A stretch of 36,614 nt of DNA from a virus. The stretch lies in IMG/VR virus record IMGVR_UViG_3300042804_000010; one strand, 5' to 3'. The position numbers were made by a program, and so were the translations under genes. This document shows, piece by piece, positions 1 to 36,614 of this stretch. Positions within the stretch are counted from its first letter, which is position 1, and every line of letters begins with the position of its first letter. A model generated the notes under the pieces. That model made no database searches. It saw nothing but the letters and a program-made list of their open reading frames with translations, and was not told the DNA's origin.

Positions 1-127
1 ATATAACCTTGTTTAACCCACTGGTCATAAGGAATTTTATCTTCTCTGGAACGCTGCTCTAATAAATCTTCTGGCAGCCAATACATAGATAAACAATATA
101 TTGTCGGATCATCTGGAAGCATAAAAA
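1..127. repeat. 127-bp terminal direct repeat identical to 36488-36614 (circularisation overlap of the contig)
   Basis: Direct comparison: window start atataaccttgtttaacccactgg...tggaagcataaaaa reappears at the window end, and the terL reading frame is continuous across it. Confidence 0.9.
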
Positions 128-1403
128 GAACACTACTTGCAGTTAAATCAGTAGTGCTGGATAAGTCAGTTCCTCCGATGCCATAACGGGGATTTAGCTC
201 CCCAACATCAAAGTTTGCTGTATTATTCAATTCTTCAAAGTTTAACCATGCTTCAGAAGATGTTTCTCTGATATTAAAATCTTTAGTTAATAAGTTTTTA
301 ACTAATAAAGGATTATTTTGTGCTTTATGAACCTTAGTTTCTAAGTTGTCGGTTTTCTTAATAGTACCAAGCCCTGGATTAGCTTTTCTCCAGTTTTTTC
401 TGTCAGTCCATTCGGACCTTTTGTCTAACTCATAAATAATTGGTAAAAATCTTTCGTCTTTATAACCTTCTGGATCATCAAATCCATTAATAATCATTTC
501 TGCTTCATCATACTTTAGGTCGTAAACTTGCTCTCTAACAGTCCCAGCAGTTGTGATCATAAATATTAAAGGTTGTTCTCTTGCTGATGTACCGTCTTTG
601 ATAACATCGTAAAGGTTCTTGTCTTTCCATGCGTGTATCTCATCAAGAGAGGCTCCATGCACATTGAGCCCGTCTAATCTATCGCTGTCAGACCCGAGAG
701 GCACAAAAGTTGAATCATTATGTCGGCCCTTTAATTCTTTAACCAAAGGTTTAATGCTTTTCAGTAAGAATGGTGATTTTTTAACCATTTTCTTAGCTTC
801 TGACCATACTATTTTGGCCTGTTTTTCTTTTGTAGCAACCGCATATATTTCGGCCCCTGGTTCATTATCGGCAACTTGAAGATATAAAGAAATCGCCGAT
901 GAAAGAGTTGATTTTCCATTCTTTCTGGCAACGACTAATAATACTTCTCTATATTTTCTTGTTCTGTTAGTTTTATGAATAAACCCAAAAATAGCTGCTA
1001 TAAAAGCCTTCTGCCAGAGTTCTAATTTAAGCGCCTGGCCTCCCCATTTACCTTTTGATTGTTTGCAAAAATTTTCTATAAACTCAATTGCATGATTAGC
1101 GTGGCCGGCACTATACTCCCACTGGCTTTGATCGTCATGAACATCAGCTACAAGTTTTTTATAAACTTTTTTAACTTTTTTGCAGGCTATTATTTCGCCA
1201 GATTGAATTTTATTATTATATTCAATGATTGGATTATAACTCAAAGGATATCTTATATAATTACTGTTGTTTTTCTTAGTTTTTTCTTTTGTTTTTTTAG
1301 GGTGCTGCCAACATCTCCACTCATTTGGTGGATTATCATTAAATTCTTTTTCTCTGCTGCATCTGCTGCCATCGTTTTTAGTTCCTGAGCATCTAACTAT
1401 CAT
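1..1403 (-). CDS. terL: Terminase large subunit, N-terminal (5') portion; gene continues at 36061-36614 across the circular junction (about 609 aa in total)
   Basis: Manual minus-strand translation from ATG 1403..1401 (2 nt after terS stop) gives MIVRCSGTKNDGSRCS...IEYNNKIQSGEIIACKKV...VVARKNGKST (Walker A-like)...LDEIHAW and runs in frame into MLPDDPTIYCLSMYW, the start of the 36061..36609 track ORF. Absent from the ORF track because it has no stop inside the window. Confidence 0.85.
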   Translation of the reverse strand, partial: MIVRCSGTKNDGSRCSREKEFNDNPPNEWRCWQHPKKTKEKTKKNNSNYIRYPLSYNPIIEYNNKIQSGEIIACKKVKKVYKKLVADVHDDQSQWEYSAGHANHAIEFIENFCKQSKGKWGGQALKLELWQKAFIAAIFGFIHKTNRTRKYREVLLVVARKNGKSTLSSAISLYLQVADNEPGAEIYAVATKEKQAKIVWSEAKKMVKKSPFLLKSIKPLVKELKGRHNDSTFVPLGSDSDRLDGLNVHGASLDEIHAWKDKNLYDVIKDGTSAREQPLIFMITTAGTVREQVYDLKYDEAEMIINGFDDPEGYKDERFLPIIYELDKRSEWTDRKNWRKANPGLGTIKKTDNLETKVHKAQNNPLLVKNLLTKDFNIRETSSEAWLNFEELNNTANFDVGELNPRYGIGGTDLSSTTDLTASSVLFMLPDDPTIYCLSMYWLPEDLLEQRSREDKIPYDQWVKQGY

Positions 1404-1405
1404 CT

Positions 1406-1795
1406 TTAATCAGGCCTCGATGCTTCAAACTTTTCTATAATATTTTCGGGATTAGTAACTTCTTCTTTTGGCAACAAGTCAAGCAATTGCTTCATAACAG
1501 CATTATGTCTATTAACTAATGAAATATAGGTGCTTGCTTCTGGAGATTGTTTAGTACCCCATTGGTTTTCTCCATTCTGATACTTTGATACAACTCCATT
1601 AGCATTGATTTCATCCTGCAAGTCCTGGAGAGTTATGGCCATAAATGCTGCATTTGCAATTAATGACTTTGCTATATCCATTCTCTGGCTATCTATATCT
1701 AAATCTTCTAAAATTGCTCTTAATCTTTCTTTTTCTTCTTTAACTCGCCTATCTTTTTCTAAAAACTCGTTATTTTTAGCTGCTGTATTTGACAT
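1406..1795 (-). CDS. terS: Terminase small subunit (P27-family-like)
   Basis: Track ORF 1406..1870 starts at GTG with no RBS; ATG at 1795 is preceded by GAGGGGGGTG. Product MSNTAAKNNEFLEKDRR...NAVMKQLLDLLP resembles P27-type small terminase; sits immediately upstream of terL. Confidence 0.7.
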   Translation of the reverse strand: MSNTAAKNNEFLEKDRRVKEEKERLRAILEDLDIDSQRMDIAKSLIANAAFMAITLQDLQDEINANGVVSKYQNGENQWGTKQSPEASTYISLVNRHNAVMKQLLDLLPKEEVTNPENIIEKFEASRPD

Positions 1796-1890
1796 TTTAT
1801 ACCACACCCCCCTCGTGAGCTTGATATGTATTAATTGTGTATCCCCTCTCGGTCCCCTGGCAGCCACCACCCCGATAAAAACAGGGGGGG
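1796..1890. other. GC-rich island between HNH endonuclease and terS; candidate cos/packaging site
   Basis: C6 tract at 1807-1812 and G7 tract at 1884-1890, with cccctctcggtcccctggcagccaccacccc between, in an otherwise AT-rich genome; HNH-cos-terS is the usual arrangement in HK97-like cos phages. Confidence 0.4.
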
Positions 1891-2205
1891 CTACCTTTCA
1901 ACCAGCTCTCCATGCTTATTAAACTTCAAACCTTGTCTAACTACCTCCGCACTTGCTCCTACTCCATGTTCCTCGTTATGACAGTCTAAGCACAGGTATT
2001 CTAAGTTATCAAAGTTAAGAGTAATCTCTGGATCATTAATGTTGTCAGGAGTTAAGTATTCAATGTGATGAACTATTTTGCCTGGATTAACCTTGCCATT
2101 CTCCAAGCATCTTTCACACAATCCGTTTACTTCAGCAATATAAGCCTCTCTGCACTCCTGCCATTCTTTACTCTTATAAAAACTTTTAGCCCATTCCTTT
2201 GCCAT
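1891..2205 (-). CDS. HNH endonuclease (terminase-associated)
   Basis: 104-aa ORF with CERC...HHIEYL...N...LCLDCHNEEH, an HNH motif with zinc-binding Cys pairs; directly upstream of terS. Confidence 0.8.
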   Translation of the reverse strand: MAKEWAKSFYKSKEWQECREAYIAEVNGLCERCLENGKVNPGKIVHHIEYLTPDNINDPEITLNFDNLEYLCLDCHNEEHGVGASAEVVRQGLKFNKHGELVER

Positions 2206-2380
2206 CTTTCCAATCCTCCAGGCTAATTATTTCATTATCATCAGCAAAAATATATCTATGATAAGCAAGTATGCAATCAAAGCAAAGTTTATGTTTTTTC
2301 ATATCTTCAGTAGCACTCTTAGAGAAATATTTACTTTCGCATTTGCTGCATGTCTTATCGCCTCTAATAATGGCTGGCAT
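2186..2380 (-). CDS. Small zinc-ribbon protein (CxxC...CxxC)
   Basis: Track ORF 2186..2470; probable true start ATG 2380 preceded by GAGGTGA; product MPAIIRGDKTCSKCES...KLCFDCILAYH. Confidence 0.5.
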   Translation of the reverse strand: MPAIIRGDKTCSKCESKYFSKSATEDMKKHKLCFDCILAYHRYIFADDNEIISLEDWKDGKGMG

Positions 2381-2610
2381 CAAATCACCTCTGGCAAATA
2401 TGTAATATAAACCGGCTGGGCTGGCCGGCAGCAGTATATTATAAAAGAGGTATCCAACAGACGCCCACAACGATTTCTGTAATTATTAGTTTTTGGCATA
2501 GAAAAACCCAGCTCGTCTGGTAACAAGCCGGGCAAAACAATAAAGGAGGAAAGTTATTGAAAAAACTTATACTTTCCATGATATTAATATATCATCTTTT
2601 AAAGCCTTAA

Positions 2611-2640
2611 ATGTTTACTAATTGTTTACTAACTGTTTAT
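2611..2640. repeat. Tandem 11-bp repeat (tgtttactaaN x about 2.7)
   Basis: atgtttactaa ttgtttactaa ctgtttat read directly at 2611-2640, abutting the stop of the 2637..3113 gene. Confidence 0.6.
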
Positions 2641-3113
2641 TTTTTTGCATATCCGAGAATTCTTGCTATTTTCTCTATTGCCTGGTCCTTAAAATCATAA
2701 TATTTGTTTCTTCCCCACTCGAATTTTGGGTGAGTATATATGTTCACATCTTTCTCGAATCTTCCTGTCATATACTTTTTTTCCACTACAAATCTTTCTA
2801 TCGTGTCTAGCGCCTTTAGAGCTTCTTCAATTTTTGCTATCATGCACTCTTTACTTCTTAATTCTTCTTTGAGTTCACTTTCATCTCGATTAATTACTGC
2901 ATTTTCTGTAGCTGATCTAAAATCATTGCTGCCTTTAACGTTTACTCCTTCATAACTTACCCCTCGATTTGACTCAATTAATTCGTCTAATTCTATTCTG
3001 ATTACGGCACATCGCTGTTTATATTCTTTGTAGTTAAGCAGCTCCTTAATTACTCTTGAATAATAATCCTGCATCCAATCACCCTTTTTGTTGAAATAGT
3101 TTAGCGAACTCAT
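2637..3113 (-). CDS. Hypothetical protein; position suggests a late-gene transcriptional activator (ArpU/RinA-like), unverified
   Basis: 158-aa ORF, last gene of the early block immediately upstream of the Zn-ribbon/HNH/terS/terL packaging block; assignment is positional only. Confidence 0.3.
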   Translation of the reverse strand: MSSLNYFNKKGDWMQDYYSRVIKELLNYKEYKQRCAVIRIELDELIESNRGVSYEGVNVKGSNDFRSATENAVINRDESELKEELRSKECMIAKIEEALKALDTIERFVVEKKYMTGRFEKDVNIYTHPKFEWGRNKYYDFKDQAIEKIARILGYAKK

Positions 3114-3321
3114 TAAATATTATTTTTTCTAATTCTTCAGTACTATCCGGGATTTCTTTAATTTTAATTGTTATTGGCTCAATCTTTGTAATTAATTCAT
3201 TAGAATGTTTTTCAAAATAAAAAGTTACATTCCAGGAGTCAATAGTTATGCATTCTTTTCTACCGACCATAAACCCAGTAGTATTGGCTGATATTTTAAT
3301 GATTTCAATATTCACCCGCAA
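3079..3321 (-). CDS. Hypothetical protein (80 aa)
   Basis: ORF in the co-directional early gene array, overlapping neighbours by a few codons. Confidence 0.45.
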   Translation of the reverse strand: MRVNIEIIKISANTTGFMVGRKECITIDSWNVTFYFEKHSNELITKIEPITIKIKEIPDSTEELEKIIFNEFAKLFQQKG

Positions 3322-3566
3322 TCACCCCTGTTAGTCCTCATTTTAATATCGGTACCTTTGTGTCTTTCCAGCCAATCAGCTTCCTCTTCCCTCAGAAGCT
3401 CATTAATTGGTTTCTCTCTTCCGCATCTAATGCAAGTGCCTTTATTCTTAACACTATCTAATATCATTGTCCTCCGGTTGCAGTGAGGGCAAATAACCGG
3501 CACTTGAATATGGGTTTTAATTCCTTGATATTCACATATCTTTCTGGCTTCGTCAAGCATACTCAA
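3312..3566 (-). CDS. Small zinc-ribbon protein
   Basis: 84-aa ORF with two Cys pairs, ...VICPHCNRR...GTCIRCGRE... Confidence 0.5.
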   Translation of the reverse strand: MSMLDEARKICEYQGIKTHIQVPVICPHCNRRTMILDSVKNKGTCIRCGREKPINELLREEEADWLERHKGTDIKMRTNRGDCG

Positions 3567-4011
3567 CCACCTCTAAATTATCTTCTAATATCCAATAATG
3601 TTCCATGCTATCTAATTTATAATGGATGTAATTGTTGGTAGCAGAGTTTGATAAGCGCCTTTTTATTATTTTCCCTGTTTTCCCTTTGAAGTGACCATCT
3701 TTTATTATTTTCACTTTATCTTCTAAGCTATATTGAAATGTATTTTCTTCAAGATTTTTTTTAGCAAACAATAAAGAAGCCTGCAAAAAGTAAAACTTTT
3801 CAGATGGTCTGCCTCTATGGATTGTTTCAATTTCATTAATAATTCTATCTAATTGCTTTAAGCAAGTTTTTTTAGTCATTATTTCTTTTAAAACCATTTT
3901 AGTTTCTTTAGATATTTTCATTTCCTTAGTTTCATCTAAAAGCTTATCAATCATATTTTCTTGAAATTCTTTCCCGGTCCCCGGGCCAGCACCTTTATTT
4001 CTATCGCCCAT
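3553..4011 (-). CDS. Hypothetical protein
   Basis: Track ORF 3553..4020 begins at TTG abutting AGGAG; ATG at 4011 lies 9 nt after AGGAG and is the more plausible start. Confidence 0.45.
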   Translation of the reverse strand: MGDRNKGAGPGTGKEFQENMIDKLLDETKEMKISKETKMVLKEIMTKKTCLKQLDRIINEIETIHRGRPSEKFYFLQASLLFAKKNLEENTFQYSLEDKVKIIKDGHFKGKTGKIIKRRLSNSATNNYIHYKLDSMEHYWILEDNLEVVEYA

Positions 4012-4315
4012 TAACTTCAACTCCTATTTTTATAGTATTTTCATTTTTAAACTTACCATTGATTTCTTCTAAAAGCTGATTAATTTTCTCTAATTTGCTT
4101 TCAATTTGAACCAGTTCGGTCATAGCTTCTGAAGTATCAGCATTCACTCTGACAACTAAATTACTAATTGGCTTGCTATTATAGTCTTCCGCAACCAACC
4201 TGTCCTGCAGTTCATCAATTCCCTCCTCCAAAAATGATTTGCCAGTTTTATGACTCATTTTTGCCGATTCTTCCAGCAGTTCCTCTAAAAAACATAACAT
4301 TTCGCTTCTATTCAT
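4001..4315 (-). CDS. Hypothetical protein (104 aa, acidic, helical)
   Basis: ORF with RBS-like AAAGGGG upstream of ATG 4315. Confidence 0.45.
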   Translation of the reverse strand: MNRSEMLCFLEELLEESAKMSHKTGKSFLEEGIDELQDRLVAEDYNSKPISNLVVRVNADTSEAMTELVQIESKLEKINQLLEEINGKFKNENTIKIGVEVNGR

Positions 4316-4368
4316 TATAATTAACCCCTTTCTTTTTCTAATTACCGGGCCAGCGCCCTAAATTTCTT

Positions 4369-4764
4369 CTATTCTAATTTTTCAAGCCACTCAATTGCAT
4401 CATCAGCTCCGAAAGCAATTTTAGTTTGCCAGTTTCTCCATTCTAAAGCTTTTAACCATTCTTTTTGCGATTCTCTAACATCTGACGGTTTTCCATTAGC
4501 TTTTTTTAATTCGATTGCTATTCCACTAAAGTTCATAGTATATTCAGAAGTTGGATCATCAAATATCAGTACATCAGGCACGCCCGGCTTAACTCCCTGC
4601 ATTTTCATTTTCCTGCCGGTCTTAGCATCTCTGTTTCCTCCATTAGGTACATGGCACCACAAATAGCCTTTCATATCCAAATAATTTGCTAACTTAACTT
4701 GCTCATCATATTCTGATAGATCCTTCTTTTTTCTATATTCTGCAGCACTCATTCTCTCTGTCAT
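4369..4764 (-). CDS. VRR-NUC domain nuclease (PD-(D/E)xK superfamily)
   Basis: 131-aa ORF with LANYLDMKGYLWCHVPNGG...PGVPDVLIFD...GIAIELKK...QKEWLKAL, the VRR-NUC pattern; RBS GAGGTGA. Confidence 0.65.
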   Translation of the reverse strand: MTERMSAAEYRKKKDLSEYDEQVKLANYLDMKGYLWCHVPNGGNRDAKTGRKMKMQGVKPGVPDVLIFDDPTSEYTMNFSGIAIELKKANGKPSDVRESQKEWLKALEWRNWQTKIAFGADDAIEWLEKLE

Positions 4765-4789
4765 TATTTCACCTCAAATTACCGGGCCA

Positions 4790-5623
4790 TCACGGATAAA
4801 CAATAGCCTCGACATGATATTTTTTCTTAAATGATTTCCAGCCCATCTGATGAGCTTTATTGTGATATTCAGCTGATAAACATATTTTCTTTAGATTGCT
4901 ATCATCTAACTTTTGTCTGTTTTGCCCCATTCCTATTGCATCAGCATGATGAATATGAACTATTTCACCTGAATTGTCTATATAATAGTTTTTGCCTGGC
5001 TTAGTACTGACAGCACATATTTTCTTATCCAGGCACATTCTTAGCCATCTATCCAGACTGTCTAATCTCTTCCTGGGGTTTTCTTTCCACTCTACTCCCA
5101 GCTCATAACCTAGCCTTATCGCAAAATCTATAAAATCAATTGCTGCTTTCTTAGAACAATCGGATAAACTTATTCTTCCATGCTCAGAGACCTCAGCAAA
5201 CCTCATAACCAGAGCCTCTTTCATTTCTTCCTTTTCATACCCTATTGAGTTACCCATATCTTCAATGACAGCAAATGCTTTATTTCTCTGACTGTTAGTT
5301 ATCATATTCATTAACCTTTGCTGCTCTTTTTTATTTATTTCAAACTTTACTCTGATTTCTTCCATCTCTTTGAATTTTGGTCCAACATTAATCAAAATCC
5401 TTTTACTGTCTTTCCCAGTTATCAATATAACTTCATGATCTCCATTAGCCAACTGTTCTATATTTTTGATTTTAGCTGAGGCCAGGGCCATCTGATTGAA
5501 GTTCACAATTAATGGTTTATCTTCAAATTTATCAAATCCATCTGGTATATCTTTTATGATCAGGCTTACTACTCCTGAGTTTTTTCTAGTCTTCCATTTT
5601 TTTAAGCTGCATCTAAATATCAT
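4790..5623 (-). CDS. Hypothetical early protein with C-terminal His-rich (HNH-like?) motif
   Basis: Track ORF 4790..5644; ATG at 5623 is preceded by GAAGGAGG; C-terminus has IVHIHHADAIG...EYHNKAH. Function unresolved. Confidence 0.45.
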   Translation of the reverse strand: MIFRCSLKKWKTRKNSGVVSLIIKDIPDGFDKFEDKPLIVNFNQMALASAKIKNIEQLANGDHEVILITGKDSKRILINVGPKFKEMEEIRVKFEINKKEQQRLMNMITNSQRNKAFAVIEDMGNSIGYEKEEMKEALVMRFAEVSEHGRISLSDCSKKAAIDFIDFAIRLGYELGVEWKENPRKRLDSLDRWLRMCLDKKICAVSTKPGKNYYIDNSGEIVHIHHADAIGMGQNRQKLDDSNLKKICLSAEYHNKAHQMGWKSFKKKYHVEAIVYP

Positions 5624-5777
5624 TTCTGCCTCCTTCAACATCAAAATTAAATTTTACTTCATCATCTTTATTTTCTACAAATACATAGATATGATTTGTA
5701 TATTCACAAATACAACAACCTTCTTCTGGATCACAATATGGATTTGGGCAAGGTATTCTTTTCTTGATTTTGCTCAT
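5613..5777 (-). CDS. Small Cys-rich protein (54 aa), not in ORF track
   Basis: Manual translation MSKIKKRIPCPNPYCDPEEGCCICEYTNH...; RBS AGAGGGTGA upstream of ATG 5777; stop overlaps the start of the next gene. Confidence 0.45.
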   Translation of the reverse strand: MSKIKKRIPCPNPYCDPEEGCCICEYTNHIYVFVENKDDEVKFNFDVEGGRNDI

Positions 5778-5881
5778 TTAATTTTCACCCTCTAATATAT
5801 CGCTCTCTGTTTAATAAGACCTCAGTTCAAGACCGGCCGGGGGAAGATCTTAAGTTCTTAAGGTCTTAGCTTCCAGTTAGC

Positions 5882-6037
5882 TTAAAATTTCTTTTCAGGC
5901 TGGCCCGCTCGTTGGGCAAACCAACTCATGTCTTTTTCCATACTTCCAGTTTGCTGTCTTTCGTAACATCTACGGCAGACACCTCCTCTACCATCTTCTT
6001 CTGCATACATTGTTTCGCATTCAGGGCATTCTTTCAT
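5882..6037 (-). CDS. Small zinc-ribbon protein (51 aa), not in ORF track
   Basis: Manual translation MKECPECETMYAEEDGRGGVCRRCYERQQ...; RBS AAAGGAG 7 nt upstream of ATG 6037. Confidence 0.5.
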   Translation of the reverse strand: MKECPECETMYAEEDGRGGVCRRCYERQQTGSMEKDMSWFAQRAGQPEKKF

Positions 6038-6067
6038 TTCTTTGCTCCTTTCTGCTGGCCCGGGCCA

Positions 6068-6328
6068 TCACCCTTGATTAAGGCCAGTTAGTCTCTCAAT
6101 TATTTTTATTCCATCTTTCGGATCTATATAGTCTTTACATCCTTCGCAGTTAACATCATCAAATCTTTCTACTTTTTTGTCGCACCACTCAACTGCAGCT
6201 GTCCCAAGTTCTTTATGATAATACCAGGCACATGGCCGGTTAGTTATTGAGCTGTGATAGTGGCAAAGCGTTCCTTTTCTGATTTGTTCCTCACATCCAT
6301 CTATCTCGCAAATATAATAATCTTTCAT
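6068..6328 (-). CDS. Cys/His-rich putative zinc-binding protein
   Basis: Track ORF 6068..6439; RBS GAAAGGAGG precedes internal ATG at 6328; product MKDYYICEIDGCEE...LCHYH...NCEGCKDY. Confidence 0.5.
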   Translation of the reverse strand: MKDYYICEIDGCEEQIRKGTLCHYHSSITNRPCAWYYHKELGTAAVEWCDKKVERFDDVNCEGCKDYIDPKDGIKIIERLTGLNQG

Positions 6329-6592
6329 CTGCCTCCTTTCTGGAAAATTGGAGCAATGTCTAGTTGGAGCCCACTCAACTGTTAGAATTAGAGAAAGTAA
6401 ACATTTTTTATTGCTCCAATCCTCCAATGCCGGGCACAAAAATTCTTAAACTTTTTCTGGTATATAGATTATTTTTAGCTGGCCCGGTCGATCATGCTCT
6501 ATTGTTGTCGGTGACCTCATTTTGATTCCGTCTATGATAAGTATTCCAAACTTTTTTCTGATTACTTTTGAGTTCATTCCAACACCTTCTAT

Positions 6593-6832
6593 TTAATTCG
6601 GATTTTTTAAATCCCAAAGAGATACAAAACCTACCTCTTCTGGCCTAACAGTTGTAAATCTAGCAGCTTCACATTCTTTTTTATCTATTCTTTTCGCATA
6701 CTTAATTTTTGCTTTATAGGAATTTCCAGCTTTTACTATTCCCATAGAATATATTACTGGTTTTTCACCGGCTCTTTTTTGATAATCTAGCACTATATAT
6801 ATTGGTTTTGGGTTTTGCTTAGAACGGAACAT
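6593..6832 (-). CDS. Hypothetical protein
   Basis: Track ORF 6593..6871 overlaps the SSB 3' end; ATG at 6832 lies 9 nt after GAGGGGG. Confidence 0.4.
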   Translation of the reverse strand: MFRSKQNPKPIYIVLDYQKRAGEKPVIYSMGIVKAGNSYKAKIKYAKRIDKKECEAARFTTVRPEEVGFVSLWDLKNPN

Positions 6833-7340
6833 CGAAATCATCCCCCTCAAAGTTATCGTTATACTGTTCATTTACTTGCCGGCCGTTGTTTTTGCTATTA
6901 GATTGCTGGCTATTATTCTTAGAGTGCTGGCCGTTAGAATGCTGGCCCGGTCCCTGGGTTTTACTTTGCTGCTTATTCCCTTTAGCTTGTGAATTATTTC
7001 TCTGATTGTTATTGTTTGCAAAGTCTAAGAATCGGACATTATCTGCATTTACTTCCGGATTAATATAAGTTCTATTGTTATTTTCACTCTTTCTAATCTG
7101 CATGCTGCCATCTACTCCGACAAGCCTTCCTTTACCAAGATGCCTGGCGCAATTTTCTGCCAGACCCCTCCAGGTGACTATGTTAATGAAATCTACATCT
7201 CTATCACCATTGCCATTAGTATAATTTCTTTCTACTGCCAGTGTGAAGTTACAGACTGGGGTTCCATTGCTGGTATATCTAAGTTCAGGATCTTTGGTTA
7301 AGCGGCCTATTAATACAATTCTATTTAATATTTTCACCAT
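6819..7340 (-). CDS. ssb: Single-stranded DNA-binding protein
   Basis: N-terminal OB-fold pattern NRIVLIGRLTKDPELRYTSNGTPVCNFTLAV...IVTWRGLAEN; Q/N/S-rich linker; acidic C-terminal tail DDFDVPF. Confidence 0.85.
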   Translation of the reverse strand: MVKILNRIVLIGRLTKDPELRYTSNGTPVCNFTLAVERNYTNGNGDRDVDFINIVTWRGLAENCARHLGKGRLVGVDGSMQIRKSENNNRTYINPEVNADNVRFLDFANNNNQRNNSQAKGNKQQSKTQGPGQHSNGQHSKNNSQQSNSKNNGRQVNEQYNDNFEGDDFDVPF

Positions 7341-7674
7341 CTCCTTTTTCTCTAATTTCCTTAACTCTTTCCAACCTATCCTCTGCTATCTCAACTGCTT
7401 TTTCGTGAGATTTTGATTGAGCTATTTTTTCTAAACCAGCTAACATAATATCGTGAATTATATTATCTTTAGAAAATTCTTTTGGCTGATATTCTTCATC
7501 ATCATATAAAATTTTATCCATATAATTTGCCATCGTTAACCCTCTCCTTTTTCTTCTCGCAATTTTAGATTTTTCGAAAATATTCATATTTTTTTCTATT
7601 TCTTCTTGAGGCTCTGGCTCGCACCACTGGGTATCATCCTGCATATACAAAAGCATTTCTATATACTTACCCAT
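7321..7674 (-). CDS. Hypothetical protein (117 aa)
   Basis: ORF in early gene array; no recognisable motif. Confidence 0.4.
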   Translation of the reverse strand: MGKYIEMLLYMQDDTQWCEPEPQEEIEKNMNIFEKSKIARRKRRGLTMANYMDKILYDDEEYQPKEFSKDNIIHDIMLAGLEKIAQSKSHEKAVEIAEDRLERVKEIREKGDGENIK

Positions 7675-7879
7675 CTTGATTGCTGCCTTCGGCTTTATTA
7701 ATTGCTAACCTCAATTTTCTTTCCCATTCATGTTTCTTACATGTAAATCCATTGTAAGGATCACACTCACACTCAAGATTTTTAACTATTTTCAAACTAT
7801 ATTTTGCAACATCTAGCAATTCGTCTCGCTGTTTTTTAATTTCTATTTTCTCTAATGCTAAATCACTGCTTGATTTCAT
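7667..7879 (-). CDS. Hypothetical small protein (70 aa)
   Basis: ORF in early array; contains ECECDPYNGFTCKKHEW. Confidence 0.4.
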   Translation of the reverse strand: MKSSSDLALEKIEIKKQRDELLDVAKYSLKIVKNLECECDPYNGFTCKKHEWERKLRLAINKAEGSNQDG

Positions 7880-8145
7880 TGTTCGTCAGCTCCTTTAGCT
7901 TTGTTCATCGCTTCCAAAATTCGATTCATAACCTCACCAATTTCATCTTGGCTTCTAGCATCCCAACTTGATAAACCAGCAAGTGTATCTATCATTTCGT
8001 AGCTTTGTTTGAGTGCCTCCAACAACTCAGGTGCAGCTGCCATCAGTTGAGCTTTCTTTTTCTTTTCGCCGTAAGTTATATCATCAGCAACAAAACATTT
8101 GATAACTTCTTCCTTTTCGTCAATAACTTCTATGATTTTAAACAT
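7876..8145 (-). CDS. Hypothetical protein (89 aa)
   Basis: ORF in early array, overlapping neighbours by one codon. Confidence 0.4.
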   Translation of the reverse strand: MFKIIEVIDEKEEVIKCFVADDITYGEKKKKAQLMAAAPELLEALKQSYEMIDTLAGLSSWDARSQDEIGEVMNRILEAMNKAKGADEQ

Positions 8146-8189
8146 CGAGCGTTCAAATTATCTTAGTTTCCACCTCATGATTTACTCTC

Positions 8190-8450
8190 CTATCTCGCCC
8201 CGCAGATTCCCGACTCGCAATCCGGATCTACTTCTCTATCAAATCCACCGTCGAGACCAACTTTATTTGCTTCCGTTTCAGACTCATTATTTGACTTTTC
8301 CCGGCTTTCTAATATTTTTTCTGGAACCATTTCTTTTTCGCCGCACTCCTGGCAAATTAGAATTTTGTAATCAGAATAACTTGTTAATTCAGTTTCTTTA
8401 ATTCGGTGATCAGTTTCTTTTCGACAACTTTTGCACTCTTTATTAATCAT
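8190..8450 (-). CDS. Small zinc-ribbon protein
   Basis: Track ORF 8190..8507; AGGAGG lies 6 nt upstream of internal ATG 8450; product MINKECKSCRKETDH...ICQECGEKE. Confidence 0.5.
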   Translation of the reverse strand: MINKECKSCRKETDHRIKETELTSYSDYKILICQECGEKEMVPEKILESREKSNNESETEANKVGLDGGFDREVDPDCESGICGAR

Positions 8451-8516
8451 ATTTACCTCCTGCCTATTTTTGTAAACCTCGCTATAAACCAAATTATAAA
8501 TATCCAAAATACAATT

Positions 8517-8639
8517 CTACTGTTCATCTTCTTCCTCTTGCAACTTTCTGTACTTCTCCTCGACAATTTCATCAATTACTGATTCCGGTAGTCCTGGATG
8601 CTCTTTTCTAAGTTTTTCTTTGATGTGATCAAGATTCAT
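8517..8639 (-). CDS. Small acidic protein (40 aa), not in ORF track
   Basis: Manual translation MNLDHIKEKLRKEHPGLPESVIDEIVEEKYRKLQEEEDEQ; strong RBS AAGGAGG 5 nt upstream of ATG 8639. Confidence 0.45.
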   Translation of the reverse strand: MNLDHIKEKLRKEHPGLPESVIDEIVEEKYRKLQEEEDEQ

Positions 8640-8649
8640 GTCGCCCTCC

Positions 8650-8850
8650 TTAGCCGATTTTGTTAATCCACTCAATATTAGTGATTACTAATTTGCTTTT
8701 TTTATTCAATTTTTCTTCTAATTCATCTTCTAATCTCCGCCTTCGCGCTGGAGTTATTCTTTTGGAAGTGCTTATAAGCACGTTTCCTGTATCCTCAACT
8801 GTTTTATAGTGAATTCTATATCTGAAAAAATTTTGTTTTTTAATTTTCAT
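8650..8850 (-). CDS. Hypothetical small basic protein (66 aa)
   Basis: ORF in early array; Arg-rich segment PARRRRLEDE. Confidence 0.4.
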   Translation of the reverse strand: MKIKKQNFFRYRIHYKTVEDTGNVLISTSKRITPARRRRLEDELEEKLNKKSKLVITNIEWINKIG

Positions 8851-8865
8851 CTGTCCCTCCTAACT

Positions 8866-9198
8866 TTAACCAGTATTCCTTTGATTTTTCCAATATTCCC
8901 AGTGATCACAATCCTCCAGTTCAATTTTACAGTTATCTTTTTCTTTGCAGTGACCGCAGAAGTTATCTTCAAGCTTTTTTAGCATTCTTTCTTTCGCGCT
9001 AATTCTTTCAATGCCGAGATATTTGCTTTTGAATTCTGACCATTTCATTCTTTTAATGATAAACCCTATACTCGGTCCGCCAAACTTTTTCTTATATCGC
9101 TTATAGGACCTATAAGTCAAATCTTTTTCTCCACTCCATTTGACTGCAGCCTTTGCAGTTTTTATCGCGTCCTTCATAGACCAAGCCATTTTAAGCAC
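8866..9198 (-). CDS. Hypothetical protein with C-terminal Cys/His cluster
   Basis: 110-aa ORF; C-terminus FCGHCKEKDNCKIELEDCDHWEYW. Confidence 0.4.
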   Translation of the reverse strand: MLKMAWSMKDAIKTAKAAVKWSGEKDLTYRSYKRYKKKFGGPSIGFIIKRMKWSEFKSKYLGIERISAKERMLKKLEDNFCGHCKEKDNCKIELEDCDHWEYWKNQRNTG

Positions 9199-9412
9199 CT
9201 CTCACTTTAATTTCCAGCCTGATTTCTTTGAAACTTTCACTAAGGTCTATCTCAAAGTTTGTATAATTAGAACTTTCTAAAGCTCGCTCAATGACCGGGC
9301 CAGCAAGTTTAATCCTTTTTCCTTCATTTTCCCGCTTTACGCTTTTAATCAAATCTGCCATATCGTCTTTGGTTACCTGATCAACATTTCCAGTTACTAT
9401 TATTGGTTTCAT
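9191..9412 (-). CDS. Hypothetical protein (73 aa)
   Basis: ORF in early array. Confidence 0.4.
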   Translation of the reverse strand: MKPIIVTGNVDQVTKDDMADLIKSVKRENEGKRIKLAGPVIERALESSNYTNFEIDLSESFKEIRLEIKVRGA

Positions 9413-9416
9413 TTCC

Positions 9417-10160
9417 TCACTCCTTAAATCTATCCCAGTCTTCTATGAAATGGTCTTTCCACTTATAGTCGCAATTATCAGGACTGTCTTTGTTTTTAGC
9501 ATTTTTAGCAGCTGTCTTAAGATCGTCAATATCTTCAATGCCTTTTTGGGTCCAATCGTTCAATACTGCTCGACAATATGCCAGGGGTTTATCTTTTTCG
9601 ACTGAAATCTTGCAGGCTTTCAAAATTACTGCCTCTGACATTTGCTGCAGGTAGTTTTCGAACTTATCCACATTTTCTTCAAAGAAAATTTTGAATTTCT
9701 TTTTCTTATTTTCATTATTTTTCATTATTAAATCATTATTAACATTATTGTTTGTGTGTTTTTGATGTGTTTTTGATGTGTTTTGGTTATGCTTTTGATA
9801 TGTTTTTGCGTCGTTTTTACAATTATCTAAACCTTGATAATCGCTATAATTTAGCACCTTAACGACCGTCTTTTTAGTGTCGCTTTTATAACTTATCATT
9901 TCTTGATTGGTCAAAAGTTTTAGAAAGTTTTTAACTTTTGTATTTGACCAACCCCAGCGATCACAAAGTTTTCTAATTGAAGTTATCATTTCCCCTGGCT
10001 CGACCTTTACAACTTCATTCCCCAGCAGAACTTCATTTTCTTTATGATTAACCGAAAGCAGTATATCTATCCAAGCTTGACCTTTCGCAAAAGGTTTATC
10101 CTGCCAGAGAATATTATTCTGCATTTTTCTATGAAGAGAAATCCATCCTTGAGCTCCCAC
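9417..10160 (-). CDS. Replication protein (phage replisome organiser / DnaD-like)
   Basis: N-terminus GWISLHRKMQNNILWQDKPFAKGQAWIDILL...; C-terminus ...AYCRAVLNDWTQKGIEDIDDL resembles a DnaD-type domain; central low-complexity linker is encoded by the iteron-like repeats. Confidence 0.55.
   Translation of the reverse strand: MGAQGWISLHRKMQNNILWQDKPFAKGQAWIDILLSVNHKENEVLLGNEVVKVEPGEMITSIRKLCDRWGWSNTKVKNFLKLLTNQEMISYKSDTKKTVVKVLNYSDYQGLDNCKNDAKTYQKHNQNTSKTHQKHTNNNVNNDLIMKNNENKKKKFKIFFEENVDKFENYLQQMSEAVILKACKISVEKDKPLAYCRAVLNDWTQKGIEDIDDLKTAAKNAKNKDSPDNCDYKWKDHFIEDWDRFKE
9756..9820. repeat. Iteron-like tandem repeats (about 6 copies of an 11-bp unit gtgtttttgat), candidate origin
   Basis: Two perfect tandem copies at 9756-9766 and 9767-9777, followed by degenerate copies gtgttttggtt, atgcttttgat, atgtttttgcg, tcgtttttac; lies inside the linker of the replication gene. 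Confidence 0.55.
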
Positions 10161-10164
10161 CTAA

Positions 10165-10701
10165 TCAACCCCTTGTGTCACCTTCTAAAGCATTTAGCAA
10201 ATCTTTAAGTTCTTTGTTTAATTCAAACCGATCAGGTCTAACTGGCATAACTAAGCCAACCAGATTTCCGTTGTCAGAATAAATTGCGACAATAGAAATT
10301 TCACTCTTGATTTTTAATTGATAACCTTCAAAAATTTGATAATAATTATCTTGCATTACACCAACGCAATTGTTGGTATAATAAAGTCTATATTCATCAT
10401 CAAATATAAACTTAGATGCTTTTGCCGGTTCAAAACTATCTAGTTTTTCAAATAATTCTCCGATATCCGGGCCATCTCCACTCAAAGTCATTCCATAGGT
10501 GGAGCACTTATCTCCAACTTCTAAATCTGGTATATAGGCATTTCTTTTTAATGAAGAATATTTACTCTTGAATCTATTAAACTGATTTTGATTCATCCTA
10601 ATTAAAAAATACGTATTAGTTACCCAATAAGTGTTTTCTTCTTCCCGCCAACAATGAACATTATCTTTCTTTAACTCCTTAATTGCTTTTTTAATTTTCA
10701 T
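10165..10701 (-). CDS. Hypothetical protein (178 aa)
   Basis: ORF in early array downstream of the replication gene. Confidence 0.45.
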   Translation of the reverse strand: MKIKKAIKELKKDNVHCWREEENTYWVTNTYFLIRMNQNQFNRFKSKYSSLKRNAYIPDLEVGDKCSTYGMTLSGDGPDIGELFEKLDSFEPAKASKFIFDDEYRLYYTNNCVGVMQDNYYQIFEGYQLKIKSEISIVAIYSDNGNLVGLVMPVRPDRFELNKELKDLLNALEGDTRG

Positions 10702-11065
10702 TAGGCCTTTCCTCCTCTAATAGTTTTGATTTTCTCAACCTCAGATTACTAAATTTAATCTTTTCTTTCTCCAGTATTTCATTTGCCCGCCAGAATGGAT
10801 TATCGTCACTTCTGAAAAAGAAATACATTGTCTGACCTAATTCCTTATCAAAATAAATGGCCTCGTAAAGTTCCATATTTGCCTCTTTCTCGTCAATCTT
10901 CTTTTCGATAGCCTTTTGTACCTTAATCTCAATCGTCTGCTCGTTTGATACGAGATTATCCAAATATTCGTCGGCTGTTAAGACAGTTCCGACCGCAATT
11001 CCAATAGAAAAGACCATGATGAAAAAACTGAATGCTATTTTTTTGTTAATTGTCATCATTTCCAT
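10691..11065 (-). CDS. Membrane-anchored hypothetical protein
   Basis: N-terminal hydrophobic segment IAFSFFIMVFSIGIAVGTVL followed by a charged domain. Confidence 0.45.
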   Translation of the reverse strand: MEMMTINKKIAFSFFIMVFSIGIAVGTVLTADEYLDNLVSNEQTIEIKVQKAIEKKIDEKEANMELYEAIYFDKELGQTMYFFFRSDDNPFWRANEILEKEKIKFSNLRLRKSKLLEEERPNEN

Positions 11066-11265
11066 CGCTCCAGGTTGTTAATGTTTTTAAATTCTGATAT
11101 ATTATAGTTAGATGTTTTTTCTTGATCAGCTGTTCCTGCAGCTGGTCTTTTTATTTCTCTATACATTTCTTTGATATCCTTCCATAATTCCGGGCCAGCT
11201 TTAAATATAATGAATAACCAGCCAATGAACATGAATAATCTTGCTATAAAGTCTAAGTTTTGCAT
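11056..11265 (-). CDS. Small membrane protein (69 aa)
   Basis: N-terminal hydrophobic helix FIARLFMFIGWLFIIF. Confidence 0.4.
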   Translation of the reverse strand: MQNLDFIARLFMFIGWLFIIFKAGPELWKDIKEMYREIKRPAAGTADQEKTSNYNISEFKNINNLERWK

Positions 11266-11552
11266 TATTTCACTCTCCTAACTTTCTTGAATGGTTTCTT
11301 CTCATTAACATTATTTCCATACCACCAGACGAAAAATGTTTCTTTCGGAATCCTCCAGCCAAAACCTTTGATTTTCTTAGCCCCTGGAATGTCTCCTCGA
11401 TTGAGTGCTTCATAAGTTCTGGCCTGCGAAGTATTCATAATTTCCATAATGTCTGCCGGCTTGAGTGCCGAAGGATAATCGTCTATCTTTTCGTTGATTC
11501 GTTCGTCTAATACTGATTTGACTGCTGATTGAACATTAATTGTTAAGCTCAT
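11265..11552 (-). CDS. Helix-turn-helix DNA-binding protein (excisionase/AlpA-type HTH)
   Basis: 95-aa ORF with ...PADIMEIMNTSQARTYEALNRGDIPGAKKIKGFGWRIPKETF..., a winged-helix pattern. Confidence 0.5.
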   Translation of the reverse strand: MSLTINVQSAVKSVLDERINEKIDDYPSALKPADIMEIMNTSQARTYEALNRGDIPGAKKIKGFGWRIPKETFFVWWYGNNVNEKKPFKKVRRVK

Positions 11553-11564
11553 TGGTTTACCTCC

Positions 11565-12341
11565 TTATTTAAGATACTGAACATTATAATTTCCTCTCTC
11601 AGTCTCAACTCTTTCTGGCTTACCTTTGATAGTTAGCCAACCTCTGACCTTTTCCATTACTGATGGATAATACTGTTCTTGAGAGTATTGATGACTGCCA
11701 TTACTGCCCATTGTGGTCTCAATTTCGTTAGGTTTAAGGTCTAGATCATTAATTATTGCTCCGATTGCCTGATGATGCGGATTGCCAGAGTTACTATAAA
11801 CACCAATTCTTTTTGCTATATCGGTGCAAGTTAATAGATTATCTGGCAACTGCACATGAAAAGGTAGATTAATTCCAGCTTCTTCATATATACTTTTAAT
11901 CGCTGTCATTTTAGATGAAGCGCTTAATTGCAATTCTTCCATCAAGGGCATTAACATTTTTGTAGACTCTAAAGCGAATTGTTTGCCATCAACCGATTGA
12001 TTATTTTGAGCTATACCTCTTGCTCGCTTTTCCACTTCAATAAAGTATTTTCTTATTTTTCTACCTTGCCGATTTCTCTCAACCATTCCAAGTTCTTTCC
12101 CCATATCCAAACTTAAAACATATTCTTTAGGAGGCCTGCCACCTGAACTTTCCCCCAAAAATGTGGAAAAGTCTATTCCTTTTTCAAATCCATAATCAGA
12201 TACTCTTTGACTAATCCAAGTTGAAAAATCTCTTTCGACACCCAAATAGTCATGTAATTCTCTAGCATTCACAACTTTTTCGCCTTCATCGGTTAAATAA
12301 ACTGGAATTAATTTGTTTTCTAAGATTTTTAGAGCATTCAT
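11565..12341 (-). CDS. Phage antirepressor (AntA-domain)
   Basis: N-terminus ...VVNARELHDYLGVERDFSTWISQRVSDYGFEKGIDF matches the AntA-type antirepressor pattern; second gene of the leftward early operon after cro. Confidence 0.65.
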   Translation of the reverse strand: MNALKILENKLIPVYLTDEGEKVVNARELHDYLGVERDFSTWISQRVSDYGFEKGIDFSTFLGESSGGRPPKEYVLSLDMGKELGMVERNRQGRKIRKYFIEVEKRARGIAQNNQSVDGKQFALESTKMLMPLMEELQLSASSKMTAIKSIYEEAGINLPFHVQLPDNLLTCTDIAKRIGVYSNSGNPHHQAIGAIINDLDLKPNEIETTMGSNGSHQYSQEQYYPSVMEKVRGWLTIKGKPERVETERGNYNVQYLK

Positions 12342-12369
12342 TTTACCCCTCCTAATAATTTTGTGTGAT

Positions 12370-12582
12370 TTAGCTGTACTCTATTTCTAAAAAAAGACGA
12401 CTGATCGGAATTTGCAACTCATCAGAAACTTTCCTGAGCGTTTCAATAGATGGGTTACTATCTCCTCTTTCTATCGCTGCTATAGTTGAATGTGCTAACC
12501 CTATCCGGCGTGCCAACTCTCGCTGGCTCCATTCTAAATCTTCTCTATATTTTTTTATAGCCAGCCCGATGTGTTTATCCAT
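12370..12582 (-). CDS. Cro-like XRE-family HTH regulator
   Basis: 70-aa ORF ...WSQRELARRIGLAHSTIAAIERGDSNPSIETLRKV...; divergent from the cI-like gene. Confidence 0.75.
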   Translation of the reverse strand: MDKHIGLAIKKYREDLEWSQRELARRIGLAHSTIAAIERGDSNPSIETLRKVSDELQIPISRLFLEIEYS

Positions 12583-12650
12583 TTTATCACCTCCAAAAAT
12601 CTCGGAATAATCTCTAAAAATTCTCGAAAAATAGCTCTAACTTGTTTATC

Positions 12651-12679
12651 ATTGTATTTTATAACTGCACAAAAATCAA
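12651..12679 (-). promoter_or_regulatory. Candidate leftward early promoter (TTGATT-17-TACAAT on minus strand)
   Basis: Plus-strand aatcaa at 12674-12679 and attgta at 12651-12656 are the reverse complements of the -35 and -10 boxes, 17 bp apart, upstream of the cro-like gene. Confidence 0.45.
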
Positions 12680-12773
12680 GCAAAATATTTCCTTTCTAAA
12701 GCATTTAAGACTTATCAGATTAAATTAACTAATTATTATTAACTTATACTGCTTTATACTCGTACACTCATAC

Positions 12774-12802
12774 TTTACAAAATAATACATTAATATTATA
12801 AT
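12774..12802 (+). promoter_or_regulatory. Candidate repressor promoter (TTTACA-17-TATAAT)
   Basis: -35 at 12774-12779, -10 at 12797-12802, 17-bp spacer; about 45 bp upstream of the cI-like ATG (12846), which is preceded by RBS AAAGGGGGGA. Confidence 0.5.
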
Positions 12803-12845
12803 ATAAGTGTACAGTATTTAAAACACAAAAAAAGGGGGGATTTAG

Positions 12846-13490
12846 ATGACATTAGGTGAAAAGATTAGAGAACTAAGGACAAAAAAGGGCTATTCTCTTC
12901 GAAAATTGTCGAAAATAGTTGGTTCTGCTTCTCACTCCTATATTGCCGCTATAGAACGTGGCGAAAATAACCCATCATTAAACATATTGTCAGATATCGC
13001 AAATGTTCTTGGAGTATCAACAGCTTATTTATTGGACATTTATGATAAAGAAAAGTCTGGAAATGAAAAGTTTAAGATTGATGAACATTCAGGGGAGATT
13101 TCAAAAGAGGAGATGATTAGTGTGCCGATTGTCGGAGATGTAGCAGCAGGTGAACCAATACTCGCAGACGAACATATAGAAGGATATAGACAAATGCCCG
13201 CAAAAGACATCAATGGGGAATGTTTTTTGCTCAAAATTAAAGGCGATAGCATGATCAATGCAGGGATTCATGAAAACGATTTGGTATTAATCAGACAGCA
13301 GGCAAAAGTTGAGACCGGAGATATTGCAGCTGTAATGATTGATAATGAAAATGCGACATTAAAAAGAGTTTATTTTCATGACAATTCAGTTTTGCTGCAG
13401 TCTGAAAACTTGAAATATAAGCCGATGAATATTAATAATGAAAGAGTTAAAATTATTGGTAAAGCAATAGAAGTTATTCACAAACTATAA
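12846..13490 (+). CDS. CI-like repressor (N-terminal XRE HTH plus C-terminal S24/LexA-like peptidase domain)
   Basis: N-terminus LRKLSKIVGSASHSYIAAIERGENNPSLNIL; C-terminus ...PIVGDVAAGEPILA...KGDSMINAGI...KRVY with Ser/Lys dyad spacing typical of autocleaving repressors. Confidence 0.8.
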   Translation: MTLGEKIRELRTKKGYSLRKLSKIVGSASHSYIAAIERGENNPSLNILSDIANVLGVSTAYLLDIYDKEKSGNEKFKIDEHSGEISKEEMISVPIVGDVAAGEPILADEHIEGYRQMPAKDINGECFLLKIKGDSMINAGIHENDLVLIRQQAKVETGDIAAVMIDNENATLKRVYFHDNSVLLQSENLKYKPMNINNERVKIIGKAIEVIHKL

Positions 13491-13502
13491 AGGAGGAGAA
13501 TT

Positions 13503-14192
13503 ATGAAGAAAATTTTAATTGTTTTTTTAATTTTATTTATTTTATCTAGCTCAGCAACTGCGGCTAGAAACTGGGAGAAGCAATATACATTAGATAATTT
13601 ATTTATTGATTCTACAGCAAACGGCGAACTTTGGGAAACAATAGATAAAGCTGACCGAATAAATACAGCTTTAGTTTACAATAAAGTAAAAATAGGCCAG
13701 CCGCTATTAATTTCTTATTCAAGGTATGGTGCAAATGCAGAAATCAGCGAGTATTACAAAAATGAAGAATTTATAAAAGAAAACCAGCGATTTTATCCTA
13801 CGGGTTCATATTTGAAAATGGTGTACATGGGGCAAGACGCACAAAATAATATTAGATTAAAGGTTTATGATCATTATTATGGCAACGAAAAGAAACTTTA
13901 TAAAAGAATCAATTCGCTAATTGAAGAAGATTATCCCTCAGAGGAAGATAAAGAGGGAATGCTTGAGAGAACCGGCATTGAAAGTGAAAAAAAGTTGAAA
14001 GAGGTTATAGTTAAGATAATCACTTTAGATAGTGATTATTATTATTTTGACTTAGACACCGATTCAGCCCCTTATGATGATTTTCAATTATCTTCTAATA
14101 AAATTTTAAAATTTTGGGATGAATCAATACCACCGATCAAGATTAAAACAAATATGATAGACTCAACAATAAAAGTTGAAATAGTCAACTAG
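13503..14192 (+). CDS. Secreted protein with signal peptide (candidate lysogenic-conversion/exclusion factor)
   Basis: N-terminus MKKILIVFLILFILSSSATAA is a signal-peptide-like segment; sits between the repressor and integrase; RBS AGGAGGAG. Confidence 0.55.
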   Translation: MKKILIVFLILFILSSSATAARNWEKQYTLDNLFIDSTANGELWETIDKADRINTALVYNKVKIGQPLLISYSRYGANAEISEYYKNEEFIKENQRFYPTGSYLKMVYMGQDAQNNIRLKVYDHYYGNEKKLYKRINSLIEEDYPSEEDKEGMLERTGIESEKKLKEVIVKIITLDSDYYYFDLDTDSAPYDDFQLSSNKILKFWDESIPPIKIKTNMIDSTIKVEIVN

Positions 14193-14209
14193 AAAGGAAG
14201 GTTAAATTT

Positions 14210-14476
14210 ATGACAGATGTAATTATAGCGATACTTTGGTTTGTCGCAGGAGGGAATTGGTTATTATCAGCCGTAGTTTTTTATTTAGCTTTCAATGGAA
14301 TGCATTCAATGGCCCTTGCGGGTTCTAATTACGGCTTATTTGGAGCCTTTCAAGGCATAGCTCTTGGGGTTGCGCTTATTATAGTCGGCACTATTTTTGG
14401 AGCTGTGGCAGTTTTAATTTCAGAAGTTCGTGATTCAAAACAATTATTACAAAATATAATCAAAGAAGGTGATTAA
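14210..14476 (+). CDS. Small integral membrane protein (2-3 TM helices)
   Basis: 88 aa, Gly/Ala-rich hydrophobic segments (IIAILWFVAGGNWLLSAVVFYLAF; GIALGVALIIVGTIFGAVAVLI); stop abuts the integrase start. Confidence 0.5.
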   Translation: MTDVIIAILWFVAGGNWLLSAVVFYLAFNGMHSMALAGSNYGLFGAFQGIALGVALIIVGTIFGAVAVLISEVRDSKQLLQNIIKEGD

Positions 14477-15622
14477 ATGCCTCATATTGAAAAAACTGCA
14501 AATGGAAAGTATAAAGCTGTCATTGAAGTTGGCGCCGGCGCCAGGCGAAAAAGAAGAACAAAAACATTCGAAAGAAAAAAAGATGCAAAAAGCTGGCAAG
14601 CTAATATGTTAGTTGATCAAGAAAAAGGCAGATATGTTTCTTCCGCATCATTAACTGTCGGTGATCATATGCTTGACTGGCTGGATAACGAGAAGAAACC
14701 GCACATCGCCACAACTACTTATGATAATTACAAAAACCGTATAAAAACTTATATTATACCCGAAATAGGATATATTCCATTGCAGGAACTGGAGCCCTTC
14801 CATATTAGCCGATTTATGGGCTATTTAAGAAAGAATGGAAGTGTCAGGAATGATGGCGGCCTGTCTGAAAATACTCTCAAGAAAATATATGTAGTGCTTA
14901 ATTCAGCGATGGAAAAGGCAGTCCAGTGGCGGTTAATAAAATATAACCCAGTCCAGGCGATTGAATCACCACAACCGAAAAAGAAAGAAGCTAAGTCAAT
15001 GAGCTTTGAGGAAGTTCAAAAATTACTTGATTCAGTTAACGATAAATTTATGCACACATTTTTGAGTTTTGCTGTCCTTACCGGAATGAGAAAAAGTGAA
15101 ATGCTTGGCCTAGAGTGGTCAGAAGTTGATTTAGAGAATGAAACTGTCGAAGTAAAAAAGCGATTAGTTGTTAATCAAAATAGTGATCAGGGAATTGAGC
15201 ATGAAGAAGCGACAAAGCGAGAAGCCAGCAGAAGAGTGATTGCGATTCCTTCGAAACTGGCAAAAATATTGAAAAATTATAAGGTCCATCAAACAGAATT
15301 AAGGCTGCAGCTGGCGGATGAATATAATGATGAAAAGCAATTTGTTTTCTGTAAGTCTGACGGGAATCCTTATTATCCGTCAACAATTACTAGAAATGCA
15401 AAAAAGGCCATACTCAGAGCTGATTTAAGCTCCGAATACAGCCTTCATACATTGCGCCATACATTCGCTACCTTGCAACTTAAAACCGGGACAGATGCCA
15501 AAACTATACAAGAAATGCTCGGTCATGGGAATATCTCCACTACTATGGATATATACTCTCATGTTGATATTGACATGCAGAAAGAAGCCGCAAAGAAATT
15601 AGAAAATGAGATTGTTATTTAG
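14477..15622 (+). CDS. int: Tyrosine integrase (site-specific recombinase)
   Basis: C-terminal catalytic pattern ...HTLRHTFATLQL...LGHGNISTTMDIYSHV (R...HxxR...Y) and N-terminal SAM-like domain. Confidence 0.85.
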   Translation: MPHIEKTANGKYKAVIEVGAGARRKRRTKTFERKKDAKSWQANMLVDQEKGRYVSSASLTVGDHMLDWLDNEKKPHIATTTYDNYKNRIKTYIIPEIGYIPLQELEPFHISRFMGYLRKNGSVRNDGGLSENTLKKIYVVLNSAMEKAVQWRLIKYNPVQAIESPQPKKKEAKSMSFEEVQKLLDSVNDKFMHTFLSFAVLTGMRKSEMLGLEWSEVDLENETVEVKKRLVVNQNSDQGIEHEEATKREASRRVIAIPSKLAKILKNYKVHQTELRLQLADEYNDEKQFVFCKSDGNPYYPSTITRNAKKAILRADLSSEYSLHTLRHTFATLQLKTGTDAKTIQEMLGHGNISTTMDIYSHVDIDMQKEAAKKLENEIVI

Positions 15623-15646
15623 ACCCCTATTCGGGGTCTTTTTTAT
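15622..15646 (+). terminator. Rho-independent terminator after int
   Basis: gacccc-tattc-ggggtc hairpin immediately followed by ttttttt, overlapping the int stop codon. Confidence 0.7.
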
Positions 15647-15678
15647 TTATTATTTTTTAAAAAAGATTGATAAAACTC

Positions 15679-15707
15679 TTGACAGTACCACGCTATCGTG
15701 GTATAAT
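15679..15707 (+). promoter_or_regulatory. Near-consensus sigma70-type promoter (TTGACA-17-TATAAT) with a palindrome in the spacer
   Basis: TTGACA at 15679-15684, TATAAT at 15702-15707; the 17-bp spacer contains ccacg-ctat-cgtgg (5-bp inverted arms); followed by RBS AAAGGAGGA and ATG 15754. Confidence 0.65.
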
Positions 15708-15753
15708 TAAGTTGTAATAAAGAAAGGGAACAAAAATCAAAGGAGGAAAGATA

Positions 15754-16083
15754 ATGAAAAAACAAAAAAGAGTTGTTGGTGAAGTTTATATAGCAATAGG
15801 CAGAAATACACAGAAAGTTGTAGCGGTCGGGGAAAAGAATACTTATGAAAATAAAGAAAAATTAAAAGAGGCTGGTTACAAGTGGGATGCAAGCCAAAAA
15901 GAATGGATAAAAGAAGTTAAAATTGATATGACAGATATAGACCCAAAAAGTAAAGAAGACAATTTAAAAGTAGCAAAAAGAGCAGTTGAAATTTTAAGAG
16001 AACTACAAAAACCAGAATTTATTAACTTAATTGCCGATGAGCAAAGAACAAAAAAGATTATAGAATTTGCTGACAATCACTAA
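15754..16083 (+). CDS. Hypothetical protein (109 aa), first gene of post-int cassette
   Basis: ORF with strong RBS directly downstream of the consensus promoter; no recognisable family. Confidence 0.5.
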   Translation: MKKQKRVVGEVYIAIGRNTQKVVAVGEKNTYENKEKLKEAGYKWDASQKEWIKEVKIDMTDIDPKSKEDNLKVAKRAVEILRELQKPEFINLIADEQRTKKIIEFADNH

Positions 16084-16132
16084 TAAATTTTAGCTCTGCC
16101 GGTGGCTTAATAACCGGCAAAGGAGGATAAAA

Positions 16133-16507
16133 ATGATTATCAAATTAATTTTAGAACAATTCAAAAGCATTGAGCGGAATTATCAAGGTTCAGAAAATTA
16201 TCATCAAAATGAGATTGTGAAGGTTGTTGACCCAGATAGTGAATTTTATGGAGCAACAGGAAAATACAAAGGGTTAAAAGAAAGAAAAATACCACAAGAT
16301 ATTTACGAAGTTGAAATTATATCTTACCTCTGGAAAGTTATGACTTTCAAAGAGGCTTCAGAAAAATATGATGTGGCAGTATCAACATTAAGACATAGAG
16401 CCTCAGACGGAAGATTCGAAGATGGTGATATTAGGAAGTCGGGCAAAACTTGGTTAGTCACAAAATCAGCAATGGACCGGATATACGGAGGTGCAAAAAA
16501 TGACTGA
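16133..16507 (+). CDS. HTH-containing protein (possible excisionase-like DNA-binding domain)
   Basis: RBS AAAGGAGGA; C-terminal ...MTFKEASEKYDVAVSTLRHRASDGRFEDGDIRKSGKTWLV resembles excisionase/MerR-type HTH; lies between int and the candidate attP. Confidence 0.45.
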   Translation: MIIKLILEQFKSIERNYQGSENYHQNEIVKVVDPDSEFYGATGKYKGLKERKIPQDIYEVEIISYLWKVMTFKEASEKYDVAVSTLRHRASDGRFEDGDIRKSGKTWLVTKSAMDRIYGGAKND

Positions 16508-16721
16508 GTTCGAAAAAGCGGCTAAAGATTTACCTGTAGAAGTTAGATATGACCCCATTGACCAAAAGACAGTTGAAGATTTAGTTTTTGCAGCAGAGCT
16601 AGAATTAGATATAGTAGAAGGCAACGAAATACATTACAGAGATATGGACGGCAGAACAAAAAGAGGGGTAAAAATCAGGCTTAGAAATTTCATAGAGGAA
16701 TATAAAGACAACTCAGTTTAG
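16491..16721 (+). CDS. Hypothetical small acidic protein (76 aa)
   Basis: ORF overlapping the previous gene by 17 nt (translational coupling). Confidence 0.45.
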   Translation: MQKMTEFEKAAKDLPVEVRYDPIDQKTVEDLVFAAELELDIVEGNEIHYRDMDGRTKRGVKIRLRNFIEEYKDNSV

Positions 16722-16746
16722 CAGCTAGATTTTCCTTTTCTAAAAC

Positions 16747-16769
16747 TTTTCGGCACTAGCTCGGCACTT
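16747..16769. repeat. Direct repeat copy 1 (ttttcggcactagctcggcactt) flanking the tRNA-like core
   Basis: Shares TTTT-GGCAC-n4-TCGGCACTT with 17018-17040; contains two CGGCACT units 11 bp apart. Confidence 0.5.
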
Positions 16770-16788
16770 TAGCCGGGCTTTTATTTTT
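16760..16788 (+). terminator. Candidate terminator for the plus-strand cassette
   Basis: ctcggc-acttta-gccggg stem (one G-U pair) followed by cttttattttt. Confidence 0.35.
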
Positions 16789-16789
16789 G

Positions 16790-16825
16790 CAAATAAAAAA
16801 AGGACAACCACGAAGGCTGTCCTGT
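16790..16825 (-). terminator. Rho-independent terminator (minus strand) downstream of the tRNA-like fragment
   Basis: Hairpin aggacaacc/ggctgtcct (9-bp stem, one mismatch, 5-nt loop) at 16801-16823, followed on the minus strand by tttttttattt. Confidence 0.6.
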
Positions 16826-16837
16826 TAGTATTCTTAA

Positions 16838-16887
16838 TGGTGCGCCCGACAGGATTCGAACCTGTGGCCTACGGATTAGAAGTCCGT
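16838..16887 (-). other. 3' half of a tRNA-Arg(UCU)-like sequence (anticodon arm, variable loop, T-arm, acceptor 3' strand, CCA); candidate attP core
   Basis: Minus-strand read ACGGA-CTTCTAA-TCCGT AGGCC ACAGG-TTCGAAT-CCTGT CGGGCGC A CCA; the upstream 5' part has only weak acceptor complementarity (GCGCAAG) and no D-arm, so it is not a complete tRNA. Confidence 0.6.
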
Positions 16888-16939
16888 AAGAGGTGAAATC
16901 TTGCGCTTTCTTATGTTTTCTTTTGTTGCGACATTTAGT

Positions 16940-16968
16940 AGTATATCAACACTTTTTGGAGTTGTCAA
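16940..16968 (-). promoter_or_regulatory. Near-consensus promoter on minus strand (TTGACA-17-TATACT) directed into the tRNA-like fragment
   Basis: Plus-strand tgtcaa at 16963-16968 and agtata at 16940-16945 are reverse complements of the -35 and -10 boxes with a 17-bp spacer. Confidence 0.45.
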
Positions 16969-17017
16969 GACTTTTTGAAAAAATATTTATTCTGATGTTT
17001 TCTTAAATTTTGGCACG

Positions 17018-17040
17018 AACTCGGCACTTCCTACATTATA
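17018..17040. repeat. Direct repeat copy 2 (ttttggcacgaactcggcacttc)
   Basis: About 19 of 22 positions identical to copy 1, with an exact TCGGCACTT 9-mer; the two copies bracket the promoter, tRNA fragment and terminator. Confidence 0.5.
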
Positions 17041-17187
17041 TATAGTGATTAATTGTGCTTGTTATATTCTTTAGCAGCATCAATCAGCTTTTGCTCAAAG
17101 TCTAACTTTTTCTTACCGAGCAATTCTCTACTGGTACGCGGCCTGTATTCAGCTTTTAGATTTTCTCCAAACTCATCATAATCGAAT

Positions 17188-17493
17188 TTATTTTGACTTG
17201 CTTCGAAACTGGCCTACCACATTCATTAGATCAACTATGACATCTATAGCTTTGTCGACTAACCCCATCACAGTCTCTTTTTTGAAAGGAAGATCTACAG
17301 TATTATCTGCTGCATCATAGACGGCTTCGACTAATTCAACAATTGCTCTCTTCTTTTCCGGCCCATGCTTCTTCCCATCGTCAGTGTCAGCCTCTTCAAA
17401 AATTTCAACGAGTTCTTTAACTTCTTTAAGTACTCCAAAAGCCACCTGAAAAACAGTCCAAATTTTACTAATTGTAGTTAACATATTTAACAT
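17188..17493 (-). CDS. Putative holin (N-terminal TM helix, charged C-terminal domain)
   Basis: 101-aa ORF with N-terminal hydrophobic LTTISKIWTVFQVAFGVL; last gene of the lysis cassette. Confidence 0.5.
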   Translation of the reverse strand: MLNMLTTISKIWTVFQVAFGVLKEVKELVEIFEEADTDDGKKHGPEKKRAIVELVEAVYDAADNTVDLPFKKETVMGLVDKAIDVIVDLMNVVGQFRSKSK

Positions 17494-17511
17494 CTCCTTT
17501 TAGTTTGATAA

Positions 17512-17904
17512 TTATCTATTATCCCATCTTGCTTTGTAACCGCGAACATCACAATGAACAAAACTATTATATTTTCCTATACCATCAAAACCAGCTTTTT
17601 CAGCAAAACTTGCCATTACATCTGCATCAACCCCAGCTGGCAACCTTACATCAGCTGCAGTTCCTTCCAGATGTTGAGATTTTTTTGCACCTCCTATCTT
17701 TTGATTATAAGCTGGAGTTCTGTAGCCTGAGTTAATTATAAGCGGTGTATCTTTACCTTTGTGATCAGAAACTAGCCCTCTCAGTATTTCTAGCTTTTTT
17801 GGAAGCTCTGGGTCTAGCTTAACTGATTGGGTTTCATCCCGGCATTGAAATTCCCTTAAATTAAAATGTTTAGTTATTTGAAAATCATTTACTGACATTT
17901 GCAT
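17512..17904 (-). CDS. Endolysin, peptidase M15 family (zinc D-Ala-D-Ala carboxypeptidase-like)
   Basis: ...FNLREFQCRD...INSGYRTPAYNQKIGGAKKSQHLEGTAADV...HCDVR: His/Asp zinc-ligand pattern of M15 peptidases. Confidence 0.75.
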   Translation of the reverse strand: MQMSVNDFQITKHFNLREFQCRDETQSVKLDPELPKKLEILRGLVSDHKGKDTPLIINSGYRTPAYNQKIGGAKKSQHLEGTAADVRLPAGVDADVMASFAEKAGFDGIGKYNSFVHCDVRGYKARWDNR

Positions 17905-18143
17905 TAACCTCCCATCAATTTTACAGCCATCCCAACAATCATACTAGACATTACAGTTATCATTACTGTAATAGTCCAAGTTGGTCTGCCCTGTAAATTA
18001 TCAATAATTTTAGCTATGTCTTGTTTCATATTTTGTATATCTCCCTCATCAATATTGTTAATATCTTTTTTTAATGATCTTCCAAACTCACATCCTTCTT
18101 TGTTTAGCGTTTCTGGATTGATTTCTGCGTGTCCATTCGCCAT
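17904..18143 (-). CDS. XhlA-like holin-associated membrane protein
   Basis: 79 aa; N-terminal charged/coiled region and C-terminal TM helix WTITVMITVMSSMIVGMAV; abuts the endolysin gene. Confidence 0.55.
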   Translation of the reverse strand: MANGHAEINPETLNKEGCEFGRSLKKDINNIDEGDIQNMKQDIAKIIDNLQGRPTWTITVMITVMSSMIVGMAVKLMGG

Positions 18144-18237
18144 AATTTCACCTCAAAATTTGTTTATTATCTATTTGTTAATTATTTACTTTTAAGTAAA
18201 TAAGTCCGCTTAAAAAGTTTATTTCCACTGGGTAAAT

Positions 18238-19332
18238 CTATATGCTTTTTAATTTTAGCCGGTCGCCTAAATCCAATTGCTCCAGTATATGATCATCTAG
18301 TTTGTTTATCACTGACATTTTTAAATTATAACTATCGCAATGTTTAATTATTCCCAAGTAGGAATTAACACTGGCATTAATATCCTCGATATCCACCTTC
18401 CCTTCAAAATATTTTTTATTAAGATATTTAAATCGCTTTTTCATTTTCTTTTTAGTACTTTTCCTCAATTTGCTATAACTCGGATATAGAACATATCCGC
18501 AAAAATCTATTCCTTCATTCACATGTCCAACAGTAGTTTTATTATTAAGCTGCAGCTGGAGATAATCTTCTAAAAATATTTCTATTTCCTGTCTGATTGT
18601 ATGAAGCTTCTTTTTATCTTTTCCCAAAAGTACAAAGTCATCCATATACCGGACATAGTATTTTACTTTCAAGGTGTGCTTTACAAACTTATCTAAAAAA
18701 TCAAGATAAATATTTGCAAAAAGCTGGCTCATTAAGTTGCCGATTGGTGTGCCAATCCCTTTAACTTTTTTATTTTCAAAGAAGTGATCACCTAACTGGA
18801 TACCAAACTCACCATCTTCACTTTTGATTATCTGCCAGATTAATTCCAATGTATCTCTGCAGCTAATTTTCCTTTTTATTAACTGAAATAATCTTTTATG
18901 AACTATCCTGTAAAAATATTTTGAAACGTCTGCTTTTAAAAAATATGTTTTTCCGGGCTTTCGGTCCATTATCCTTAACTTGTCCTGTAATTGATATGCA
19001 GTGAAATGAGTACCCTTTCCTCTGCGACAAGCCCCGCTATATCTGTAAAATGCCTTATCAAATATCGGGTAAAGCTTTCGATATATGCTCCACTGGACCA
19101 CTCTGTCTTTAAAAGGCAAAGCCATGATCAGTCTTTTCTTTGGCTCATAGACATAAAACTGCCTGTATTTTCCCTGTTCATATGTTTTCCACATTAATTC
19201 ATTCTGTATCTCAATTAAATTTCTCTCTAAATTATAATTAAATTTCAGCACTTCCGGTTTGTATCTTTTCCTCTTTTGAGCTTTTTGAGTTGCTATTTCT
19301 AAATTATGATAATCAGTAATTTTCTCAAACAA
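18238..19332 (-). CDS. Diversity-generating retroelement reverse transcriptase
   Basis: RT motifs FYVYEPKKRLIMALPFKDRVVQ, GTHFTAY, IGTPIGNLMSQLFANIYL (DGR-type SQ in place of the usual QGxxxSP), YVRYMDDFVLLG (YxDD); about 360 aa, as for Bordetella phage Brt; apparent TTG start at 19332. Confidence 0.9.
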   Translation of the reverse strand: MFEKITDYHNLEIATQKAQKRKRYKPEVLKFNYNLERNLIEIQNELMWKTYEQGKYRQFYVYEPKKRLIMALPFKDRVVQWSIYRKLYPIFDKAFYRYSGACRRGKGTHFTAYQLQDKLRIMDRKPGKTYFLKADVSKYFYRIVHKRLFQLIKRKISCRDTLELIWQIIKSEDGEFGIQLGDHFFENKKVKGIGTPIGNLMSQLFANIYLDFLDKFVKHTLKVKYYVRYMDDFVLLGKDKKKLHTIRQEIEIFLEDYLQLQLNNKTTVGHVNEGIDFCGYVLYPSYSKLRKSTKKKMKKRFKYLNKKYFEGKVDIEDINASVNSYLGIIKHCDSYNLKMSVINKLDDHILEQLDLGDRLKLKSI

Positions 19333-19586
19333 ATTTTTGACTGTCTTAGGAATAAATAATCACCACTCTCTATATATTAGGTGAAATATTCAAGCCCGCT
19401 CAAATGAGAACGGGCTCATAACTAATCGTGACAGCTTTCGATATTTCGCTACTTGCTATCTAATTAGTAATTCATATGTTTTCCTGGAGGGACCTCAAAA
19501 TGTATCTCAGGAAGGACTAAAGGCCTGTTCATCTTTTTGAACACTGCAGCAGAGGCCTTGACCCCATACTGTCTGATAAATTTGTA

Positions 19587-19703
19587 GATGAGCACAGGCG
19601 CCACGCACGCCAATGTTAGTGTTCACGTTCCACGGGTTATTGTTCGAGTTGACCGTCCGAGCACCGCAGATGCTACCATTGTTGAAGTTGCCACCGGCGA
19701 GGA
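19587..19703 (-). repeat. DGR template repeat (TR), 117 bp
   Basis: 102 of 117 positions identical to VR (20143-20259); all 15 differences are at TR adenines on the coding strand; carries 11 AAY codons in the VR frame. Confidence 0.9.
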
Positions 19704-19727
19704 CCAACGCCCTTAGCCCTATAAAAT

Positions 19728-20081
19728 TTATTTTTTATTTTCACAAGACTTAATCCAGCCACCCAGAAGGCGGCCAATTTCGTCTATTTTTTTGACTACA
19801 ATTTCATGTTTTCTTATAGATAAAAAATGCATATCTTTAGCAAGTCTAATTTTAACTTTTAGCTTTTTAAGTTCATCATCTATCCGGTTTAAAAATCTTA
19901 TCTTACTTCCTCGAGCTTCATTTGCATCTATTATCAATTCCATAATTCTATCTAATTTATTTTTGATTTTTGTACACATTGCAAACTTTTCTCTTTTTGG
20001 AAAATTATCAATTACTGGGTAAAAATAAAGAGTAAAGTCATAATGTTTTCTAAATATCACGAGATCATCTGTGTCTGCCAA
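19728..20081 (-). CDS. avd: DGR accessory variability determinant (Avd)
   Basis: 117-aa basic helical protein located between the target gene and TR, as in canonical DGRs; TTG start preceded by AAGGAG with a 7-nt spacer. Confidence 0.75.
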   Translation of the reverse strand: MADTDDLVIFRKHYDFTLYFYPVIDNFPKREKFAMCTKIKNKLDRIMELIIDANEARGSKIRFLNRIDDELKKLKVKIRLAKDMHFLSIRKHEIVVKKIDEIGRLLGGWIKSCENKK

Positions 20082-20131
20082 ATCATCACTCCTTCAAGTT
20101 CTAAACCTAACCAAAAACCATTATCAGATTA

Positions 20132-21169
20132 TCAGGCACTCTGATGAGCACAGGCGCCACGCACGCCAACGCTAGTGTTCACGTCCCACGGGCGAAAGTC
20201 CGAGCTGACCGTCCGAGCACCGCAGAGGCCACCACTGCTGAAGCCGCCACCGGCGAGGAGGCCAATAATAGCCACATTATTTTGCATGTAAGCTTCACCA
20301 TGCTGATAACCGCTGTCTTTACCTGCATTAAGCACATCATACCAACTGAATGAAGTTGAGCCAGTATTTCTATAAGTATACTCGTCTAATCTTTCCCAAA
20401 GGTTACCAGCGCAATCTACAAGGTTATAGCAAGAAACTGCTTGTTCTACAGTTCCAGTTGAAGTTCGACCTGAATTACTTGAACTAGACCAAGCGGCATT
20501 ATTATCATTTTCGTGGCCTTCTGGGCTACCATAGGCAGCCATTAACCATTCCTGCCTGGTTAATTTTCTTTTGTTGACATTTGCAAGACCCCTAATGAAA
20601 TCATAATCATTATAACCCTCAGTTCCTGAGACCGGGGTCGCATTGTATTCACTCACAAGTTCAGTTTCCGGCCAGGTTCCGCTGCCTTCACTTGCAATAT
20701 ATATATCAGCCCAAAAGTTTGATACCTTGACCATTCCAGTAGGGTCACAGGCAGGTCTGTAGTTCAATGACCAGACTGAGTTTGGCAGTATATTAACTGC
20801 AATTGAGGCTGTATCATCATATCTTTGAGCGTTTGTTCTGATGCGGCCATAATGAAAACCACCAATTTTTCTGCTATTATTTTCTGTATACCCGTCTGGA
20901 TAAGTAGAGTTGATAGAAATAACAAAATCGGGCTCTGCATCAGCTGATGGCTGCAAAGCATATATATAATAGTTTTCGCCAAGCGTGAAACTTACAAAAC
21001 TGCCGTCGCTATCAGCTTCAGTCAAAATAGTATCAGTTTCTTTTTTGAGATTCTGTCTATCAATTCTCAAAGCTAATGGAGGTACTGTAACTTCATCAGC
21101 TGCACTCTTTTCAATATGGCCTTTGAAATTGTAGAATGAAGGTGAATCAGCTCCAACAAAAGTTAACAT
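20132..21169 (-). CDS. DGR target protein: distal tail/receptor-binding protein with C-terminal C-type-lectin/FGE-like fold carrying the VR
   Basis: C-terminal ...SCYNLVDCAGNLWERLDEY...LLAGGGFSSGGLCGARTVSSDFRPWDVNTSVGVRGACAHQSA; VR occupies the last about 39 codons; last gene of the tail module. Confidence 0.85.
   Translation of the reverse strand: MLTFVGADSPSFYNFKGHIEKSAADEVTVPPLALRIDRQNLKKETDTILTEADSDGSFVSFTLGENYYIYALQPSADAEPDFVISINSTYPDGYTENNSRKIGGFHYGRIRTNAQRYDDTASIAVNILPNSVWSLNYRPACDPTGMVKVSNFWADIYIASEGSGTWPETELVSEYNATPVSGTEGYNDYDFIRGLANVNKRKLTRQEWLMAAYGSPEGHENDNNAAWSSSSNSGRTSTGTVEQAVSCYNLVDCAGNLWERLDEYTYRNTGSTSFSWYDVLNAGKDSGYQHGEAYMQNNVAIIGLLAGGGFSSGGLCGARTVSSDFRPWDVNTSVGVRGACAHQSA
20143..20259 (-). 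repeat. DGR variable repeat (VR), 117 bp, at the 3' end of the target gene
   Basis: Aligns to TR 19587-19703; the coding-strand 3' end is a GC-rich invariant segment ggcgtgcgtggcgcctgtgctcatc (IMH-like). Confidence 0.9.
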
Positions 21170-21474
21170 TGATCAATCACCTCCTGGACTTCATCAATTG
21201 TAAAACCTAATCGAAATATTTTTCCGTTTGGGTTATCAACAAGTTTGAATTGCACTATCTTTTCTGTCCCTTTTTCTTCCTGAGTCATAACCTTGTACTC
21301 AGGCTCAGGACCAGTTCTATCAGATTCTGCAGCAAGTTCTTTGTCAAACTCGTATTTTTTGGCTGTATTAAACAGCCCCTGGTATGCTCTTTTGACTTTC
21401 GCTGTATAACCAAAATCACTAATTATATTTTCATAGTCTTGTCTTGAGTTAAGCACTTTCGGGAATCCTCTCAT
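21163..21474 (-). CDS. Hypothetical tail-associated protein (103 aa)
   Basis: ORF between the tail tip genes and the DGR target; stop overlaps the target start. Confidence 0.45.
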   Translation of the reverse strand: MRGFPKVLNSRQDYENIISDFGYTAKVKRAYQGLFNTAKKYEFDKELAAESDRTGPEPEYKVMTQEEKGTEKIVQFKLVDNPNGKIFRLGFTIDEVQEVIDQC

Positions 21475-21477
21475 ATA

Positions 21478-22179
21478 TTATCTAACCTCCATTGCTAATG
21501 AGCCGTCAATCATTTTTAGCTCGTAAATATCGCCTGTTGTCTCATCTATCAAGTTGTTTTCTGGATTTGAGCCGTCCGGGCCAGCCTTCACAAGCCCATA
21601 TTCGACTTTCTGAATTGTTGCATCTATCACTGTATCAAACAGCACTATAGTTGTTTCATCATTGACTCCATCATAATTTGCTGATTCTACAGCTGAATAA
21701 ACTGAGCTTGCGTCTAGAGTTGCTTTGATTTTTCTATTAGTGACGAATGTATCTATATAGTCACCAGGCACTGTAAAAGTATCAGCGCTTACATAAGTTG
21801 CAGTTAATGCGCTGTCAATCCATTCAGTCATATTTTCAGCAAGGTCAGATTTGATAGTTCCGTCTTCATTAAGAGCAACTTCTAGCCGCTCCCAGAGAGT
21901 GTTTTTTGTTCCTCTCGAAACTCTTAAATCCTTAATATAAGGATTATATTCATTCTGCAGCACCCACTCAGACCCATTCCAAAACTTCATTTTTGCATTT
22001 GCCCAACCTTCCGAAATGTCTAACCAGGGCATCCCTTGATAAGTATCAGTTGGCGCTGTTTCTCCTGCAAATTGAGTAACAATAGCTAAAAAGTTGCCAT
22101 ATAAAACTTGTTTAAGGCCGGGACCATTAGCGTCAAGCCCCTCTTTATTTGTCGTTCTTATATCAAAATCTTGAGACAT
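21478..22179 (-). CDS. Hypothetical tail fibre/baseplate-associated protein (233 aa)
   Basis: ORF immediately downstream of the J-like gene; structural role inferred from position only. Confidence 0.45.
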   Translation of the reverse strand: MSQDFDIRTTNKEGLDANGPGLKQVLYGNFLAIVTQFAGETAPTDTYQGMPWLDISEGWANAKMKFWNGSEWVLQNEYNPYIKDLRVSRGTKNTLWERLEVALNEDGTIKSDLAENMTEWIDSALTATYVSADTFTVPGDYIDTFVTNRKIKATLDASSVYSAVESANYDGVNDETTIVLFDTVIDATIQKVEYGLVKAGPDGSNPENNLIDETTGDIYELKMIDGSLAMEVR

Positions 22180-22191
22180 GTCACCACTCCT

Positions 22192-24933
22192 TTAATATCC
22201 TTCGATTATAATCTTTTCTGCAGTTCCTCCAACATCATTATTGTTAATGTCAAATATCTGCACATCTACACTATCATTTGTTTTATTCGTGAAATTAGCA
22301 TATTTCATTGTTGATCCATCTTGTAGCAAGTAGTAATTATATGATCTTGGCACTTCATAATACTCTACTCCGTAATCACTGTAATTAATTGTTGTTCCGC
22401 CTACGGGTACTGACAGATTATCAATTTCTAACTCTAAATCAGGCACATCAAAAAATTGTTTAATTTCATTAAGCTCAAATTCAGCAGTTTCAGTTTCCAG
22501 CTGAAAATTAAATTTAAACTGGCAGTATCTAAATTTGTATTCTCCAGTCATGTATTCTTGCCAGTCCGACCATTCAACATTATCGTCAGAAAATCTAACA
22601 TATATTTCAGTCTCATAGATAGCAGGTGGATTGTCTAAACTGTTATTAGGAAAATCATCCAATCCACGATTGGGGAAACTCAACAAGCTTAATCCTAAGT
22701 CTTGGAAAAACCAATCTTTTTTGAGCCTTATATCTGTTCGGCCAACTCTGACTGTATCAATAATTTCTGTCATATATTCAGCGCTAAAATCATAATCAGG
22801 CAAACCGTCTGCAAAAGCAGGAATATCAGGCCAATCATCAAGATTATAGCCGGCTAAGTCTTCTAAATTATACATGTGGAAGAATGCTATCTTGCCGTTA
22901 ATATTATCTATATTATCTAGTGTTGCATTATCTATATAATCAAGTTCATTTCTTTCGATAATTATATTAAGCTCCTGGCCAGTACCTGAAACTTCAAAAA
23001 TTACTGATGTGAAATCACTTGAATACTGTCTAACTCTATCAATTGTCTTAATCATATACATATGTGTTCCATCAATTTCATTTTCAGAAGTCCATCTGTC
23101 TCCAGTAAGTTTAGTCCCGAGAACTTCTCCATTATCCCAGTCTGTTCCTTTTCTAATTTCATAACCTAAAACATCTGGCTCATTTACTTCCTGCCATTTG
23201 AATATTAATTTTGCACCTTTTTGAGCGACTTGGAAGGTGCCAGGTGCTGCAGGTTTATTATCTTTACCTGATATAACTATTTTTCTTGAAGTAACTCCAG
23301 AACTTGTAATACCTCTATATTTTGAAACTGTCCGGACTCTTACAATATAATGAGAATTAACTTTTAAATTAGATATTTCAAAGCTGTCAGCTTCTGTTTC
23401 TCCGGCTATTCTATAACTTTTACCATCTTCTGAATAATCAATTACTGCATGATCAACTCTTTCATCATCAGGAATATCAAAATCTACGATTAAATTACTG
23501 ATTAAATTCCCATCCATGGTAGTATAACCGTATTCAGAAACAGAAAGATTATTTACTTCATTAGGAGCTTCAAAAGGATTCTTAAATTCAGAGCCGTAAT
23601 TCTCCTGCTGCACAACTCCATCATCAGTATAAATAGATTCATTATATTCAAGAGCAGTAATAGTCATATTATGATCTTCGGCTTCTTCTATTTCCATAAT
23701 TCGGAAAGGTTTATCAACCCAACCTGGTCTTTTATGGGTAACTAATATTTTATCGCCGACTTCTGCTTCAATATCTTTTATGCTTGCTCCAAAACTGATT
23801 ATTTGAGTGCAAAACTTTGATTTCTTTTGATAATATCTAGCTTCTCGCCCTGCTTGACTAAAACGATTAATACCATTAAGAGTTATGGTTTTAATCGATT
23901 CTCCAGGAACACTATTATCAATAAATCTCGCTCCAATAGTTTCAAAATTTTCAGCTGGATCTGTATATTCAACGACTACTTCTCTAAGTCTTTCTTTGCG
24001 TGATGTTCCGCGCCTTGCAAAACTGCCTACAATTATATTGTCAGTTTCTTCATTATCTGAAAATACAAAGCTTTGAGTTGCTATATCTGGCTTATCTATT
24101 TTAATTTTTAATTTTCCATCGGACCAAATTAAAAACGCTCTAAAAGTTGATAACATTTCATTTAGAATGTCTAATGCTGAACTTTTAGCATCAATGACAA
24201 AATCTAATTCAAACCTTTTTTTTCCATCGACAAGCTGATCAGCATATTCTGCAGCTTCTTTGAAACTTTCTAGATCGATAAAAGCATCAGAAACACCAAA
24301 ACCAAATCTCATTTTGCTTATAAAATCTAAAATACACCACGCGGGATTATTACTATATTTAGTAACCCAACTGCTGCCAGTCCAAACTCTTACATGCCTA
24401 CCCTTGATTATTGCGGTCATAGTTGGAGTTCCTGATGTTTCTAATTTATTAGCGTCAAGAGTTGTCGAATAGTGGGCAAGGAAAGGAAATGTTTGACCGC
24501 GTTCATTTTTCGACCAGGCAGATTGTTTTCTGTAACCTAATTTAGTTTCTGCGCTAATTGTTTTATCGTCAGCTTTAATTTCTTCTATTGATTCAATTGG
24601 CCCTTCTGAAATTCCAACCTGAATGTCCATAAGGTTATCATTTTCGCCGCTGATTTTTTGATTAATTATGTTACCAGCTACAAGATTTCTGCCATAGACA
24701 ACCGGAACTGGTATCTGGTGACTTTTGGTATTGCTTATCGGTCCAAACGAATATGTTGGCGAATTCTTTGATTGATTCATACTTTCTTGAAATTCTTTGG
24801 CCTCTTTATAATTATCGTAAGAGTTACCGACTGAAAAACCTAACATTGCTCCGGCTGCTATAGTCATCCCTCCGACTGTCGATGCAGCTGCTGCAGCTCC
24901 TGCTGCTATTCCGACTAGTGCTCCTACTCCCAT
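22192..24933 (-). CDS. Host-specificity protein J-like central tail fibre/tip protein
   Basis: 913 aa; follows the M/L/K-like genes as in lambda-type tail tips; Gly/Ala-rich hydrophobic N-terminus, large beta-rich body. Confidence 0.6.
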   Translation of the reverse strand: MGVGALVGIAAGAAAAASTVGGMTIAAGAMLGFSVGNSYDNYKEAKEFQESMNQSKNSPTYSFGPISNTKSHQIPVPVVYGRNLVAGNIINQKISGENDNLMDIQVGISEGPIESIEEIKADDKTISAETKLGYRKQSAWSKNERGQTFPFLAHYSTTLDANKLETSGTPTMTAIIKGRHVRVWTGSSWVTKYSNNPAWCILDFISKMRFGFGVSDAFIDLESFKEAAEYADQLVDGKKRFELDFVIDAKSSALDILNEMLSTFRAFLIWSDGKLKIKIDKPDIATQSFVFSDNEETDNIIVGSFARRGTSRKERLREVVVEYTDPAENFETIGARFIDNSVPGESIKTITLNGINRFSQAGREARYYQKKSKFCTQIISFGASIKDIEAEVGDKILVTHKRPGWVDKPFRIMEIEEAEDHNMTITALEYNESIYTDDGVVQQENYGSEFKNPFEAPNEVNNLSVSEYGYTTMDGNLISNLIVDFDIPDDERVDHAVIDYSEDGKSYRIAGETEADSFEISNLKVNSHYIVRVRTVSKYRGITSSGVTSRKIVISGKDNKPAAPGTFQVAQKGAKLIFKWQEVNEPDVLGYEIRKGTDWDNGEVLGTKLTGDRWTSENEIDGTHMYMIKTIDRVRQYSSDFTSVIFEVSGTGQELNIIIERNELDYIDNATLDNIDNINGKIAFFHMYNLEDLAGYNLDDWPDIPAFADGLPDYDFSAEYMTEIIDTVRVGRTDIRLKKDWFFQDLGLSLLSFPNRGLDDFPNNSLDNPPAIYETEIYVRFSDDNVEWSDWQEYMTGEYKFRYCQFKFNFQLETETAEFELNEIKQFFDVPDLELEIDNLSVPVGGTTINYSDYGVEYYEVPRSYNYYLLQDGSTMKYANFTNKTNDSVDVQIFDINNNDVGGTAEKIIIEGY

Positions 24934-24937
24934 TTCC

Positions 24938-25324
24938 TCACCTCACTCTCCATATACTATGCAATCGCTTTTCCCATTTTAAAAATTTACTAATTCTCGC
25001 TTTTGAATTATCAAAAATATGAATAAATCTATAGTTATCAACTAAAACACCCGCATGTCTTGGCATTCCTCCGACTTCAAAAACAACAACATCTAAGGGC
25101 TGCTTATTTTTTTTATTTATCTGATCACAATATAAACTTAATCCTTCGGGCAGTCTATTTGGATTTTCTTTCATCCAGTCAGGTGGCAAAATTTCTCCAT
25201 CGTTATCTGGGAGATTAATATTATTATCTGCTAAAACATCGACAACCAGTCCTAAACAGTCATAACCTTCTTCCCCTCGGCCGTTAAACTTATATTCTTT
25301 ACCTAAATACTTTTCTAAATCCAT
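24938..25324 (-). CDS. NlpC/P60-family tail peptidase (lambda K-like)
   Basis: 128 aa with catalytic Cys context EGYDCLGLVVDV and downstream His (PRHAGVLV). Confidence 0.6.
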   Translation of the reverse strand: MDLEKYLGKEYKFNGRGEEGYDCLGLVVDVLADNNINLPDNDGEILPPDWMKENPNRLPEGLSLYCDQINKKNKQPLDVVVFEVGGMPRHAGVLVDNYRFIHIFDNSKARISKFLKWEKRLHSIWRVR

Positions 25325-26163
25325 CAGTCAACACGCCTCACATTTCTAATTTTCGGAATGTCTAAGAAACCGCCATAAAACTGAGTGTTATTCCAGTATT
25401 TACACCCATGACCACCGTTATAGGTTAAATCACAGCCGGCTTCTAAATGATAACTGTCGCCCGCCTGAGCATTTTGAAAAGGATATTCAACATCTACAAA
25501 ACCACTTGCAGAATAAATTATTTTTCTGCTTTCATTTCCAACCTTTATAATTCCATGTTTCCAGCGATCAGCCGGCTGATTCATTGCACTATCATATATT
25601 CTGTTATTAGATATGCTGTCAATGGTCCCATTTAAAGTTGGGATATTGTAACCGCAACCTTCTCCACCAAATCCACCAGGCCATCTGCAATTAACCCCGT
25701 AACTTCTGCGAGGTAATTCGACTTCTAAAGCATCAAGATTAGACACAAGCTCAGCAGTTAAATTATATTCATCAGTTGAAATTGAATCGATAACTGAGTC
25801 AGTGAACATTTCTATTTTGTTTTCAAATTTGTCTAAGTGATTTCGAAATACTTTCCAGATCGTTACTTTTCTACCCTCGAATTGAGTATTAGCAATATAG
25901 GCCGAAAAGTTTTTATTGACATTATCAAAGGTGACTGTCACACTATCTGGAGCTGTCTTGTTATTCTTTTTGATTTTGCTTCTACTGATACTTGCTGCAT
26001 AATAGGTTTGTTCATTCCCCTGCTCATCAAAAAACGCTATATTCTCAGGGAACATAGCGTAGTACAAAGTTTCTTCATCTAATTTTATTTGATATAGTTC
26101 TATCGGCCAGTTATAATCTTTATCTTTTTCTGCAATTACATCAGGGCTGAGAGTTCGGGGCAT
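25324..26163 (-). CDS. Minor tail protein L-like (conserved Cys cluster)
   Basis: C-terminal ...NCRWPGGFGGEGCGY...GCDLTYNGGHGCKYWNNTQFYGGFLDI resembles the Cys-containing C-terminus of lambda gpL-type proteins (recalled from memory). Confidence 0.55.
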   Translation of the reverse strand: MPRTLSPDVIAEKDKDYNWPIELYQIKLDEETLYYAMFPENIAFFDEQGNEQTYYAASISRSKIKKNNKTAPDSVTVTFDNVNKNFSAYIANTQFEGRKVTIWKVFRNHLDKFENKIEMFTDSVIDSISTDEYNLTAELVSNLDALEVELPRRSYGVNCRWPGGFGGEGCGYNIPTLNGTIDSISNNRIYDSAMNQPADRWKHGIIKVGNESRKIIYSASGFVDVEYPFQNAQAGDSYHLEAGCDLTYNGGHGCKYWNNTQFYGGFLDIPKIRNVRRVD

Positions 26164-26520
26164 TTAAACCAGCTCCTTTAATTCAATTGAAAATGAGTGA
26201 GCTTTATTGTCATATACTTCATCGCTTAATTTAGACTGGTTGAATCTAACTTTTATGTCAGACTCAATTATGTTTCCTTCTGAGTCTTTATAATCCCAGA
26301 GAAAAGGTTCATATTCGCCCTTTCTGGCATAGAAAAAGTTTGCTATTTCTTCTGCATCATTGTTATAATTGCTTGTTTTGTCAAATTCTAGTTTGAACAC
26401 TCTGAAAGGCAAACCTTTGGGGCGCCTCTGTTCTCTACCGCCTTCCATTTTGGTGATAAGAGTATTGGTGTTAATATCAACAACCCATGCTTTTTTGTAC
26501 TTGTAATCAAATTTTTCCAA
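26164..26520 (-). CDS. Minor tail protein M-like
   Basis: 118 aa directly after the tape measure gene; ...EPFLWDYKDSEG...KVRF...SFSIELKEL pattern. Confidence 0.5.
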   Translation of the reverse strand: MEKFDYKYKKAWVVDINTNTLITKMEGGREQRRPKGLPFRVFKLEFDKTSNYNNDAEEIANFFYARKGEYEPFLWDYKDSEGNIIESDIKVRFNQSKLSDEVYDNKAHSFSIELKELV

Positions 26521-26532
26521 AAGCTCACCTCC

Positions 26533-29463
26533 TTAAGATTTTTTAATAGCTTGTCTAAGAGTTCCATTTCTCATAATATCTCGGCCTACAACATTGATAA
26601 TTGCATCCGGATTTCTACTAACATATTCAGCAAATGATTGAGTATCAATGGCAGTAATGTCGAATATATTTATTGGCGCTGAACCACCACCATTTTGTAA
26701 TCCTTTTACCTGGTCTTTATTTAGCACATATTCGCCATTTTCTAAAATTGCAGGCACTTCATTACTTTTAAGGCCGATTCCTCCACCTTCGTGATACCTC
26801 TGCATTTTTGCAATAGCATTAGCTGGGCTAACAAAACCTCCTTCATGGAAGGTTGGAAGATTTAAACCGCCTAAAGCATAATTAACTATAGGGCCAACAA
26901 CAGCTTTTTGTAATACCATTGAAGCAATTTGATCAGCTATATTGTCGAATACATCTCCTAAGTCTTCGCCTCTAGCTATTGCATCTGATAAGCCAGTTAT
27001 TAAATCATCTTTCCAATCAACAAATTTCTGGTTAGCTTCTTCGATTTCTAGTCCTAAATCAACAAAAGCATCAGTCATCCAGTTGATAGATTTGGCTCCT
27101 TCTTTTGAATCGCTTTCTCCAGTATAGCCAGTAGCTGCATTTCTTCCCATTCTTCCGAGATTGGCAAGATTAGTTGAAAAGTCATTAGGATCGCTTTCTG
27201 CTTTTAATGTTTCATTTATTTTTTCTCTAATTCGCCGCCATTCATCAGTGTCTTTTTCATATTGTTTTAGACGCTCTCTTAAATATTTTCGATATTGAGT
27301 TTCAGATATTTTACCCATTTCAAAGCGGTTTTCCATTTTCTCTCTTTCAAGTTGAAGTTCTTTTTTATTATATTTTTCAATAATATCTAATCTTTTTTCT
27401 CGATAAATTTTTGTGAGAGTGGCTGTATCCTGGCCTTTTTCCTGCATCAATTCTTTTTCAGCTTCATACTGCTGCTCTAATTGAGCAAGTTCTCTTTCTT
27501 TACCATCTTTTTTGAGAAGCTCAAGCTCATTTTGCAATTGTTCTTCCCTTTCAATAGCAGCCTCTTTGCGGCGCTCTGCTTCCTCTTCTTCCTGTTCGTT
27601 AACTTCTTCAAGATAATCTTTATACTGGTTATTGTAGAATTGCTCAACCATTTCTTTTAATTTTTCTTTTTGTTCAGCTGTTGCATCTTTGAGATTATCA
27701 ATTCTTTCAAATTCACCATACATTTTATTTTCTAATTTAGCCCAGGCTTTTTCTGAGTCATTAGACATATTTTCTACTTCTTGCTCAAAATTATATGATT
27801 CTATTTCAGCTCTTAATTCATCAATGTAATTTTTGTAATCGCTTTGATCAGATGTTGAACCTCCGCCACCGCCACCAGATAAATCTACTTCTTCTAATTC
27901 ATTGTTAGTTTCTTCAATTTCTTGCAAAGCCTTTTCAGTCTCATCTAAATCTTTTTTTAGATTATTCAATCTGTTTTGTGATTCGCTTATAGAATATTTT
28001 TCACCTATTATGGAATCTTCGCTTGCCCCATTTCTGCGAGCCTCTAATCTCCGTTCTTCTTTTTGGATGTCAGATTCAAGTAGGTCTTTTCTTCTTTTAA
28101 GTTCGGCTTCGTTTAGCGATTTAACATTTCGCTCCATAAATTTAAGCTGCTTGTTTCCCTCGTAAATTCTTTTTGCAAGAAGGCCAAAGCCTACTATAAC
28201 AGCTCCGCCGATCATATAAGGATTTAAAGCTGCAGTTAATCCGCCGGCTCCGTTAATTACATTTGTTAAAGAGCTCAATGTAAGAGATAAGTTTCCGGTA
28301 ATGCTTAATACTGGTCCTAAAGCAGCCGCCACTCCTGCACCAAAAATAACCATGTCTTGCTCTTCTTCTGATAAGTCATTGAAAGCATCTACTACATCTA
28401 TGACATTTTCCTTTATTTGAGTCATTATTGGTTCTAGTTCTGCACCTAATTCAGCTAAAGATTGCTCTAAATCATAATTAGCTTCTGCACTTTCTACAAG
28501 TGCTTCATTATTATCTTTATACTGCTCATATACATCTGATAGTCCGGTATTGGCAAGAGTCTGCATTACATAATCAGTTGCTTTGCCGTTTTCTTTTGCA
28601 GTCTGCAGCCCTTCATTAAAATCATCTAAATTAATACCTAATCTTGACAGCATTTCATCAAATTGACCAACTGACTGTCCCGATCCAATAGTTTCCTGGA
28701 TTGATTCAGATAAATTTTCAAACTTCAATGTGTCTGGGAACTGTATAACAGCACCAGCTATATCATCAATAACACTTGATAATTGTTCATCTCTGAAACC
28801 TGCAGCTAACAAACTGGATAATCCCTCAACGTTAGAATCTAATTCGCCAGTAACGGCGTTAAGATCTGACATATATCCGTGCATTTCATCAATACTTACA
28901 TTTGCAGTTCGAGCGTTATTTTCAAGAGTCGAAACTTCTTTTCTAAAATCTCTTGTTCCTTCTGTAAGCGCAAAAAAGGCAGCTGTAATAGGTAAAGTGA
29001 CATGAGTATTAAGGTTATCACCGATTCCTTTCATTCTATTCCCGAACTTTTCCATGCCGTCCGCAGCTTTTTGCATCTTTCTGCTAAATTCATTCGCTTT
29101 TCTTTGGGTTTTCTCGAGTTCATCTGTAAAACTTTCAAGCTGATCTTCAGTTTTAATCAGCTCTCTGCGATATTCCCGGTATTCCTTTTCTCCAACATCT
29201 CCAGACTTATATTGTTTCTGCATGTCTTTTTCAGCTTGTTTTAATACATCAAGTTTTTCTTTAGTTTGCTCAACTCTTTCTGTAAGAATATCCTGTTTTT
29301 GAGCCCAGAGTTCAACTGAGTCTGGATTGAATTTTAATGCTCGATTAACCTGGTATAATTCCCGGCCAATTTTCCTTGATTGAGAGCGAATATCTTTAAG
29401 AGCTTTGTCAAGACCTTTCGTCGATGCTCCAATTTCTACAGTTATACCTTTTTTCTGAGCCAC
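26533..29463 (-). CDS. Tail tape measure protein
   Basis: 976 aa, long coiled-coil/charged central region, GGGGGG linker, hydrophobic segments; GTG start preceded by GGGAGGTGA; sits between chaperone and tip genes. Confidence 0.85.
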   Translation of the reverse strand: MAQKKGITVEIGASTKGLDKALKDIRSQSRKIGRELYQVNRALKFNPDSVELWAQKQDILTERVEQTKEKLDVLKQAEKDMQKQYKSGDVGEKEYREYRRELIKTEDQLESFTDELEKTQRKANEFSRKMQKAADGMEKFGNRMKGIGDNLNTHVTLPITAAFFALTEGTRDFRKEVSTLENNARTANVSIDEMHGYMSDLNAVTGELDSNVEGLSSLLAAGFRDEQLSSVIDDIAGAVIQFPDTLKFENLSESIQETIGSGQSVGQFDEMLSRLGINLDDFNEGLQTAKENGKATDYVMQTLANTGLSDVYEQYKDNNEALVESAEANYDLEQSLAELGAELEPIMTQIKENVIDVVDAFNDLSEEEQDMVIFGAGVAAALGPVLSITGNLSLTLSSLTNVINGAGGLTAALNPYMIGGAVIVGFGLLAKRIYEGNKQLKFMERNVKSLNEAELKRRKDLLESDIQKEERRLEARRNGASEDSIIGEKYSISESQNRLNNLKKDLDETEKALQEIEETNNELEEVDLSGGGGGGSTSDQSDYKNYIDELRAEIESYNFEQEVENMSNDSEKAWAKLENKMYGEFERIDNLKDATAEQKEKLKEMVEQFYNNQYKDYLEEVNEQEEEEAERRKEAAIEREEQLQNELELLKKDGKERELAQLEQQYEAEKELMQEKGQDTATLTKIYREKRLDIIEKYNKKELQLEREKMENRFEMGKISETQYRKYLRERLKQYEKDTDEWRRIREKINETLKAESDPNDFSTNLANLGRMGRNAATGYTGESDSKEGAKSINWMTDAFVDLGLEIEEANQKFVDWKDDLITGLSDAIARGEDLGDVFDNIADQIASMVLQKAVVGPIVNYALGGLNLPTFHEGGFVSPANAIAKMQRYHEGGGIGLKSNEVPAILENGEYVLNKDQVKGLQNGGGSAPINIFDITAIDTQSFAEYVSRNPDAIINVVGRDIMRNGTLRQAIKKS

Positions 29464-29467
29464 TTAA

Positions 29468-29682
29468 TCACCTCCCGAAATGGTTTTGGAAACTTTGCGG
29501 AGTTCCTTGGGGTTCAGATATTTTCTTTTCTTCTTCAATATCTTCGCCAAAATAAATTCTTTGTAATCTTAAAAAATCTAATAAATGTATATAATTTAAT
29601 TCATCGATAGAATAATTCAATCTTTTAGCAATAGATAATATATATAAGTCTAATCTATCTATGTTTTTTTCAGTTTTTTTTT
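29468..29682 (-). CDS. Candidate -1 frameshift extension of the tail assembly chaperone (GT-like product)
   Basis: Slippery A-run (plus-strand T9 at 29674-29682); the -1 frame is open for 70 codons (KKTEKNIDRLDLYILSIAKRLNYSIDELN...PQSFQNHFGR) and ends at TGA 29468-29470, overlapping the tape measure RBS and start. Confidence 0.5.
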
Positions 29683-30099
29683 ACTCTTTTTTTCATCTTT
29701 ATTGTCTTCAAATTCTTTACCACTGAAATTTTCTTCTAATCTTATAACTAGATCCACAAGCCAGTTGAGATTAAGTAAGTTCGGTTTATCAAATTGATTA
29801 AGCCACTCATCATAAGTAGGAAATTTAAAAATGTCATTATCTGCTTTGTTGAGACAATAAACAAATTCTAGCAGCTCATCAGATATTTTTTTGATTTCAT
29901 CCTGCTCTTTTTTAATTTCTCTAAAATCTCCAGTTTCATAATTTTTATATTTTTCTTGAATGCCGCCAACTTTGGCGACCGCTTTCCCTACTTCTTCTAA
30001 AAAGTTTTTATCAAAATTATCTCTGTAAAGTTTTGGGACTAAGGCGGAAAACCTCAGTCCCAAAGTATGATCCCATATATTAATCTTTTCCTGCAGCAT
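29659..30099 (-). CDS. Tail assembly chaperone (G-like)
   Basis: 146-aa acidic protein between major tail and tape measure genes; ends with a Lys run encoded by an A9 tract four codons before the stop. Confidence 0.65.
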   Translation of the reverse strand: MLQEKINIWDHTLGLRFSALVPKLYRDNFDKNFLEEVGKAVAKVGGIQEKYKNYETGDFREIKKEQDEIKKISDELLEFVYCLNKADNDIFKFPTYDEWLNQFDKPNLLNLNWLVDLVIRLEENFSGKEFEDNKDEKKSKKKLKKT

Positions 30100-30109
30100 T
30101 AATTATCAC

Positions 30110-31009
30110 CTACACATCAGTAGTTGAAGGAACTGAATCAAAGAAGTTGGCATAACCAGGGTCATTTTCGAATATTTCTCCCATGACTCTGCGTGCTGAT
30201 TCTTCAACAAACATTGTCAAGTTAAGAGTTTCTGTATCAAATGTAACTGAGTCTTCATTAGTATTATTATCTTTTGAAGGTCTAGAAGCTTTAGTTCTCC
30301 AAAAAACAAATCTCATATCTTCTTCATTTCCGTTTATTTGAGCCATTAAAGCAAATTCTTTTGGCTCATCATCTGCGGATTCAACAATCATTCCATTGGA
30401 GAAAACTGTTTTTCCGAGCATTTCAGCTTGAATTTCTCTAGGGATGAAACCAGCTTCAATAGAGCCTGTGTATCCATTGTTAGTTTCTTCTTCGAGTTGT
30501 TTAGTGTCATCTCCAAATAATTCAGCTGTGTCACCTTCTGGATCTGCTGCAAAGTTAATAACCCCTGGGATTTGTTTCACTTTACCATATCCAGTTGTTC
30601 CAGCAGTGACAGCTGCAGAACTCCCCATTGTAGCTCCGGTTGTTCCCGTGTCAGTGAATGCAATTTCTAAAGTAGAATCATTTTCTTGCACTACTTTAGT
30701 TTTAAGGTATATAACACCTTTATCGTTTCTAGCATCAAAAACTGGACTAATGATATCATCATTGTTTAAAACATTGACAATTGCAGATGCAACTTTGCTC
30801 ACTGTAGTATGAGTTTCACTTGCTAACGGAACTACTACAGAATGAGGAGAATCTGCTCCAAGCAAAGTCCCTGCTGTAACTTGAATCTCTATTTCTCCAT
30901 CTGTAGAAGGTGCCGCGGTAACTTCAATTTTTTCAGCCTGCGCTTCTCCTTTAAAAGCTATGTGGAGATTTCTTAATCCCCATGTACCTTTATTTGACAT
31001 AAATTTCAC
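30110..31009 (-). CDS. Major tail protein
   Basis: 299 aa, Thr/Gly-rich beta protein immediately upstream of the chaperone and tape measure genes. Confidence 0.7.
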   Translation of the reverse strand: MKFMSNKGTWGLRNLHIAFKGEAQAEKIEVTAAPSTDGEIEIQVTAGTLLGADSPHSVVVPLASETHTTVSKVASAIVNVLNNDDIISPVFDARNDKGVIYLKTKVVQENDSTLEIAFTDTGTTGATMGSSAAVTAGTTGYGKVKQIPGVINFAADPEGDTAELFGDDTKQLEEETNNGYTGSIEAGFIPREIQAEMLGKTVFSNGMIVESADDEPKEFALMAQINGNEEDMRFVFWRTKASRPSKDNNTNEDSVTFDTETLNLTMFVEESARRVMGEIFENDPGYANFFDSVPSTTDV

Positions 31010-31013
31010 TCCT

Positions 31014-31325
31014 TTATATTATTGATATTTCATAAACTGTCTGATACAAATCTTCATCGTCTAAAAATTCTTGTGATTTCTGATAAGCAATCCCTAAACT
31101 TTTAAATAAATTTTCGATTTCTTTTTCAACTGGCGGATTCCACTTTTTTGTATATAGTTCAACATTAAAATATTCAACTCCAACATAATTAATATTATCC
31201 GCCATAAAATCATTGTTATACCGATAAACAATTAGAATAAATGGAGGAGATTGAGGTTCTTTAAACTTTCGATAAGCTGTTGGGTATAAAGTTTTGAGTT
31301 CAGCCAGTAATTCTTGATAAATCAT
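31014..31325 (-). CDS. Putative tail terminator/neck protein
   Basis: 103-aa ORF between the gp10-like gene and the major tail gene; role inferred from synteny. Confidence 0.4.
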   Translation of the reverse strand: MIYQELLAELKTLYPTAYRKFKEPQSPPFILIVYRYNNDFMADNINYVGVEYFNVELYTKKWNPPVEKEIENLFKSLGIAYQKSQEFLDDEDLYQTVYEISII

Positions 31326-31329
31326 TCAA

Positions 31330-31722
31330 TCAACCTCCATTCTCTAGTATTTTGTTAATATTTCTTTGGTACTCAGCAATATATTTCTTCTCAGCCGGTC
31401 CGATATGCGGTATTCCTTCGACTCTACCAGTTCCACCATCAATTGCATGTCCATTCTCAAGTAAATGAGTTAGCTGCGGTTTATCTTTGTTATATACTGT
31501 AATAACAATTTTCCCGTACTTTTTGCTTGTAGAATAGCTCCAGCCGTTAGCATATTCACCCGTTTCTTTAGGAGAATTACTTTTAATTTCTCTTTTCATT
31601 TTACGAGCAGTTGAACGAGTTTCTTTTTCAATTGCATCTTTAACAGGTTCAGTATAATCCTGGACTGAGTTAACTATTTCATCTGCGAGCTGGTCAATGC
31701 TAACTGTTTTAGACATCGCCAT
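31330..31722 (-). CDS. HK97 gp10-family tail-completion/neck protein
   Basis: 130 aa with ...LTHLLENGHAIDGG... near the C-terminus and conserved synteny. Confidence 0.6.
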   Translation of the reverse strand: MAMSKTVSIDQLADEIVNSVQDYTEPVKDAIEKETRSTARKMKREIKSNSPKETGEYANGWSYSTSKKYGKIVITVYNKDKPQLTHLLENGHAIDGGTGRVEGIPHIGPAEKKYIAEYQRNINKILENGG

Positions 31723-32011
31723 TCACCCTCTCGCAAGTGAGAATAGTTCTTGCGCCCATCTTTTGGCTGCGGATAATATTATAAATTGTTCCATCAAATT
31801 TAATTTCTTTCTCGCCATCATATTCAACTGAGCGAATTTCAAATTTAACTTCTGGTCTTAATCCCTGGCTAGCTGCATTATAATATTCAGATGATCCAAT
31901 AGAATTTTCATTTGCAAAGACTTTTCTTTCGGTTCGAGTTTCAATCTCATTTCCCCACTCGTCTTGAGTAATTGTAGTTGAAATAAGATGAATAATTTTG
32001 TTATATCTCAT
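31709..32011 (-). CDS. Head-tail adaptor (head closure) protein
   Basis: 100-aa ORF between the connector and gp10-like genes. Confidence 0.55.
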   Translation of the reverse strand: MRYNKIIHLISTTITQDEWGNEIETRTERKVFANENSIGSSEYYNAASQGLRPEVKFEIRSVEYDGEKEIKFDGTIYNIIRSQKMGARTILTCERVNGDV

Positions 32012-32015
32012 TCAA

Positions 32016-32471
32016 TCACCCACTTATCGTTATGTCGCCAGTAACATCAGTATATTGAATTTCGCCGTCTGCAATTTTGTAAGCGACTTTATTCTTTGGC
32101 CTGCTATAAAAAATAACTTCTCCCGAAGCGTCAGTTTCTTTTTCTTCTCCATCAAAAATAACTGCACATTGCTCAGAAGCATTAATAGTTATTTTGTAGC
32201 TGTTATATTCTCTAAGCTGAGACAATTTATTTGCAATCGATTCATATATCTTTAAAAACCTTTCTGCTTCCGGATTGTCATAACCAAAGTTAGCTTTGCA
32301 ATATAAAACAATAGCCTGGATAGTTAACTGGTCAGTTTCATCTACCTTTAGAACACCCTTAGTATCAAGATCGCTTTTGGCTGCTTCAATTAGCCCGGTT
32401 ATTTCTGAATTAAAAGCGGTATTTGTTTCGCTTATTCTTAATTGTGGCTTAACATCTTCTAAGAGAGCCAT
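32016..32471 (-). CDS. Head-tail connector protein (gp6-like)
   Basis: N-terminus MALLEDVKPQLRISETNTAFNSEITGLIEAAKSDL resembles gp6-type connectors. Confidence 0.6.
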   Translation of the reverse strand: MALLEDVKPQLRISETNTAFNSEITGLIEAAKSDLDTKGVLKVDETDQLTIQAIVLYCKANFGYDNPEAERFLKIYESIANKLSQLREYNSYKITINASEQCAVIFDGEEKETDASGEVIFYSRPKNKVAYKIADGEIQYTDVTGDITISG

Positions 32472-32482
32472 TTAATCGCCCC

Positions 32483-33070
32483 CTAAACAATCAGATATAT
32501 ATTAACATTAGTGCCGTTCATCGCGCTGTCTAATAATGCTGTGTTGTTTTCAATATTAGCAGAATCAACAGTAACAGTTGGGGCAGTTCCTTCAAGAGTG
32601 TTGTCGCGATAAGCTTTTAAAATTGTATTTCTTTCAAGTTTGTAAGGTAAACCTAACTTGTTTGCTACCCCTACTTGAATCTCATCAGCTCCGGCATTTG
32701 TTTCAACAGGCAACTCAATGCTTGTAACTGTTTTAAAAGCTTTATTTCCCTGAACTTCTACATCTCCATTAAGAACAAATGTTTCGCTTATTGCGTTATC
32801 ATCAATGTCTGTTCCATTAACTACAATGTTGCCAACAACAGTTGCTGCATTTGCTTTTACTTTTAAGTTTCTGGGAATATCAGGATCGGTGATGTTTTCT
32901 GTAATTGTTTGAGTTTCAGCAGTTAATGCAGTGGTTCCTAAAACTCCTGCAATGTCTTGAGCTTCTACTAATCCTAAATCTAATTCAGCAATAGCTTTTA
33001 GTTTTTCGCTAGTTCCGGCATCATTTTTAACTTTTCTATCAAGTTTATGATTCAATGCTACATAACTCAT
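32483..33070 (-). CDS. Hypothetical capsid-associated protein (possible decoration/fibre)
   Basis: 195-aa Thr/Asn/Val-rich beta protein directly downstream of the major capsid gene. Confidence 0.4.
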   Translation of the reverse strand: MSYVALNHKLDRKVKNDAGTSEKLKAIAELDLGLVEAQDIAGVLGTTALTAETQTITENITDPDIPRNLKVKANAATVVGNIVVNGTDIDDNAISETFVLNGDVEVQGNKAFKTVTSIELPVETNAGADEIQVGVANKLGLPYKLERNTILKAYRDNTLEGTAPTVTVDSANIENNTALLDSAMNGTNVNIYLIV

Positions 33071-33132
33071 TTATTTATCACTCCCTTAAAAAAGGACTGA
33101 CATTTGCCAGCCCTTTAATTATTTTTAATTAT

Positions 33133-34275
33133 TTATCCTTTTTTGACTCTTAAGAAACCATTTTTAGCTGTAACATTACCGCCAGAAAATACTACTCCTC
33201 TATGAGCAATCATACCTTCTTTAAATTTATAATCTGTGGAACGCTTAACTTCCATTTCAGAGAAAATAGCCATTGTGTAATTACTTAATGGACCATAAGC
33301 CATGGAATACTGTCCAGCTGTTACAGCACCATCGGAAATAGCATTACAAGCGCTATTAATAACATATGGAACTCCATCAATTGTTCCAGTATTGCCATTA
33401 TGAACTACATCGTAAACTTTTGTACCATCAGTATGTCTTAATGTAGCAAATTCTTTTAAATCTAATTTATTTAAAATTAATACAGCTTGATCTTCTACAT
33501 CTTCATCTCCACCAAAGCTATAAATAATTTCATCAAGAGTATTTTCGTCGATAGAAGCCATCGATTTATCAGTTGCTCCATCAATAGCAGTTGCTCCATC
33601 ATCAAAAATTCCTACAAAATGACCAGTAGTTCCATTACCAATAAGAATTTCTTTAGTAATTTTCTTTCTAGTCGCAGTAGAAATTCCTTTCATTACTTCT
33701 GCATCATAATCAGCTGCAGGTAACTTTTGAAGTTCTTCTGTATCTTCAGCATAAGCTGTAATTTTAGTTTTATTAATTGTAGCATAATTAAAAGAAGGCT
33801 CAGCATCAGTAGGCAATCCTTCTTCATCAGTGTATCCGCCTTCGCCATAACCAACTAGATAAGGCTGTTCATAGCTTTCTCCGCCCATTAAAGGCTTAAT
33901 GTTAACTCTATCAATTAAGCTTGAAACTTCATTAAAAGTCGGCTTAATATCGGTAGCTTTATGTTCTGGCAATAGAACATTAGAAGTGCTGACTGTAACA
34001 GATCTTTTTTCCATTAAGTCCTTGCCTCTTTTTTCAGCTTTATCAACTTCTGGAGGCTCTTCTTTGCCTTCTGCAATAAATCTGCCTTCAATTTCACCAT
34101 CTTTAATTTTTTTTGCTATTTTTTGGCGCTTTTCTTTCTCAATTAAGTCCGCTTTTTCATCCTGAAGCTCTCTCACTTCTTTTTCTAAAGCATCAATATC
34201 AACATTTTCATCTTCAGCAGTTAACTTTTCCCTAATCTCTGCTAATCTTTTTTCAATTTCTTTTAATCTATCCAT
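33133..34275 (-). CDS. Major capsid protein (HK97 fold)
   Basis: 380 aa; N-terminal coiled-coil delta-like region followed by a capsid domain; follows the prohead protease gene. Confidence 0.85.
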   Translation of the reverse strand: MDRLKEIEKRLAEIREKLTAEDENVDIDALEKEVRELQDEKADLIEKEKRQKIAKKIKDGEIEGRFIAEGKEEPPEVDKAEKRGKDLMEKRSVTVSTSNVLLPEHKATDIKPTFNEVSSLIDRVNIKPLMGGESYEQPYLVGYGEGGYTDEEGLPTDAEPSFNYATINKTKITAYAEDTEELQKLPAADYDAEVMKGISTATRKKITKEILIGNGTTGHFVGIFDDGATAIDGATDKSMASIDENTLDEIIYSFGGDEDVEDQAVLILNKLDLKEFATLRHTDGTKVYDVVHNGNTGTIDGVPYVINSACNAISDGAVTAGQYSMAYGPLSNYTMAIFSEMEVKRSTDYKFKEGMIAHRGVVFSGGNVTAKNGFLRVKKG

Positions 34276-34290
34276 TATTTAATCATCTCC

Positions 34291-34890
34291 TTAAATTTTT
34301 GTTAGTAACTTAACTTTTCTTTTTTTCCTTTTCAACTTTTCTTTTTCTTTTTCAAGCTTTTCGAATGATCTAGCCGCAACTGATGTTGAATCATAGGCCG
34401 GAATGTCAACAGCTGATACATCATAAAGCCTTTTAACTTTTCTGACTGTCCTCAGATGTTCATCGGTATCATAACTATCTTCTTGAACAGAAAAAGCAAA
34501 AGACATCTTATCAATATATCCGCCTTTTATTTCTTCATAAAGTTTTCTGCCTTCTTCGGTGCCATCTAATTTAGCTTTGACATAAAGCCCATCTTCTTTG
34601 ACATTGAGTTCCAAAGTATCATTGCGAGTTCTAGCAACTACTTTGCCGCCATGGTTATAATTAAAGATTACATCTTCCATTTCGGCATCTTCAAAAGCTC
34701 TGGAGTCAATTTGCTCTTTGTAATCAATACCATTAAAGGAATAGAGAACTGTCGGATCGTCAAAAGAGCAGGCTTTCCCTTCAACAAACAATTCTTCATT
34801 TTCTTCATCAGCTCTGATTTCAAAACTAGCAAAATTGCGATAATCTCTATTTTGTTTAAGTTTCTCCTTCATCTTCTTCGGTATCGTCAT
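34291..34890 (-). CDS. Prohead protease (HK97 family)
   Basis: 199 aa, position between portal and major capsid genes; basic C-terminal tail; start may be an internal Met (overlaps the portal 3' end). Confidence 0.75.
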   Translation of the reverse strand: MTIPKKMKEKLKQNRDYRNFASFEIRADEENEELFVEGKACSFDDPTVLYSFNGIDYKEQIDSRAFEDAEMEDVIFNYNHGGKVVARTRNDTLELNVKEDGLYVKAKLDGTEEGRKLYEEIKGGYIDKMSFAFSVQEDSYDTDEHLRTVRKVKRLYDVSAVDIPAYDSTSVAARSFEKLEKEKEKLKRKKRKVKLLTKI

Positions 34891-36049
34891 CTACAAATTC
34901 ACCCCCTTCTACTGGTGCTGTATCTAATCGTCTAACTGGTTCGTCTCCGCCTTTGATTGGCCCTAAGTTCATAACACGCCTCCATTCATTCGGAGTTAAT
35001 GCTCCGCGGTCAACCATATTTAGTAAGTTAAGTTTTGTTTTCATCGAAGCATACTGTAAATTGGAAGCTTCAAAAATAATCTCGTTCCCGTAACCTCTTT
35101 CCCGTCTAGTAAAAAATATTTTTGTGAAAGCATTAGACAACTGAATTGCTATTGGTTCAATTTCAGATTCATAAAAGGAATTCCATTCATCTTCATCGTA
35201 GTTATTCATTACAATGTTTTCATTTACACCAAAATAAGCATATAGCCGCTTAATCGAACGGTCCATTTGAGCTGCGTTAGGAACATAGTCATTTGGCTCA
35301 ACTTGTTCTGCATCATAAGAAGGATCTGTGGCTGCAGCACCAACTTCATTTTCAACAGATAAATAGTTGTTAACAAACTCTTCAAGCTCGACTTTTTTAT
35401 CTTCTGGCCTAATCTTTGATTTGAACTTTAATAGCCAGCGAATAACTGCTCCATTTTTAATTGCATTTATGACTGAGTTATCTGTATTAGTTATTACATC
35501 CATTAAATTTTGCAAAGCTTGATAATGGCCATCTCCAAAAATGTCATTCTCATTAAAATCTTTTCTTAAATGAATAACATCTTCATAAGGCACAACTACA
35601 TACTTTCCAATTTGAAACCATAGCTTTAAATACATTTCATTTTGATGTTCAACTAATTGGACCTGGCTTGCTGGGATCGGATATAATGCCTCAACTCTTT
35701 GTTGATCGTCTCTATCTACATAAGCAAAAGCATTATGATTTAACTCTCTTTGAATAACCATTTTAGAGAGAAAATCCTGCATGCTCATATAAGGATTAGG
35801 ATTCTGCAAAACTTCTCTTATCTTTGGCCTGTCATTAACTTTTATATTTTCGCCACTTCCCTCAATGTGTTTTGGATTAAGTTTTCCTATTGCATCTGAT
35901 TTTGGCCTTATACAAGCCCTTACTATATCGTTCTGCCAAACATCACCAGACCAGGGAGAAAAATAATTATTAGATGAACTGATTAACTTAAAAGCTTGAG
36001 TGGTTTTATTAGTTTTCCCGCCTCCGAATATCTTGTCAAATAACCCCAA
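34856..36049 (-). CDS. Portal protein (HK97 family)
   Basis: 397 aa immediately downstream of terL; acidic C-terminus DDDTEEDEGET. Confidence 0.85.
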   Translation of the reverse strand: MGLFDKIFGGGKTNKTTQAFKLISSSNNYFSPWSGDVWQNDIVRACIRPKSDAIGKLNPKHIEGSGENIKVNDRPKIREVLQNPNPYMSMQDFLSKMVIQRELNHNAFAYVDRDDQQRVEALYPIPASQVQLVEHQNEMYLKLWFQIGKYVVVPYEDVIHLRKDFNENDIFGDGHYQALQNLMDVITNTDNSVINAIKNGAVIRWLLKFKSKIRPEDKKVELEEFVNNYLSVENEVGAAATDPSYDAEQVEPNDYVPNAAQMDRSIKRLYAYFGVNENIVMNNYDEDEWNSFYESEIEPIAIQLSNAFTKIFFTRRERGYGNEIIFEASNLQYASMKTKLNLLNMVDRGALTPNEWRRVMNLGPIKGGDEPVRRLDTAPVEGGEFVDDDTEEDEGET

Positions 36050-36060
36050 ATAATCACCTC

Positions 36061-36614
36061 CTAAATCATGTTTTCATACTCTTGCATTTTGTCTTGGAGT
36101 ATCACATAAGCATTAAGCATTGCAGCTGTACCATCAATTCTTTTTCTTTGATTACGCTGCTTTGCGGGTTGTATATTAAGATTTTTATCTATATCAACTG
36201 AGGTATTACTCAAACACCATTTAGTTATTGGATTGTTGTCATAATTAATTTTATGAGCTTTTAAATCAGCCCCCAGTTGTTTCATTGGTCCTGATAATGT
36301 TTTTTTACCCTGGATAACTGGAATCATTGCTTCTTTACCAAAATGACCTTGCATTTCCTCAACCCAGTAATTAGCACTCCAGGAGTCATAACCAATCCAG
36401 GGAATATAAATATCTAATTCATTTTGGACCTCTAAATACCACCGAGTAACAAATTTCGGATGCACTTTGTTGCCTGGAGTGGTTCTCATATAACCTTGTT
36501 TAACCCACTGGTCATAAGGAATTTTATCTTCTCTGGAACGCTGCTCTAATAAATCTTCTGGCAGCCAATACATAGATAAACAATATATTGTCGGATCATC
36601 TGGAAGCATAAAAA
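36061..36614 (-). CDS. terL: Terminase large subunit, C-terminal (nuclease) portion; 5' part is at 1-1403
   Basis: Track ORF 36061..36609 is in frame with the manually translated ORF ending at window position 1; 36488-36614 duplicates 1-127. Confidence 0.85.
   Translation of the reverse strand, partial: FMLPDDPTIYCLSMYWLPEDLLEQRSREDKIPYDQWVKQGYMRTTPGNKVHPKFVTRWYLEVQNELDIYIPWIGYDSWSANYWVEEMQGHFGKEAMIPVIQGKKTLSGPMKQLGADLKAHKINYDNNPITKWCLSNTSVDIDKNLNIQPAKQRNQRKRIDGTAAMLNAYVILQDKMQEYENMI

What the first reader, a model, noticed from the sequence alone, without database searches (positions are those of the whole stretch)
1..127. Window is a circular contig: 127-bp end duplication and terL split across the junction
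Positions 1-127 equal 36488-36614 exactly, and the terminase large-subunit reading frame is continuous across the junction (about 609 aa in total). The unit genome is therefore about 36,487 bp; the repeat is more likely an assembly overlap than a biological terminal repeat.
Basis: seen in the sequence. Interest (0 to 1): 0.5.

Follow-up and report, generated by a model that had tools for sequence, protein, structure and literature searches.

The report
Assembler overlap on a circular phage contig
The 127-base duplication at the two ends of this window is a routine by-product of short-read assembly of a complete 36,487-bp phage genome, not a biological repeat. The phage's real DNA ends are predicted about 1.8 kb away, at a cohesive-end site.

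Summary
Window 1-127 equals 36488-36614 exactly. Joining the ends restores one 609-aa terminase large subunit (TerL) on the minus strand.

The decisive evidence comes from two other public assemblies. Both hold the identical 36,487-bp genome with 0 mismatches. Each is cut at a different place and carries a different end overlap: 141 bp in an ENA contig named k141_9111, and 123 bp in a JGI contig. The overlap length therefore follows the assembler's largest k-mer, and the genome unit stays the same. More than ten further contigs, including one from a Halanaerobium saccharolyticum isolate, read straight through the junction. Every locus compared directly with the 127-mer holds it only once.

The biological ends are predicted elsewhere. 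The 14-nt 3' cohesive-end overhang reported for Bacillus phage B13, GGACCGAGAGGGGA, occurs exactly once in the window. It lies at 1842-1855 (-), between the HNH endonuclease gene and the small terminase gene (terS), which is the HK97-type arrangement.

The finding is correct and useful for bookkeeping (trim 127 bp and rotate the contig to cos), but it is biologically ordinary.

Seen in passing:
- a textbook diversity-generating retroelement
- a tRNA-Arg-like candidate attP
- a Cys-rich N-terminal extension on TerL

The parts
1..127 (.). First copy of the 127-bp contig-end overlap (an assembly artefact). It lies inside terL and encodes aa 426-468.
   Evidence: Exact identity with 36488-36614. 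Position within the protein. A single copy is present in every related locus compared.
36488..36614 (.). Second, redundant copy of the 127-bp overlap. Trim it to obtain the 36,487-bp unit genome.
1..1403 (-). terL, 5' part (codons 1-467 plus 2 nt): N-terminal Cys-rich extension, ATPase domain and the start of the nuclease domain.
   Evidence: ORF reconstruction, Pfam, PDB hit to HK97 TerL 6Z6D at E=6.7e-42.
36061..36487 (-). terL, 3' part (to the stop codon at 36061-36063). It continues directly from position 1 on the circle.
   Evidence: TerL of 609 aa is called intact in the interior of other contigs.
1406..1795 (-). terS, small terminase, 129 aa from the ATG at 1795. The mechanical GTG start at 1870 would overlap the cos site.
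   Evidence: Weak Pfam Terminase_4 hit. The gene is called as 129 aa in most related contigs and as 154 aa in some. Its position relative to cos matches B13.
1842..1855 (-). Predicted cosN, a 14-nt 3' cohesive-end overhang GGACCGAGAGGGGA. These are the predicted physical ends of the virion DNA.
   Evidence: One exact match in the window, 0 expected by chance. Identical to the B13 overhang annotated in OP066531 and supported by PhageTerm plus restriction analysis (PMC9610010). Conserved at the same position in relatives.
1796..1890 (-). G+C-rich cos region between HNH and terS, with a C-run upstream and a G-run downstream of the overhang.
   Evidence: Sequence. Conserved in related loci even where the upstream gene differs.
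1891..2205 (-). HNH endonuclease next to cos and terS, an HK97 gp74-type packaging accessory.
   Evidence: Pfam HNH at 3.4e-08. Role of gp74 in cos cleavage: PMC9410871.
34856..36049 (-). Portal protein, immediately downstream of terL across the junction.
   Evidence: Pfam Phage_portal at 1.3e-54.
33133..34890 (-). S78 prohead protease (34291-34890) and HK97-fold major capsid protein (33133-34275).
   Evidence: Pfam.

Best explanation
The window is a complete, circularly closed assembly of a 36,487-bp temperate siphovirus genome. The host is probably Halanaerobium. A de Bruijn-graph assembler opened the cycle at an arbitrary point, which happened to fall inside terL. It left a duplicate of its largest k-mer (127 nt) at both contig ends. 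The duplication does not exist in the biological molecule.

The phage most likely packages unit-length DNA by the HK97-type 3'-cos route. In that route terS, TerL and the adjacent HNH endonuclease cut concatemers at a cos site between HNH and terS. Here the predicted site is 1842-1855 (-), leaving 14-nt 3' overhangs that re-anneal after injection.

Shown:
- the exact duplication and the continuity of terL
- the same unit with different overlaps and break points in other assemblies
- the presence and positional conservation of the B13 overhang sequence

Inferred:
- which assembler and which k were used for this window
- that cutting actually occurs at 1842-1855
For: 1. The end overlap is exact and maximal at 127 nt.
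2. Circularising the window restores one 609-aa TerL. It aligns without gaps across aa 426-475 to homologues of 74-99% identity.
3. ENA ERZ27245717 k141_9111 (36,628 bp) has an exact 141-bp end overlap. JGI 3300007158 Ga0079286_100032 (36,610 bp) has an exact 123-bp end overlap. Both units are 36,487 bp and match the window unit with 0 mismatches. Both are reverse-complemented and rotated, with overlaps mapping to window 8207-8347 and 30963-31085.
4. These values are the largest k of standard settings: MEGAHIT k-list ending in 141, MEGAHIT 23..123, and metaSPAdes 33..127 (PMC10914622; PMC6646334). CheckV describes this same artefact (PMC8116208).
5. Other contigs cross the junction. Each of the seven loci compared with the 127-mer holds it once. 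Examples are IMG/VR 3300013018_000012 at 99.97% over 3 kb, Logan SRR5467095_3286 at 100% over 20 kb, Logan SRR31968057 at 98-100% around the junction, and a Halanaerobium saccharolyticum MA284_T2 contig.
6. The cos evidence is as follows. The gene order is HNH, terS, terL, portal, S78 protease, HK97 capsid. The only PDB relative of TerL is HK97 TerL 6Z6D. The exact B13 overhang occurs once, in the HNH-terS spacer, and is conserved in position across relatives.
Against: - No reads are available, so pairs spanning the junction and even coverage could not be checked.
- The assembler used for this window is not recorded. k=127 is inferred from the repeat length.
- The other two full-length assemblies may come from the same study or the same samples. 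They are independent computations but not necessarily independent biology.
- The cos site is predicted by sequence identity to a phage whose TerL is about 74% identical. The termini of this phage have not been mapped.
Confidence: 0.96

Rival explanations
1. The 127-bp repeat is a genuine direct terminal repeat of the virion DNA, as in T7, T5 or N4-type packaging, so the linear genome really is 36,614 bp.
For: Only the bare fact that the contig ends repeat. Some phages do have short exact terminal repeats of 100-300 bp (established knowledge).
Against: - The repeat lies inside the essential terL gene and would split it.
- Two assemblies of the identical genome end elsewhere, with overlaps of 141 and 123 bp.
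- Other contigs cross the site, and every locus compared with the 127-mer holds one copy.
- TerL is HK97-like, sits next to an HNH gene, and a cos overhang sequence lies 1.8 kb away.
Confidence: 0.01
2. The overlap is an assembly artefact, but the phage packages by headful (pac) cutting. Virion DNA would then be circularly permuted and terminally redundant, with no fixed cos ends.
For: A circular contig with a k-mer overlap is expected equally for pac and cos phages (CheckV text). Termini were not mapped here.
Against: - The only solved relative of TerL is the cos terminase of HK97.
- B13, whose TerL is about 74% identical at the protein level, uses 3'-cos according to PhageTerm and restriction analysis.
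- An HNH gene sits next to terS.
- The exact 14-nt B13 overhang lies in the conserved spacer.
Confidence: 0.03
3. The circle is false. The assembler closed an incomplete or chimeric genome through a 127-nt sequence that really occurs twice, so the unit is not a complete genome.
For: De Bruijn assemblers can close false cycles through repeats (general knowledge).
Against: - The 127-mer occurs once in every related locus compared.
- terL is restored in frame and is 99-100% identical to intact genes elsewhere.
- Three assemblers give the same 36,487-bp unit.
- The gene content is a full temperate siphovirus set, and the size is close to relatives of 36.9-37.4 kb.
Confidence: 0.005

Closest known systems
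k-mer-length 'direct terminal repeat' left by de Bruijn assemblers on circular templates (CheckV Extended Data Fig. 3; COBRA 'self_circular' contigs)
   Same: The end duplication is exact and its length equals a standard largest k (127). The break point is arbitrary. The same genome carries overlaps of 141 and 123 bp in other assemblies.
   Different: Nothing differs. This is a textbook instance. The only particular detail is that the break fell inside terL.
Bacillus phage B13 (OP066531, proposed genus Bunatrivirus), a 3'-cos temperate siphovirus
   Same: The TerL genes match at 71% nt over 92% of the gene. TerLs from the Bacillus cereus group match at 73-75% aa. The order terS, terL, portal, protease, capsid is the same, an HNH gene lies upstream of cos, and the 14-nt overhang sequence is identical. 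Genome size is similar at 36.9 kb.
   Different: The host class differs (Bacillus versus probably Halanaerobium). B13 has an extra ORF between HNH and cos. B13 TerL lacks the roughly 50-aa Cys-rich N-terminal extension. Outside the overhang the flanks are conserved only in short G/C runs.
Escherichia phage HK97 packaging module (TerL 6Z6D, gp74 HNH, 3'-cos)
   Same: TerL is homologous (E=6.7e-42, aa 103-592). An HNH endonuclease is encoded next to cos and terS. The S78 protease and HK97-fold capsid are present.
   Different: The sequence relationship is distant. The cos sequence is unrelated to that of HK97 as far as was tested here. Cleavage was not tested.

Membership tests
Assembler k-mer overlap on a circular contig (artefact) | The two contig ends are exactly identical in direct orientation | tested here: met
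   1-127 equals 36488-36614 at 100%, and 127 is the maximal overlap.
Assembler k-mer overlap on a circular contig (artefact) | The overlap length equals the assembler's largest k and changes with the assembler | tested here: met
   The same 36,487-bp unit carries 127 bp (window), 141 bp (contig named k141_9111) and 123 bp (JGI contig). Standard k lists end in 127, 141 and 123. The assembler used for the window itself is inferred, not recorded.
Assembler k-mer overlap on a circular contig (artefact) | The break position is arbitrary, and the sequence is single-copy and continuous in other assemblies | tested here: met
   The other overlaps map to window 8207-8347 and 30963-31085. Contigs cross the junction at 98-100% identity, and all seven loci compared hold one copy of the 127-mer.
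Assembler k-mer overlap on a circular contig (artefact) | Read pairs span the join and coverage is even over the repeat | not testable with these tools
   No reads are available.
Biological direct terminal repeat (T7/T5/N4-type ends) | The repeat marks fixed physical ends, so independent assemblies end there and carry it twice | tested here: not met
   Other assemblies end elsewhere, and the loci compared carry one copy.
Biological direct terminal repeat (T7/T5/N4-type ends) | The ends do not interrupt an essential gene | tested here: not met
   The repeat encodes TerL aa 426-468, within the nuclease-domain match.
HK97-type 3'-cos packaging | TerL belongs to the HK97-like terminase lineage | tested here: met
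   Pfam TerL_ATPase and TerL_nuclease. The sole PDB hit is 6Z6D, HK97 TerL, at E=6.7e-42. No phylogeny was built here. The B13 paper places its TerL with HK97, HK022 and 16-3.
HK97-type 3'-cos packaging | An HNH endonuclease is encoded next to cos and terS | tested here: met
   The ORF at 1891-2205 (-) matches Pfam HNH at 3.4e-08 and lies directly upstream of the spacer and terS.
HK97-type 3'-cos packaging | A defined cos site gives fixed 3' overhangs | tested here: inconclusive
   The exact B13 overhang 14-mer occurs once, at 1842-1855 (-), with 0 expected by chance. It is conserved in position in relatives. Physical termini cannot be tested here.
Headful (pac) packaging | A pac-type TerL, with no fixed cos site and no HNH partner | tested here: not met
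   The TerL is HK97-like, an HNH gene is present and a cos-like site is present. The physical proof, permuted ends, is not testable.

The most novel reading that the evidence does not exclude
The most novel reading the evidence allows does not concern the repeat. The predicted cos overhang GGACCGAGAGGGGA is identical, base for base, between a Bacillus cereus phage and this probable Halanaerobium phage. The two hosts belong to different classes of Bacillota. The overhang also recurs, in the same position, in prophages of Kurthia and of other Bacillus species. This would indicate a cosN and terminase recognition module that is unusually conserved across distant hosts. If so, virion ends could be predicted directly from metagenomic contigs of this lineage. 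The lineage-specific Cys-rich N-terminal extension of TerL might take part in this recognition. That the 127-bp repeat itself is biological has a probability below 0.02.
Probability: 0.6. Interest if true: 0.25.

Novelty: not a real feature. Interest (0 to 1): 0.07.

Why it matters
The value is practical. The redundant 127 bp should be trimmed so that the genome length (36,487 bp), the gene count and the terL call are correct. Left in place, terL is reported as two fragments or as a 182-aa stub. The contig can then be treated as a complete genome and rotated to start at the predicted cos site (1842-1855). The case is also a clean demonstration that repeat length tracks the assembler's k, because one genome carries 123, 127 and 141 bp in three assemblies. 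It raises no new biological question.

Tried and rejected
- A search of IMG/VR for the window found six related contigs but not the 36,614-bp contig itself, so its name and assembler could not be read.
- The reconstructed TerL was not submitted to the look-up of encoding contigs, because it is not encoded contiguously in the linear window. Its 99% homologue P0001 and other window proteins were used instead.
- ARAGORN found no tRNA in the window. Rfam did find a degenerate tRNA at 16841-16906.
- Attempts to find the integrated form, with host flanks at the tRNA-like site, failed. A metagenome-contig scan gave 0 hits. A viral-contig scan returned only attP-form contigs or contigs that end near the site.
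Whether that contig is a free phage contig or a prophage with host flanks is unknown.
- I checked whether identity to a relative changes abruptly at the junction, which would suggest a chimeric closure. It does not. Identity stays at 98-100% from about 1,228 nt on one side to about 470 nt on the other.

Full report
**Observation.** The first 127 bases of the window are identical to the last 127, and no longer exact end overlap exists. The non-redundant unit is therefore 36,487 bp. The only other long repeat in the window is a 117-nt pair at 87% identity near 19.6-20.3 kb. It is unrelated to the ends.

On the circularised sequence a single minus-strand ORF runs from 1403 down to 1 and continues from 36487 down to 36061. 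It is exactly 609 codons. It carries the Pfam TerL_ATPase (7e-32) and TerL_nuclease (5.5e-37) domains. The duplicated segment encodes residues 426-468. The 182-aa ORF that a linear scan lists at 36061-36609 is the C-terminal part of this gene, read from internal Met428.

**Is the join real?** The reconstructed TerL finds full-length homologues at 74-99% identity. A ten-sequence alignment has no gaps and is highly conserved across residues 420-480, the stretch that spans the join.

At the DNA level, contigs from other assemblies read straight through the junction:
- IMG/VR UViG 3300013018_000012 matches 3 kb centred on the join at 99.97%.
- Logan contig SRR5467095_3286 matches at 100% over 20 kb, from window 16871 through the join to 32479.
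- Logan SRR31968057_12627 stays at 98-100% identity in 100-nt windows on both sides of the join, so there is no chimeric break.
- A contig of the isolate Halanaerobium saccharolyticum MA284_T2 encodes a TerL that is 100% identical and crosses the join in one alignment.

Each of the seven loci compared directly with the 127-mer holds it once. A 609-aa TerL is called intact in the interior of a dozen contigs.

**Decisive test of artefact versus biology.** Two other public contigs could be rebuilt in full from overlapping fetched pieces, with no conflicts between pieces:
- ENA ERZ27245717 k141_9111 is 36,628 bp and has an exact end overlap of 141 bp.
- JGI 3300007158 Ga0079286_100032 is 36,610 bp and has an exact end overlap of 123 bp.

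Both give a unit of 36,487 bp. After rotation and reverse complementation, each unit matches the window's unit with 0 mismatches over its full length. Their overlaps map to window 8207-8347 and 30963-31085. One genome therefore carries terminal repeats of 123, 127 or 141 bp at three unrelated positions, depending only on the assembly.

These numbers are the largest k of common settings:
- MEGAHIT k-lists ending in 141. The contig name k141_ agrees with this.
- MEGAHIT 23,43,63,83,103,123.
- metaSPAdes 33,55,77,99,127 (PMC10914622; PMC6646334).

CheckV's authors describe the phenomenon directly. [quoted passage not shown] That the window itself was assembled with k=127 is my inference from the repeat length. 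No assembler record was available.

**Where the real ends probably are.** The genes around the join follow the classical HK97-type order, all on the minus strand:
- HNH endonuclease (1891-2205)
- a 95-nt G+C-rich spacer
- terS (1406-1795)
- terL
- portal (34856-36049)
- S78 prohead protease (34291-34890)
- HK97-fold capsid protein (33133-34275)

The only solved structure related to this TerL is 6Z6D, the HK97 large terminase (E=6.7e-42). In HK97 the HNH protein gp74 promotes cleavage at cos (PMC9410871).

The closest cultured relative in the phage collection is Bacillus phage B13, whose terL matches at 71% nt. TerLs from the Bacillus cereus group are 73-75% identical at the protein level. The B13 record annotates a 14-nt 3'-cos overhang at its first bases, 61 nt upstream of terS. 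The B13 paper derived the overhang 5'-GGACCGAGAGGGGA-3' with PhageTerm. It supported cos packaging with a restriction fragment formed by annealed ends (PMC9610010).

That exact 14-mer occurs once in the window, at 1842-1855 on the minus strand, in the HNH-terS spacer. None is expected in shuffled sequence, even allowing one mismatch. The 14-mer and its flanks are conserved in all close relatives, including those in which the gene upstream of the spacer differs. The 14-mer, or variants with 1-2 mismatches, sits at the same distance upstream of terL in prophages of:
- Halanaerobium, Kurthia, several Bacillus species, Halalkalibacter and Fredinandcohnia
- an Izemoplasmatales metagenome-assembled genome

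I therefore predict that virion DNA is a unit-length linear molecule with 14-nt 3' cohesive ends at this site, about 1.8 kb from the contig break. This is a prediction from sequence identity and synteny. The termini were not mapped.

**What the circular contig means.** The circular map is solid. Whether a circular molecule was sequenced is not shown. For a temperate cos phage, reads across cos can come from prophage, concatemers or re-circularised DNA. Reads across attP can come from virions or replicative forms. A mixture of these would also close the graph.

The phage is temperate:
- S24/LexA-like repressor (12846-13490, +)
- Cro-like HTH protein (12370-12582, -)
- AntA antirepressor (11565-12341, -)
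- tyrosine integrase (14477-15622, +)

**Rivals.**
- *A genuine direct terminal repeat* is excluded in practice. It would split an essential gene. It is absent as a second copy elsewhere. It does not recur at the same place or length in other assemblies.
- *A false cycle closed through a dispersed repeat* is excluded by the single-copy status of the 127-mer, the in-frame restoration of terL and the agreement of three assemblers.
- *Headful packaging* would give the same artefact. It cannot be excluded physically, but it is disfavoured by the TerL lineage, the HNH partner and the conserved overhang sequence.

**Verdict.** The finding is correct, and its interpretation is supported with near certainty. 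It is an ordinary assembly artefact. The practical consequences are to trim 127 bp, annotate terL as one 609-aa gene and rotate the genome to the predicted cos site. Interest is low.

**Limits.**
- No reads were available.
- The three full-length assemblies may stem from related samples of one study. They show that the result does not depend on the assembler. They are not independent biological replicates.
- Host assignment rests on one isolate contig, and its ends could not be retrieved.

Noticed in passing
window 18238-21169 (-): There is a complete diversity-generating retroelement. Its parts are an Mtd-like target gene at 20132-21169 (Pfam mtd_2nd), with the variable repeat at 20143-20259 at its 3' end. 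An Avd-type ORF follows at 19728-20081 (bAvd in related contigs), then the template repeat at 19587-19703. The reverse transcriptase is at 18238-19332 (RVT_1). The two repeats differ at 15 of 117 positions, and all 15 are adenines in the template repeat.
   Followed up: partly
window 16841-16906 (-), in the 466-nt gene-free stretch 16722-17187: There is a degenerate tRNA-like element (Rfam tRNA, 32.5 bits against a gathering score of 29). By my reading of the aligned anticodon loop (CUUCUAA), the anticodon is UCU (Arg). The anticodon arm, T arm and 3' acceptor are intact, but the 5' part is defective and ARAGORN does not call it. It is a likely attP core matching the 3' part of a host tRNA-Arg gene. 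Logan contigs of SRR5467095 end at window 16858-16871, and three IMG/VR contigs end 9-23 nt before 16845. These breaks are consistent with a branch in the assembly graph there. No contig with host flanks was found.
   Followed up: partly
window 1254-1403 (-), TerL aa 1-50: TerL carries a roughly 50-aa N-terminal extension with a Cys-rich motif (C5, C15, C31 and H34, as in RCSG...RCSRE...RCWQH). The closest homologues share it, including prophages of Sporohalobacter salinus and Orenia metallireducens. The Bacillus TerLs lack it. It may be a zinc ribbon, and its function is unknown.
   Followed up: no
window 1890-1900, compared with L005, L010, L106 and L107: In the near-identical relatives L106 and L107, gene calls show an extra 76-aa ORF between HNH and the cos spacer that the window lacks. 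L005 and L010 likewise have a different coding sequence ending just upstream of the spacer. Similarity to the window resumes exactly at the spacer, so cos appears to be a boundary between mosaic modules. Identity to L001 also falls from 99-100% in terL to 56-90% in the portal gene.
   Followed up: partly
window 1796-1890 (-), and related loci: The predicted cos overhang is flanked by a run of 6-7 C about 30 nt upstream. About 30 nt downstream there is a G-run (GGGGGGTGTGG) or, in some relatives, a C-run. These short G/C blocks are conserved from Halanaerobium to Bacillus prophages, while the sequence between them varies. They may be terminase or HNH recognition elements.
   Followed up: no
L010 (NZ_SNWX01000032.1, Halanaerobium saccharolyticum MA284_T2, 37,047 bp): An isolate genome assembly contains a contig of about phage-genome size that encodes a TerL 100% identical to the window's. 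Its DNA is 94-99% identical around the junction. This suggests the host, and it may be a free or induced phage contig.
   Followed up: partly

What the first reader, a model, noticed from the sequence alone, without database searches (positions are those of the whole stretch)
1796..1890. GC-rich island between the HNH endonuclease and terS is a candidate cos site
A 95-bp stretch with a C6 tract (1807-1812), a G7 tract (1884-1890) and several CCCC/GGGG runs interrupts an AT-rich genome exactly where HK97-like cos phages place cos, between the terminase-associated HNH gene and terS.
Basis: partly seen in the sequence, partly recalled or inferred. Interest (0 to 1): 0.55.

Follow-up and report, generated by a model that had tools for sequence, protein, structure and literature searches.

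The report
HK97-type cos site of a Halanaerobium phage
The GC-rich stretch between the HNH nuclease gene and the small terminase gene is almost certainly this phage's cos site, where replicated DNA is cut into genome-length pieces for packaging; it is an ordinary member of the well-studied HK97-type class.

Summary
Observation confirmed; interpretation supported. Window 1796-1890 is the whole HNH-terS intergenic spacer (genes on the minus strand). It is 54% GC in a 35% GC genome and holds the window's two longest G/C homopolymers.

The spacer contains, once and exactly, the 14-mer GGACCGAGAGGGGA (1842-1855). This is the published 3' cos overhang of Bacillus phage B13, the closest characterised relative (TerL 74% identical), and it sits at the same syntenic position.

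The island fits a three-part layout:
- C5-7 tract, then 28-30 nt
- GACCG, then a variable ~8 nt
- about 30 nt, then GGGGGTGTRGT, then terS

This layout is shared by about 45 distinct viral contigs and by 42 of 53 independent Bacillota genome loci. The tract-spacer-core-overhang part is also present in E. coli HK97 and a Paenibacillus larvae phage, both with published 3' overhangs that start right after xAC^CG.

Metagenome contigs of relatives end at these positions. Fourteen of 39 left-truncated contigs start 27-33 nt before the G motif. Six of seven right-end contigs stop 30-33 nt after the C tract. The 10-11 nt gap between them is what a trimmed 3' overhang would leave.

Predicted ends: right end ...GAC (1852), overhang CGAGAGGGGA (1851-1842; 14 nt if B13-like), left end starting at T1841. 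No reads from this phage were available, so the exact nick positions are inferred. New member of a known kind; modest interest.

The parts
1891..2205 (-). Terminase-associated HNH endonuclease gene; the stop codon TAG (1893..1891) abuts the C7 tract.
   Evidence: PF01844 E=3.4e-8. phrog_119 E=6e-25. PDB 5H0M HNH endonuclease E=6.5e-12. Weak similarity to HK97 gp74, E=1e-5.
1884..1890 (-). It is a conserved upstream flanking element lying 29 nt before GACCG. A cosQ-like positioning or termination role is inferred.
   Evidence: Spacing to GACCG is 28-30 nt in 43 of 45 distinct relatives and in 43 of 43 validation loci that have the element. HK97 has a G9 tract at 29 nt. In close relatives, homology resumes exactly at this tract even where the upstream gene differs.
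1855..1883 (-). 29-nt spacer between the C tract and the core. Its sequence is variable but its length is constrained.
1850..1854 (-). GACCG, the near-invariant core of the cleavage site. One nick is predicted at GAC^CG, on the window + strand between 1851 and 1852.
   Evidence: Near-invariant in the alignment. GACCG in 40 of 43 validation loci. HK97 reads GAC|CGCCGCCAAA and P. larvae Lilo reads AAC|CGACTGCCC, both with published overhangs. Right-end contigs of relatives stop right after xAC.
1842..1851 (-). Predicted 10-nt 3' cohesive overhang CGAGAGGGGA (HK97-type geometry).
   Evidence: In relatives there is a 10-11 nt gap between right-end contigs (...GAC|) and left-end contigs. Contig L009 (TerS 92% identical) starts at window 1842.
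1842..1855 (-). 14-mer GGACCGAGAGGGGA, identical to the annotated 3' cos overhang of Bacillus phage B13. This gives an alternative 14-nt overhang.
   Evidence: Single exact match in the window; 0.05 expected even when 2 mismatches are allowed. B13 misc_feature 1..14. PMC9610010. Athena carries the same 14-mer.
1813..1841 (-). First 29 nt of the predicted left genome end (TACACAATTAAT...). This is the likely small-terminase binding region, by analogy with HK97 positions +15..+29.
   Evidence: HK97 TerS minimal site from PMC11331095. Semi-conserved TTCAAAAAAYACACAGGTC block in relatives. 0 variable columns across nine close relatives over 1810-1839.
1801..1812 (-). This is the conserved downstream element GGGGGTGTRGT. 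It is a candidate cosB-like TerS site and here probably also serves as the terS Shine-Dalgarno sequence.
   Evidence: Unique in the window. Present in about 45 relatives and 42 of 53 validation loci, many of which have a separate SD further downstream. Replaced by a C-rich element in the TerS subfamily of Athena, CBP1 and PhiSepi-HH1.
1406..1795 (-). Small terminase gene (129 aa, ATG at 1795).
   Evidence: 47% identical to B13 TerS, E=1e-35. phrog_1066 and phrog_5110. Pfam Terminase_4 E=0.0038, below the cut-off.
1..1403 (-). Large terminase gene, N-terminal 467 codons. It continues across the circular junction.
   Evidence: PF03354 E=4e-32 and PF20441 E=4e-21. The joined ORF is 609 aa. 74% identical to B13 and Athena TerL. 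27% identical to HK97 gp2, E=6e-50.
36061..36487 (-). Large terminase gene, C-terminal part. Positions 36488-36614 repeat 1-127.

Best explanation
Window 1801-1890 (read on the minus, coding strand) is the cos region of a temperate, HK97-like siphovirus of Halanaerobium.

Layout, in order:
- HNH stop codon
- C7 tract (1890..1884)
- 29-nt spacer
- GAC^CG core (1854..1850)
- overhang CGAGAGGGGA (1851..1842)
- cut on the coding strand between 1842 and 1841
- 29 nt of left-end DNA
- GGGGGGTGTGGT (1812..1801)
- terS ATG (1795)

Proposed mechanism:
1. On concatemeric DNA, the small terminase binds the terS-proximal side of the cut, that is the left-end region and the G-rich motif.
2. It positions the large terminase, whose nuclease acts with help from the adjacent HNH protein.
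3. Two staggered nicks are made. This leaves 3' cohesive ends of about 10 nt, or possibly 14 nt as reported for phage B13.
4. Packaging starts at the terS side, runs through the 36.5-kb genome, and ends at the next cos.
5. At that next cos, the C tract at its fixed 29-bp distance probably helps position the terminating cut.

What is shown: sequence identity to a determined cos overhang, the conserved architecture, and contig ends in relatives. What is inferred: the exact nick positions in this phage, which protein reads which element, and the direction of packaging.
For: 1. Module identity. The gene order is HNH, TerS, TerL, portal, protease, HK97-fold capsid. TerL is homologous to HK97 gp2 over its full length.

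2. Match to B13. The island has an exact, unique 14/14 match to the B13 3' cos overhang at the syntenic place. The C7 tract and GGGGGTGTGGT lie at nearly the same spacings: 29/42 nt in the window against 30/43 nt in B13. The B13 ends were determined by PhageTerm and a HindIII annealed-end fragment.

3. Same geometry in other determined cos sites.
- HK97 reads G9 +29 nt + GAC|CGCCGCCAAA|GTTTG, with a 10-nt 3' overhang.
- P. larvae phage Lilo reads C7 +31 nt + AAC|CGACTGCCC|, with the published overhang CGACTGCCC.

4. Contig ends in relatives.
- 14 of 39 left-truncated IMG/VR contigs start 27-33 nt before the G motif (binomial P about 4e-24).
- Contigs from three samples (L026, L027, L029) start at the identical base, and contigs from two samples (L088, L090) end at the identical base.
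- 6 of 7 right-end contigs stop 30-33 nt after the C tract, and 5 of them end in ...GAC.
- Contig L009 (TerS 92% identical) starts at window 1842. Contig L003 (TerS 100% identical) starts at 1857.

5. Conservation.
- 1810-1869 is the least variable stretch among nine close relatives, with 2 variable columns in 60. It is less variable than the terS coding sequence.
- The three-part signature appears in 42 of 53 independent genome loci and in 0 of 53 on the opposite strand.

6. The downstream element tracks the TerS subfamily rather than TerL. This fits its proposed role as the TerS site.
Against: - No sequencing reads or virion DNA of this phage were examined, so fixed ends are inferred, not observed.
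- The window assembled as a circle with a 127-nt terminal repeat. This is compatible with cos (annealed ends or replicative forms) but does not itself show ends.
- The two close-relative contig starts (1842 and 1857) differ by 15 nt.
- The B13 PhageTerm overhang (14 nt) differs by 4 nt from the HK97-type 10-nt prediction, so the position of one nick is uncertain by about 4 nt.
- The TerS here has no detectable sequence similarity to HK97 gp1 (E=0.19), so transferring the HK97 TerS-site location is by analogy only.
- Contig ends can also arise from assembly breaks at low-complexity G/C tracts. Identical ends in separate samples and the constant offset argue against that.
Confidence: 0.9

Rival explanations
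1. The island is only an expression signal. On this view it is a hairpin terminator or attenuator after HNH plus a strong G-rich ribosome-binding site for terS, with no role in DNA cutting.
For: GGGGGGTG lies 9 nt before the terS ATG and no other SD is present. The minimum-free-energy fold pairs the C7 tract with GGGGUGG.
Against: - No terminator-like site is found in the island, because no T-run follows the hairpin.
- The fold is no better than shuffles (z=-0.69).
- There is no Rfam hit.
- RNAalifold on 25 relatives finds only an invariant C-tract:G-tract pairing with no covariation, at -3.7 kcal/mol.
- Many relatives keep GGGGGTGTRGT and also carry their own SD 15-30 nt further on.
- The exact B13 overhang and the contig ends remain unexplained by this reading.
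- An SD role for the G tract is compatible with, and not an alternative to, the cos reading.
Confidence: 0.04
2. The phage packages by a headful (pac) mechanism, and the island is at most a pac recognition site without precise, repeated cuts.
For: The contig assembled as a circle, as circularly permuted genomes do. One relative's GenBank note speaks of a 'circularly permutated genome' (TPDSL_ph2), but the same note also refers to joined cohesive ends.
Against: - TerL is 74% identical to that of a phage with demonstrated 3' cos ends, and it is homologous to HK97 gp2.
- An HNH gene next to terS is the hallmark of HK97-type cos systems (Kala et al. 2014, as summarised in PMC13595911).
- Contigs from different samples end at identical bases. 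This is not expected for headful ends.
Confidence: 0.03
3. It is a cos site, but the cut geometry is the 14-nt overhang reported for B13 (GG^GGACCGAGAGGGGA^T). One nick would then lie 4 nt further from terS, between 1855 and 1856, rather than at GAC^CG.
For: B13, Athena and the window share the identical 17-mer AGGGGACCGAGAGGGGA. PhageTerm on B13 gave 14 nt. Contig L003 starts at 1857, two bases outside the 14-mer.
Against: HK97 (10 nt) and P. larvae phages (9 nt) have overhangs starting directly after xAC. Five right-end contigs of relatives end in ...GAC. The left/right gap in relatives is 10-11 nt. None of these data come from the B13/window subgroup itself.
Confidence: 0.3

Closest known systems
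Bacillus phage B13 cos site (Bunatrivirus; OP066531.2; PMC9610010)
   Same: - Identical 14-mer GGACCGAGAGGGGA at the same place.
- C7 tract 29-30 nt upstream and GGGGGTGTGGT 29-30 nt downstream, directly before terS.
- TerL 74% and TerS 47% identical.
- 3' cos determined by PhageTerm and restriction analysis.
   Different: - B13 has an extra 131-aa ORF between HNH and the C tract; in the window the HNH stop codon abuts the tract.
- B13 has a separate SD for terS.
- Different host (Bacillus cereus against Halanaerobium), and the genomes are otherwise unrelated at the DNA level.
Escherichia phage HK97 cos (10-nt 3' overhang; gp74 HNH, gp1 TerS, gp2 TerL)
   Same: - Position between HNH and terS.
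- Homopolymer tract, then 29 nt, then GAC^CG, then 8 more nt, then the cut.
- Homologous TerL (27% identical, E=6e-50).
- The TerS site lies on the terS side of the cut (+15..+29; PMC11331095).
   Different: - The HK97 tract is G9 on the strand where the window has C7.
- HK97 lacks GGGGGTGTRGT and has only AAGGTGTTG, which acts as its SD.
- Its TerS is not detectably similar in sequence (E=0.19).
- HK97 has a 319-nt spacer after the HNH gene.
Paenibacillus larvae cos phages (Harrisonvirus and relatives; overhang CGACTGCCC, PMC4611677)
   Same: C7 tract, then about 31 nt, then AAC^CG. The published 9-nt 3' overhang begins with CG. A G6 tract lies about 35 nt into the left end, before terS. The HNH gene is at the right genome end.
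   Different: The core is AACCG rather than GACCG. The overhang is 9 nt. TerL is only 34% identical.
Phage lambda cos (cosQ-cosN-cosB)
   Same: The functional logic is the same: a cut site flanked by an upstream element needed at termination and a downstream small-terminase binding region next to the terS gene.
   Different: Lambda makes 12-nt 5' overhangs, uses the gpA/Nu1 terminase families and IHF, and has no HNH partner. The window's TerL is not a GpA-family protein (E=0.003, below the cut-off).

Membership tests
HK97-type 3' cos site (HNH-assisted terminase) | Lies between the terminase-associated HNH gene and terS on the circular map | tested here: met
   HNH at 2205..1891, terS at 1795..1406, terL immediately downstream.
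HK97-type 3' cos site (HNH-assisted terminase) | Large terminase of the HK97 gp2 type | tested here: met
   PF03354 and PF20441. 27% identity over 493 aa to HK97 gp2, E=6e-50. 74% identical to the TerL of 3'-cos phage B13.
HK97-type 3' cos site (HNH-assisted terminase) | Cleavage-site sequence geometry of members with determined ends: homopolymer tract, 28-31 nt, xAC^CG, then a 7-8 nt remainder of the overhang | tested here: met
   Window: C7 + 29 nt + GACCG + AGAGGGGA. The same geometry is present in HK97, B13 and P. larvae Lilo.
HK97-type 3' cos site (HNH-assisted terminase) | Virion DNA has fixed ends with complementary 3' single-stranded extensions | not testable with these tools
   No reads or virion DNA were available. 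Indirect evidence: exact identity to the B13 overhang, relatives' contig ends with a 10-11 nt gap, and close-relative contig starts at 1842 and 1857.
HK97-type 3' cos site (HNH-assisted terminase) | Small terminase binds specifically just downstream of the cut | not testable with these tools
   Only correlative evidence. The conserved downstream element changes with the TerS subfamily. HK97 precedent at +15..+29. TerS is not sequence-similar to HK97 gp1.
Lambda-type 5' cos site | GpA-family large terminase and Nu1-type small terminase | tested here: not met
   GpA_ATPase scores only E=0.0029, 17.7 bits against a cut-off of 25.6. There is no Nu1 hit.
Intrinsic transcription terminator | GC-rich hairpin followed by a T-run | tested here: not met
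   No terminator-like site between 1796 and 1890. The nearest are at 2533..2506 and 2429..2411.
Known structured RNA (Rfam) | Match to a covariance model, or covariation-supported structure | tested here: not met
   No Rfam match overlaps the island even at E<=10. Fold z=-0.69. No covariation in 25 relatives.

The most novel reading that the evidence does not exclude
The fixed-distance flanking elements may be general functional parts of HK97-type cos sites that have not yet been formally described. These are a C (or G) homopolymer tract 28-30 bp before xAC^CG, and GGGGGTGTRGT about 30 bp after the cut. They appear across Bacillota phages and in part in E. coli HK97.

On this reading the upstream tract would be a cosQ-like element read by the conserved TerL/HNH nuclease pair. 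The downstream motif would be a TerS site that switches with the TerS subfamily. If so, a simple sequence signature would predict exact genome ends and overhangs for thousands of uncultured HNH-terminase phages without any read data.
Probability: 0.35. Interest if true: 0.5.

Novelty: new member of a known kind. Interest (0 to 1): 0.3.

Why it matters
For this phage, the result fixes the genome's natural start and end, the direction of packaging, and the likely cohesive-end sequence. That is useful for annotation, for judging completeness, and for designing a cos-based test in Halanaerobium.

More generally, the comparison shows that the cut-site geometry of HK97 recurs with tight spacing in many Bacillota phages. 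It also shows that the ends of ordinary metagenome contigs carry usable terminus information. That could give a read-free way to call cos ends in this large phage group, and it points to two flanking elements worth testing biochemically. As a single locus it is an expected feature of a well-understood packaging system.

Tried and rejected
- A 14-base exact scan of viral contigs with GGGGTGGTGGCTGC was too unspecific.
- A specific right-flank pattern in metagenome contigs found only 3 contigs, all reading through the site. No right-end contig of a close relative was obtained.
- Exact-protein look-ups of HNH and TerS returned mostly contigs that read through cos. The only contig end was L309, which is the same contig as L003.
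- Structured RNA, riboswitch or leader: rejected, with no Rfam hit, a non-significant fold and no covariation.
- Terminator: rejected.
- Long-range C7:G6 pairing as a functional stem (7-nt inverted repeat): unsupported. The pairing is invariant rather than covarying, and in Athena, CBP1, PhiSepi-HH1 and TPDSL_ph2 both elements are C-rich on the same strand.
- The 154-aa GTG-initiated ORF (1870..1406) that would bury cos inside terS: rejected. Relatives and B13 align only from residue ~12 of the 129-aa form, and the upstream part is not kept as an ORF in relatives.
- PDB sequence search with TerS found nothing.
- Literature searches for the motif sequence found no description. This is not proof of novelty, because Kala 2014 and Quiles-Puchalt 2014 were not held.

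Full report
**What the window is.** The 36,614-nt window has identical first and last 127 nt. It is therefore a circularly closed assembly of a 36,487-bp genome.

- Almost all genes run on the minus strand.
- Around the finding the order on that strand is: a late-activator-like gene (3113..2637), two small ORFs, HNH (2205..1891), the 95-nt spacer, terS (1795..1406) and terL (1403..1, continuing at 36487..36061; 609 aa).
- Portal, prohead protease and HK97-fold capsid genes follow.
- The phage is temperate, with a tyrosine integrase and an S24 repressor.
- An identical TerS is encoded on a 37-kb contig of Halanaerobium saccharolyticum MA284_T2, which names the likely host.

- The 95 nt are 53.7% GC against 35.2% overall, the 99.3rd percentile.
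- They hold the two longest G/C homopolymers of the window.
- They hold 5 of the window's 68 runs of four or more G or C.
- The interval is exactly the HNH-terS intergenic spacer.

**The key match.** By TerL, the closest characterised phage is Bacillus phage B13 (74% identity).

- Its GenBank record annotates bases 1-14, GGACCGAGAGGGGA, as the '3'-cos overhang sequence'.
- The paper reports that PhageTerm predicted this overhang. A HindIII digest then showed the annealed left-plus-right end fragment (PMC9610010).
- The window contains this 14-mer exactly once, at 1842-1855 on the minus strand. Only 0.05 matches are expected, even when two mismatches are allowed.
- The surroundings agree as well. 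Both phages have a C7 tract 29-30 nt upstream and GGGGGTGTGGT 29-30 nt downstream, just before terS.

**A conserved architecture.** I fetched relatives of TerS and HNH from IMG/VR and anchored them on the core. About 45 distinct sequences share the same layout:

- a C5-7 tract, then 28-30 nt (29 nt in 26 of 45);
- GACCG (sometimes TACCG), then a variable, purine-rich ~8 nt;
- about 30 nt with a loose TTCAAAAAAYACACAGGTC block;
- GGGGGTGTRGT, then terS.

As an independent check I applied the pattern to 53 terS loci from bacterial genomes that played no part in defining it.

- 42 loci carry the full signature, and none carries it on the opposite strand.
- Hosts range from Halanaerobium and Bacillus to Clostridium, Paenibacillus, Agathobaculum and Flavonifractor.
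- In the window the full signature occurs once, and in 0 of 100 shuffles.

**Link to phages with determined ends.**

- HK97's record ends ...G9 + 29 nt + GAC CGCCGCCAAA and starts GTTTGAATTT.... HK97 has 10-nt 3' overhangs (PMC9410871, PMC11331095). Its overhang is therefore the 10 nt directly after GAC.
- Paenibacillus larvae phage Lilo ends ...C7 + 31 nt + AAC CGACTGCCC. CGACTGCCC is the published 3' overhang of this phage group, and those genomes are set to begin right after it (PMC4611677).
- The geometry 'tract, about 29 nt, xAC^CG, 7-8 more nt, cut' therefore holds in three systems studied independently.

**Contig ends as a stand-in for terminus mapping.**

- Among the 39 terS-bearing contigs that are cut short on the upstream side, 14 begin 27-33 nt before the G motif and lack the GACCG core. 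A uniform model gives P about 4e-24.
- Contigs from three different samples (L026, L027, L029) begin at the identical base. Contigs from two samples (L088, L090) end at the identical base.
- Left ends, mapped onto intact near-identical relatives, fall 12-14 nt after the G of GACCG.
- Six of the seven contigs that stop shortly after HNH end 30-33 nt after the C tract (mode 32), and five end in ...GAC.
- Right and left ends are thus separated by 10-11 nt. That is what a 3' overhang trimmed during library end-repair would leave. A filled-in 5' overhang would instead give an overlap.
- For the window's own lineage, L009 (TerS 92% identical) starts at window 1842 and L003 (TerS 100% identical) starts at 1857.

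**Prediction for the window (minus strand).** The sequence reads ...GCCAGGGGAC^CGAGAGGGGA^TACACAATT...

- The right genome end stops at C1852.
- The 3' overhang is CGAGAGGGGA (1851..1842).
- The left end starts at T1841.
- If the B13 PhageTerm value applies, the overhang is 14 nt (1855..1842). I rate 10-11 nt as somewhat more likely than 14 nt, but the data that favour 10 nt come from more distant relatives.

**What the flanking tracts do (inference).**

- *Conservation in close relatives.* Across nine close relatives, 1810-1869 is the least variable stretch of an 860-nt alignment. Homology begins exactly at the C tract, even where a different gene precedes it.
- *The downstream motif.* It is not just a ribosome-binding site, because many relatives keep it and also have their own SD further on.
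  - Athena, CBP1, PhiSepi-HH1 and TPDSL_ph2 have the same C tract (Athena also the same 14-mer) but a C-rich element (GACCCCCCTACCCC) in place of GGGGGTGTRGT.
  - The TerS proteins of Athena, CBP1 and PhiSepi-HH1 form a separate subfamily, 45-52% identical to each other and 32% to the window's.
  - Athena's TerL is as close to the window's as B13's is.
  - This co-variation, together with the HK97 precedent of a TerS site at +15..+29, makes the downstream region the likely TerS site.
- *The upstream tract and core.* The upstream tract and GACCG are shared even with HK97. HK97's TerS is not detectably similar to the window's, whereas its TerL clearly is and its HNH weakly is. These elements are therefore more likely read by the nuclease pair. 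The role would resemble that of lambda's cosQ (lambda comparison from established knowledge).

**Rivals.**

- There is no Rfam match overlapping the island, no terminator-like site in it, a fold no better than shuffles (z=-0.69), and no covariation among 25 relatives.
- Headful packaging is disfavoured by the TerL lineage, by the HNH partner and by identical contig ends across samples.
- The circular assembly is compatible with cos and does not discriminate.

**Verdict.** This is an HK97-type cos site, and the G and C tracts are conserved flanking elements rather than incidental GC richness. It is a new member of a known kind.

The wider conservation of the signature may be of some use for read-free terminus prediction.

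Noticed in passing
window 18238-21169 (TR 19587-19703; VR 20143-20259): The phage carries a diversity-generating retroelement. Its parts are an Mtd-like target protein (21169..20132, PF21916), a reverse transcriptase (19332..18238, PF00078), and a 117-nt template/variable repeat pair at 87% identity. The variable repeat is the most GC-rich 95 nt of the window (68%).
   Followed up: partly
window 1-127 and 36488-36614: There is an exact 127-nt terminal direct repeat, so the window is a circularly closed assembly of a 36,487-bp genome. The junction falls inside terL.
   Followed up: yes
L310 (NZ_SNWX01000032.1, 37,047 nt): A whole-genome shotgun contig of Halanaerobium saccharolyticum strain MA284_T2 encodes a 100% identical TerS with the same cos region. 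This gives a probable host and an inducible source for experiments.
   Followed up: partly
L164 (Athena), L165 (CBP1), L166 (PhiSepi-HH1), L167 (TPDSL_ph2): These phages keep the C tract and GACCG core (Athena also the identical 14-mer) but replace GGGGGTGTRGT with a C-rich element, GACCCCCCTACCCC. The TerS proteins of the first three form a distinct subfamily. This looks like a natural swap of the TerS site.
   Followed up: partly
L004, L005, L006, L010 versus window 1884-2205: Some otherwise near-identical relatives have an extra, unrelated small ORF between HNH and cos, as do B13 and Athena. Sequence homology to the window resumes exactly at the C tract, which marks a mosaic boundary.
   Followed up: partly
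L162/L163 (Lactobacillus phage iA2, KR905068.1): The record ends exactly at the HNH stop codon. The signature (C6 + 29 nt + GAACG) lies inside the 3' end of that HNH gene, 24 nt before the record end. The deposited ends may therefore be set by gene boundaries rather than by the physical cos ends.
   Followed up: no
L003 start (= window 1857); L034 start: Two contigs begin upstream of the expected trimmed left end. L003 includes the whole 14-mer plus GG. L034 begins with 7 unmatched bases followed by the predicted overhang. They may come from library methods that keep 3' tails or from junction reads; this is unexplained.
   Followed up: no
window 2506-2533 and 2637-3113: A candidate late-gene transcriptional activator (phrog_36/phrog_248) is followed by a strong terminator-like hairpin (12 pairs plus a T-run) just upstream of the HNH cluster. 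This may be an anti-termination or late-operon control point.
   Followed up: no
window 4369-5644: A second HNH-type nuclease (PF16784 HNHc_6, 5644..4790) and a VRR-NUC nuclease (4764..4369) lie in the replication/recombination region. They are distinct from the terminase-associated HNH.
   Followed up: no
window 1843-1873 (minus strand): Three GGGG runs bracket the cut site (GGGG-N12-GGGG-ACCGAGA-GGGG), and G-rich overhangs are common in relatives. Whether non-B DNA plays a part, as proposed for herpesvirus pac signals (PMC13595911), was not examined.
   Followed up: no

Follow-up and report, generated by a model that had tools for sequence, protein, structure and literature searches.

The window, by which we mean the whole 36,614-nt stretch of DNA analysed here (IMG/VR record IMGVR_UViG_3300042804_000010), carries an exact 127-bp terminal repeat and can therefore be regarded as a complete, circularly assembled genome of 36,487 bp. 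The source is a temperate Halanaerobium siphophage/prophage, and arpU genes identical to that of the window are present in assemblies of Halanaerobium salsuginis and H. saccharolyticum; the phage itself resides on a 37-kb contig of H. saccharolyticum MA284_T2. The region of interest is the non-coding gap at 2381-2636, bounded by the stop codon of an ArpU-like gene and the ATG of a Zn-ribbon ORF (Table 1); its 256 bp agree with the length of about 256 bp given in an earlier, sequence-only reading of this DNA. All genes around the gap lie on the minus strand. The ArpU-like gene is the last one of the early/replication block, in which it is preceded by SSB, VRR-NUC and HNHc_6 genes, and it is found directly upstream of the packaging genes (HNH, terS and terL), in the same orientation. 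Within the late operon no strong internal minus-strand terminator was found before its end at 16801-16823, so that processive antitermination beyond the leader would not be called for. When positions 1300-3300 were compared by BLASTN with 50,697 phage records, the HNH gene alone was matched (67-71% identity), and the control region was left unmatched. A minus-strand ORF at 2439-2579 (46 aa), which begins at the predicted start site discussed below, was not accepted as a gene, since close relatives carry indels that alter its frame.

Table 1. Features of the control region and its flanking genes, in window coordinates
Feature	Position	Strand	Remarks
ArpU-like late regulator gene	2637..3074	-	ORF open to 3113; stop TAA 2639-2637
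Three TAAACA hexamers, putative ArpU sites	2634-2639, 2623-2628, 2612-2617	-	exact 11-bp spacing
Spacer, last hexamer to TG of the extended -10, 17 nt	2595..2611	-	length conserved, sequence not
Extended -10 TGATATATT of the proposed ArpU-dependent late promoter	2586..2594	-	position kept in all relatives
Predicted transcription start	2577..2579	-	7-9 nt after the -10 hexamer
Stem-loop P1 (GGAAAGU ... ACUUUCC), U-rich loop	2548..2577	-	-6.5 kcal/mol, z = -2.3
Polypyrimidine tract UUUCCUCCUUU	2542..2552	-	resembles the 3' end of 16S rRNA
Intrinsic terminator T1, 12-bp stem (2506-2533) + U5	2501..2533	-	-19.2 kcal/mol
Post-terminator segment ending in GC box TGTGGGCGTCTG (box 2458-2469)	2458..2500	-	88% identical to L050
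TATAAT hexamer (rival promoter "P2")	2438..2443	-	8 nt before H2; no -35, no TG extension
Hairpin H2 (GCCGGC-CAGCCCA-GCCGGU)	2411..2429	-	-9.9 kcal/mol
Small ORF encoding MKKLILSMILIYHLLKP	2557..2610	+	TTG start 7 nt after AAAGGAGG
Zn-ribbon gene, 64 aa, first late gene	2186..2380	-	ATG 2380-2378; Shine-Dalgarno GAGGTG 2386-2391
HNH endonuclease gene	1891-2205	-	Pfam HNH E = 3e-8
terS-like gene	1406-1795	-	Terminase_4 weak; phrog_1066 2e-29
terL	1403 to window start, resumes at the far end of the circular contig	-	TerL_ATPase + TerL_nuclease

Sequence comparisons support the assignment of the upstream gene to the ArpU/Ltr type of regulators. Since its homologues are mostly 145-151 aa long and start at the methionine at 3074, we take this position to be the true start of arpU. 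The predicted protein matches the TIGR01637 phage_arpU model with an E-value of 4.2e-9 and 36.7 bits, which is below the cut-off of that model (43.1 bits), and it matches PHROG 36 and PHROG 248 ("transcriptional regulator/activator") at about 1e-11; a Pfam search with the same protein gave no match. We found 34 ArpU homologues, some of them named ArpU by JGI and one carrying PF05263, and a TBLASTN search against the phage records retrieved phi105-type ArpU proteins alone, with 41% identity over the C-terminal 43% of the query. An AlphaFold model of the protein (pLDDT 73) showed weak local matches to sigma region 4 (1rio_H, 3hug), while a Foldseek search of the PDB with this model returned nothing with an E-value below 0.8, and no Q protein, and the sequence profile had no match in the PDB. 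In view of that pLDDT and the lack of a significant PDB match, the likeness to sigma region 4 should be treated as a weak lead.

At the end of arpU lie the tandem 11-bp repeats to which the sequence-only reading had drawn attention, and which Tandem Repeats Finder places at 2608-2639 (period 11, 2.9 copies, 90% matches, score 50). They contain three TAAACA hexamers, the first of which overlaps the arpU stop codon. In the 36.6-kb window, TTAGTAAACA is found as an exact 10-mer at 2612-2621 and 2623-2632 only, and TAAACA-N5-TAAACA, for which 0.51 matches are expected, has two overlapping matches, confined within the window to the repeats of the gap. Ltr proteins, including ArpU of phiFL2A, bind direct repeats located just distal to their own coding sequence; specificity both requires these repeats and is fully conferred by them, and the ltr terminator is located in the same gap (Quiles-Puchalt et al. 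2013, PMC3753634). By analogy with these published homologous systems, the three hexamers would be the binding sites of ArpU. The earlier suggestion that an activator-dependent late promoter or regulatory site is to be sought here is borne out in so far as an ArpU/Ltr-type gene lies upstream and the repeats occupy the position published for Ltr sites.

Relatives of this region were collected by protein-guided searches of IMG/VR, JGI, ENA and Logan (metagenomes, genomes and assembled runs) and from two Halanaerobium genomes, yielding about 30 distinct related loci that fall into eight lineages with 52-100% ArpU identity; the lineages are homologous and do not represent independent observations. 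A second scan of IMG/VR, using a protein alignment, added no new loci, and the search of the genome collection gave just the two Halanaerobium matches. A DNA-pattern scan of IMG/VR for TAAACR-N5-TAAACA-N16-17-TGNTANNNT produced 115 matches, and after filtering the same family alone was left. In every lineage three to four hexamers of the general type (T/C/A)RRAC(A/G), read on the gene strand, abut or overlap the end of arpU. The hexamer sequence itself is lineage-specific (TAAACA, TGAACG, TGGACA or CAAACA/CGGACA), and the 11-nt register is kept in 19 out of 19 distinct relatives, so that the repeats are conserved, whereas a lack of conservation was what the sequence-only reading had named as a reason to give up the suggestion of a regulatory site. 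Next comes, again in every lineage, a spacer of 16-17 nt followed by TGnTAnnnT; the spacer is 17 nt long in 18 of the 19 distinct sequences and 16 nt in L019, and its sequence has diverged widely between lineages.

In the window this motif is an extended -10 element that forms the left half of a 16-bp palindrome, TGATATATTAATATCA (2579-2594). Elements resembling a -10 hexamer are common in such AT-rich DNA (TGNTATANT occurs 13 times in the window, compared with 8.6 occurrences expected), and the extended -10 is one of just three minus-strand TGNTATANT matches in the window. Each of the relatives, moreover, has exactly one TGnTAnnnT in the first 110 nt, at a constant offset, and the mirror-image -10 on the opposite strand never ends in T, which indicates that the promoter reads in the direction of the genes. 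The proposed promoter has no -35. Its geometry would place the start near 2577-2579, and the hexamers at about -60 to -33 relative to a start near 2579, an arrangement that matches the starts of phi13 (TSS23, PMC13123087) and of TP901-1 (Plate). The best promoter candidate in the gap is one that abuts the repeats and is not near the hairpins; the sequence-only reading named no promoter, and besides the extended -10 (2586-2594) it overlooked the UUUCCUCCUUU tract (2542-2552) and the box TGTGGGCGTCTG (2458-2469).

A leader of about 200 nt separates the predicted start from the first late gene. In all lineages the sequence downstream of the -10 was found to carry a stem-loop region, a CCUCC tract and a GC-rich hairpin. 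The structures were folded for each lineage separately, as MAFFT followed by RNAalifold misplaced terminators of unequal length on the leader and resulted in a poor consensus. Lineages A', B, C, L016 and L059 have a stem that is equivalent to P1 and partly different from it in sequence; in L019 such a stem is not clear. The CCUCC tract occurs in eight of eight lineages, 5-16 nt before the terminator hairpin, and on the plus strand the tract region of the window reads as a perfect Shine-Dalgarno sequence. Both elements lie in a segment that is better conserved than the regulator gene: P1 plus CCUCC are 78-86% identical between lineages, as opposed to 73-79% for the arpU coding sequence, and in family C the P1/CCUCC and post-terminator segments are 86-88% identical, as opposed to 73% for arpU.

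The intrinsic terminator T1 is the strongest structure in the region (z = -5.8; none of 200 shuffled sequences folds as well). What had been described as a weaker ccag-n5-ctgg stem at 2508-2520 turns out to be the tip of its 12-bp stem (2506-2533), and that ranking has to be reversed. T1 ends the arpU mRNA and would also fall within the proposed late transcript, at about +47 to +78. Its stems vary between lineages through compensatory changes and through changes from G.U to A-U or G-C, which preserve pairing only in the minus-strand RNA; since the G.U pairs of the hairpin would be C-A mismatches on the opposite strand, selection appears to act on the minus-strand RNA. The GC-rich hairpin that follows CCUCC has a U tract in six of the eight lineages, L016 and L019 being those without it. 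We looked for an alternative (antiterminator) fold that would disrupt T1 and found none, P1 and T1 folding independently. It may be remarked that a strong terminator 47 nt into a proposed late transcript is awkward, and calls for an extra assumption.

Beyond T1, the segment ending in the GC box is 88% identical to that of family C (L050), compared with 73% for the arpU coding sequence, the box having been aligned by eye, and it is missing from lineages L015, B, L016, L019 and L059. Part of the box, UGGGC..CUG, is complementary to the loop of hairpin H2 (CAGCCCA), and family C keeps both GGGC and GCCC. H2 is the GC-rich hairpin of the sequence-only reading: the hairpin does exist (2411-2429), whereas the T-rich run said to follow it on the minus strand does not, a U tract being absent both from the window and from family C. 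The hairpin is followed by UUUAUAUUAC in the window, by CUUAUUAUAA in L050 and by UAUAUUAUAA in L061. A terminator scan accepted H2 marginally, and its folding energy is nothing unusual for such a base composition (z = -0.97, with 28 of 200 shuffled sequences folding equally well). It precedes the Shine-Dalgarno sequence (2386-2391) of the first late gene by some 20 nt, is invariant in lineage A even where the flanks and the downstream genes are different, and has a counterpart at the same site in family C, GCCAG-UUUGCCCG-CUGGC. H2 is thus better read as a conserved leader element than as a terminator, a view supported by its conservation and not by its fold energy. A search of Rfam with the window and 10 related loci, at gathering as well as permissive thresholds, detected tRNAs only, the best sub-threshold match being RsaOG (22.3 bits, E = 0.34).

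The mosaic structure of these phages shows which parts of the region belong together. L008-L012 have a different Zn-ribbon/HNH/terS/terL block, and their nucleotide similarity to the window ends at 2406; mosaic breakpoints are found at 2406 and at 2398/2391. In L004-L007, tRNA or tRNA-like genes are inserted directly after H2. In L060 the cassette breaks off right after P1, and a Terminase_2 terS follows about 65 nt further on, so that the repeat-proximal promoter is the sole one remaining; in L060, as in L036, the terminator is absent altogether. The next Shine-Dalgarno sequence is 18 nt past the terminator in L015 and about 45-55 nt past it in L021/L022, distances that leave little room for another promoter. 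The cassette travels with arpU and not with the packaging genes, and its boundaries single out the repeats, the -10 and P1 as a constant core that moves together with arpU and that offers, in several phages, the sole plausible late-gene promoter.

We consider it probable (roughly 0.7) that the gap is a late-gene control region in which ArpU, positioned at the hexamers, activates the repeat-proximal extended -10 promoter. Directly observed are the sequence elements themselves, the way in which they are conserved and spaced, and the compensatory changes of the hairpins. According to this proposal ArpU, the product of the last early gene, would bind the three TAAACA hexamers at -60 to -33 on one face of the helix, the hexamers being one helical turn apart and overlapping the end of ArpU's own gene, and the bound protein would activate host sigma-A RNA polymerase at the adjacent extended -10 promoter, which lacks a -35. 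Late transcription would then proceed on the minus strand from near 2579, across the leader of about 200 nt with P1, the CCUCC tract, T1, the GC box and H2, to the Zn-ribbon, HNH, terS and terL genes, and on through the remainder of the late operon, which serves packaging, head, tail and lysis. T1 would stop early transcripts that read out of arpU, and the late genes would for this reason be silent until ArpU accumulates. Because the operator overlaps the arpU stop codon, no terminator can sit between the gene and the promoter, and late transcripts would have to cross T1, either because the terminator is leaky or because an ArpU-loaded polymerase is resistant to it. That late transcripts do read through T1 is suggested by the geometry of the region.

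Judged by its sequence, the region is a clear member of the Ltr (RinA/ArpU/Alt) late control class. In the comparison with RinA/ArpU-regulated phages that the sequence-only reading had recommended, the same layout can be read directly in the sequences of phiFL2A, phi13, 80alpha and TP901-1, and the placement of the repeats at the end of the regulator gene is common to the window, phiFL2A, 80alpha, phi13 and phi105. In phiFL2A (Ltr family I) we observed three TTGGCGG repeats of period 11 right after the stop codon, then 18 nt and TGCTAATAT, followed by a leader in which a long stem, a hairpin with CCUCC and U6, and a tRNA precede a 12-bp hairpin immediately ahead of terS. The likeness to the window therefore extends from three repeats with an 11-bp period, a 17-18 nt spacer and an extended -10 (TGCTAATAT compared with TGATATATT) to a leader stem-loop, a U-rich CCUCC hairpin and a second strong hairpin before the Shine-Dalgarno sequence of the first late gene, and tRNA genes are located in the leader both of phiFL2A itself and of relatives of the window. 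In contrast, the repeats differ in sequence (TTGGCGG and TAAACA, respectively), the stem at the position of P1 is much longer in phiFL2A, the gap is 794 bp rather than 256 bp, the first late gene is terS, with no Zn-ribbon or HNH gene, and the two ArpU proteins are too distant to be detected by TBLASTN. Binding and activation have been demonstrated experimentally for phiFL2A and are predicted for the window.

The regulators of phi13 (Ltr family IV) and TP901-1 (Alt) belong to families other than that of the window, and their start sites have been defined experimentally, whereas that of the window is predicted. In phi13 the repeats at -107 to -42 are required for Ltr action, and a TATA box at -15 to -5 of the mapped start has been verified by mutation (PMC13123087); in TP901-1, Alt binds repeats at -76 to -32 (PMC3152322). 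The window, with its predicted hexamer positions of -60 to -33, may be set beside these two ranges. The phi13 promoter P23 resembles that of the window in that TATAAT and TSS23 are followed by an intrinsic-terminator-like hairpin inside the leader, at +26 to +50, as is the case for T1, and differs from it in having 18-bp repeats, the last of which is 29 nt away from the -10. In TP901-1 the repeats are followed by TGATATACT and a terminator-like hairpin precedes terS, but a small hairpin is found before the -10 and not after it. In 80alpha we found two TGGCAGT repeats with an 11-bp period right after the rinA stop codon, a -10-like TATTAT 20 nt further on, and a leader with a stem-loop, a UUUCCCUU tract and a strong terminator, after which comes the first late gene; here, however, the accepted promoter is not the repeat-proximal one, as the published 5' end is downstream of the terminator.

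A common plan is found across four regulator families: the repeats come first, then a -10 and a leader containing one or two terminator-like hairpins, and finally the first late gene. This design is known from staphylococcal, enterococcal and lactococcal phages and is in that respect largely ordinary; what is new is the Halanaerobiales host clade. Until now the Ltr/ArpU late switch had been investigated in Bacilli (Staphylococcus, Enterococcus, Lactococcus and Listeria). It is hereby extended to phages of Halanaerobium, which are halophilic anaerobes of a separate order, and for these phages we can offer a precise putative operator (three copies of TAAACA) and a testable promoter prediction. 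The shared plan also poses the question of how late transcripts cross the terminator of the regulator's own gene, a question that bears on the mechanism of RinA.

One may consider, as a tentative and in our view doubtful answer, that Ltr regulators (ArpU, RinA, LtrC) also make RNA polymerase resist the intrinsic terminator(s) of the leader, in the manner of lambda Q. A late promoter between the stop codon of the regulator and the regulator's terminator is found in the window phage and its relatives, in phi13 (by its published start) and in 80alpha (by sequence). As at lambda PR'/tR', the regulator site is at the late promoter and a short leader ends in an intrinsic terminator that has to be crossed; T1 lies between the regulated promoter and the late genes, and the same holds in phi13 with respect to TSS23. 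On the other hand, the ArpU model is unlike any Q protein, and PR' is constitutive whereas Ltr promoters need their regulator for activity. No sigma-dependent pause element could be identified in the region of the window, and a literature search on RinA and antitermination yielded nothing relevant, antitermination by Ltr proteins being unreported. If the suggestion were true, early read-through would stop at the terminator while transcripts from the regulator-bound promoter would continue, and it would be explained why RinA requires sequences that lie over 155 bp ahead of the apparent 5' end of terS, that end being a processed one. Under such a reading, P1 and the CCUCC tract could be part of the signal by which polymerase is loaded.

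An alternative that needs no read-through of T1, and which we regard as unlikely, although it fares best among the rival explanations, is that late transcription starts near 2431 from the TATAAT at 2438-2443, with H2 as a protective mRNA 5' end. ArpU at the repeats, some 180 bp upstream, would then act at a distance, T1 would just end the arpU transcript and the extended -10 would be incidental. This would be in line with phi11 and 80alpha, for which the RinA-dependent 5' end was placed by RACE 23-24 nt before terS, downstream of the terminator (PMC3152322), and more than 155 bp from the RinA site (PMC3152322; Ferrer et al. 2011). The TATAAT of the window is a perfect hexamer, and all relatives in lineages A and C have a -10-like hexamer before H2, the relatives showing TAGAAT, TATTAT or CAGAAT at this site. 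However, with neither a -35 nor a TG extension the site went unreported by the promoter scan, and its distance from the conserved GC box is variable (14-18 nt), changing by 4 nt among close relatives. The whole module of box, TATAAT and H2 is absent from L015, B, L016, L019, L059 and L060, all of which keep the repeats and the extended -10, and the experimentally defined starts of phi13 and TP901-1 adjoin the repeats.

Less probable still is a small RNA of about 78 nt (from 2579 to about 2501) that would comprise P1, a single-stranded CCUCCUUU seed and the terminator hairpin, the late genes being driven separately. The Shine-Dalgarno sequences of mRNAs from the host or the phage could be bound by its seed, and such an RNA would in fact be compatible with a repeat-proximal late promoter, the 6S RNA of lambda PR' providing a parallel for a small RNA that coexists with a late promoter. 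A unit running from promoter to terminator is typical small RNA architecture, the 80-nt fold is stable (-25.7 kcal/mol, z = -4.8), and the CCUCC tract is present in all lineages and more conserved than coding sequence. Nevertheless, no Rfam family was matched, L016 and L019 have no U tract, L060 and L036 have no terminator, and a CCUCC seed would have no target specificity. A small RNA alone would also leave those lineages that have no second promoter unable to express their late genes.

We give very little credence to the view that the conserved plus-strand GGAGG is a real ribosome-binding site, and that a short peptide or an antisense RNA produced from 2557-2610, a stretch overlapping the proposed late promoter and the 3' end of arpU, would interfere with arpU or with late transcription. 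In six of the eight lineages a perfect Shine-Dalgarno sequence is indeed followed after 5-10 nt by a start codon and A-rich codons, and a weak plus-strand promoter-like site (TTGAAA-17-GATATT) exists at 2557-2585, but the latter falls inside the small ORF itself. Furthermore, neither the sequence of the peptide nor its length (8-18 aa) or frame is conserved, a frameshift affects the close relative L004, the start position of L056 is occupied by ACG, and L016 lacks a start codon altogether; there is no plus-strand gene downstream, and the G.U pairs of the neighbouring hairpin reflect selection on the minus-strand RNA. This small ORF is probably not a gene. Finally, the least probable explanation of all would give the repeats, the GC hairpin or both a role in packaging (as terS sites or a cos site) or in replication (as iterons), rather than in transcription. 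The region does lie just upstream of an HNH-terS-terL block, as is typical of cos phages, and cosB and pac sites are also known to contain repeats spaced by a helical turn, but exchange of the packaging block leaves the cassette with arpU, the overlap of the repeats with the arpU stop codon is of the kind seen for Ltr sites (PMC3753634), and a better cos candidate is the GC-rich HNH-terS stretch at about 1795-1895.

The two ends of the window carry an exact direct repeat of 127 bp (1-127 = 36488-36614), and because of this repeat the window is the complete, circularly assembled genome of a phage, 36,487 bp in length and cut within terL. When the ends are joined with the repeat left untrimmed, the terL reading frame is broken.

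Within the proposed ArpU-linked late control cassette, a 16-bp palindrome, TGATATATTAATATCA (2579-2594), has the extended -10 as its left half; it is unchanged across lineages A to C of the relatives and is missing from L016, L019 and L059. Such a palindrome could be the operator of a second, dimeric regulator. Further into the leader, the loop of the GC hairpin H2 (CAGCCCA, 2416-2422) is complementary to a conserved box, UGUGGGCGUCUG (2458-2469), with 5 + 3 base pairs and a 2-nt bulge, and in family C the box retains GGGC while GCCC is found in an H2 loop of otherwise different sequence. Box and loop could form a pseudoknot or serve as two paired sites for protein.

In two relatives the likeness to the cassette ends at a nearly identical point, directly past the leader stem-loop P1. 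In the Halanaerobium salsuginis locus L036 (~2938-3040) the sequence that follows is unrelated and the contig ends 375 nt further on, which may be the trace of an insertion element; in L060 (~330-390) P1 is followed directly by a terS gene, without a terminator. The TerS of L060 and the TerL of the window have in common an N-terminal Cys-rich motif, GSRC(S/T)REKEF...EWRCWQH, which suggests that the motif is a small zinc-binding module, mobile among packaging proteins.

The interval between HNH and terS, which is where the cos site lies in HNH-type cos phages, has the highest GC content within the first 6 kb of the window (53-55%) and contains runs of C7 and G7. Just upstream of it, at window position 1894-1900, relatives L001-L004 have 243-346 bp of extra DNA, coding in L001 for an ORF of ~76 aa.

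Coordinates of features in the window and in related or comparison loci
Feature	Locus	Coordinates	Strand	Position or remark
GC-rich stretch	window	1795-1895	minus	HNH stop codon to terS start
Cys-rich motif	window	~1300-1403		terL N-terminus
Cys-rich motif	L060	389-500		
tRNA-Tyr	L007	1454-1542		directly after H2
two tRNAs	L019	4196-4345		downstream of terminator hairpin
tRNA-Arg	L181 (phiFL2A)	14629-14703		within late leader
tRNA-like insert	L004-L006	~100 nt past H2		acceptor and T arms good
strong terminator	window	16823-16801	minus	late operon end
near-consensus promoter with TG extension	window	16968-16940	minus	late operon end
tRNA-like stretch	window	16841-16906		late operon end; Rfam tRNA, 32.5 bits

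In several phages the late leader houses tRNA genes. The tRNA-like insert of L004-L006 was recognised by neither ARAGORN nor Rfam, possibly owing to a disrupted anticodon region or an intron there. At the end of the late operon the tRNA-like stretch likewise received no call from ARAGORN, and since the integrase block adjoins, it may represent an attP core of tRNA-gene origin.

What the first reader, a model, noticed from the sequence alone, without database searches (positions are those of the whole stretch)
4341..6494. Recurrent GC-rich CCGGGCC(A) motif in intergenic gaps of the early operon
attaccgggccagc (4341-4354), attaccgggccatc (4778-4791), gctggcccgggccatcac (6053-6070, with the perfect 12-bp palindrome tggcccgggcca) and agctggcccggtcgatc (6477-6493) each lie 20-60 nt upstream of an early-gene start in an AT-rich background. 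Further copies inside coding regions (3981, 9297, 10470, 11190, 21575) encode Ala-Gly-Pro and may be coincidental.
Basis: seen in the sequence. Interest (0 to 1): 0.45.

Follow-up and report, generated by a model that had tools for sequence, protein, structure and literature searches.

The report
Phage-specific TGGCCCGG site at gene junctions
A GC-rich ten-letter word (G[C/A]TGGCCCGG) is scattered about 100 times more often than chance through the early genes of this Halanaerobium phage and its distant cousins but not through the host chromosome, and it often marks the spots where small genes have been swapped in and out, so it is most likely a recognition site for a phage protein whose function has still to be tested.

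Summary
The unit is a 10-mer, G[C/A]TGGCCCGG, with core TGGCCCGG. It has 11 copies in 36.6 kb against 0.13 expected, and 10 of them lie in 7.2 kb of the minus-strand early operon. The coding copies are not coincidental: all four Ala-Gly-Pro tripeptides use GCT-GGC-CCG.

Three phage lineages whose DNA no longer aligns carry the same core at 9-16 copies per 20 kb. The copies sit at mostly different positions and in different reading frames. Four Halanaerobium chromosome samples (82 kb) hold only two 8-mers, and other Halanaerobium phages hold 0-2.

About 40% of sites lie 10-36 nt upstream of a start codon, in either orientation, and some form TGGCCCGGGCCA palindromes. No shared RNA fold, promoter or terminator is present. 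Several gene insertions and replacements are bounded by the motif.

Best reading (confidence about 0.35): a DNA site for a phage-encoded protein that also acts as a cassette-exchange junction. The leading candidate is the co-inherited NinB/Orf-like HNH nuclease (4790-5629). This assignment is inference.

The closest known kinds are start-associated sequences, stoperators and PeSLs. The motif meets the defining features of none of them.

The parts
3981..3990 (-). GCTGGCCCGG, sense copy inside gene 3553-4011 (codons 8-10, Ala-Gly-Pro), 10 nt after the stop of gene 4001-4315
   Evidence: Conserved in L021 and L061, where flanks are 89-91% identical.
4345..4354 (-). GCTGGCCCGG, intergenic. It lies 14 nt after the VRR-NUC stop and 29 nt before the start at 4315.
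   Evidence: It is a junction of gene replacements in L021, L061, L165 and L203.
4782..4791 (-). GATGGCCCGG, intergenic. It overlaps the TGA stop of the HNHc_6 gene and lies 17 nt before the VRR-NUC start at 4764.
   Evidence: The same intergenic position carries the motif in the L180 family, whose flanks are unrelated. It is the site of the 79-codon gene insertion in L002.
6054..6069 (.). Overlapping sense and antisense copies, GCTGGCCCGGGCCATC, containing the palindrome TGGCCCGGGCCA. The pair overlaps the TGA stop of the Cys-rich gene and lies 16-22 nt before the start at 6037.
   Evidence: It is the insertion point of a 144-codon gene in L165/L132 and a 117-codon gene in L203, each flanked by repeats of this sequence.
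6478..6487 (+). GCTGGCCCGG, antisense copy, in a 43-codon ORF (6446-6577) or in non-coding DNA
   Evidence: Kept in L002 and L203. Degenerated (6/10) in L021, whose locus shows no HNHc_6 gene.
6941..6950 (+). GCTGGCCCGG, antisense copy in the low-complexity C-terminal tail of the SSB gene (Pro-Gly-Gln).
9295..9304 (-). GCTGGCCCGG, sense copy in gene 9191-9412 (Ala-Gly-Pro)
   Evidence: Intact in relatives whose flanks are 88% identical. In L180 and L182 the Ala-Gly-Pro is kept but with other codons.
10467..10476 (-). GATGGCCCGG, sense copy in gene 10165-10701 (Asp-Gly-Pro)
   Evidence: The variant GGTGGCCCGG occurs in L002.
11190..11199 (-). GCTGGCCCGG, sense copy in gene 11056-11265 (Ala-Gly-Pro)
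21576..21585 (-). GCTGGCCCGG, the only copy in the late (tail) region, in gene 21478-22179 (Ala-Gly-Pro)
5899..5908 (+). GCTGGCCCGC, a one-mismatch antisense copy at the end of the 51-codon gene 5882-6037
5483..5492 (-). GATGGCCCTG, a two-mismatch copy inside the HNHc_6 gene. The exact GATGGCCCGG is at this position in the L001 and L165 allele.
4790..5629 (-). Candidate cognate protein: long-form HNHc_6 nuclease, with an N-terminal beta-barrel, a lambda NinB/Orf-like domain and an HNH domain
6068..6328 (-). Second candidate: Cys-rich 86-residue protein of unknown fold, next to the palindromic site
   Evidence: At least 67% identical in all motif-rich lineages and at most 44% identical or absent in motif-poor ones. 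No family match. The structure model failed, pLDDT 47.

Best explanation
TGGCCCGG, usually extended to G[C/A]TGGCCCGG, is a lineage-specific DNA recognition site. It is kept by selection in the early (replication and recombination) module of a clade of temperate Halanaerobium phages.

It is most likely bound, and perhaps nicked or cut, by a phage-encoded protein of that module. The best candidate is the NinB/Orf-like HNH nuclease encoded at 4790-5629.

Sites accumulate where they cost least. That means between cistrons, just after the stop codon and 5' of the next Shine-Dalgarno sequence, or in tolerant codon frames. There they serve as crossover points at which small gene cassettes are inserted, replaced and exchanged between related phages.

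Shown:
- extreme over-representation
- nucleotide-level conservation in diverged lineages
- absence from the host chromosome samples
- placement at cistron junctions in both orientations
- cassette indels bounded by the motif

Inferred:
- that a protein binds the site
- which protein it is
- that breaks at the site drive the exchanges
For: 1. Statistics. There are 11 copies against 0.39 (7-mer, shuffles) or 0.125 (8-mer), and 8 exact 10-mers against 0.004.

2. The selection acts on nucleotides, not on protein.
- All 4 Ala-Gly-Pro use GCT-GGC-CCG.
- The L180 family embeds the core mostly as Leu/Met-Ala-Arg.
- In relatives, the core is 93.8% identical against 87.5% for flanks, P = 6e-4.

3. Lineage specificity.
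- The window family, L203 and the L180 family share only 36-91% protein identity in about 8 genes, and their DNA does not align.
- All three have 9-16 copies per 20 kb.
- About 175 kb of other Halanaerobium phages has 5 copies.
- 82 kb from four Halanaerobium chromosomes has 2 eight-mers and no 10-mer. One of these samples comes from the same sequencing run as phage L203.

4. It acts as DNA rather than RNA.
- Both orientations occur at translation starts, and palindromic doublets are frequent.
- There is no common fold.

5. Link to the nuclease.
- Long-form HNHc_6 is the only gene present in every motif-rich group and absent from motif-poor ones.
- Sites cluster within about 3 kb of it: 8 in the window, 9 of 16 in L197 and 7 of 9 in L203.
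- Its fold contains a lambda NinB/Orf-like recombination domain. PMC5714182 predicts this family to be an Orf DNA-binding domain fused to a His-Me nuclease domain.
- Phages with short forms lacking the N-terminal barrel show no such motif.

6. Cassettes.
- Insertions in L002 (79 codons), L165 (144 codons) and L203 (117 codons) are flanked by 19-25 nt direct repeats containing the motif.
- The VRR-NUC gene is replaced between two motif copies in L165, L061 and L186.
- The L203 117-codon gene is 84-86% identical to an L180-family gene that sits elsewhere in the genome, and it is motif-flanked in both. The homology ends inside the motif.
Against: - No binding or cleavage has been shown.
- The link to the nuclease rests on two or three lineages that also share ancestry.
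- A 52%-identical long-form homologue (L215, 3.3 kb) has no TGGCCCGG at all.
- The Cys-rich protein (6068-6328) correlates almost as well.
- Homology breakpoints lie near the motif only modestly more often than chance: 8 of 51 against 3.7 expected, P = 0.03. This may simply reflect that both prefer gene boundaries.
- Many mosaic junctions have no motif.
- A nuclease that cuts its own genome at more than 10 sites needs a rationale.
Confidence: 0.35

Rival explanations
1. The sites are operators for a phage-encoded DNA-binding regulator that is not the immunity repressor. Bound at cistron junctions, it would shut off or tune the early operon, for example as a transcriptional roadblock at late times. 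Cassette swapping at the sites would be a by-product of having the same short sequence at many junctions, as with PeSLs.
For: - Sites are confined to the early module, with 10 of 11 in 3981-11199.
- They are enriched about 4-fold just upstream of starts.
- Both orientations and palindromes fit a double-stranded DNA binder.
- Density peaks near a cluster of small uncharacterised, Cys-rich proteins.
- In T4-type phages, regulatory repeats are known to mediate shuffling (PMC2839356).
Against: - No DNA-binding domain was found in the conserved small proteins.
- No promoter-like sequence accompanies the sites.
- More than half of the sites are inside coding sequence.
- No copy lies in the cI-cro control region.
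- The repeats flanking insertions are only 13-25 nt, short for ordinary homologous recombination.
Confidence: 0.25
2. The motif is an RNA-level signal in the polycistronic early mRNA. It would be a binding or cleavage site for a protein or small RNA that controls translation or processing of the downstream cistron, comparable to the start-associated sequences of Cluster K mycobacteriophages.
For: - 19 of 28 non-palindromic sites are in the sense strand.
- Many sit 3-9 nt 5' of a Shine-Dalgarno sequence.
- Like start-associated sequences, they are restricted to non-structural genes and absent from the host (PMC3203893).
Against: - Antisense-only copies occupy the same position in front of Shine-Dalgarno sequences (L203 9180 and 9567).
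- Palindromic doublets are frequent.
- There is no shared secondary structure and no Rfam family.
- The motif does not include the Shine-Dalgarno sequence.
- About 60% of copies are deep inside coding sequence.
Confidence: 0.1
3. The motif has no function of its own. It would be a relic of a junction sequence that spread passively with gene cassettes, or by gene conversion, among related phages.
For: Cassettes carry motif copies at their ends. Some flanks are shared beyond the core, for example ttgtttatcc-gt-GATGGCCCGG and GATGGCCCGG-gcaat.
Against: - Copies inside conserved coding genes, in fixed synonymous codons and in different frames in different lineages, cannot be junction relics.
- The core is better conserved than its flanks.
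- It persists in lineages whose DNA no longer aligns.
Confidence: 0.1
4. The motif is a host-factor site, such as a Chi-like sequence for Halanaerobium AddAB. It would protect the early-gene end of the genome, which by analogy with HK97-like cos phages would be the exposed end after injection, and it would stimulate recombination.
For: - It begins GCTGG, like E. coli Chi.
- Most copies share one orientation.
- If cos lies next to the HNH and terS genes (an assumption, not tested here), that orientation would face an exonuclease entering from the early-gene end (inference).
- Recombination junctions lie nearby.
- The phage shows no recognisable annealing recombinase.
Against: - 82 kb of four Halanaerobium chromosomes holds only 2 TGGCCCGG and no 10-mer.
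- Most other Halanaerobium phages from the same samples have none.
- A 10-mer is longer than any known Chi.
- A quarter to a third of sites are antisense or palindromic.
Confidence: 0.05
5. The pattern is a product of chance or codon usage.
For: GGC-CCG-G is mildly over-used for Gly-Pro in the host sample, 2 of 13. This gives a low background of GGCCCGG.
Against: - 0 of 100 shuffles reach the observed count.
- The probability for the 10-mer is about 1e-24.
- The prefix G[C/A]T is constant.
- Intergenic and antisense copies exist.
- The host's own Ala-Gly-Pro uses other codons.
Confidence: 0.01

Closest known systems
Start-associated sequences (SAS/ESAS) of Cluster K mycobacteriophages (Pope et al. 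2011, PMC3203893)
   Same: - Both are short conserved repeats specific to one phage clade.
- Both are restricted to the non-structural half of the genome.
- Both are found upstream of genes of unrelated families.
- In both, the upstream stop codon sometimes lies inside the repeat.
- Both are essentially absent from the host genome.
- The function of both is unknown.
   Different: - An SAS is 13 bp, contains the Shine-Dalgarno sequence, sits 3-7 bp from the start codon and has almost a single orientation.
- Here the core is 8-10 bp and lies 5' of a separate Shine-Dalgarno sequence, 10-36 nt from the start.
- About 60% of copies are inside coding sequence.
- Both orientations and overlapping palindromes occur.
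Stoperators of Cluster A mycobacteriophages (L5 gp71 sites). Described from my own knowledge, and mentioned in PMC3203893.
   Same: Both consist of many dispersed asymmetric sites in short intergenic spaces of a temperate phage, mostly co-oriented with transcription.
   Different: - Stoperators match the immunity repressor's operator and are immunity-specific.
- Here, phages with different repressors share the motif (214-residue LexA-like in the window, 108-110-residue HTH_3 in L001 and L203).
- No copy lies in the cI-cro region.
- Orientation is not strict.
PeSL regulatory cassettes of T4-type phages (Arbiol et al. 2010, PMC2839356; PMC4122927)
   Same: Both are repeated sequences at gene boundaries in plastic, non-essential regions. 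In both, insertions, deletions and replacements of small genes are bounded by the repeats.
   Different: - PeSLs are composite units of a sigma-70 promoter and a stem-loop terminator, long enough for homologous recombination.
- Here there is only an 8-10 bp core, with no promoter and no hairpin.
Chi sites (RecBCD/AddAB). Described from my own knowledge.
   Same: Both are short, polar, over-represented words associated with recombination. This one begins GCTGG, like E. coli Chi.
   Different: It is not enriched in the host chromosome samples. It is specific to one phage clade and is longer than known Chi sequences.
Site-specific single-strand nicks of phages such as T5 and some Pseudomonas phages. 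Described from my own knowledge.
   Same: Those phages also have a dispersed short consensus, mostly on one strand of the genome. Here the possible parallel is the co-occurring HNH-type nuclease.
   Different: No evidence of nicks is available for this phage. This is only a lead.

Membership tests
Chi / host recombination hotspot | Strong over-representation in the host core genome | tested here: not met
   82 kb from H. congolense, H. saccharolyticum, H. praevalens and a Halanaerobium metagenome contig holds 0 ten-mers and 2 TGGCCCGG. Only origin-proximal ssb loci were sampled.
Chi / host recombination hotspot | Recognition by host RecBCD/AddAB, with orientation-dependent activity | not testable with these tools
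   This needs biochemistry or genetics. The orientation bias seen here is only about 2:1 to 3:1.
Stoperators (Cluster A mycobacteriophages) | Sites match the immunity repressor's operator and differ between heteroimmune phages | tested here: not met
   There is no copy in the cI-cro intergenic region 12583-12845. Relatives with unrelated repressors keep the same motif.
Stoperators (Cluster A mycobacteriophages) | Single orientation relative to transcription | tested here: not met
   3 of 11 copies in the window, 4 of 9 in L203 and 5 of 15 in L180 are antisense or palindromic.
Start-associated sequences (Cluster K) | The repeat contains the Shine-Dalgarno sequence and lies 3-7 bp upstream of the start codon | tested here: not met
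   The motif lies 10-36 nt from starts, 5' of a separate GGAGG, and 21 of 35 sites are not start-proximal.
Start-associated sequences (Cluster K) | Clade-specific, restricted to non-structural genes, absent from the host | tested here: met
PeSL regulatory cassettes (T4-type) | Composite of a sigma-70 early promoter and a stem-loop terminator | tested here: not met
   No promoter-like or terminator-like match coincides with the sense-strand sites. There is no shared hairpin.
PeSL regulatory cassettes (T4-type) | Repeats bound the insertions, deletions and replacements of small genes | tested here: met
   The statistical excess over other gene boundaries is weak.
Sigma-54 promoter | GG at -24 and GC at -12 with fixed spacing (TGGCAC-N5-TTGC) | tested here: not met
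   TGGCCC resembles the -24 box, but positions +10 to +15 after the core carry no conserved TTGC.
Integron attC cassettes | Imperfect palindromic attC of 55-140 bp with conserved R/L boxes, plus an IntI integrase | tested here: not met
   Only 8-16 bp is conserved. The only integrase is next to a tRNA-type attP.
Known RNA families | Match to an Rfam covariance model | tested here: not met
   The only match is a tRNA fragment at 16841-16906.

The most novel reading that the evidence does not exclude
These phages carry a self-contained recombination system. A NinB/Orf-like HNH nuclease, with a clade-specific N-terminal barrel, recognises TGGCCCGG and nicks single sites or cuts palindromic doublets placed at cistron junctions. 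The breaks feed recombination-dependent replication. Through repair from co-infecting or resident relatives, they drive exchange of motif-bounded gene cassettes. This would be a phage-encoded Chi-like or integron-like device.
Probability: 0.2. Interest if true: 0.8.

Novelty: new variant of a known kind. Interest (0 to 1): 0.58.

Why it matters
Clade-specific dispersed motifs such as stoperators, start-associated sequences and PeSLs are among the few cis-acting signals that organise phage genomes. The function of several is still unknown.

This one has four useful properties:
- It is unusually clean: a GC-rich 10-mer in a 35% GC genome.
- It is maintained in lineages whose DNA has diverged beyond alignment.
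- It co-inherits with a recombination nuclease of unknown specificity.
- It sits at the ends of exchanged gene cassettes.

If the nuclease link holds, it would give a mechanism for how small accessory genes are shuffled in temperate phages. It would also assign a first sequence specificity to the widespread HNHc_6 (Orf-HNH) family.

The system can be tested. Related proteins (about 90% identity clusters) are recorded in sequenced Halanaerobium saccharolyticum, accessions TDO77708.1 and TDO77720.1, on 37-38 kb contigs. I did not check whether that prophage carries the motif.

Tried and rejected
- A megablast search of the window against known phages found no match.
- The genome-contig scan with the integrase found only an unrelated Bacteroidetes locus, so whole host genomes could not be scanned.
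- A literature search for the motif string returned only unrelated primer and construct hits.
- Scanning viral contigs for the 16-mer palindrome returned mostly high-GC chance hits. The only low-GC hits were this phage family.
- Host-wide motif (Chi or DNA uptake sequence): rejected on 82 kb of host DNA.
- Codon usage: rejected.
- RNA hairpin: a GGGC-GCTG-GCCC mini-hairpin exists at only some sites, and there is no common fold.
- Sigma-54 -24/-12 promoter: rejected.
- Immunity-repressor operator: rejected, because heteroimmune relatives share the motif.
- PHROGs and Pfam gave no function for the small early proteins.
- The structure model of the Cys-rich protein had pLDDT 47 and was unusable. 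Its homologue search gave only 3 clusters.
- An apparent second motif in locus L246 was an 18-bp tandem coding repeat.
- The GCTGGCCA words in L215 lie inside the conserved NIEQLA coding region of the nuclease gene and are not a variant motif.
Full report
**What the window is.**
The 36.6-kb window (35% GC) is a complete or nearly complete temperate siphovirus-type genome.
- The early operon runs on the minus strand from a cro-like gene (12370-12582). It passes through an antirepressor, a DnaD-like protein (9417-10160), SSB (6819-7340), an HNHc_6 nuclease (4790-5629), a VRR-NUC nuclease (4369-4764), a late activator (2637-3113), an HNH protein (1891-2205) and the small terminase (1406-1870).
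- A LexA-like repressor (12846-13490) and an integrase (14477-15622) are on the plus strand.
- Structural genes fill the rest.
- The host is Halanaerobium. The N-terminal domain of the phage SSB is 92-96% identical to the chromosomal SSB of H. congolense, H. saccharolyticum and H. praevalens. Related proteins are recorded in Halanaerobium isolates.
- Many near-identical contigs occur in JGI, ENA and Logan metagenomes.

**Checking the observation.**
- The four quoted sequences are present, one of them off by a base.
- CCGGGCC occurs 11 times against 0.39 in dinucleotide-preserving shuffles, and no shuffle reaches 11.
- Orienting the copies shows a longer unit: GCTGGCCCGG eight times and GATGGCCCGG three times.
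- This is the most over-represented 8-mer (11 against 0.125) and 10-mer (8 against 0.004) in the window.
- Allowing two mismatches gives 20 matches against 5.0. These include near-copies at 5899 and 5483.
- Ten of the 11 copies lie between 3981 and 11199. One lies in a tail gene at 21576.
- Eight are in the sense of transcription. Three (6054, 6478, 6941) are antisense, and one of these overlaps a sense copy to give the palindrome at 6056-6067.
- Three junction sites are intergenic: 4345, 4782 and 6054-6069. At two of them the TGA stop of the upstream gene is part of GATGG. The next start codon follows 16-29 nt later, behind its own Shine-Dalgarno sequence.

**The coding copies are not coincidental.**
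- The window has 20 Gly-Pro dipeptides. The five encoded GGC-CCG are exactly the five motif copies.
- All four Ala-Gly-Pro tripeptides are GCT-GGC-CCG-G. Codon usage (GCT 43%, GGC 23%, CCG 20%) predicts about 2% each.
- In a 20-kb host sample the one Ala-Gly-Pro uses other codons. There is only a weak GGC-CCG-G preference, 2 of 13.
- In a sister lineage the same core sits mostly in another frame, CTG/ATG-GCC-CGG.
- The constraint is therefore on the nucleotide word, which is fitted into tolerant frames.

**Relatives.**
- Close relatives (L001-L016, L061, L091, L132, L165, L186) keep the copies and add new ones in non-homologous genes.
- L203 carries an 80%-identical nuclease. It has 9 copies in 20.8 kb, 7 of them within 2.7 kb around the nuclease gene.
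- A third group is the L180 family: L180-L184, L193-L199, L223-L226. It shares only about eight proteins with the window, at 36-91% identity, and no alignable DNA apart from part of ssb.
- That group nevertheless carries 12-16 copies of NNTGGCCCGG per 14-21 kb, including three palindromic doublets.
- One position is shared across these lineages despite unrelated flanks: the gap between the nuclease gene and VRR-NUC.
- Taking the window's sites as reference, the 10-mer is 93.8% identical in diverged relatives against 87.5% for the flanks, P = 6e-4. The pairs are not independent.

**Where the motif is absent.**
- Four Halanaerobium chromosome samples around ssb total 82 kb. One comes from the same sequencing run as L203. 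Together they contain no 10-mer and two TGGCCCGG.
- About 175 kb of other Halanaerobium phages contains five copies. Several of these phages come from the same metagenomes, and many carry the same host-like SSB.
- Phages with short-form HNHc_6 have no comparably over-represented dispersed word. These include Brochothrix NF5, Hujiaoplasma zrk29-2 and about 40 gut-metagenome prophage loci.
- The one strong signal among them, in L246, is a tandem coding repeat.
- This rules out a host-wide word such as Chi or an uptake sequence at anything like phage density. It points to a phage-clade-specific system.

**What kind of signal it is.**
- No Rfam family matches.
- No promoter-like or terminator-like pattern accompanies the sense copies.
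- Six sites folded as RNA have unrelated structures, with z-scores from -1.76 to +1.06.
- Flanks add little information: a weak T at -8 and -7, and G/C at +10 and +11. There is no conserved -12 GC, as a sigma-54 promoter would need.
- Across the window, L203 and L180, 14 of 35 strand-sites lie within 40 nt upstream of a start codon, where 7-13% would be expected. Five of these 14 are antisense, three of them antisense-only.
- Both orientations at the same functional position, plus frequent overlapping palindromes, argue for recognition of double-stranded DNA rather than of mRNA.
- Relatives with different immunity repressors share the motif: a 214-residue LexA-like protein in the window, and 108-110-residue HTH_3 proteins in L001 and L203.
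- The cI-cro control region has no copy. The immunity repressor is therefore not the binder.

**Candidate partner.**
- A presence/absence matrix of window proteins was built across motif-rich and motif-poor loci.
- Exactly one gene is present in every motif-rich group (57-100% identity) and absent from the motif-poor ones. It is the long-form HNHc_6 nuclease.
- Sites are densest within about 3 kb of it, and in most lineages one lies inside the gene.
- Its model (pLDDT 83.6) has an N-terminal beta-barrel, a helical domain and the HNH module.
- This agrees with the published view of the family as Orf-like DNA-binding domains fused to a His-Me nuclease (PMC5714182), found in ssb-linked recombination modules (PMC8093625).
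- The N-terminal about 105 residues are confined to this Halanaerobium phage clade.
- Three caveats apply:
  - The motif-rich lineages share ancestry.
  - A 52%-identical homologue on a 3.3-kb contig has no motif.
  - The Cys-rich protein next to the palindrome (6068-6328) correlates nearly as well. It could not be characterised.

**Cassette junctions.**
Within the conserved block 7.8-2.4 kb, many indels between relatives have the motif at their ends.
- A 79-codon gene lies between the nuclease gene and VRR-NUC in L002. It is flanked by ttgtttatcc(g/t)tGATGGCCCGG on both sides.
- A 144-codon gene in L165/L132 and a 117-codon gene in L203 are both inserted at the palindromic site. Each is flanked by 19-25 nt repeats that contain the site.
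- VRR-NUC is replaced by an unrelated gene between two motif copies in L165, L061 and L186.
- The next gene is replaced between two copies in L021.
- The L203 117-codon gene is 84-86% identical to an L180-family gene located elsewhere in that genome. It is motif-flanked there too, and the nucleotide homology ends within the motif.
- Statistically, homology breakpoints lie within 40 nt of a motif 8 times out of 51 against 3.7 expected, P = 0.03.
- Because both breakpoints and motifs favour gene boundaries, this excess is weak on its own. Many junctions have no motif.

**Interpretation.**
- The best-supported account is a clade-specific DNA site for a phage-encoded protein of the recombination module. 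The site is tolerated mainly at cistron junctions and acts as the crossover point for cassette exchange. The Orf-like HNH nuclease is the leading candidate (confidence about 0.35).
- Rivals are:
  - a non-immunity regulator's operator (0.25)
  - an RNA-level signal resembling start-associated sequences (0.10)
  - passive junction relics (0.10)
  - a host Chi-like site (0.05)
  - chance (0.01)
- Among known kinds it most resembles start-associated sequences, stoperators and PeSLs. It fails at least one defining feature of each. I class it as a new variant of the known kind 'clade-specific dispersed phage motif'.

Noticed in passing
window 18238-21169 (minus strand): A complete diversity-generating retroelement. 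It comprises a reverse transcriptase (18238-19332), a bAvd accessory protein (19728-20081), a template repeat (19587-19703) and a variable repeat (20143-20259, 87% identical) at the 3' end of an Mtd-like tail gene (20132-21169). Local GC rises to 43%.
   Followed up: partly
window 16841-16906 (minus strand): A tRNA 3' fragment lies about 1.2 kb downstream of the integrase. Rfam scores it 32.5 bits, and ARAGORN finds no full tRNA. It is probably the attP core for integration into a host tRNA gene.
   Followed up: partly
window 6819-7340: The N-terminal OB domain of the phage SSB is 92-96% identical to the chromosomal SSB of several Halanaerobium species, while its tail differs. This points to recent capture of, or recombination with, the host ssb gene. 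Many unrelated Halanaerobium phages carry the same host-like domain.
   Followed up: partly
window 5826-5848; L180 13532-13554; L203 about 9780-9800: A second GC-rich element, TCAAGACCGGCCGGGGGAAG, occurs once per genome in an intergenic gap. It is shared by lineages whose DNA otherwise does not align, and its orientation relative to transcription is opposite in the window and L180. In the window it lies within a predicted hairpin region (110 nt, -26.9 kcal/mol).
   Followed up: partly
window 6341-6426: A 17-nt inverted repeat (TGGAAAATTGGAGCAAT / ATTGCTCCAATCCTCCA, 52-nt loop) lies in about 120 nt of apparently non-coding DNA upstream of the Cys-rich gene. It sits in the middle of the antisense motif cluster. 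A possible origin or RNA element was not examined.
   Followed up: no
window 2411-2533: Two GC-rich terminator-like hairpins on the minus strand (2533-2506 and 2429-2411) lie between the late activator gene and the HNH and terS genes. The second contains GCTGGGCTGGCCGGC, a loose relative of the motif. It could be a terminator or cos-region structure.
   Followed up: no
window 6900-6950: The antisense strand of the SSB tail carries a run of degenerate motif-like words before the exact copy: ttgctggct, gtgctggccg, then gctggcccgg. This suggests the site grew out of a repetitive Gln/Gly/Pro-coding tract.
   Followed up: no
whole window and host loci L036, L162: CTGCAG, CAGCTG and GCAGCTGC are 6- to 7-fold (window hexamers) or more over composition-based expectation in the phage, its relatives and the host. 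This is probably a codon or dipeptide effect. It is not explained.
   Followed up: no
L017 9755-9840: A relative lacking the HNHc_6 gene keeps an 86-nt remnant of its 3' end (89.5% identical), followed by that locus's only motif copy and a different small gene. This is evidence of deletion or recombination at this junction.
   Followed up: yes

What the first reader, a model, noticed from the sequence alone, without database searches (positions are those of the whole stretch)
9756..9820. Iteron-like 11-bp tandem repeats embedded in the replication-initiator gene (candidate origin)
Two perfect and about four degenerate copies of gtgtttttgat at one-helical-turn periodicity lie inside the low-complexity linker of the DnaD-like replication protein. 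This resembles lambdoid origins, which sit within the initiator gene.
Basis: partly seen in the sequence, partly recalled or inferred. Interest (0 to 1): 0.6.

Follow-up and report, generated by a model that had tools for sequence, protein, structure and literature searches.

The report
Phage replication origin inside initiator gene
The 11-bp repeats are real and are very probably the initiator-binding sites of this phage's replication origin, built like the experimentally proven oriL of Bacillus phage SPP1, so this is a good annotation but not a new kind of element.

Summary
Six 11-bp units in exact register at 9756-9821 (11/11, 11/11, 9/11, 9/11, 8/11, 6/11) form the strongest tandem periodicity in this circular 36,487-bp temperate phage genome (score 22; shuffles 8.2±1.2, max 15).

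The array lies in gene 9417-10160(-). The N-domain of that protein is 44% identical to G38P, the SPP1 replisome organizer. SPP1 oriL is embedded in gene 38 and consists of G38P-bound iterons ("AB boxes") plus an AT-rich unwinding element.

SPP1 gene 38 has the same layout at the same codons: 11-mer array, conserved junction, 9-mer AAxAATGAx tract. Intergenic SPP1 oriR has it too, so these are DNA elements and not coding by-products.

About 40 relatives share the layout. The iteron sequence follows the N-domain, not the swappable C-domain. Iteron DNA is more conserved (88-95%) than N-domain DNA (71-89%), although it encodes a predicted disordered linker. The adjacent tract 9670-9749 (86% AT) is the third least stable stretch in the genome.

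Differences from SPP1: a DnaD-type C-domain, no detectable phage helicase or loader, and no second origin.

The parts
9417..10160 (-). Replisome-organizer (initiator) gene, 247 aa. It has a G38P-like N-domain, a disordered linker and a DnaD-type (DnaB_2) C-domain.
   Evidence: ORF list. PF07261 DnaB_2 at aa 171-216. phrog_2514/186 'DnaD-like helicase loader'. 44% identity over 137 aa to SPP1 G38P, E 9e-37. AlphaFold domain layout.
9825..10160 (-). Coding region of the N-terminal domain (aa 1-112), the predicted winged-helix origin-binding domain.
   Evidence: pLDDT 80-97. Fold-search local hits are all winged-helix DNA-binding domains (CodY-C, CRP, SmtB, MarR; about 50 residues at 2.3-2.6 A, E 0.02-0.1). 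48% identity to G38P in tblastn. No curated Pfam or NCBIfam model covers it.
9756..9821 (.). Iteron array of six 11-bp units in register. The unit is GTGTTTTTGAT on the + strand and ATCAAAAACAC on the gene's sense strand. These are the candidate initiator-binding sites, equivalent to the SPP1 'AB boxes'.
   Evidence: existence and significance. (homologous arrays in relatives and at SPP1 oriL and oriR). (88-95% DNA identity to relatives, against 71-89% for the N-domain).
9741..9757 (.). Conserved junction between the iterons and the AT tract. On the sense strand it reads CACACAAACAATAATG and encodes the nearly invariant K-H-T-N-N-N.
   Evidence: Conserved across the family and in non-coding SPP1 oriR. 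K134, H135, T136, N137 and N139 are invariant or nearly so, although they lie in the disordered linker.
9696..9749 (.). AT-rich repeat tract made of about 9-bp units (AATAATGAx on the sense strand, CATTATT on the + strand). It is the core of the candidate DNA unwinding element.
   Evidence: TRF period 9-11 at 9700-9749. 85-88% AT. The same 9-mers are in SPP1 oriL, in intergenic oriR and in about 40 relatives.
9670..9749 (.). Low-stability duplex region (candidate DUE, full extent).
   Evidence: By nearest-neighbour free energy it is the third least stable 60-bp and 80-bp window in the 36,487-bp genome (z = 2.9). It is the only one of the top three inside a gene.
9417..9689 (-). Coding region of the C-terminal DnaD-type helical domain. 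It is the presumed interface with the host helicase-loading machinery and is a swappable module.
   Evidence: PF07261 and TIGR01446 hits. PDB 2i5u 'DnaD domain protein', E 0.011. Relatives with the same N-domain and iterons carry unrelated C-domains.
9664..9672 (+). The single perfect DnaA-box 9-mer (TTATCCACA) in the genome, at the distal edge of the AT-rich tract. Its significance is uncertain.
   Evidence: the only perfect match; no overall enrichment. (retained only in near-identical C-module DNA and absent from all other relatives).

Best explanation
The repeat array is the initiator-binding part of the phage's theta-replication origin, an SPP1 oriL-type origin embedded in the replisome-organizer gene.

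Proposed mechanism:
1. The early leftward operon expresses the 247-aa organizer.
2. Its N-terminal winged-helix domain binds cooperatively to the 11-bp iterons at 9756-9821. These are spaced about one helical turn apart and each carries an A-tract, so bound protein lies on roughly one face of a probably curved DNA.
3. The nucleoprotein complex, helped by negative supercoiling and SSB (the phage encodes its own at 6819-7340), melts the adjacent 86%-AT tract at 9670-9749.
4. The C-terminal DnaD-type domain recruits the host helicase-loading pathway to the bubble. This differs from SPP1, where G38P recruits the phage's own loader and helicase (G39P/G40P); no helicase or loader was found in this genome.

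The origin is dual-coded. It sits in the one part of the gene that encodes a disordered inter-domain linker, where the peptide sequence is nearly free. It is read in all three frames because 11 is not a multiple of 3.

Shown here: the repeats, their significance, homology to the SPP1 origin and initiator, family-wide conservation, co-inheritance with the N-domain, DNA-level constraint, and low duplex stability.

Inferred: binding, melting, host helicase recruitment, and that initiation actually occurs here in this phage.
For: (1) The array is real and is by far the strongest periodicity in the genome.

(2) The initiator N-domain is homologous to G38P: 44% identity over 137 aa, E 9e-37, and 48% in tblastn.

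(3) SPP1 gene 38 has an 11-mer array of 4.6 copies at nt 360-410 and a 9-mer AACAATGAT array of 3.6 copies at nt 418-449. These are the same codon positions as in the window gene (nt 353-410 and 412-461).

(4) Published work states that oriL is embedded in gene 38. It consists of iterons ('AB boxes') specifically bound by G38P plus an adjacent AT-rich DUE. A 356-bp oriL fragment is necessary and sufficient for theta replication in vitro (PMC5737612; PMC6316719).

(5) A PWM built from the SPP1 11-mers finds only one other cluster in SPP1, at 4807-4909. It is intergenic and 12.9 kb away on the circle, matching published oriR. That site also carries the 9-mers and an AT-rich tail. Both repeat types therefore function as DNA.

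(6) 26 of 35 IMG/VR loci have a period-11 array inside the rep gene under stringent criteria, against 1 in 185 kb of flanks. Cultured phages of Anoxybacillus, Staphylococcus, Clostridium, Vibrio, Sulfitobacter and Pseudomonas show it too.

(7) Iteron sequence tracks the N-domain and not the C-domain. All relatives with at least 76% N-domain identity share AAAAACACATC across three unrelated C-domains. One C-domain class occurs with at least five different iteron consensus sequences.

(8) Iteron and junction DNA is 94/95/88% identical to three relatives. N-domain DNA is 89/81/71% identical, and its third codon positions 77/65/51%.

(9) Copy number differs by three units, 33 bp, between L024 and L025, which keeps the reading frame.

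(10) The segment encodes a predicted disordered linker, pLDDT 30-41.

(11) The AT tract is the third least stable region of the genome and the only one of the top three inside a gene.

(12) In S. aureus phage 80alpha, a more distant G38P homologue plus a DnaC-like loader suffice for autonomous replication (PMC5499656).
Against: There is no experimental evidence for this phage or its host group.

The helicase-recruitment half of the mechanism cannot be copied from SPP1. The C-domain is DnaB_2/DnaD-type and not PF09524, and no G39P/G40P-like genes were found.

The iteron sequence itself differs from SPP1's (CAAAAACACAT against AGAAACGACAC).

Only four or five units are well conserved.

The fold-search support for a winged helix is weak in E-value (0.02-0.1).

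Two stretches between listed ORFs are slightly less stable than the proposed DUE.

Within-array homogeneity could owe something to slippage or unequal exchange as well as to selection.

A few relatives (L034, L018, L009) have weak or degenerate arrays.
Confidence: 0.85

Rival explanations
1. The repeats are bound by the organizer, but their main role is regulatory or structural and not initiation. Examples would be autoregulation of the rep gene by a transcriptional roadblock, or a fork-stalling site that triggers the theta-to-sigma switch, as has been proposed for SPP1 oriR. Initiation would then occur elsewhere.
For: In SPP1, G38P binds two sites, and the second (oriR) is proposed to stall forks and not to fire (PMC3485210 abstract; PMC5499656). 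An initiator bound inside its own gene could plausibly hinder transcription.
Against: The genome is complete and circular, and it has no second iteron cluster. If the organizer initiates anywhere, this is the only candidate site. The array has the full oriL layout, including an adjacent low-stability tract. The positionally homologous SPP1 site is oriL, the one that fires. An added regulatory role is not excluded.
Confidence: 0.07
2. The repeats are a by-product of a low-complexity, N/K/Q/H-rich linker peptide, or of replication slippage in A-rich DNA, and have no cis-acting DNA function.
For: The segment encodes a disordered, compositionally biased linker. The peptide motif QKHTNNN recurs across homologues. 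A/T-rich low-complexity DNA is prone to slippage.
Against: An 11-nt period is read in three different frames, so selection on the peptide cannot create or maintain it. The same 11-mers and 9-mers occur in intergenic SPP1 oriR. The period and position are conserved down to about 30% N-domain identity while the unit sequence changes. The linker DNA is more conserved than the folded-domain DNA. Such arrays are about absent from 185 kb of flanking phage DNA.
Confidence: 0.04
3. The conserved repeats exist mainly as a recombination linker: microhomology that lets phages swap C-terminal helicase-recruitment domains onto N-terminal domains.
For: Module breakpoints fall just 3' of the 9-mer tract. The same N-domain and iterons occur with three unrelated C-domains, and the window's C-domain occurs at 94% identity behind a different N-domain in L003-L005. 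The junction and 9-mer sequence is conserved across very distant phages.
Against: This does not explain the lineage-specific 11-mers, their helical-turn spacing, their recurrence at non-coding oriR, or the experimental origin activity of the SPP1 counterpart. Shuffling at this point is better seen as a consequence of a conserved origin sequence lying between two domains.
Confidence: 0.04

Closest known systems
oriL of Bacillus subtilis phage SPP1 (iterons or 'AB boxes' plus an AT-rich DUE embedded in gene 38, bound by the replisome organizer G38P)
   Same: The N-terminal domain of the initiator is homologous (44-48% identity). The origin is embedded in the initiator gene at the same codon positions. 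The order is the same: an array of about five 11-bp direct repeats, a conserved junction (…ACAAACAA…), a 9-bp AAxAATGAx repeat tract and AT-rich DNA. The iteron core is related (A-tract + CAC).
   Different: The iteron sequence differs (CAAAAACACAT against AGAAACGACAC). The C-terminal domain is DnaB_2/DnaD-type and not PF09524. No G39P-like loader or G40P-like DnaB helicase was found in the genome. There is no second site of the oriR type. The phage is temperate (integrase, S24 repressor) and apparently infects Halanaerobium, whereas SPP1 is a virulent Bacillus phage.
Staphylococcus aureus phage 80alpha ORF20/ORF21 replication module
   Same: It has a G38P-like organizer, and the authors infer that the origin lies in its own gene. 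The phage encodes no replicative helicase and must use the host's (PMC5499656).
   Different: 80alpha has a DnaC-like loader (ORF21) immediately downstream. This window has only small ORFs of unknown function there. The 80alpha origin has not been mapped to specific repeats in the text read.
Origins of P335-type lactococcal phages TP901-1 (orf13) and Tuc2009 (rep2009)
   Same: The replisome organizers bind direct repeats located inside their own genes. Those repeats serve as the ori and give a phage-encoded-resistance phenotype in trans (as summarised in PMC8965321).
   Different: Homology of those organizers or their repeats to this one was not tested here, and the primary papers were not available. 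Treat these as functional analogues.
ori-lambda inside gene O of lambdoid phages
   Same: The origin lies inside the initiator gene, in the region between the N-terminal DNA-binding part and the C-terminal part that recruits helicase-loading functions. It has iterons followed by an AT-rich region (established knowledge; also PMC5499656).
   Different: No similarity to the lambda O family was detected by Pfam. From established knowledge, not tested here, lambda iterons are about 19 bp with internal dyad symmetry and number four. Here the units are 11-bp direct repeats with no dyad. The 80alpha paper calls lambda O 'unrelated' to G38P.

Membership tests
SPP1 oriL-type origin (organizer-gene-embedded iterons + DUE) | The initiator has the G38P origin-binding N-terminal domain | tested here: met
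   BLASTP gives 44% identity over 137 aa, E 9e-37. tblastn gives 48% over 110 aa.
SPP1 oriL-type origin (organizer-gene-embedded iterons + DUE) | An array of direct repeats (iterons or AB boxes) lies inside the initiator gene, just 3' of the N-domain coding region | tested here: met
   Window gene nt 353-410, against SPP1 gene 38 nt 360-410. Both have period 11 and about 4.6-5.4 copies.
SPP1 oriL-type origin (organizer-gene-embedded iterons + DUE) | An AT-rich DNA unwinding element lies next to the iterons | tested here: met
   86-88% AT at 9670-9749, the third least stable region genome-wide. It carries the same 9-mer repeats as SPP1 oriL and oriR. Actual unwinding was not testable.
SPP1 oriL-type origin (organizer-gene-embedded iterons + DUE) | The initiator binds the repeats specifically | not testable with these tools
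   Supported only indirectly, by co-inheritance of iteron sequence with the N-domain and by a winged-helix-like fold.
SPP1 oriL-type origin (organizer-gene-embedded iterons + DUE) | The fragment is necessary and sufficient for initiator-dependent theta replication | not testable with these tools
   Shown for SPP1 only (PMC5737612).
SPP1 replication module (G38P-G39P-G40P) | PF09524 (Phg_2220_C) C-terminal domain on the organizer | tested here: not met
   The window protein has PF07261 DnaB_2 and TIGR01446 instead. G38P has PF09524 and TIGR02220.
SPP1 replication module (G38P-G39P-G40P) | Phage-encoded helicase loader and DnaB-type helicase downstream of the organizer | tested here: not met
   No helicase or loader domains were found among the ORFs scanned: most early-region ORFs and the non-structural ORFs of 345-381 aa in the complete genome. 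Small unknown ORFs could hide a novel loader.
SPP1 replication module (G38P-G39P-G40P) | A second organizer-binding site elsewhere in the genome (oriR) | tested here: not met
   The PWM scan of the complete circular genome finds no second cluster. The best is four weak hits near 25.0 kb.
Lambdoid ori (ori-lambda in gene O) | Initiator of the lambda O family | tested here: not met
   There is no lambda O-family Pfam hit, even at E <= 1 on the N-domain.
Lambdoid ori (ori-lambda in gene O) | Four iterons of about 19 bp with internal dyad symmetry | tested here: not met
   The units are 11-bp direct repeats, and no inverted repeat lies within the array.
DnaD/DnaB_2 domain proteins | PF07261 or TIGR01446 domain above the curated cut-off | tested here: met
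   PF07261 at 30.3 bits (cut-off 22), aa 171-216. TIGR01446 at 25.5 bits (cut-off 24.95).
P335 lactococcal phage origins (TP901-1 orf13, Tuc2009 rep2009) | Homology of the organizer and repeats to ORF13 or Rep2009 | not tested
   Only the functional parallel is documented (PMC8965321). The sequences were not fetched.

The most novel reading that the evidence does not exclude
The N-domain, 11-bp iterons, junction and 9-mer tract together form one portable, dual-coded 'origin cassette' shared by G38P-like organizers of phages infecting Firmicutes, Proteobacteria and probably Bacteroidota. On this reading, the near-invariant K-H-T-N-N-N peptide in a disordered linker is a shadow of DNA-level selection. 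Copy number changes only in 33-bp (three-unit) steps. Phages re-target the cassette to different helicase-loading routes by swapping the C-domain just 3' of it. Here the route is a DnaD-type domain with no phage helicase or loader, that is, wholly host-dependent loading. Such a family-wide rule may not have been set out in the literature.
Probability: 0.3. Interest if true: 0.45.

Novelty: new member of a known kind. Interest (0 to 1): 0.3.

Why it matters
For this genome it gives a confident, precise origin annotation: iterons at 9756-9821 and a DUE at 9670-9749. It also assigns a function to a gene that databases label only 'DnaD domain protein'. Halanaerobium-type anaerobes have few genetic tools. 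An organizer gene that carries its own origin could be the basis of a small shuttle replicon, or of a phage-resistance (PER-type) decoy. More generally, the comparison shows how to find origins in thousands of uncultured Firmicute phages. One looks for an 11-bp array followed by AAxAATGAx 9-mers immediately after the G38P-like N-domain. It also warns that apparent peptide conservation in this linker reflects DNA function. None of this changes current understanding of phage replication.

Tried and rejected
The skew simply mirrors transcription direction, with a reversal only across the + strand lysogeny module at 12.5-16.5 kb. It gives no origin signal.

(2) A second, oriR-like iteron cluster. 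None was found in the complete genome.

(3) The DnaA box at 9664-9672 as part of the origin. It is the only perfect box, but it is retained only in near-identical C-module DNA. It is absent from every other relative, including other DnaB_2-type ones, so there is no independent support.

(4) An internal promoter or operator reading. Promoter-like sites are not enriched (4 against 2.8 +/- 1.7) and there are no terminators.

(5) Sequence search of the PDB for the N-domain. It found nothing; only the C-domain weakly matches a DnaD domain.

(6) Fold search. There is no global match, only local winged-helix hits with weak E-values.

(7) Curated family models for the N-domain. None exists in Pfam or NCBIfam.

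(8) Primary papers on TP901-1 and r1t origins. They are not held in the library.

(9) Near-identical annotated phages. None exists. The best DNA hits are 66-69% identical over the N-domain only.

Full report
**1. The observation**

The window is a circular assembly. Its first 127 nt recur exactly at 36488-36614, giving a unique genome of 36,487 bp. It is a temperate siphovirus-like phage of about 35% GC. It has an S24/LexA-like repressor (12846-13490), a Cro-like HTH (12370-12582), an integrase (14477-15622), an AntA antirepressor, SSB, portal, capsid and tail genes. The closest named relative of the gene in question is a prophage protein of Halanaerobium salsuginis (88% identity).

Tandem Repeats Finder reports a period-11 array at 9751-9808 with 5.4 copies and score 74, the top score in the window. 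In strict register the units start at 9756, 9767, 9778, 9789, 9800 and 9811. They match GTGTTTTTGAT at 11, 11, 9, 9, 8 and 6 of 11 positions. The lag-11 score is 22, against 8.2 +/- 1.2 (maximum 15) in 200 dinucleotide shuffles of the genome. It beats every other lag from 4 to 24.

**2. Where it sits**

The array lies in ORF 9417-10160(-), 247 aa, at codons 114-136. An AlphaFold model built on a 49-sequence alignment shows three parts:
- a confident N-domain (aa 5-110, pLDDT 80-97);
- a segment at pLDDT 30-41 (aa 111-152);
- a helical C-domain (aa 153-223, about 85).

The C-domain is DnaB_2/DnaD-type (PF07261, TIGR01446). Fold search gives no global match. Its high-probability local hits are all winged-helix DNA-binding domains. 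They presumably correspond to the model's helix-helix-hairpin at aa 62-102, although the output lists no aligned query positions. I treat this as suggestive only.

Because 11 is not a multiple of 3, successive units are read in all three frames (…QKH NQN TSK TH QKH…). Selection on the peptide therefore cannot explain the periodicity.

On the sense strand, immediately 3' of the array, comes a junction (CACACAAACAATAATG). After that comes an AT-rich tract of roughly 9-bp units (AATAATGAx; 9696-9749), reaching 88% AT. By nearest-neighbour free energy, 9670-9749 is the third least stable 60-80-bp stretch in the genome. The two stretches above it fall in gaps between listed ORFs.

**3. Homology to a proven origin**

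The N-domain is 44% identical over 137 aa (E 9e-37) to G38P of Bacillus phage SPP1. The literature states the following (PMC6316719; PMC5737612):
- SPP1 oriL is embedded in gene 38.
- It consists of iterons ('AB boxes') specifically bound by G38P, plus an adjacent AT-rich DUE.
- A 356-bp fragment is necessary and sufficient for theta replication reconstituted in vitro.

In the SPP1 sequence I find an 11-bp array of 4.6 copies (AGAAACGACAC) at gene nt 360-410, then a 9-bp array (AACAATGAT, 3.6 copies) at nt 418-449. The window gene has the same order at the same position (nt 353-410 and 412-461).

A PWM built from the SPP1 11-mers finds only one other cluster in SPP1, at 4807-4909, between genes 7 and 8. 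It lies 12.9 kb from oriL on the circle, which matches the published position of oriR, the second G38P-binding site. That site also carries the junction, the 9-mers and an AT-rich tail. Both repeat classes are therefore cis-acting DNA elements that also occur outside coding sequence. A five-way alignment of the window, the H. salsuginis prophage, Staphylococcus phage StB27, SPP1 oriL and SPP1 oriR shows the shared block directly.

**4. Comparative tests**

*Prevalence.* Among 35 IMG/VR loci found with the protein, 26 have a period-11 array of at least 3.4 copies inside the rep gene, under stringent criteria. Only one such array occurs in 185 kb of flanking DNA. Cultured phages of Anoxybacillus, Staphylococcus, Clostridium, Vibrio, Sulfitobacter and Pseudomonas show 11-bp arrays just after the N-domain. 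Lactobacillus iA2, Listeria A118 and a Bacteroides phage show 12-bp ones.

*Sequence divergence.* The unit sequence differs between lineages: CAAAAACACAT, CACAGAAACAT, AAACGACACAG, AAACACAACAG, AGCATCAGGAA, AAGCGACAGTC, GCACCACGAAA. It is homogeneous within each array.

*Co-inheritance.* The iteron follows the N-domain. All relatives with at least 76% N-domain identity share AAAAACACATC, although they carry three unrelated C-domains, one of them followed by a DnaB-type helicase gene. At 73% identity and below the iteron differs. A single C-domain class is found with at least five different iteron consensus sequences. L003-L005 have the window's C-domain at about 94% identity behind a different N-domain (PF14297). 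They carry quite different repeats.

*DNA-level constraint.* Iteron and junction DNA is 94, 95 and 88% identical to three relatives. Their N-domain DNA is 89, 81 and 71% identical, and the third codon positions 77, 65 and 51%. The reverse would be expected for a mere disordered linker.

*Copy number.* L024 and L025 differ by three units, 33 bp, which preserves the reading frame.

**5. Mechanism**

The best-supported reading is an SPP1 oriL-type origin. The organizer's N-domain binds the phased iterons. The complex, with supercoiling and SSB, melts the adjacent AT tract. The C-domain brings in helicase-loading functions.

The last step must differ from SPP1. The C-domain is DnaD-type and not PF09524. 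Pfam and PHROG scans found no loader or helicase among the ORFs scanned, which were most of the early region and the non-structural ORFs of 345-381 aa. Host-dependent loading is therefore inferred. This is comparable to 80alpha, which also lacks a helicase but does have a DnaC-like loader (PMC5499656). No second iteron cluster of the oriR type exists.

Binding, melting and firing at this site are inferences. Everything else above was shown directly.

**6. Rivals**

- *Peptide or slippage by-product.* This is contradicted by the frame argument, by non-coding oriR, by the conservation pattern and by the low background rate.
- *Purely regulatory or fork-stalling binding site.* This cannot be excluded as an additional role. 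It fails as the sole role because this is the only iteron site in a complete genome and it has the full oriL layout.
- *Recombination linker.* This fits the breakpoints but not the lineage-specific iterons or the SPP1 experiments. It is better seen as a consequence of the origin's position.
- *Internal promoter.* Promoter-like sites are not enriched.
- *DnaA box at 9664-9672.* It is the only perfect box in the genome, but it lacks independent comparative support.

**7. Comparison and novelty**

The feature meets the testable defining features of an SPP1 oriL-type origin: a homologous initiator N-domain, in-gene iterons at the homologous position, and an adjacent AT-rich element. It does not meet the features of the full SPP1 replication module: a PF09524 C-domain, the G39P/G40P genes, and oriR.

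It is analogous, not homologous, to ori-lambda. It is functionally parallel to the TP901-1 and Tuc2009 origins (PMC8965321).

It is a new member of a known kind, with a variant helicase-recruitment module.

Interest is modest. The family-wide dual-coding pattern is tidy and useful for annotation and for vector building, but it would not surprise a phage-replication specialist.

Noticed in passing
window 18238-21169 (RT 18238-19332 -, TR 19587-19703, VR 20143-20259, Mtd-like gene 20132-21169 -): A diversity-generating retroelement. It has a reverse transcriptase (PF00078), an Mtd-like target protein (PF21916) and a 117-nt template/variable repeat pair at 87% identity. All 15 differences fall at template adenines (A>G 11, A>C 2, A>T 2). 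The variable repeat is at the 3' end of the Mtd-like gene.
   Followed up: partly
window 1-127 and 36488-36614: An exact 127-nt terminal overlap. The window is a circularised assembly of a 36,487-bp genome, so whole-genome statements (no second origin, no helicase found) are possible.
   Followed up: yes
window 9664-9672 (+): The only perfect DnaA-box 9-mer (TTATCCACA) in the genome, at the far edge of the AT-rich tract and at the 5' edge of the DnaD-type C-module. It is retained in L001-L005 and L048, which are near-identical there. L003 and L005 add a convergent one-mismatch box 5 bp upstream. It is absent from all other relatives. It could be chance or a host-DnaA link.
   Followed up: partly
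L024 3342-3401 vs L025 3342-3434: Two related phages differ by exactly three iterons (5.5 against 8.5 copies, 33 bp). L025 shows a perfect 33-bp super-repeat. Copy number appears to change only in frame-preserving triplets of units.
   Followed up: partly
L003 2863-2970, L005 2848-2970: These organizers have a different N-domain (PF14297) but the window's C-domain at about 94% identity. Their own linker carries different in-gene repeats: a 21-bp unit x2.6, and AAAGT x8-11 (15-bp super-unit). This suggests a second, non-homologous organizer family also keeps its origin in the linker.
   Followed up: no
window 12591-12632: A period-11 degenerate array (CTCGAAAAATT, 3.9 copies) in the divergent region between the Cro-like gene and the S24 repressor gene. 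These are probably operator sites of the lysis-lysogeny switch.
   Followed up: no
window 9825-10160 (-) and SPP1 gene 38 N-terminal third: The origin-binding N-domain shared with G38P is not covered by any Pfam or NCBIfam model. The literature's family label for G38P (pfam09524) describes only its C-domain, so homologues with other C-domains get annotated simply as 'DnaD domain protein' or 'hypothetical'.
   Followed up: yes
L034 (gene 2995-3636), L018, L009/L013: A few relatives have weak, 22-bp-period or barely detectable arrays after the N-domain. L034 also lacks the 9-mer tract. These may be degenerate or relocated origins.
   Followed up: no

What the first reader, a model, noticed from the sequence alone, without database searches (positions are those of the whole stretch)
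12583..12845. Genetic switch region with divergent promoters and inverted operator-like motifs
The 263-bp AT-rich interval between the cro-like and cI-like genes holds a leftward TTGATT-17-TACAAT and a rightward TTTACA-17-TATAAT promoter. atactcgtacact (12756-12768) and its near reverse complement agtgtacagtat (12806-12817) bracket the rightward promoter. Three ATACT repeats (12747-12775) overlap its -35 box.
Basis: seen in the sequence. Interest (0 to 1): 0.55.

Follow-up and report, generated by a model that had tools for sequence, protein, structure and literature searches.

The report
Phage cI/Cro lysis-lysogeny switch region
This 263-bp gap is the control region of a temperate phage's lysis/lysogeny switch, with two back-to-back promoters and about three repressor-binding-like sites, which makes it a real but ordinary, lambda-type arrangement in an uncultured phage.

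Summary
Window 12583-12845 is a 24%-GC intergenic region. It lies between a 70-aa Cro-like HTH gene (leftward) and a 214-aa cI-like gene (rightward; HTH_3 plus LexA-type S24 peptidase with Ala101-Gly102, Ser135, Lys173).

In eight to nine independent relatives (cI 56-78% identical), the invariant intergenic columns include exactly these: the two -10 boxes, the two -35 boxes, and TGTAC at the cI transcription start. They mark two of three related sites with a TGTACA-like core:
- O_A, 12761-12773, abutting the cI promoter -35.
- O_B, 12801-12813, over its -10/+1.
- O_C, 12659-12671, inside the spacer of the lytic (cro) promoter.

The site spacing is fixed across lineages (95-96 and 47-48 bp). 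A second subgroup has different recognition helices in both cI and Cro. It carries a different sequence at O_C and O_A in the same register.

The most likely mechanism is a lambda/phi11-type bistable switch with SOS-cleavable cI. Which protein binds which site is inferred, not shown.

Verdict: new member of a known kind, low-to-moderate interest. An 11-bp repeat array in the cro leader remains unexplained. A diversity-generating retroelement was found elsewhere in the window.

The parts
12370..12582 (-). cro-like gene (70 aa, single HTH_3 domain). First gene of the leftward early/lytic operon.
   Evidence: Pfam HTH_3 E 6.7e-18. phrog_8 transcriptional regulator. 38% identical to the cI N-terminal domain over 61 aa (E 2e-11), with a near-identical recognition helix: HSTIAAIERGD against HSYIAAIERGE.
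12846..13490 (+). cI-like repressor (214 aa). N-terminal HTH_3 plus C-terminal LexA-type S24 self-cleaving domain.
   Evidence: Pfam HTH_3 E 5e-14 and Peptidase_S24 E 2.6e-31. phrog_4 E 7e-41. The C-terminal domain aligns to solved LexA structures (3k2z E 2e-21). G102, S135 and K173 are invariant and A101 is retained in the window and in most aligned relatives.
12651..12679 (-). Leftward (lytic, cro) promoter: -35 TTGATT (12679..12674), 17-nt spacer, -10 TACAAT (12656..12651). Inferred start near 12644.
   Evidence: ATTGTAT (the -10) and CAA (the TTG of the -35) are invariant columns in the 8-lineage alignment. The start site was not measured.
12774..12802 (+). Rightward (cI / maintenance-type) promoter: -35 TTTACA, 17-nt spacer, -10 TATAAT. 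Inferred start about 12809-12811.
   Evidence: 11/12 consensus match, the best in 11500-14500. TTACA and TA.AAT are invariant in 8 lineages.
12801..12817 (.). O_B: operator-like site over the -10/+1 of the cI promoter. Core TGTACA is 12808-12813. The minus strand reads ATACTGTACACTTATAT.
   Evidence: TGTAC is invariant in all 8 aligned lineages. The exact 10-mer ATACTGTACA lies upstream of cI in most close relatives. It is the top hit of 73,204 positions for a weight matrix trained only on relatives. It shows the strongest position-independent conservation in the region.
12756..12773 (.). O_A: operator-like site abutting the -35 of the cI promoter. Core CGTACA is 12761-12766, centred about -45 from the inferred start. 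The plus strand reads ATACTCGTACACTCATAC.
   Evidence: 10/13 identical to O_B in inverted orientation. A TGTACA-like core sits at offset -13 from the -35 in all four group-1 lineages. It is a weaker match, ranking 57th of 73,204. Group-2 relatives carry TATACGAWTATAC in the same register.
12659..12671 (.). O_C: operator-like site inside the spacer of the lytic promoter. The plus strand reads TTATAACTGCACA and the core TGCACA is 12666-12671.
   Evidence: 10/12 direct match to O_B. Second-best hit in the whole window for the relatives-only weight matrix. It holds the same spacer position in L090, L091 and L104. In group 2 the same register holds GTATATCCGTAT, the inverted partner of that group's O_A.
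12680..12755 (.). AT-rich spacer (21% GC) between the two promoters. Its sequence is poorly conserved but its length is fixed. It contains a weak extra ATACTG word at 12746-12751.
   Evidence: The distance from the leftward -10 to the rightward -35 is 124-125 bp in the lineages measured and 135 bp (+10) in L105. Core-to-core distances are O_C to O_A 95-96 bp and O_A to O_B 47-48 bp. GC content.
12591..12640 (-). About four tandem 11-bp units in the cro 5' leader. In mRNA sense each unit is AWTTTTTCGAG, and the last unit is the real Shine-Dalgarno (ATTTTTGGAGG). Function unknown.
   Evidence: TRF period 11, 3.9 copies, score 42. Relatives L085-L089 (cI 99% identical) lack exactly one unit. L090 has three clean TCTCGAA units. 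The array is absent from all other lineages. No RNA structure is predicted (z = 0.66). The motif is not enriched elsewhere in the window.
11565..12341 (-). AntA-type antirepressor gene immediately downstream of cro. An accessory part of the switch.
   Evidence: Pfam AntA E 2.4e-24. phrog_5817 anti-repressor Ant E 1e-40. An Ant/Bro-N/ORF6N gene holds the same position in most of the relatives whose contigs reach that far.

Best explanation
The interval is the immunity (lysis/lysogeny) switch of a temperate, siphovirus-like phage of an uncultured low-GC Bacillota host.

Two sigma-A-type promoters fire back to back. The rightward one (12774-12802) makes cI, two small lysogeny-operon proteins and integrase. 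The leftward one (12679-12651) makes Cro, an antirepressor, and the replication and late genes.

- O_C lies in the spacer of the lytic promoter. A repressor bound there blocks RNA polymerase and maintains lysogeny.
- O_A abuts the -35 of the cI promoter at about -45. This position suits positive autoregulation and/or cooperative pairing with O_C across a fixed 95-bp AT-rich spacer of about nine helical turns.
- O_B covers the cI -10/+1. Occupancy there shuts off cI synthesis, either by Cro after infection or induction, or by excess cI.

cI and Cro have near-identical recognition helices, so they most likely compete for the same sites, as in lambda. cI carries the LexA-type Ala-Gly / Ser / Lys self-cleavage apparatus, so DNA damage (RecA*) should inactivate it. 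The Ant protein gives a second route.

Shown: gene identities, promoter and site sequences, and their conservation, spacing and co-variation. Inferred: which protein binds which site, activation, looping, start sites and SOS induction.
For: - Domains and context.
- Promoters. Their hexamers are invariant columns in 8 lineages at 59% mean column identity.
- Unbiased k-mer enrichment over 9 independent intergenic regions: apart from RBS and promoter words, the top words are TGTACA (10 observed against 0.7 expected, in 8 of 9 lineages), GTACAG, GTACAC, TACTCG and ATACTG.
- A weight matrix built only from sites in L090, L091 and L104 ranks O_B first and O_C second of 73,204 positions in the 36.6-kb window. 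O_A ranks 57th.
- TGTACA-like cores sit at offsets about -108, -13 and +34 from the cI -35 in group-1 lineages. Spacing is 95-96 and 47-48 bp.
- Promoter-to-promoter distance is 124-125 bp, or exactly +10 bp in L105.
- Co-variation: relatives whose cI and Cro helices both differ (ISASYLSDIENDR and ISHTLLSDIE) carry TATACGRATATAC instead of YGTACACTYATAC at O_A. They carry its inverted copy at O_C in the same register, 10-11 of 12 matches within the lineage.
- cI and Cro helices are alike within each phage.
- The Ser and Lys catalytic residues and Gly102 are invariant across 11 homologues.
- The inverted repeat around the cI promoter is reached by 6 of 500 shuffles in a gapped test.
Against: - No binding, footprint or transcription-start data exist.
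- Within the window alone the ungapped inverted repeat is not significant.
- O_C cores in L090 (CGAACA) and L104 (TGACCA) have two mismatches to TGTACA. Per-site identity at O_C and O_A (7-10 of 13) is only modestly above the local background.
- The training sites for the weight matrix were chosen by eye.
- O_B keeps TGTACA even in group 2, where O_C and O_A have changed. O_B may therefore answer to a different constraint than the other two sites.
- A 6-bp palindromic core is short for an HTH dimer, so the true site boundaries are uncertain.
- The relatives are homologous sequences, not independent draws.
Confidence: 0.72

Rival explanations
1. Phi11-type division of labour. cI binds only O_C and O_A, cooperatively and in helical phase across the 95-104-bp spacer. 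Cro binds only O_B at the cI start site. The switch still toggles, but the two repressors do not compete for shared sites.
For: - In group-2 relatives there are two distinct motif classes: TATACGRATATAC at O_C and O_A, and ATACTGTACA at O_B and at a site near -37.
- The O_C/O_A pair is in helical phase: 104 bp apart, and 114 bp in L105, which has a 10-bp insertion.
- Phi11 has three 15-bp operators between divergent cI and cro. Its CI binds O1 and O2 only, and its Cro binds O3 only, next to cI (PMC3991615).
Against: In the window itself all three sites share one motif, with O_B matching O_C at 10/12 to 10/13 and O_A at 10/13 depending on register. The cI and Cro recognition helices are nearly identical, which argues for overlapping specificity.
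Confidence: 0.25
2. O_B (TGTAC at +1 plus the conserved AGTATTTAAAAC that follows) is not an operator. It would instead be a conserved initiation or leader element of the cI transcript, or the target of a factor shared by all lineages, such as a host protein.
For: - TGTAC at this position is invariant in all 8 aligned lineages, including the subgroup whose cI and Cro helices and O_C/O_A sequences have changed.
- Conservation extends 12-14 nt into the leader in the window, L090 and L091.
Against: - The same core recurs at O_A and O_C, and at a fourth site in L091 and L102, outside any transcript start.
- The leader has no predicted structure and no Rfam match.
- The flank carrying ATAC flips side between the groups, as expected for half of a palindromic protein site (ATACTGT|ACAGTAT) rather than for an RNA element.
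Confidence: 0.12
3. TP901-1/phi13-type switch. The small HTH protein would be a MOR-like antirepressor that acts by binding CI rather than DNA, with operators OR, OL and OD.
For: The arrangement is the same: divergent cI and a small HTH gene with three CI sites (PMC8516035, PMC7250872).
Against: - cI here has a LexA-type S24 domain, unlike the C-terminal oligomerisation domains (CTD1/CTD2) described for TP901-1 CI.
- The TP901-1/phi13 half-site AGTTCAYR is absent from the region. There is one 1-mismatch hit, at chance level.
- The Cro-like helix co-varies with the cI helix and with the DNA sites.
Confidence: 0.04
4. The TGTACA/ATACT similarities are coincidences of AT-rich promoter DNA. The true operators would be other sequences, for example the 11-bp TCTCGAA repeats downstream of the lytic promoter acting as a roadblock.
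For: - The ungapped inverted repeat is not significant within the window.
- Many chance inverted repeats occur in this 24%-GC region.
- The 11-bp repeats have near-helical periodicity and lie between the lytic promoter and cro.
Against: - Cross-lineage enrichment, fixed positions and helix/site co-variation all favour the TGTACA sites.
- The 11-bp repeats exist only in the window, L085-L089 and L090, although L091 and L104 share the same cI helix.
Confidence: 0.06

Closest known systems
Bacteriophage lambda immunity region (cI - OR1/OR2/OR3 - cro, promoters PRM and PR)
   Same: - Divergent cI and cro genes.
- cI combines an HTH domain with a LexA-like self-cleaving domain carrying the Ala-Gly / Ser / Lys motifs.
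- Three related operator-like sites overlap two divergent promoters.
- cI and Cro carry similar recognition helices, implying shared sites.
- One site sits at about -45 from the maintenance promoter, like OR2 at about -42 (the lambda position is from general knowledge, not tested here).
   Different: - The promoters are about 95 bp apart (-35 to -35) rather than overlapping within about 80 bp.
- The sites are dispersed (95 and 47 bp apart) rather than adjacent (about 24 bp).
- The core motif is unrelated to lambda's 17-bp operators.
- No second (OL-like) operator cluster was found in the 36.6-kb window.
- The repressor proteins are only distantly related.
Staphylococcus aureus phage phi11 cI-cro switch (O1, O2, O3)
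   Same: - A Gram-positive phage with divergent cI and cro.
- Three homologous short operators in the intergenic region that partly overlap the promoters, with one next to cro and one next to cI (PMC3991615).
- Staphylococcal phage repressors are among the tblastn hits for this cI, at about 30% identity.
   Different: In phi11, CI binds only O1 and O2 and Cro binds only O3. Whether that split applies here is unknown. The operator sequences are not related to each other.
Lactococcus phage TP901-1 / S. aureus phi13 CI-MOR switch
   Same: A compact switch with divergent promoters, a small HTH partner gene and three CI operators (PMC8516035, PMC7250872).
   Different: Here cI has an S24 peptidase domain, the AGTTCAYR half-sites are absent, and no downstream OD-type site was identified.
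Repressors of thermophilic Bacillaceae phages (deep-sea thermophilic phage D6E, Geobacillus phage vB_GthS_PK5.2)
   Same: These are the closest repressors among isolated phages: 36-40% identity over the full length, with the same HTH_3 + S24 architecture.
   Different: They are too distant for their intergenic regions to be compared. No close relative exists in the 50,697-record phage collection at the DNA level.

Membership tests
Lambda-type cI/Cro immunity switch | Divergently transcribed repressor and cro genes separated by a short regulatory region | tested here: met
   ORFs 12370-12582 (-) and 12846-13490 (+) lie 263 bp apart. The same arrangement occurs in all relatives whose contigs reach upstream of cI.
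Lambda-type cI/Cro immunity switch | Repressor with an N-terminal HTH and a C-terminal LexA/S24 self-cleavage domain (Ala-Gly site, Ser nucleophile, Lys base) | tested here: met
   HTH_3 and Peptidase_S24. The C-terminal domain aligns to LexA structures. A101-G102, S135 and K173 are present, and G102, S135 and K173 are invariant in 11 homologues. Cleavage itself was not tested.
Lambda-type cI/Cro immunity switch | Two divergent sigma-70/sigma-A promoters within the intergenic region | tested here: met
   Consensus matches of 11/12 and 9/12. All four hexamers are conserved in 8 lineages. Start sites were not measured.
Lambda-type cI/Cro immunity switch | Multiple related operator sites that overlap the promoters | tested here: met
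   Three TGTACA-core sites lie at the lytic-promoter spacer, at the cI -35 flank and at the cI -10/+1. This is supported at sequence level only.
Lambda-type cI/Cro immunity switch | Both cI and Cro bind the same operators with opposite affinity order | not testable with these tools
   There is only indirect support. The recognition helices are near-identical within each phage, and they co-vary between subgroups.
Lambda-type cI/Cro immunity switch | Adjacent operators (about 2 turns apart) with pairwise cooperativity, plus a distant OL cluster for octamer looping | tested here: not met
   The sites are 95 and 47 bp apart. No second cluster of sites exists in the 36.6-kb window. The next-best weight-matrix hits are isolated and lie inside genes.
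Phi11-type switch | Three homologous operators; CI binds two of them and Cro binds only the one next to cI | not testable with these tools
   The architecture is compatible. The two motif classes in group-2 relatives hint at this split. Protein-DNA assays are needed.
TP901-1/phi13 CI-MOR switch | CI without a peptidase domain; operators built from AGTTCAYR half-sites; MOR acts through a CI:MOR complex | tested here: not met
   An S24 domain is present. There is no exact AGTTCAYR in 12583-12845, and matches across the window are at chance level.
Host-LexA-controlled phage switch (GIL01-like) | Host LexA (Cheo) box CGAAC-N4-GTTCG at the lytic promoter | tested here: not met
   No match with up to 2 mismatches anywhere in the window.

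The most novel reading that the evidence does not exclude
The switch may use a fixed-geometry looped architecture. O_C and O_A would be held about 9-10 helical turns apart across a length-conserved but sequence-free AT-rich spacer. The invariant TGTAC site at the cI start would then be read by a different partner than O_C and O_A. That partner could be Cro alone or a shared host factor. This would explain why the site survives a change of immunity specificity. In addition, the slippage-prone 11-bp repeat array in the cro leader could tune Cro output, and so the lysis/lysogeny set-point, between near-identical phages.
Probability: 0.12. Interest if true: 0.5.

Novelty: new member of a known kind. 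Interest (0 to 1): 0.27.

Why it matters
This gives a concrete, testable operator and promoter map for the immunity region of an uncultured Bacillota phage lineage known only from metagenomes. It includes the site most likely to hold the lytic promoter off. The two subgroups differ in both repressor helices and in operator sequence at the same positions. They are a natural example of how immunity specificity diverges while switch geometry stays fixed. It does not change how such switches are understood.

Tried and rejected
- **Close relatives in curated collections.** blastn against 50,697 phage records found only antirepressor-gene matches at 66-73% identity and nothing for the switch. tblastn with cI reached at most 40% identity. 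Scans of genome contigs, viral contigs and metagenome contigs returned only distant HTH or LexA-domain relatives (at most 51% identity, over partial matches), which were useless for footprinting. Useful relatives came only from the protein-cluster search plus exact-protein contig look-ups. L190 was cut 35 bp upstream of cI.\n- **Further motif copies.** ATACTGTACACT and ATACTNGTACACT with up to 2 mismatches gave nothing beyond chance. The next weight-matrix hits, at 19970 and 13032, lie inside genes and are taken as chance.\n- **RNA explanations.** No Rfam family reached its gathering score in 11000-16500; the only hit up to E=1 was a sub-threshold sbrA match outside the interval. Neither leader has significant structure.\n- **Host LexA box.** None found.\n- **TP901-1 half-sites.** None in the region.\n- **A second leftward promoter-like match.** TTTAAA-16-TATAAT at 12822..12795 scores 10/12. 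It was rejected because its -10 is not conserved in L090 or L091 (sequences).\n- **Literature.** A search for TGTACA phage operators returned nothing relevant.\n- **The 11-bp leader repeat.** It is not enriched elsewhere in the window.

Full report
**1. What is in the sequence**

Window 12583-12845 is a 263-bp intergenic region with 24% GC, against 35% for the whole window.
- To its left, on the minus strand, is a 70-aa single-domain HTH_3 protein (12370-12582).
- To its right, on the plus strand, is a 214-aa protein with HTH_3 and Peptidase_S24 domains (12846-13490).
- The C-terminal half of the 214-aa protein aligns to solved LexA structures (3k2z, E 2e-21).
- It carries the Ala101-Gly102 cleavage site, Ser135 and Lys173. 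Gly102, Ser135 and Lys173 are invariant in 11 homologues.

Genes following cro leftward are:
- an AntA-type antirepressor;
- an HTH_17 protein;
- a DnaD-like loader and an SSB;
- the late genes, after the window wraps around: TerL fragment, portal, major head protein, tape measure and tail.

Following cI rightward are two small genes of unknown function and a tyrosine integrase. The window therefore looks like a complete, circularly permuted temperate phage genome. The interval is its immunity region.

**2. Checking the observation**

The rightward TTTACA-17-TATAAT is the best sigma-70-type match in 11500-14500, at 11/12. The leftward TTGATT-17-TACAAT scores 9/12.

The two 'inverted' motifs are reverse complements only with a 1-nt gap. 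Statistics from this window alone are as follows.
- The ungapped inverted repeat is unremarkable: 113 of 300 shuffles do as well.
- A gapped, information-weighted alignment of the region against its reverse complement selects exactly the imperfect palindrome 12750-12826 that embraces the rightward promoter. Only 6 of 500 shuffles reach its score.
- ATACT words are mildly enriched (4 against 1.3 expected, P about 0.03).
- GTAC words are mildly enriched (2 against 0.23 expected).

**3. Relatives**

Curated phage records and the three contig collections hold no close relative. The protein-cluster search found cI homologues at 99, 78, 65-67 and 55-59% identity. Exact-protein look-ups recovered their contigs. 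All whose contigs reach upstream of cI have the divergent cro/cI arrangement, usually with an antirepressor after cro and an integrase after cI.

An alignment of eight independent intergenic regions has 59% mean column identity. Its invariant columns include the following blocks:
- ATTGTAT, the leftward -10;
- CAA, the TTG of the leftward -35;
- TTACA, the rightward -35;
- TA.AAT, the rightward -10;
- TGTAC, seven bases after the rightward -10.

**4. Operators**

Similar 12-mers within each lineage, and unbiased k-mer enrichment over nine lineages, both point to the same words. The words are TGTACA (10 observed against 0.7 expected, in 8 of 9 lineages), GTACAG, GTACAC, TACTCG and ATACTG. They are the only strongly enriched words that belong to neither a ribosome-binding site nor a promoter.

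In the four lineages that share the window's cI recognition helix (SASHSYI), TGTACA-like cores lie at about -108, -13 and +34 from the start of the cI -35 (in L090 and L104 the -108 core has two mismatches). Core-to-core spacings are 95-96 and 47-48 bp.

In the window the sites, in an ungapped 13-mer register, are:
- O_A, 12761-12773 (+), CGTACACTCATAC;
- O_B, 12801-12813 (-), TGTACACTTATAT;
- O_C, 12659-12671 (-), TGTGCAGTTATAA.

A weight matrix built only from sites in L090, L091 and L104 ranks O_B first and O_C second among all 73,204 positions of the window. O_A ranks 57th. I chose the training sites by eye, so this test is not fully blind.

The exact 10-mer ATACTGTACA lies just upstream of cI in most close relatives. 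The idealised O_B is the 14-bp palindrome ATACTGT|ACAGTAT, of which each lineage keeps the core and one flank.

**5. Co-variation**

The relatives fall into two subgroups by recognition helix.
- Group 1 (window, L090, L091/L097, L104): cI SASHSYIAAIERGE and Cro (L/V)AHSTIAAIERGD.
- Group 2 (L102, L105, L106, L108): cI ISASY(L/I)SDIENDR and Cro ISHT(L/M)L(S/N)DIE.

Two findings follow.
- Within each phage the cI and Cro helices resemble each other. In the window the two domains are 38% identical (E 2e-11).
- At O_A and O_C, in the same register, group 2 carries TATACGRATATAC instead of YGTACACTYATAC. Its two copies are a 10-11/12 inverted pair.

This joint change of helix and site is the best available evidence that O_C and O_A are repressor sites. 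O_B keeps TGTACA in both groups, which is not explained.

**6. Geometry**

The distance from the leftward -10 to the rightward -35 is 124-125 bp in the lineages measured except L105. There it is 135 bp, an insertion of exactly one helical turn. The intervening 76 bp are 21% GC and poorly conserved. This argues for a phasing constraint, such as cooperative binding across a small loop. That is an inference.

**7. Mechanism proposed**

- cI bound at O_C occludes the lytic promoter.
- cI at O_A (about -45) assists its own promoter and/or pairs with O_C.
- O_B at the cI -10/+1 turns cI synthesis off when it is filled by Cro or by excess cI.
- RecA*-stimulated self-cleavage of cI, and the Ant protein, relieve repression.

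The main rival is a phi11-like split, in which cI binds two sites and Cro binds only the one next to cI (PMC3991615). The following were tested and not supported:
- TP901-1-type control;
- host-LexA control;
- RNA-based explanations.

**8. Comparison and verdict**

In function and parts this is a lambda/phi11-type cI/Cro switch. It differs from lambda in several ways:
- the sites are dispersed rather than adjacent;
- the promoters are about 95 bp apart;
- the operator sequence is unrelated;
- no OL-like cluster is detectable.

The closest repressors from isolated phages, D6E and a Geobacillus phage, are only 36-40% identical. It is a new member of a known kind. The finding is correct and was usefully extended here, but it is not surprising.

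Unexplained residue:
- an 11-bp tandem array in the cro leader that varies by one unit between 99%-identical relatives;
- the invariance of O_B across specificity groups.

Noticed in passing
window 18238-21169 (RT 18238-19332 -; TR 19587-19703; 117-aa ORF 19728-20081 -; VR 20143-20259 within tail gene 20132-21169 -): A diversity-generating retroelement. A reverse transcriptase (phrog_1423, E 1e-130) sits next to a 117-nt template/variable repeat pair that is 87% identical. All 15 differences fall at adenines of the template copy. The variable copy lies at the 3' end of a tail protein gene.
   Followed up: yes
window 12591-12640: About four tandem 11-bp units (mRNA sense AWTTTTTCGAG) lie in the cro 5' leader, and the last unit is the true Shine-Dalgarno. 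Relatives with 99%-identical cI lack exactly one unit. L090 has three clean TCTCGAA units. All other lineages lack the array. No RNA structure is predicted and the function is unknown.
   Followed up: partly
window 9700-9818, inside the DnaD-like helicase-loader gene 9417-10160 (-): Two adjacent tandem arrays: 9-10-bp TTTTCATTA units and 5.4 copies of an 11-bp TTTGATGTGTT unit. They are iteron-like and a candidate phage replication origin inside the replication gene.
   Followed up: no
window 13503-14192 (+): A 229-aa protein with a signal-peptide-like N-terminus and no family match sits between cI and an 88-aa membrane-like protein. Relatives with 99%-identical cI lack it entirely; there cI is followed directly by the 86-aa gene and the integrase. 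It is a candidate moron or superinfection-exclusion gene in the lysogeny operon.
   Followed up: partly
L091-L096 (cro ribosome-binding region) and window 12834-12839: Contigs encoding an identical cI differ only in the length of a poly-C tract (5 to 13 C) just upstream of the cro start codon. This could be phase-variable or an assembly artefact. The cI ribosome-binding site is a G-run of 6-9 in the window, L090, L104 and L105.
   Followed up: no
window 15623-16507: An AT-rich gap with TTTTTTA repeats (15639-15659) follows the integrase and is a likely attP region. A 124-aa ORF at 16133-16507 (+) matches excisionase phrog_2655 (E 3e-15). It lies on the lysogeny-module strand rather than in the lytic operon.
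   Followed up: no
window, whole: GTAC is mildly under-represented in the phage genome: 32 sites against 45.8 +/- 6.6 in dinucleotide shuffles. TGTACA occurs only three times, at 12808, 13822 and 19971. One possible reading is restriction avoidance, with retention where the word is functional.
   Followed up: partly
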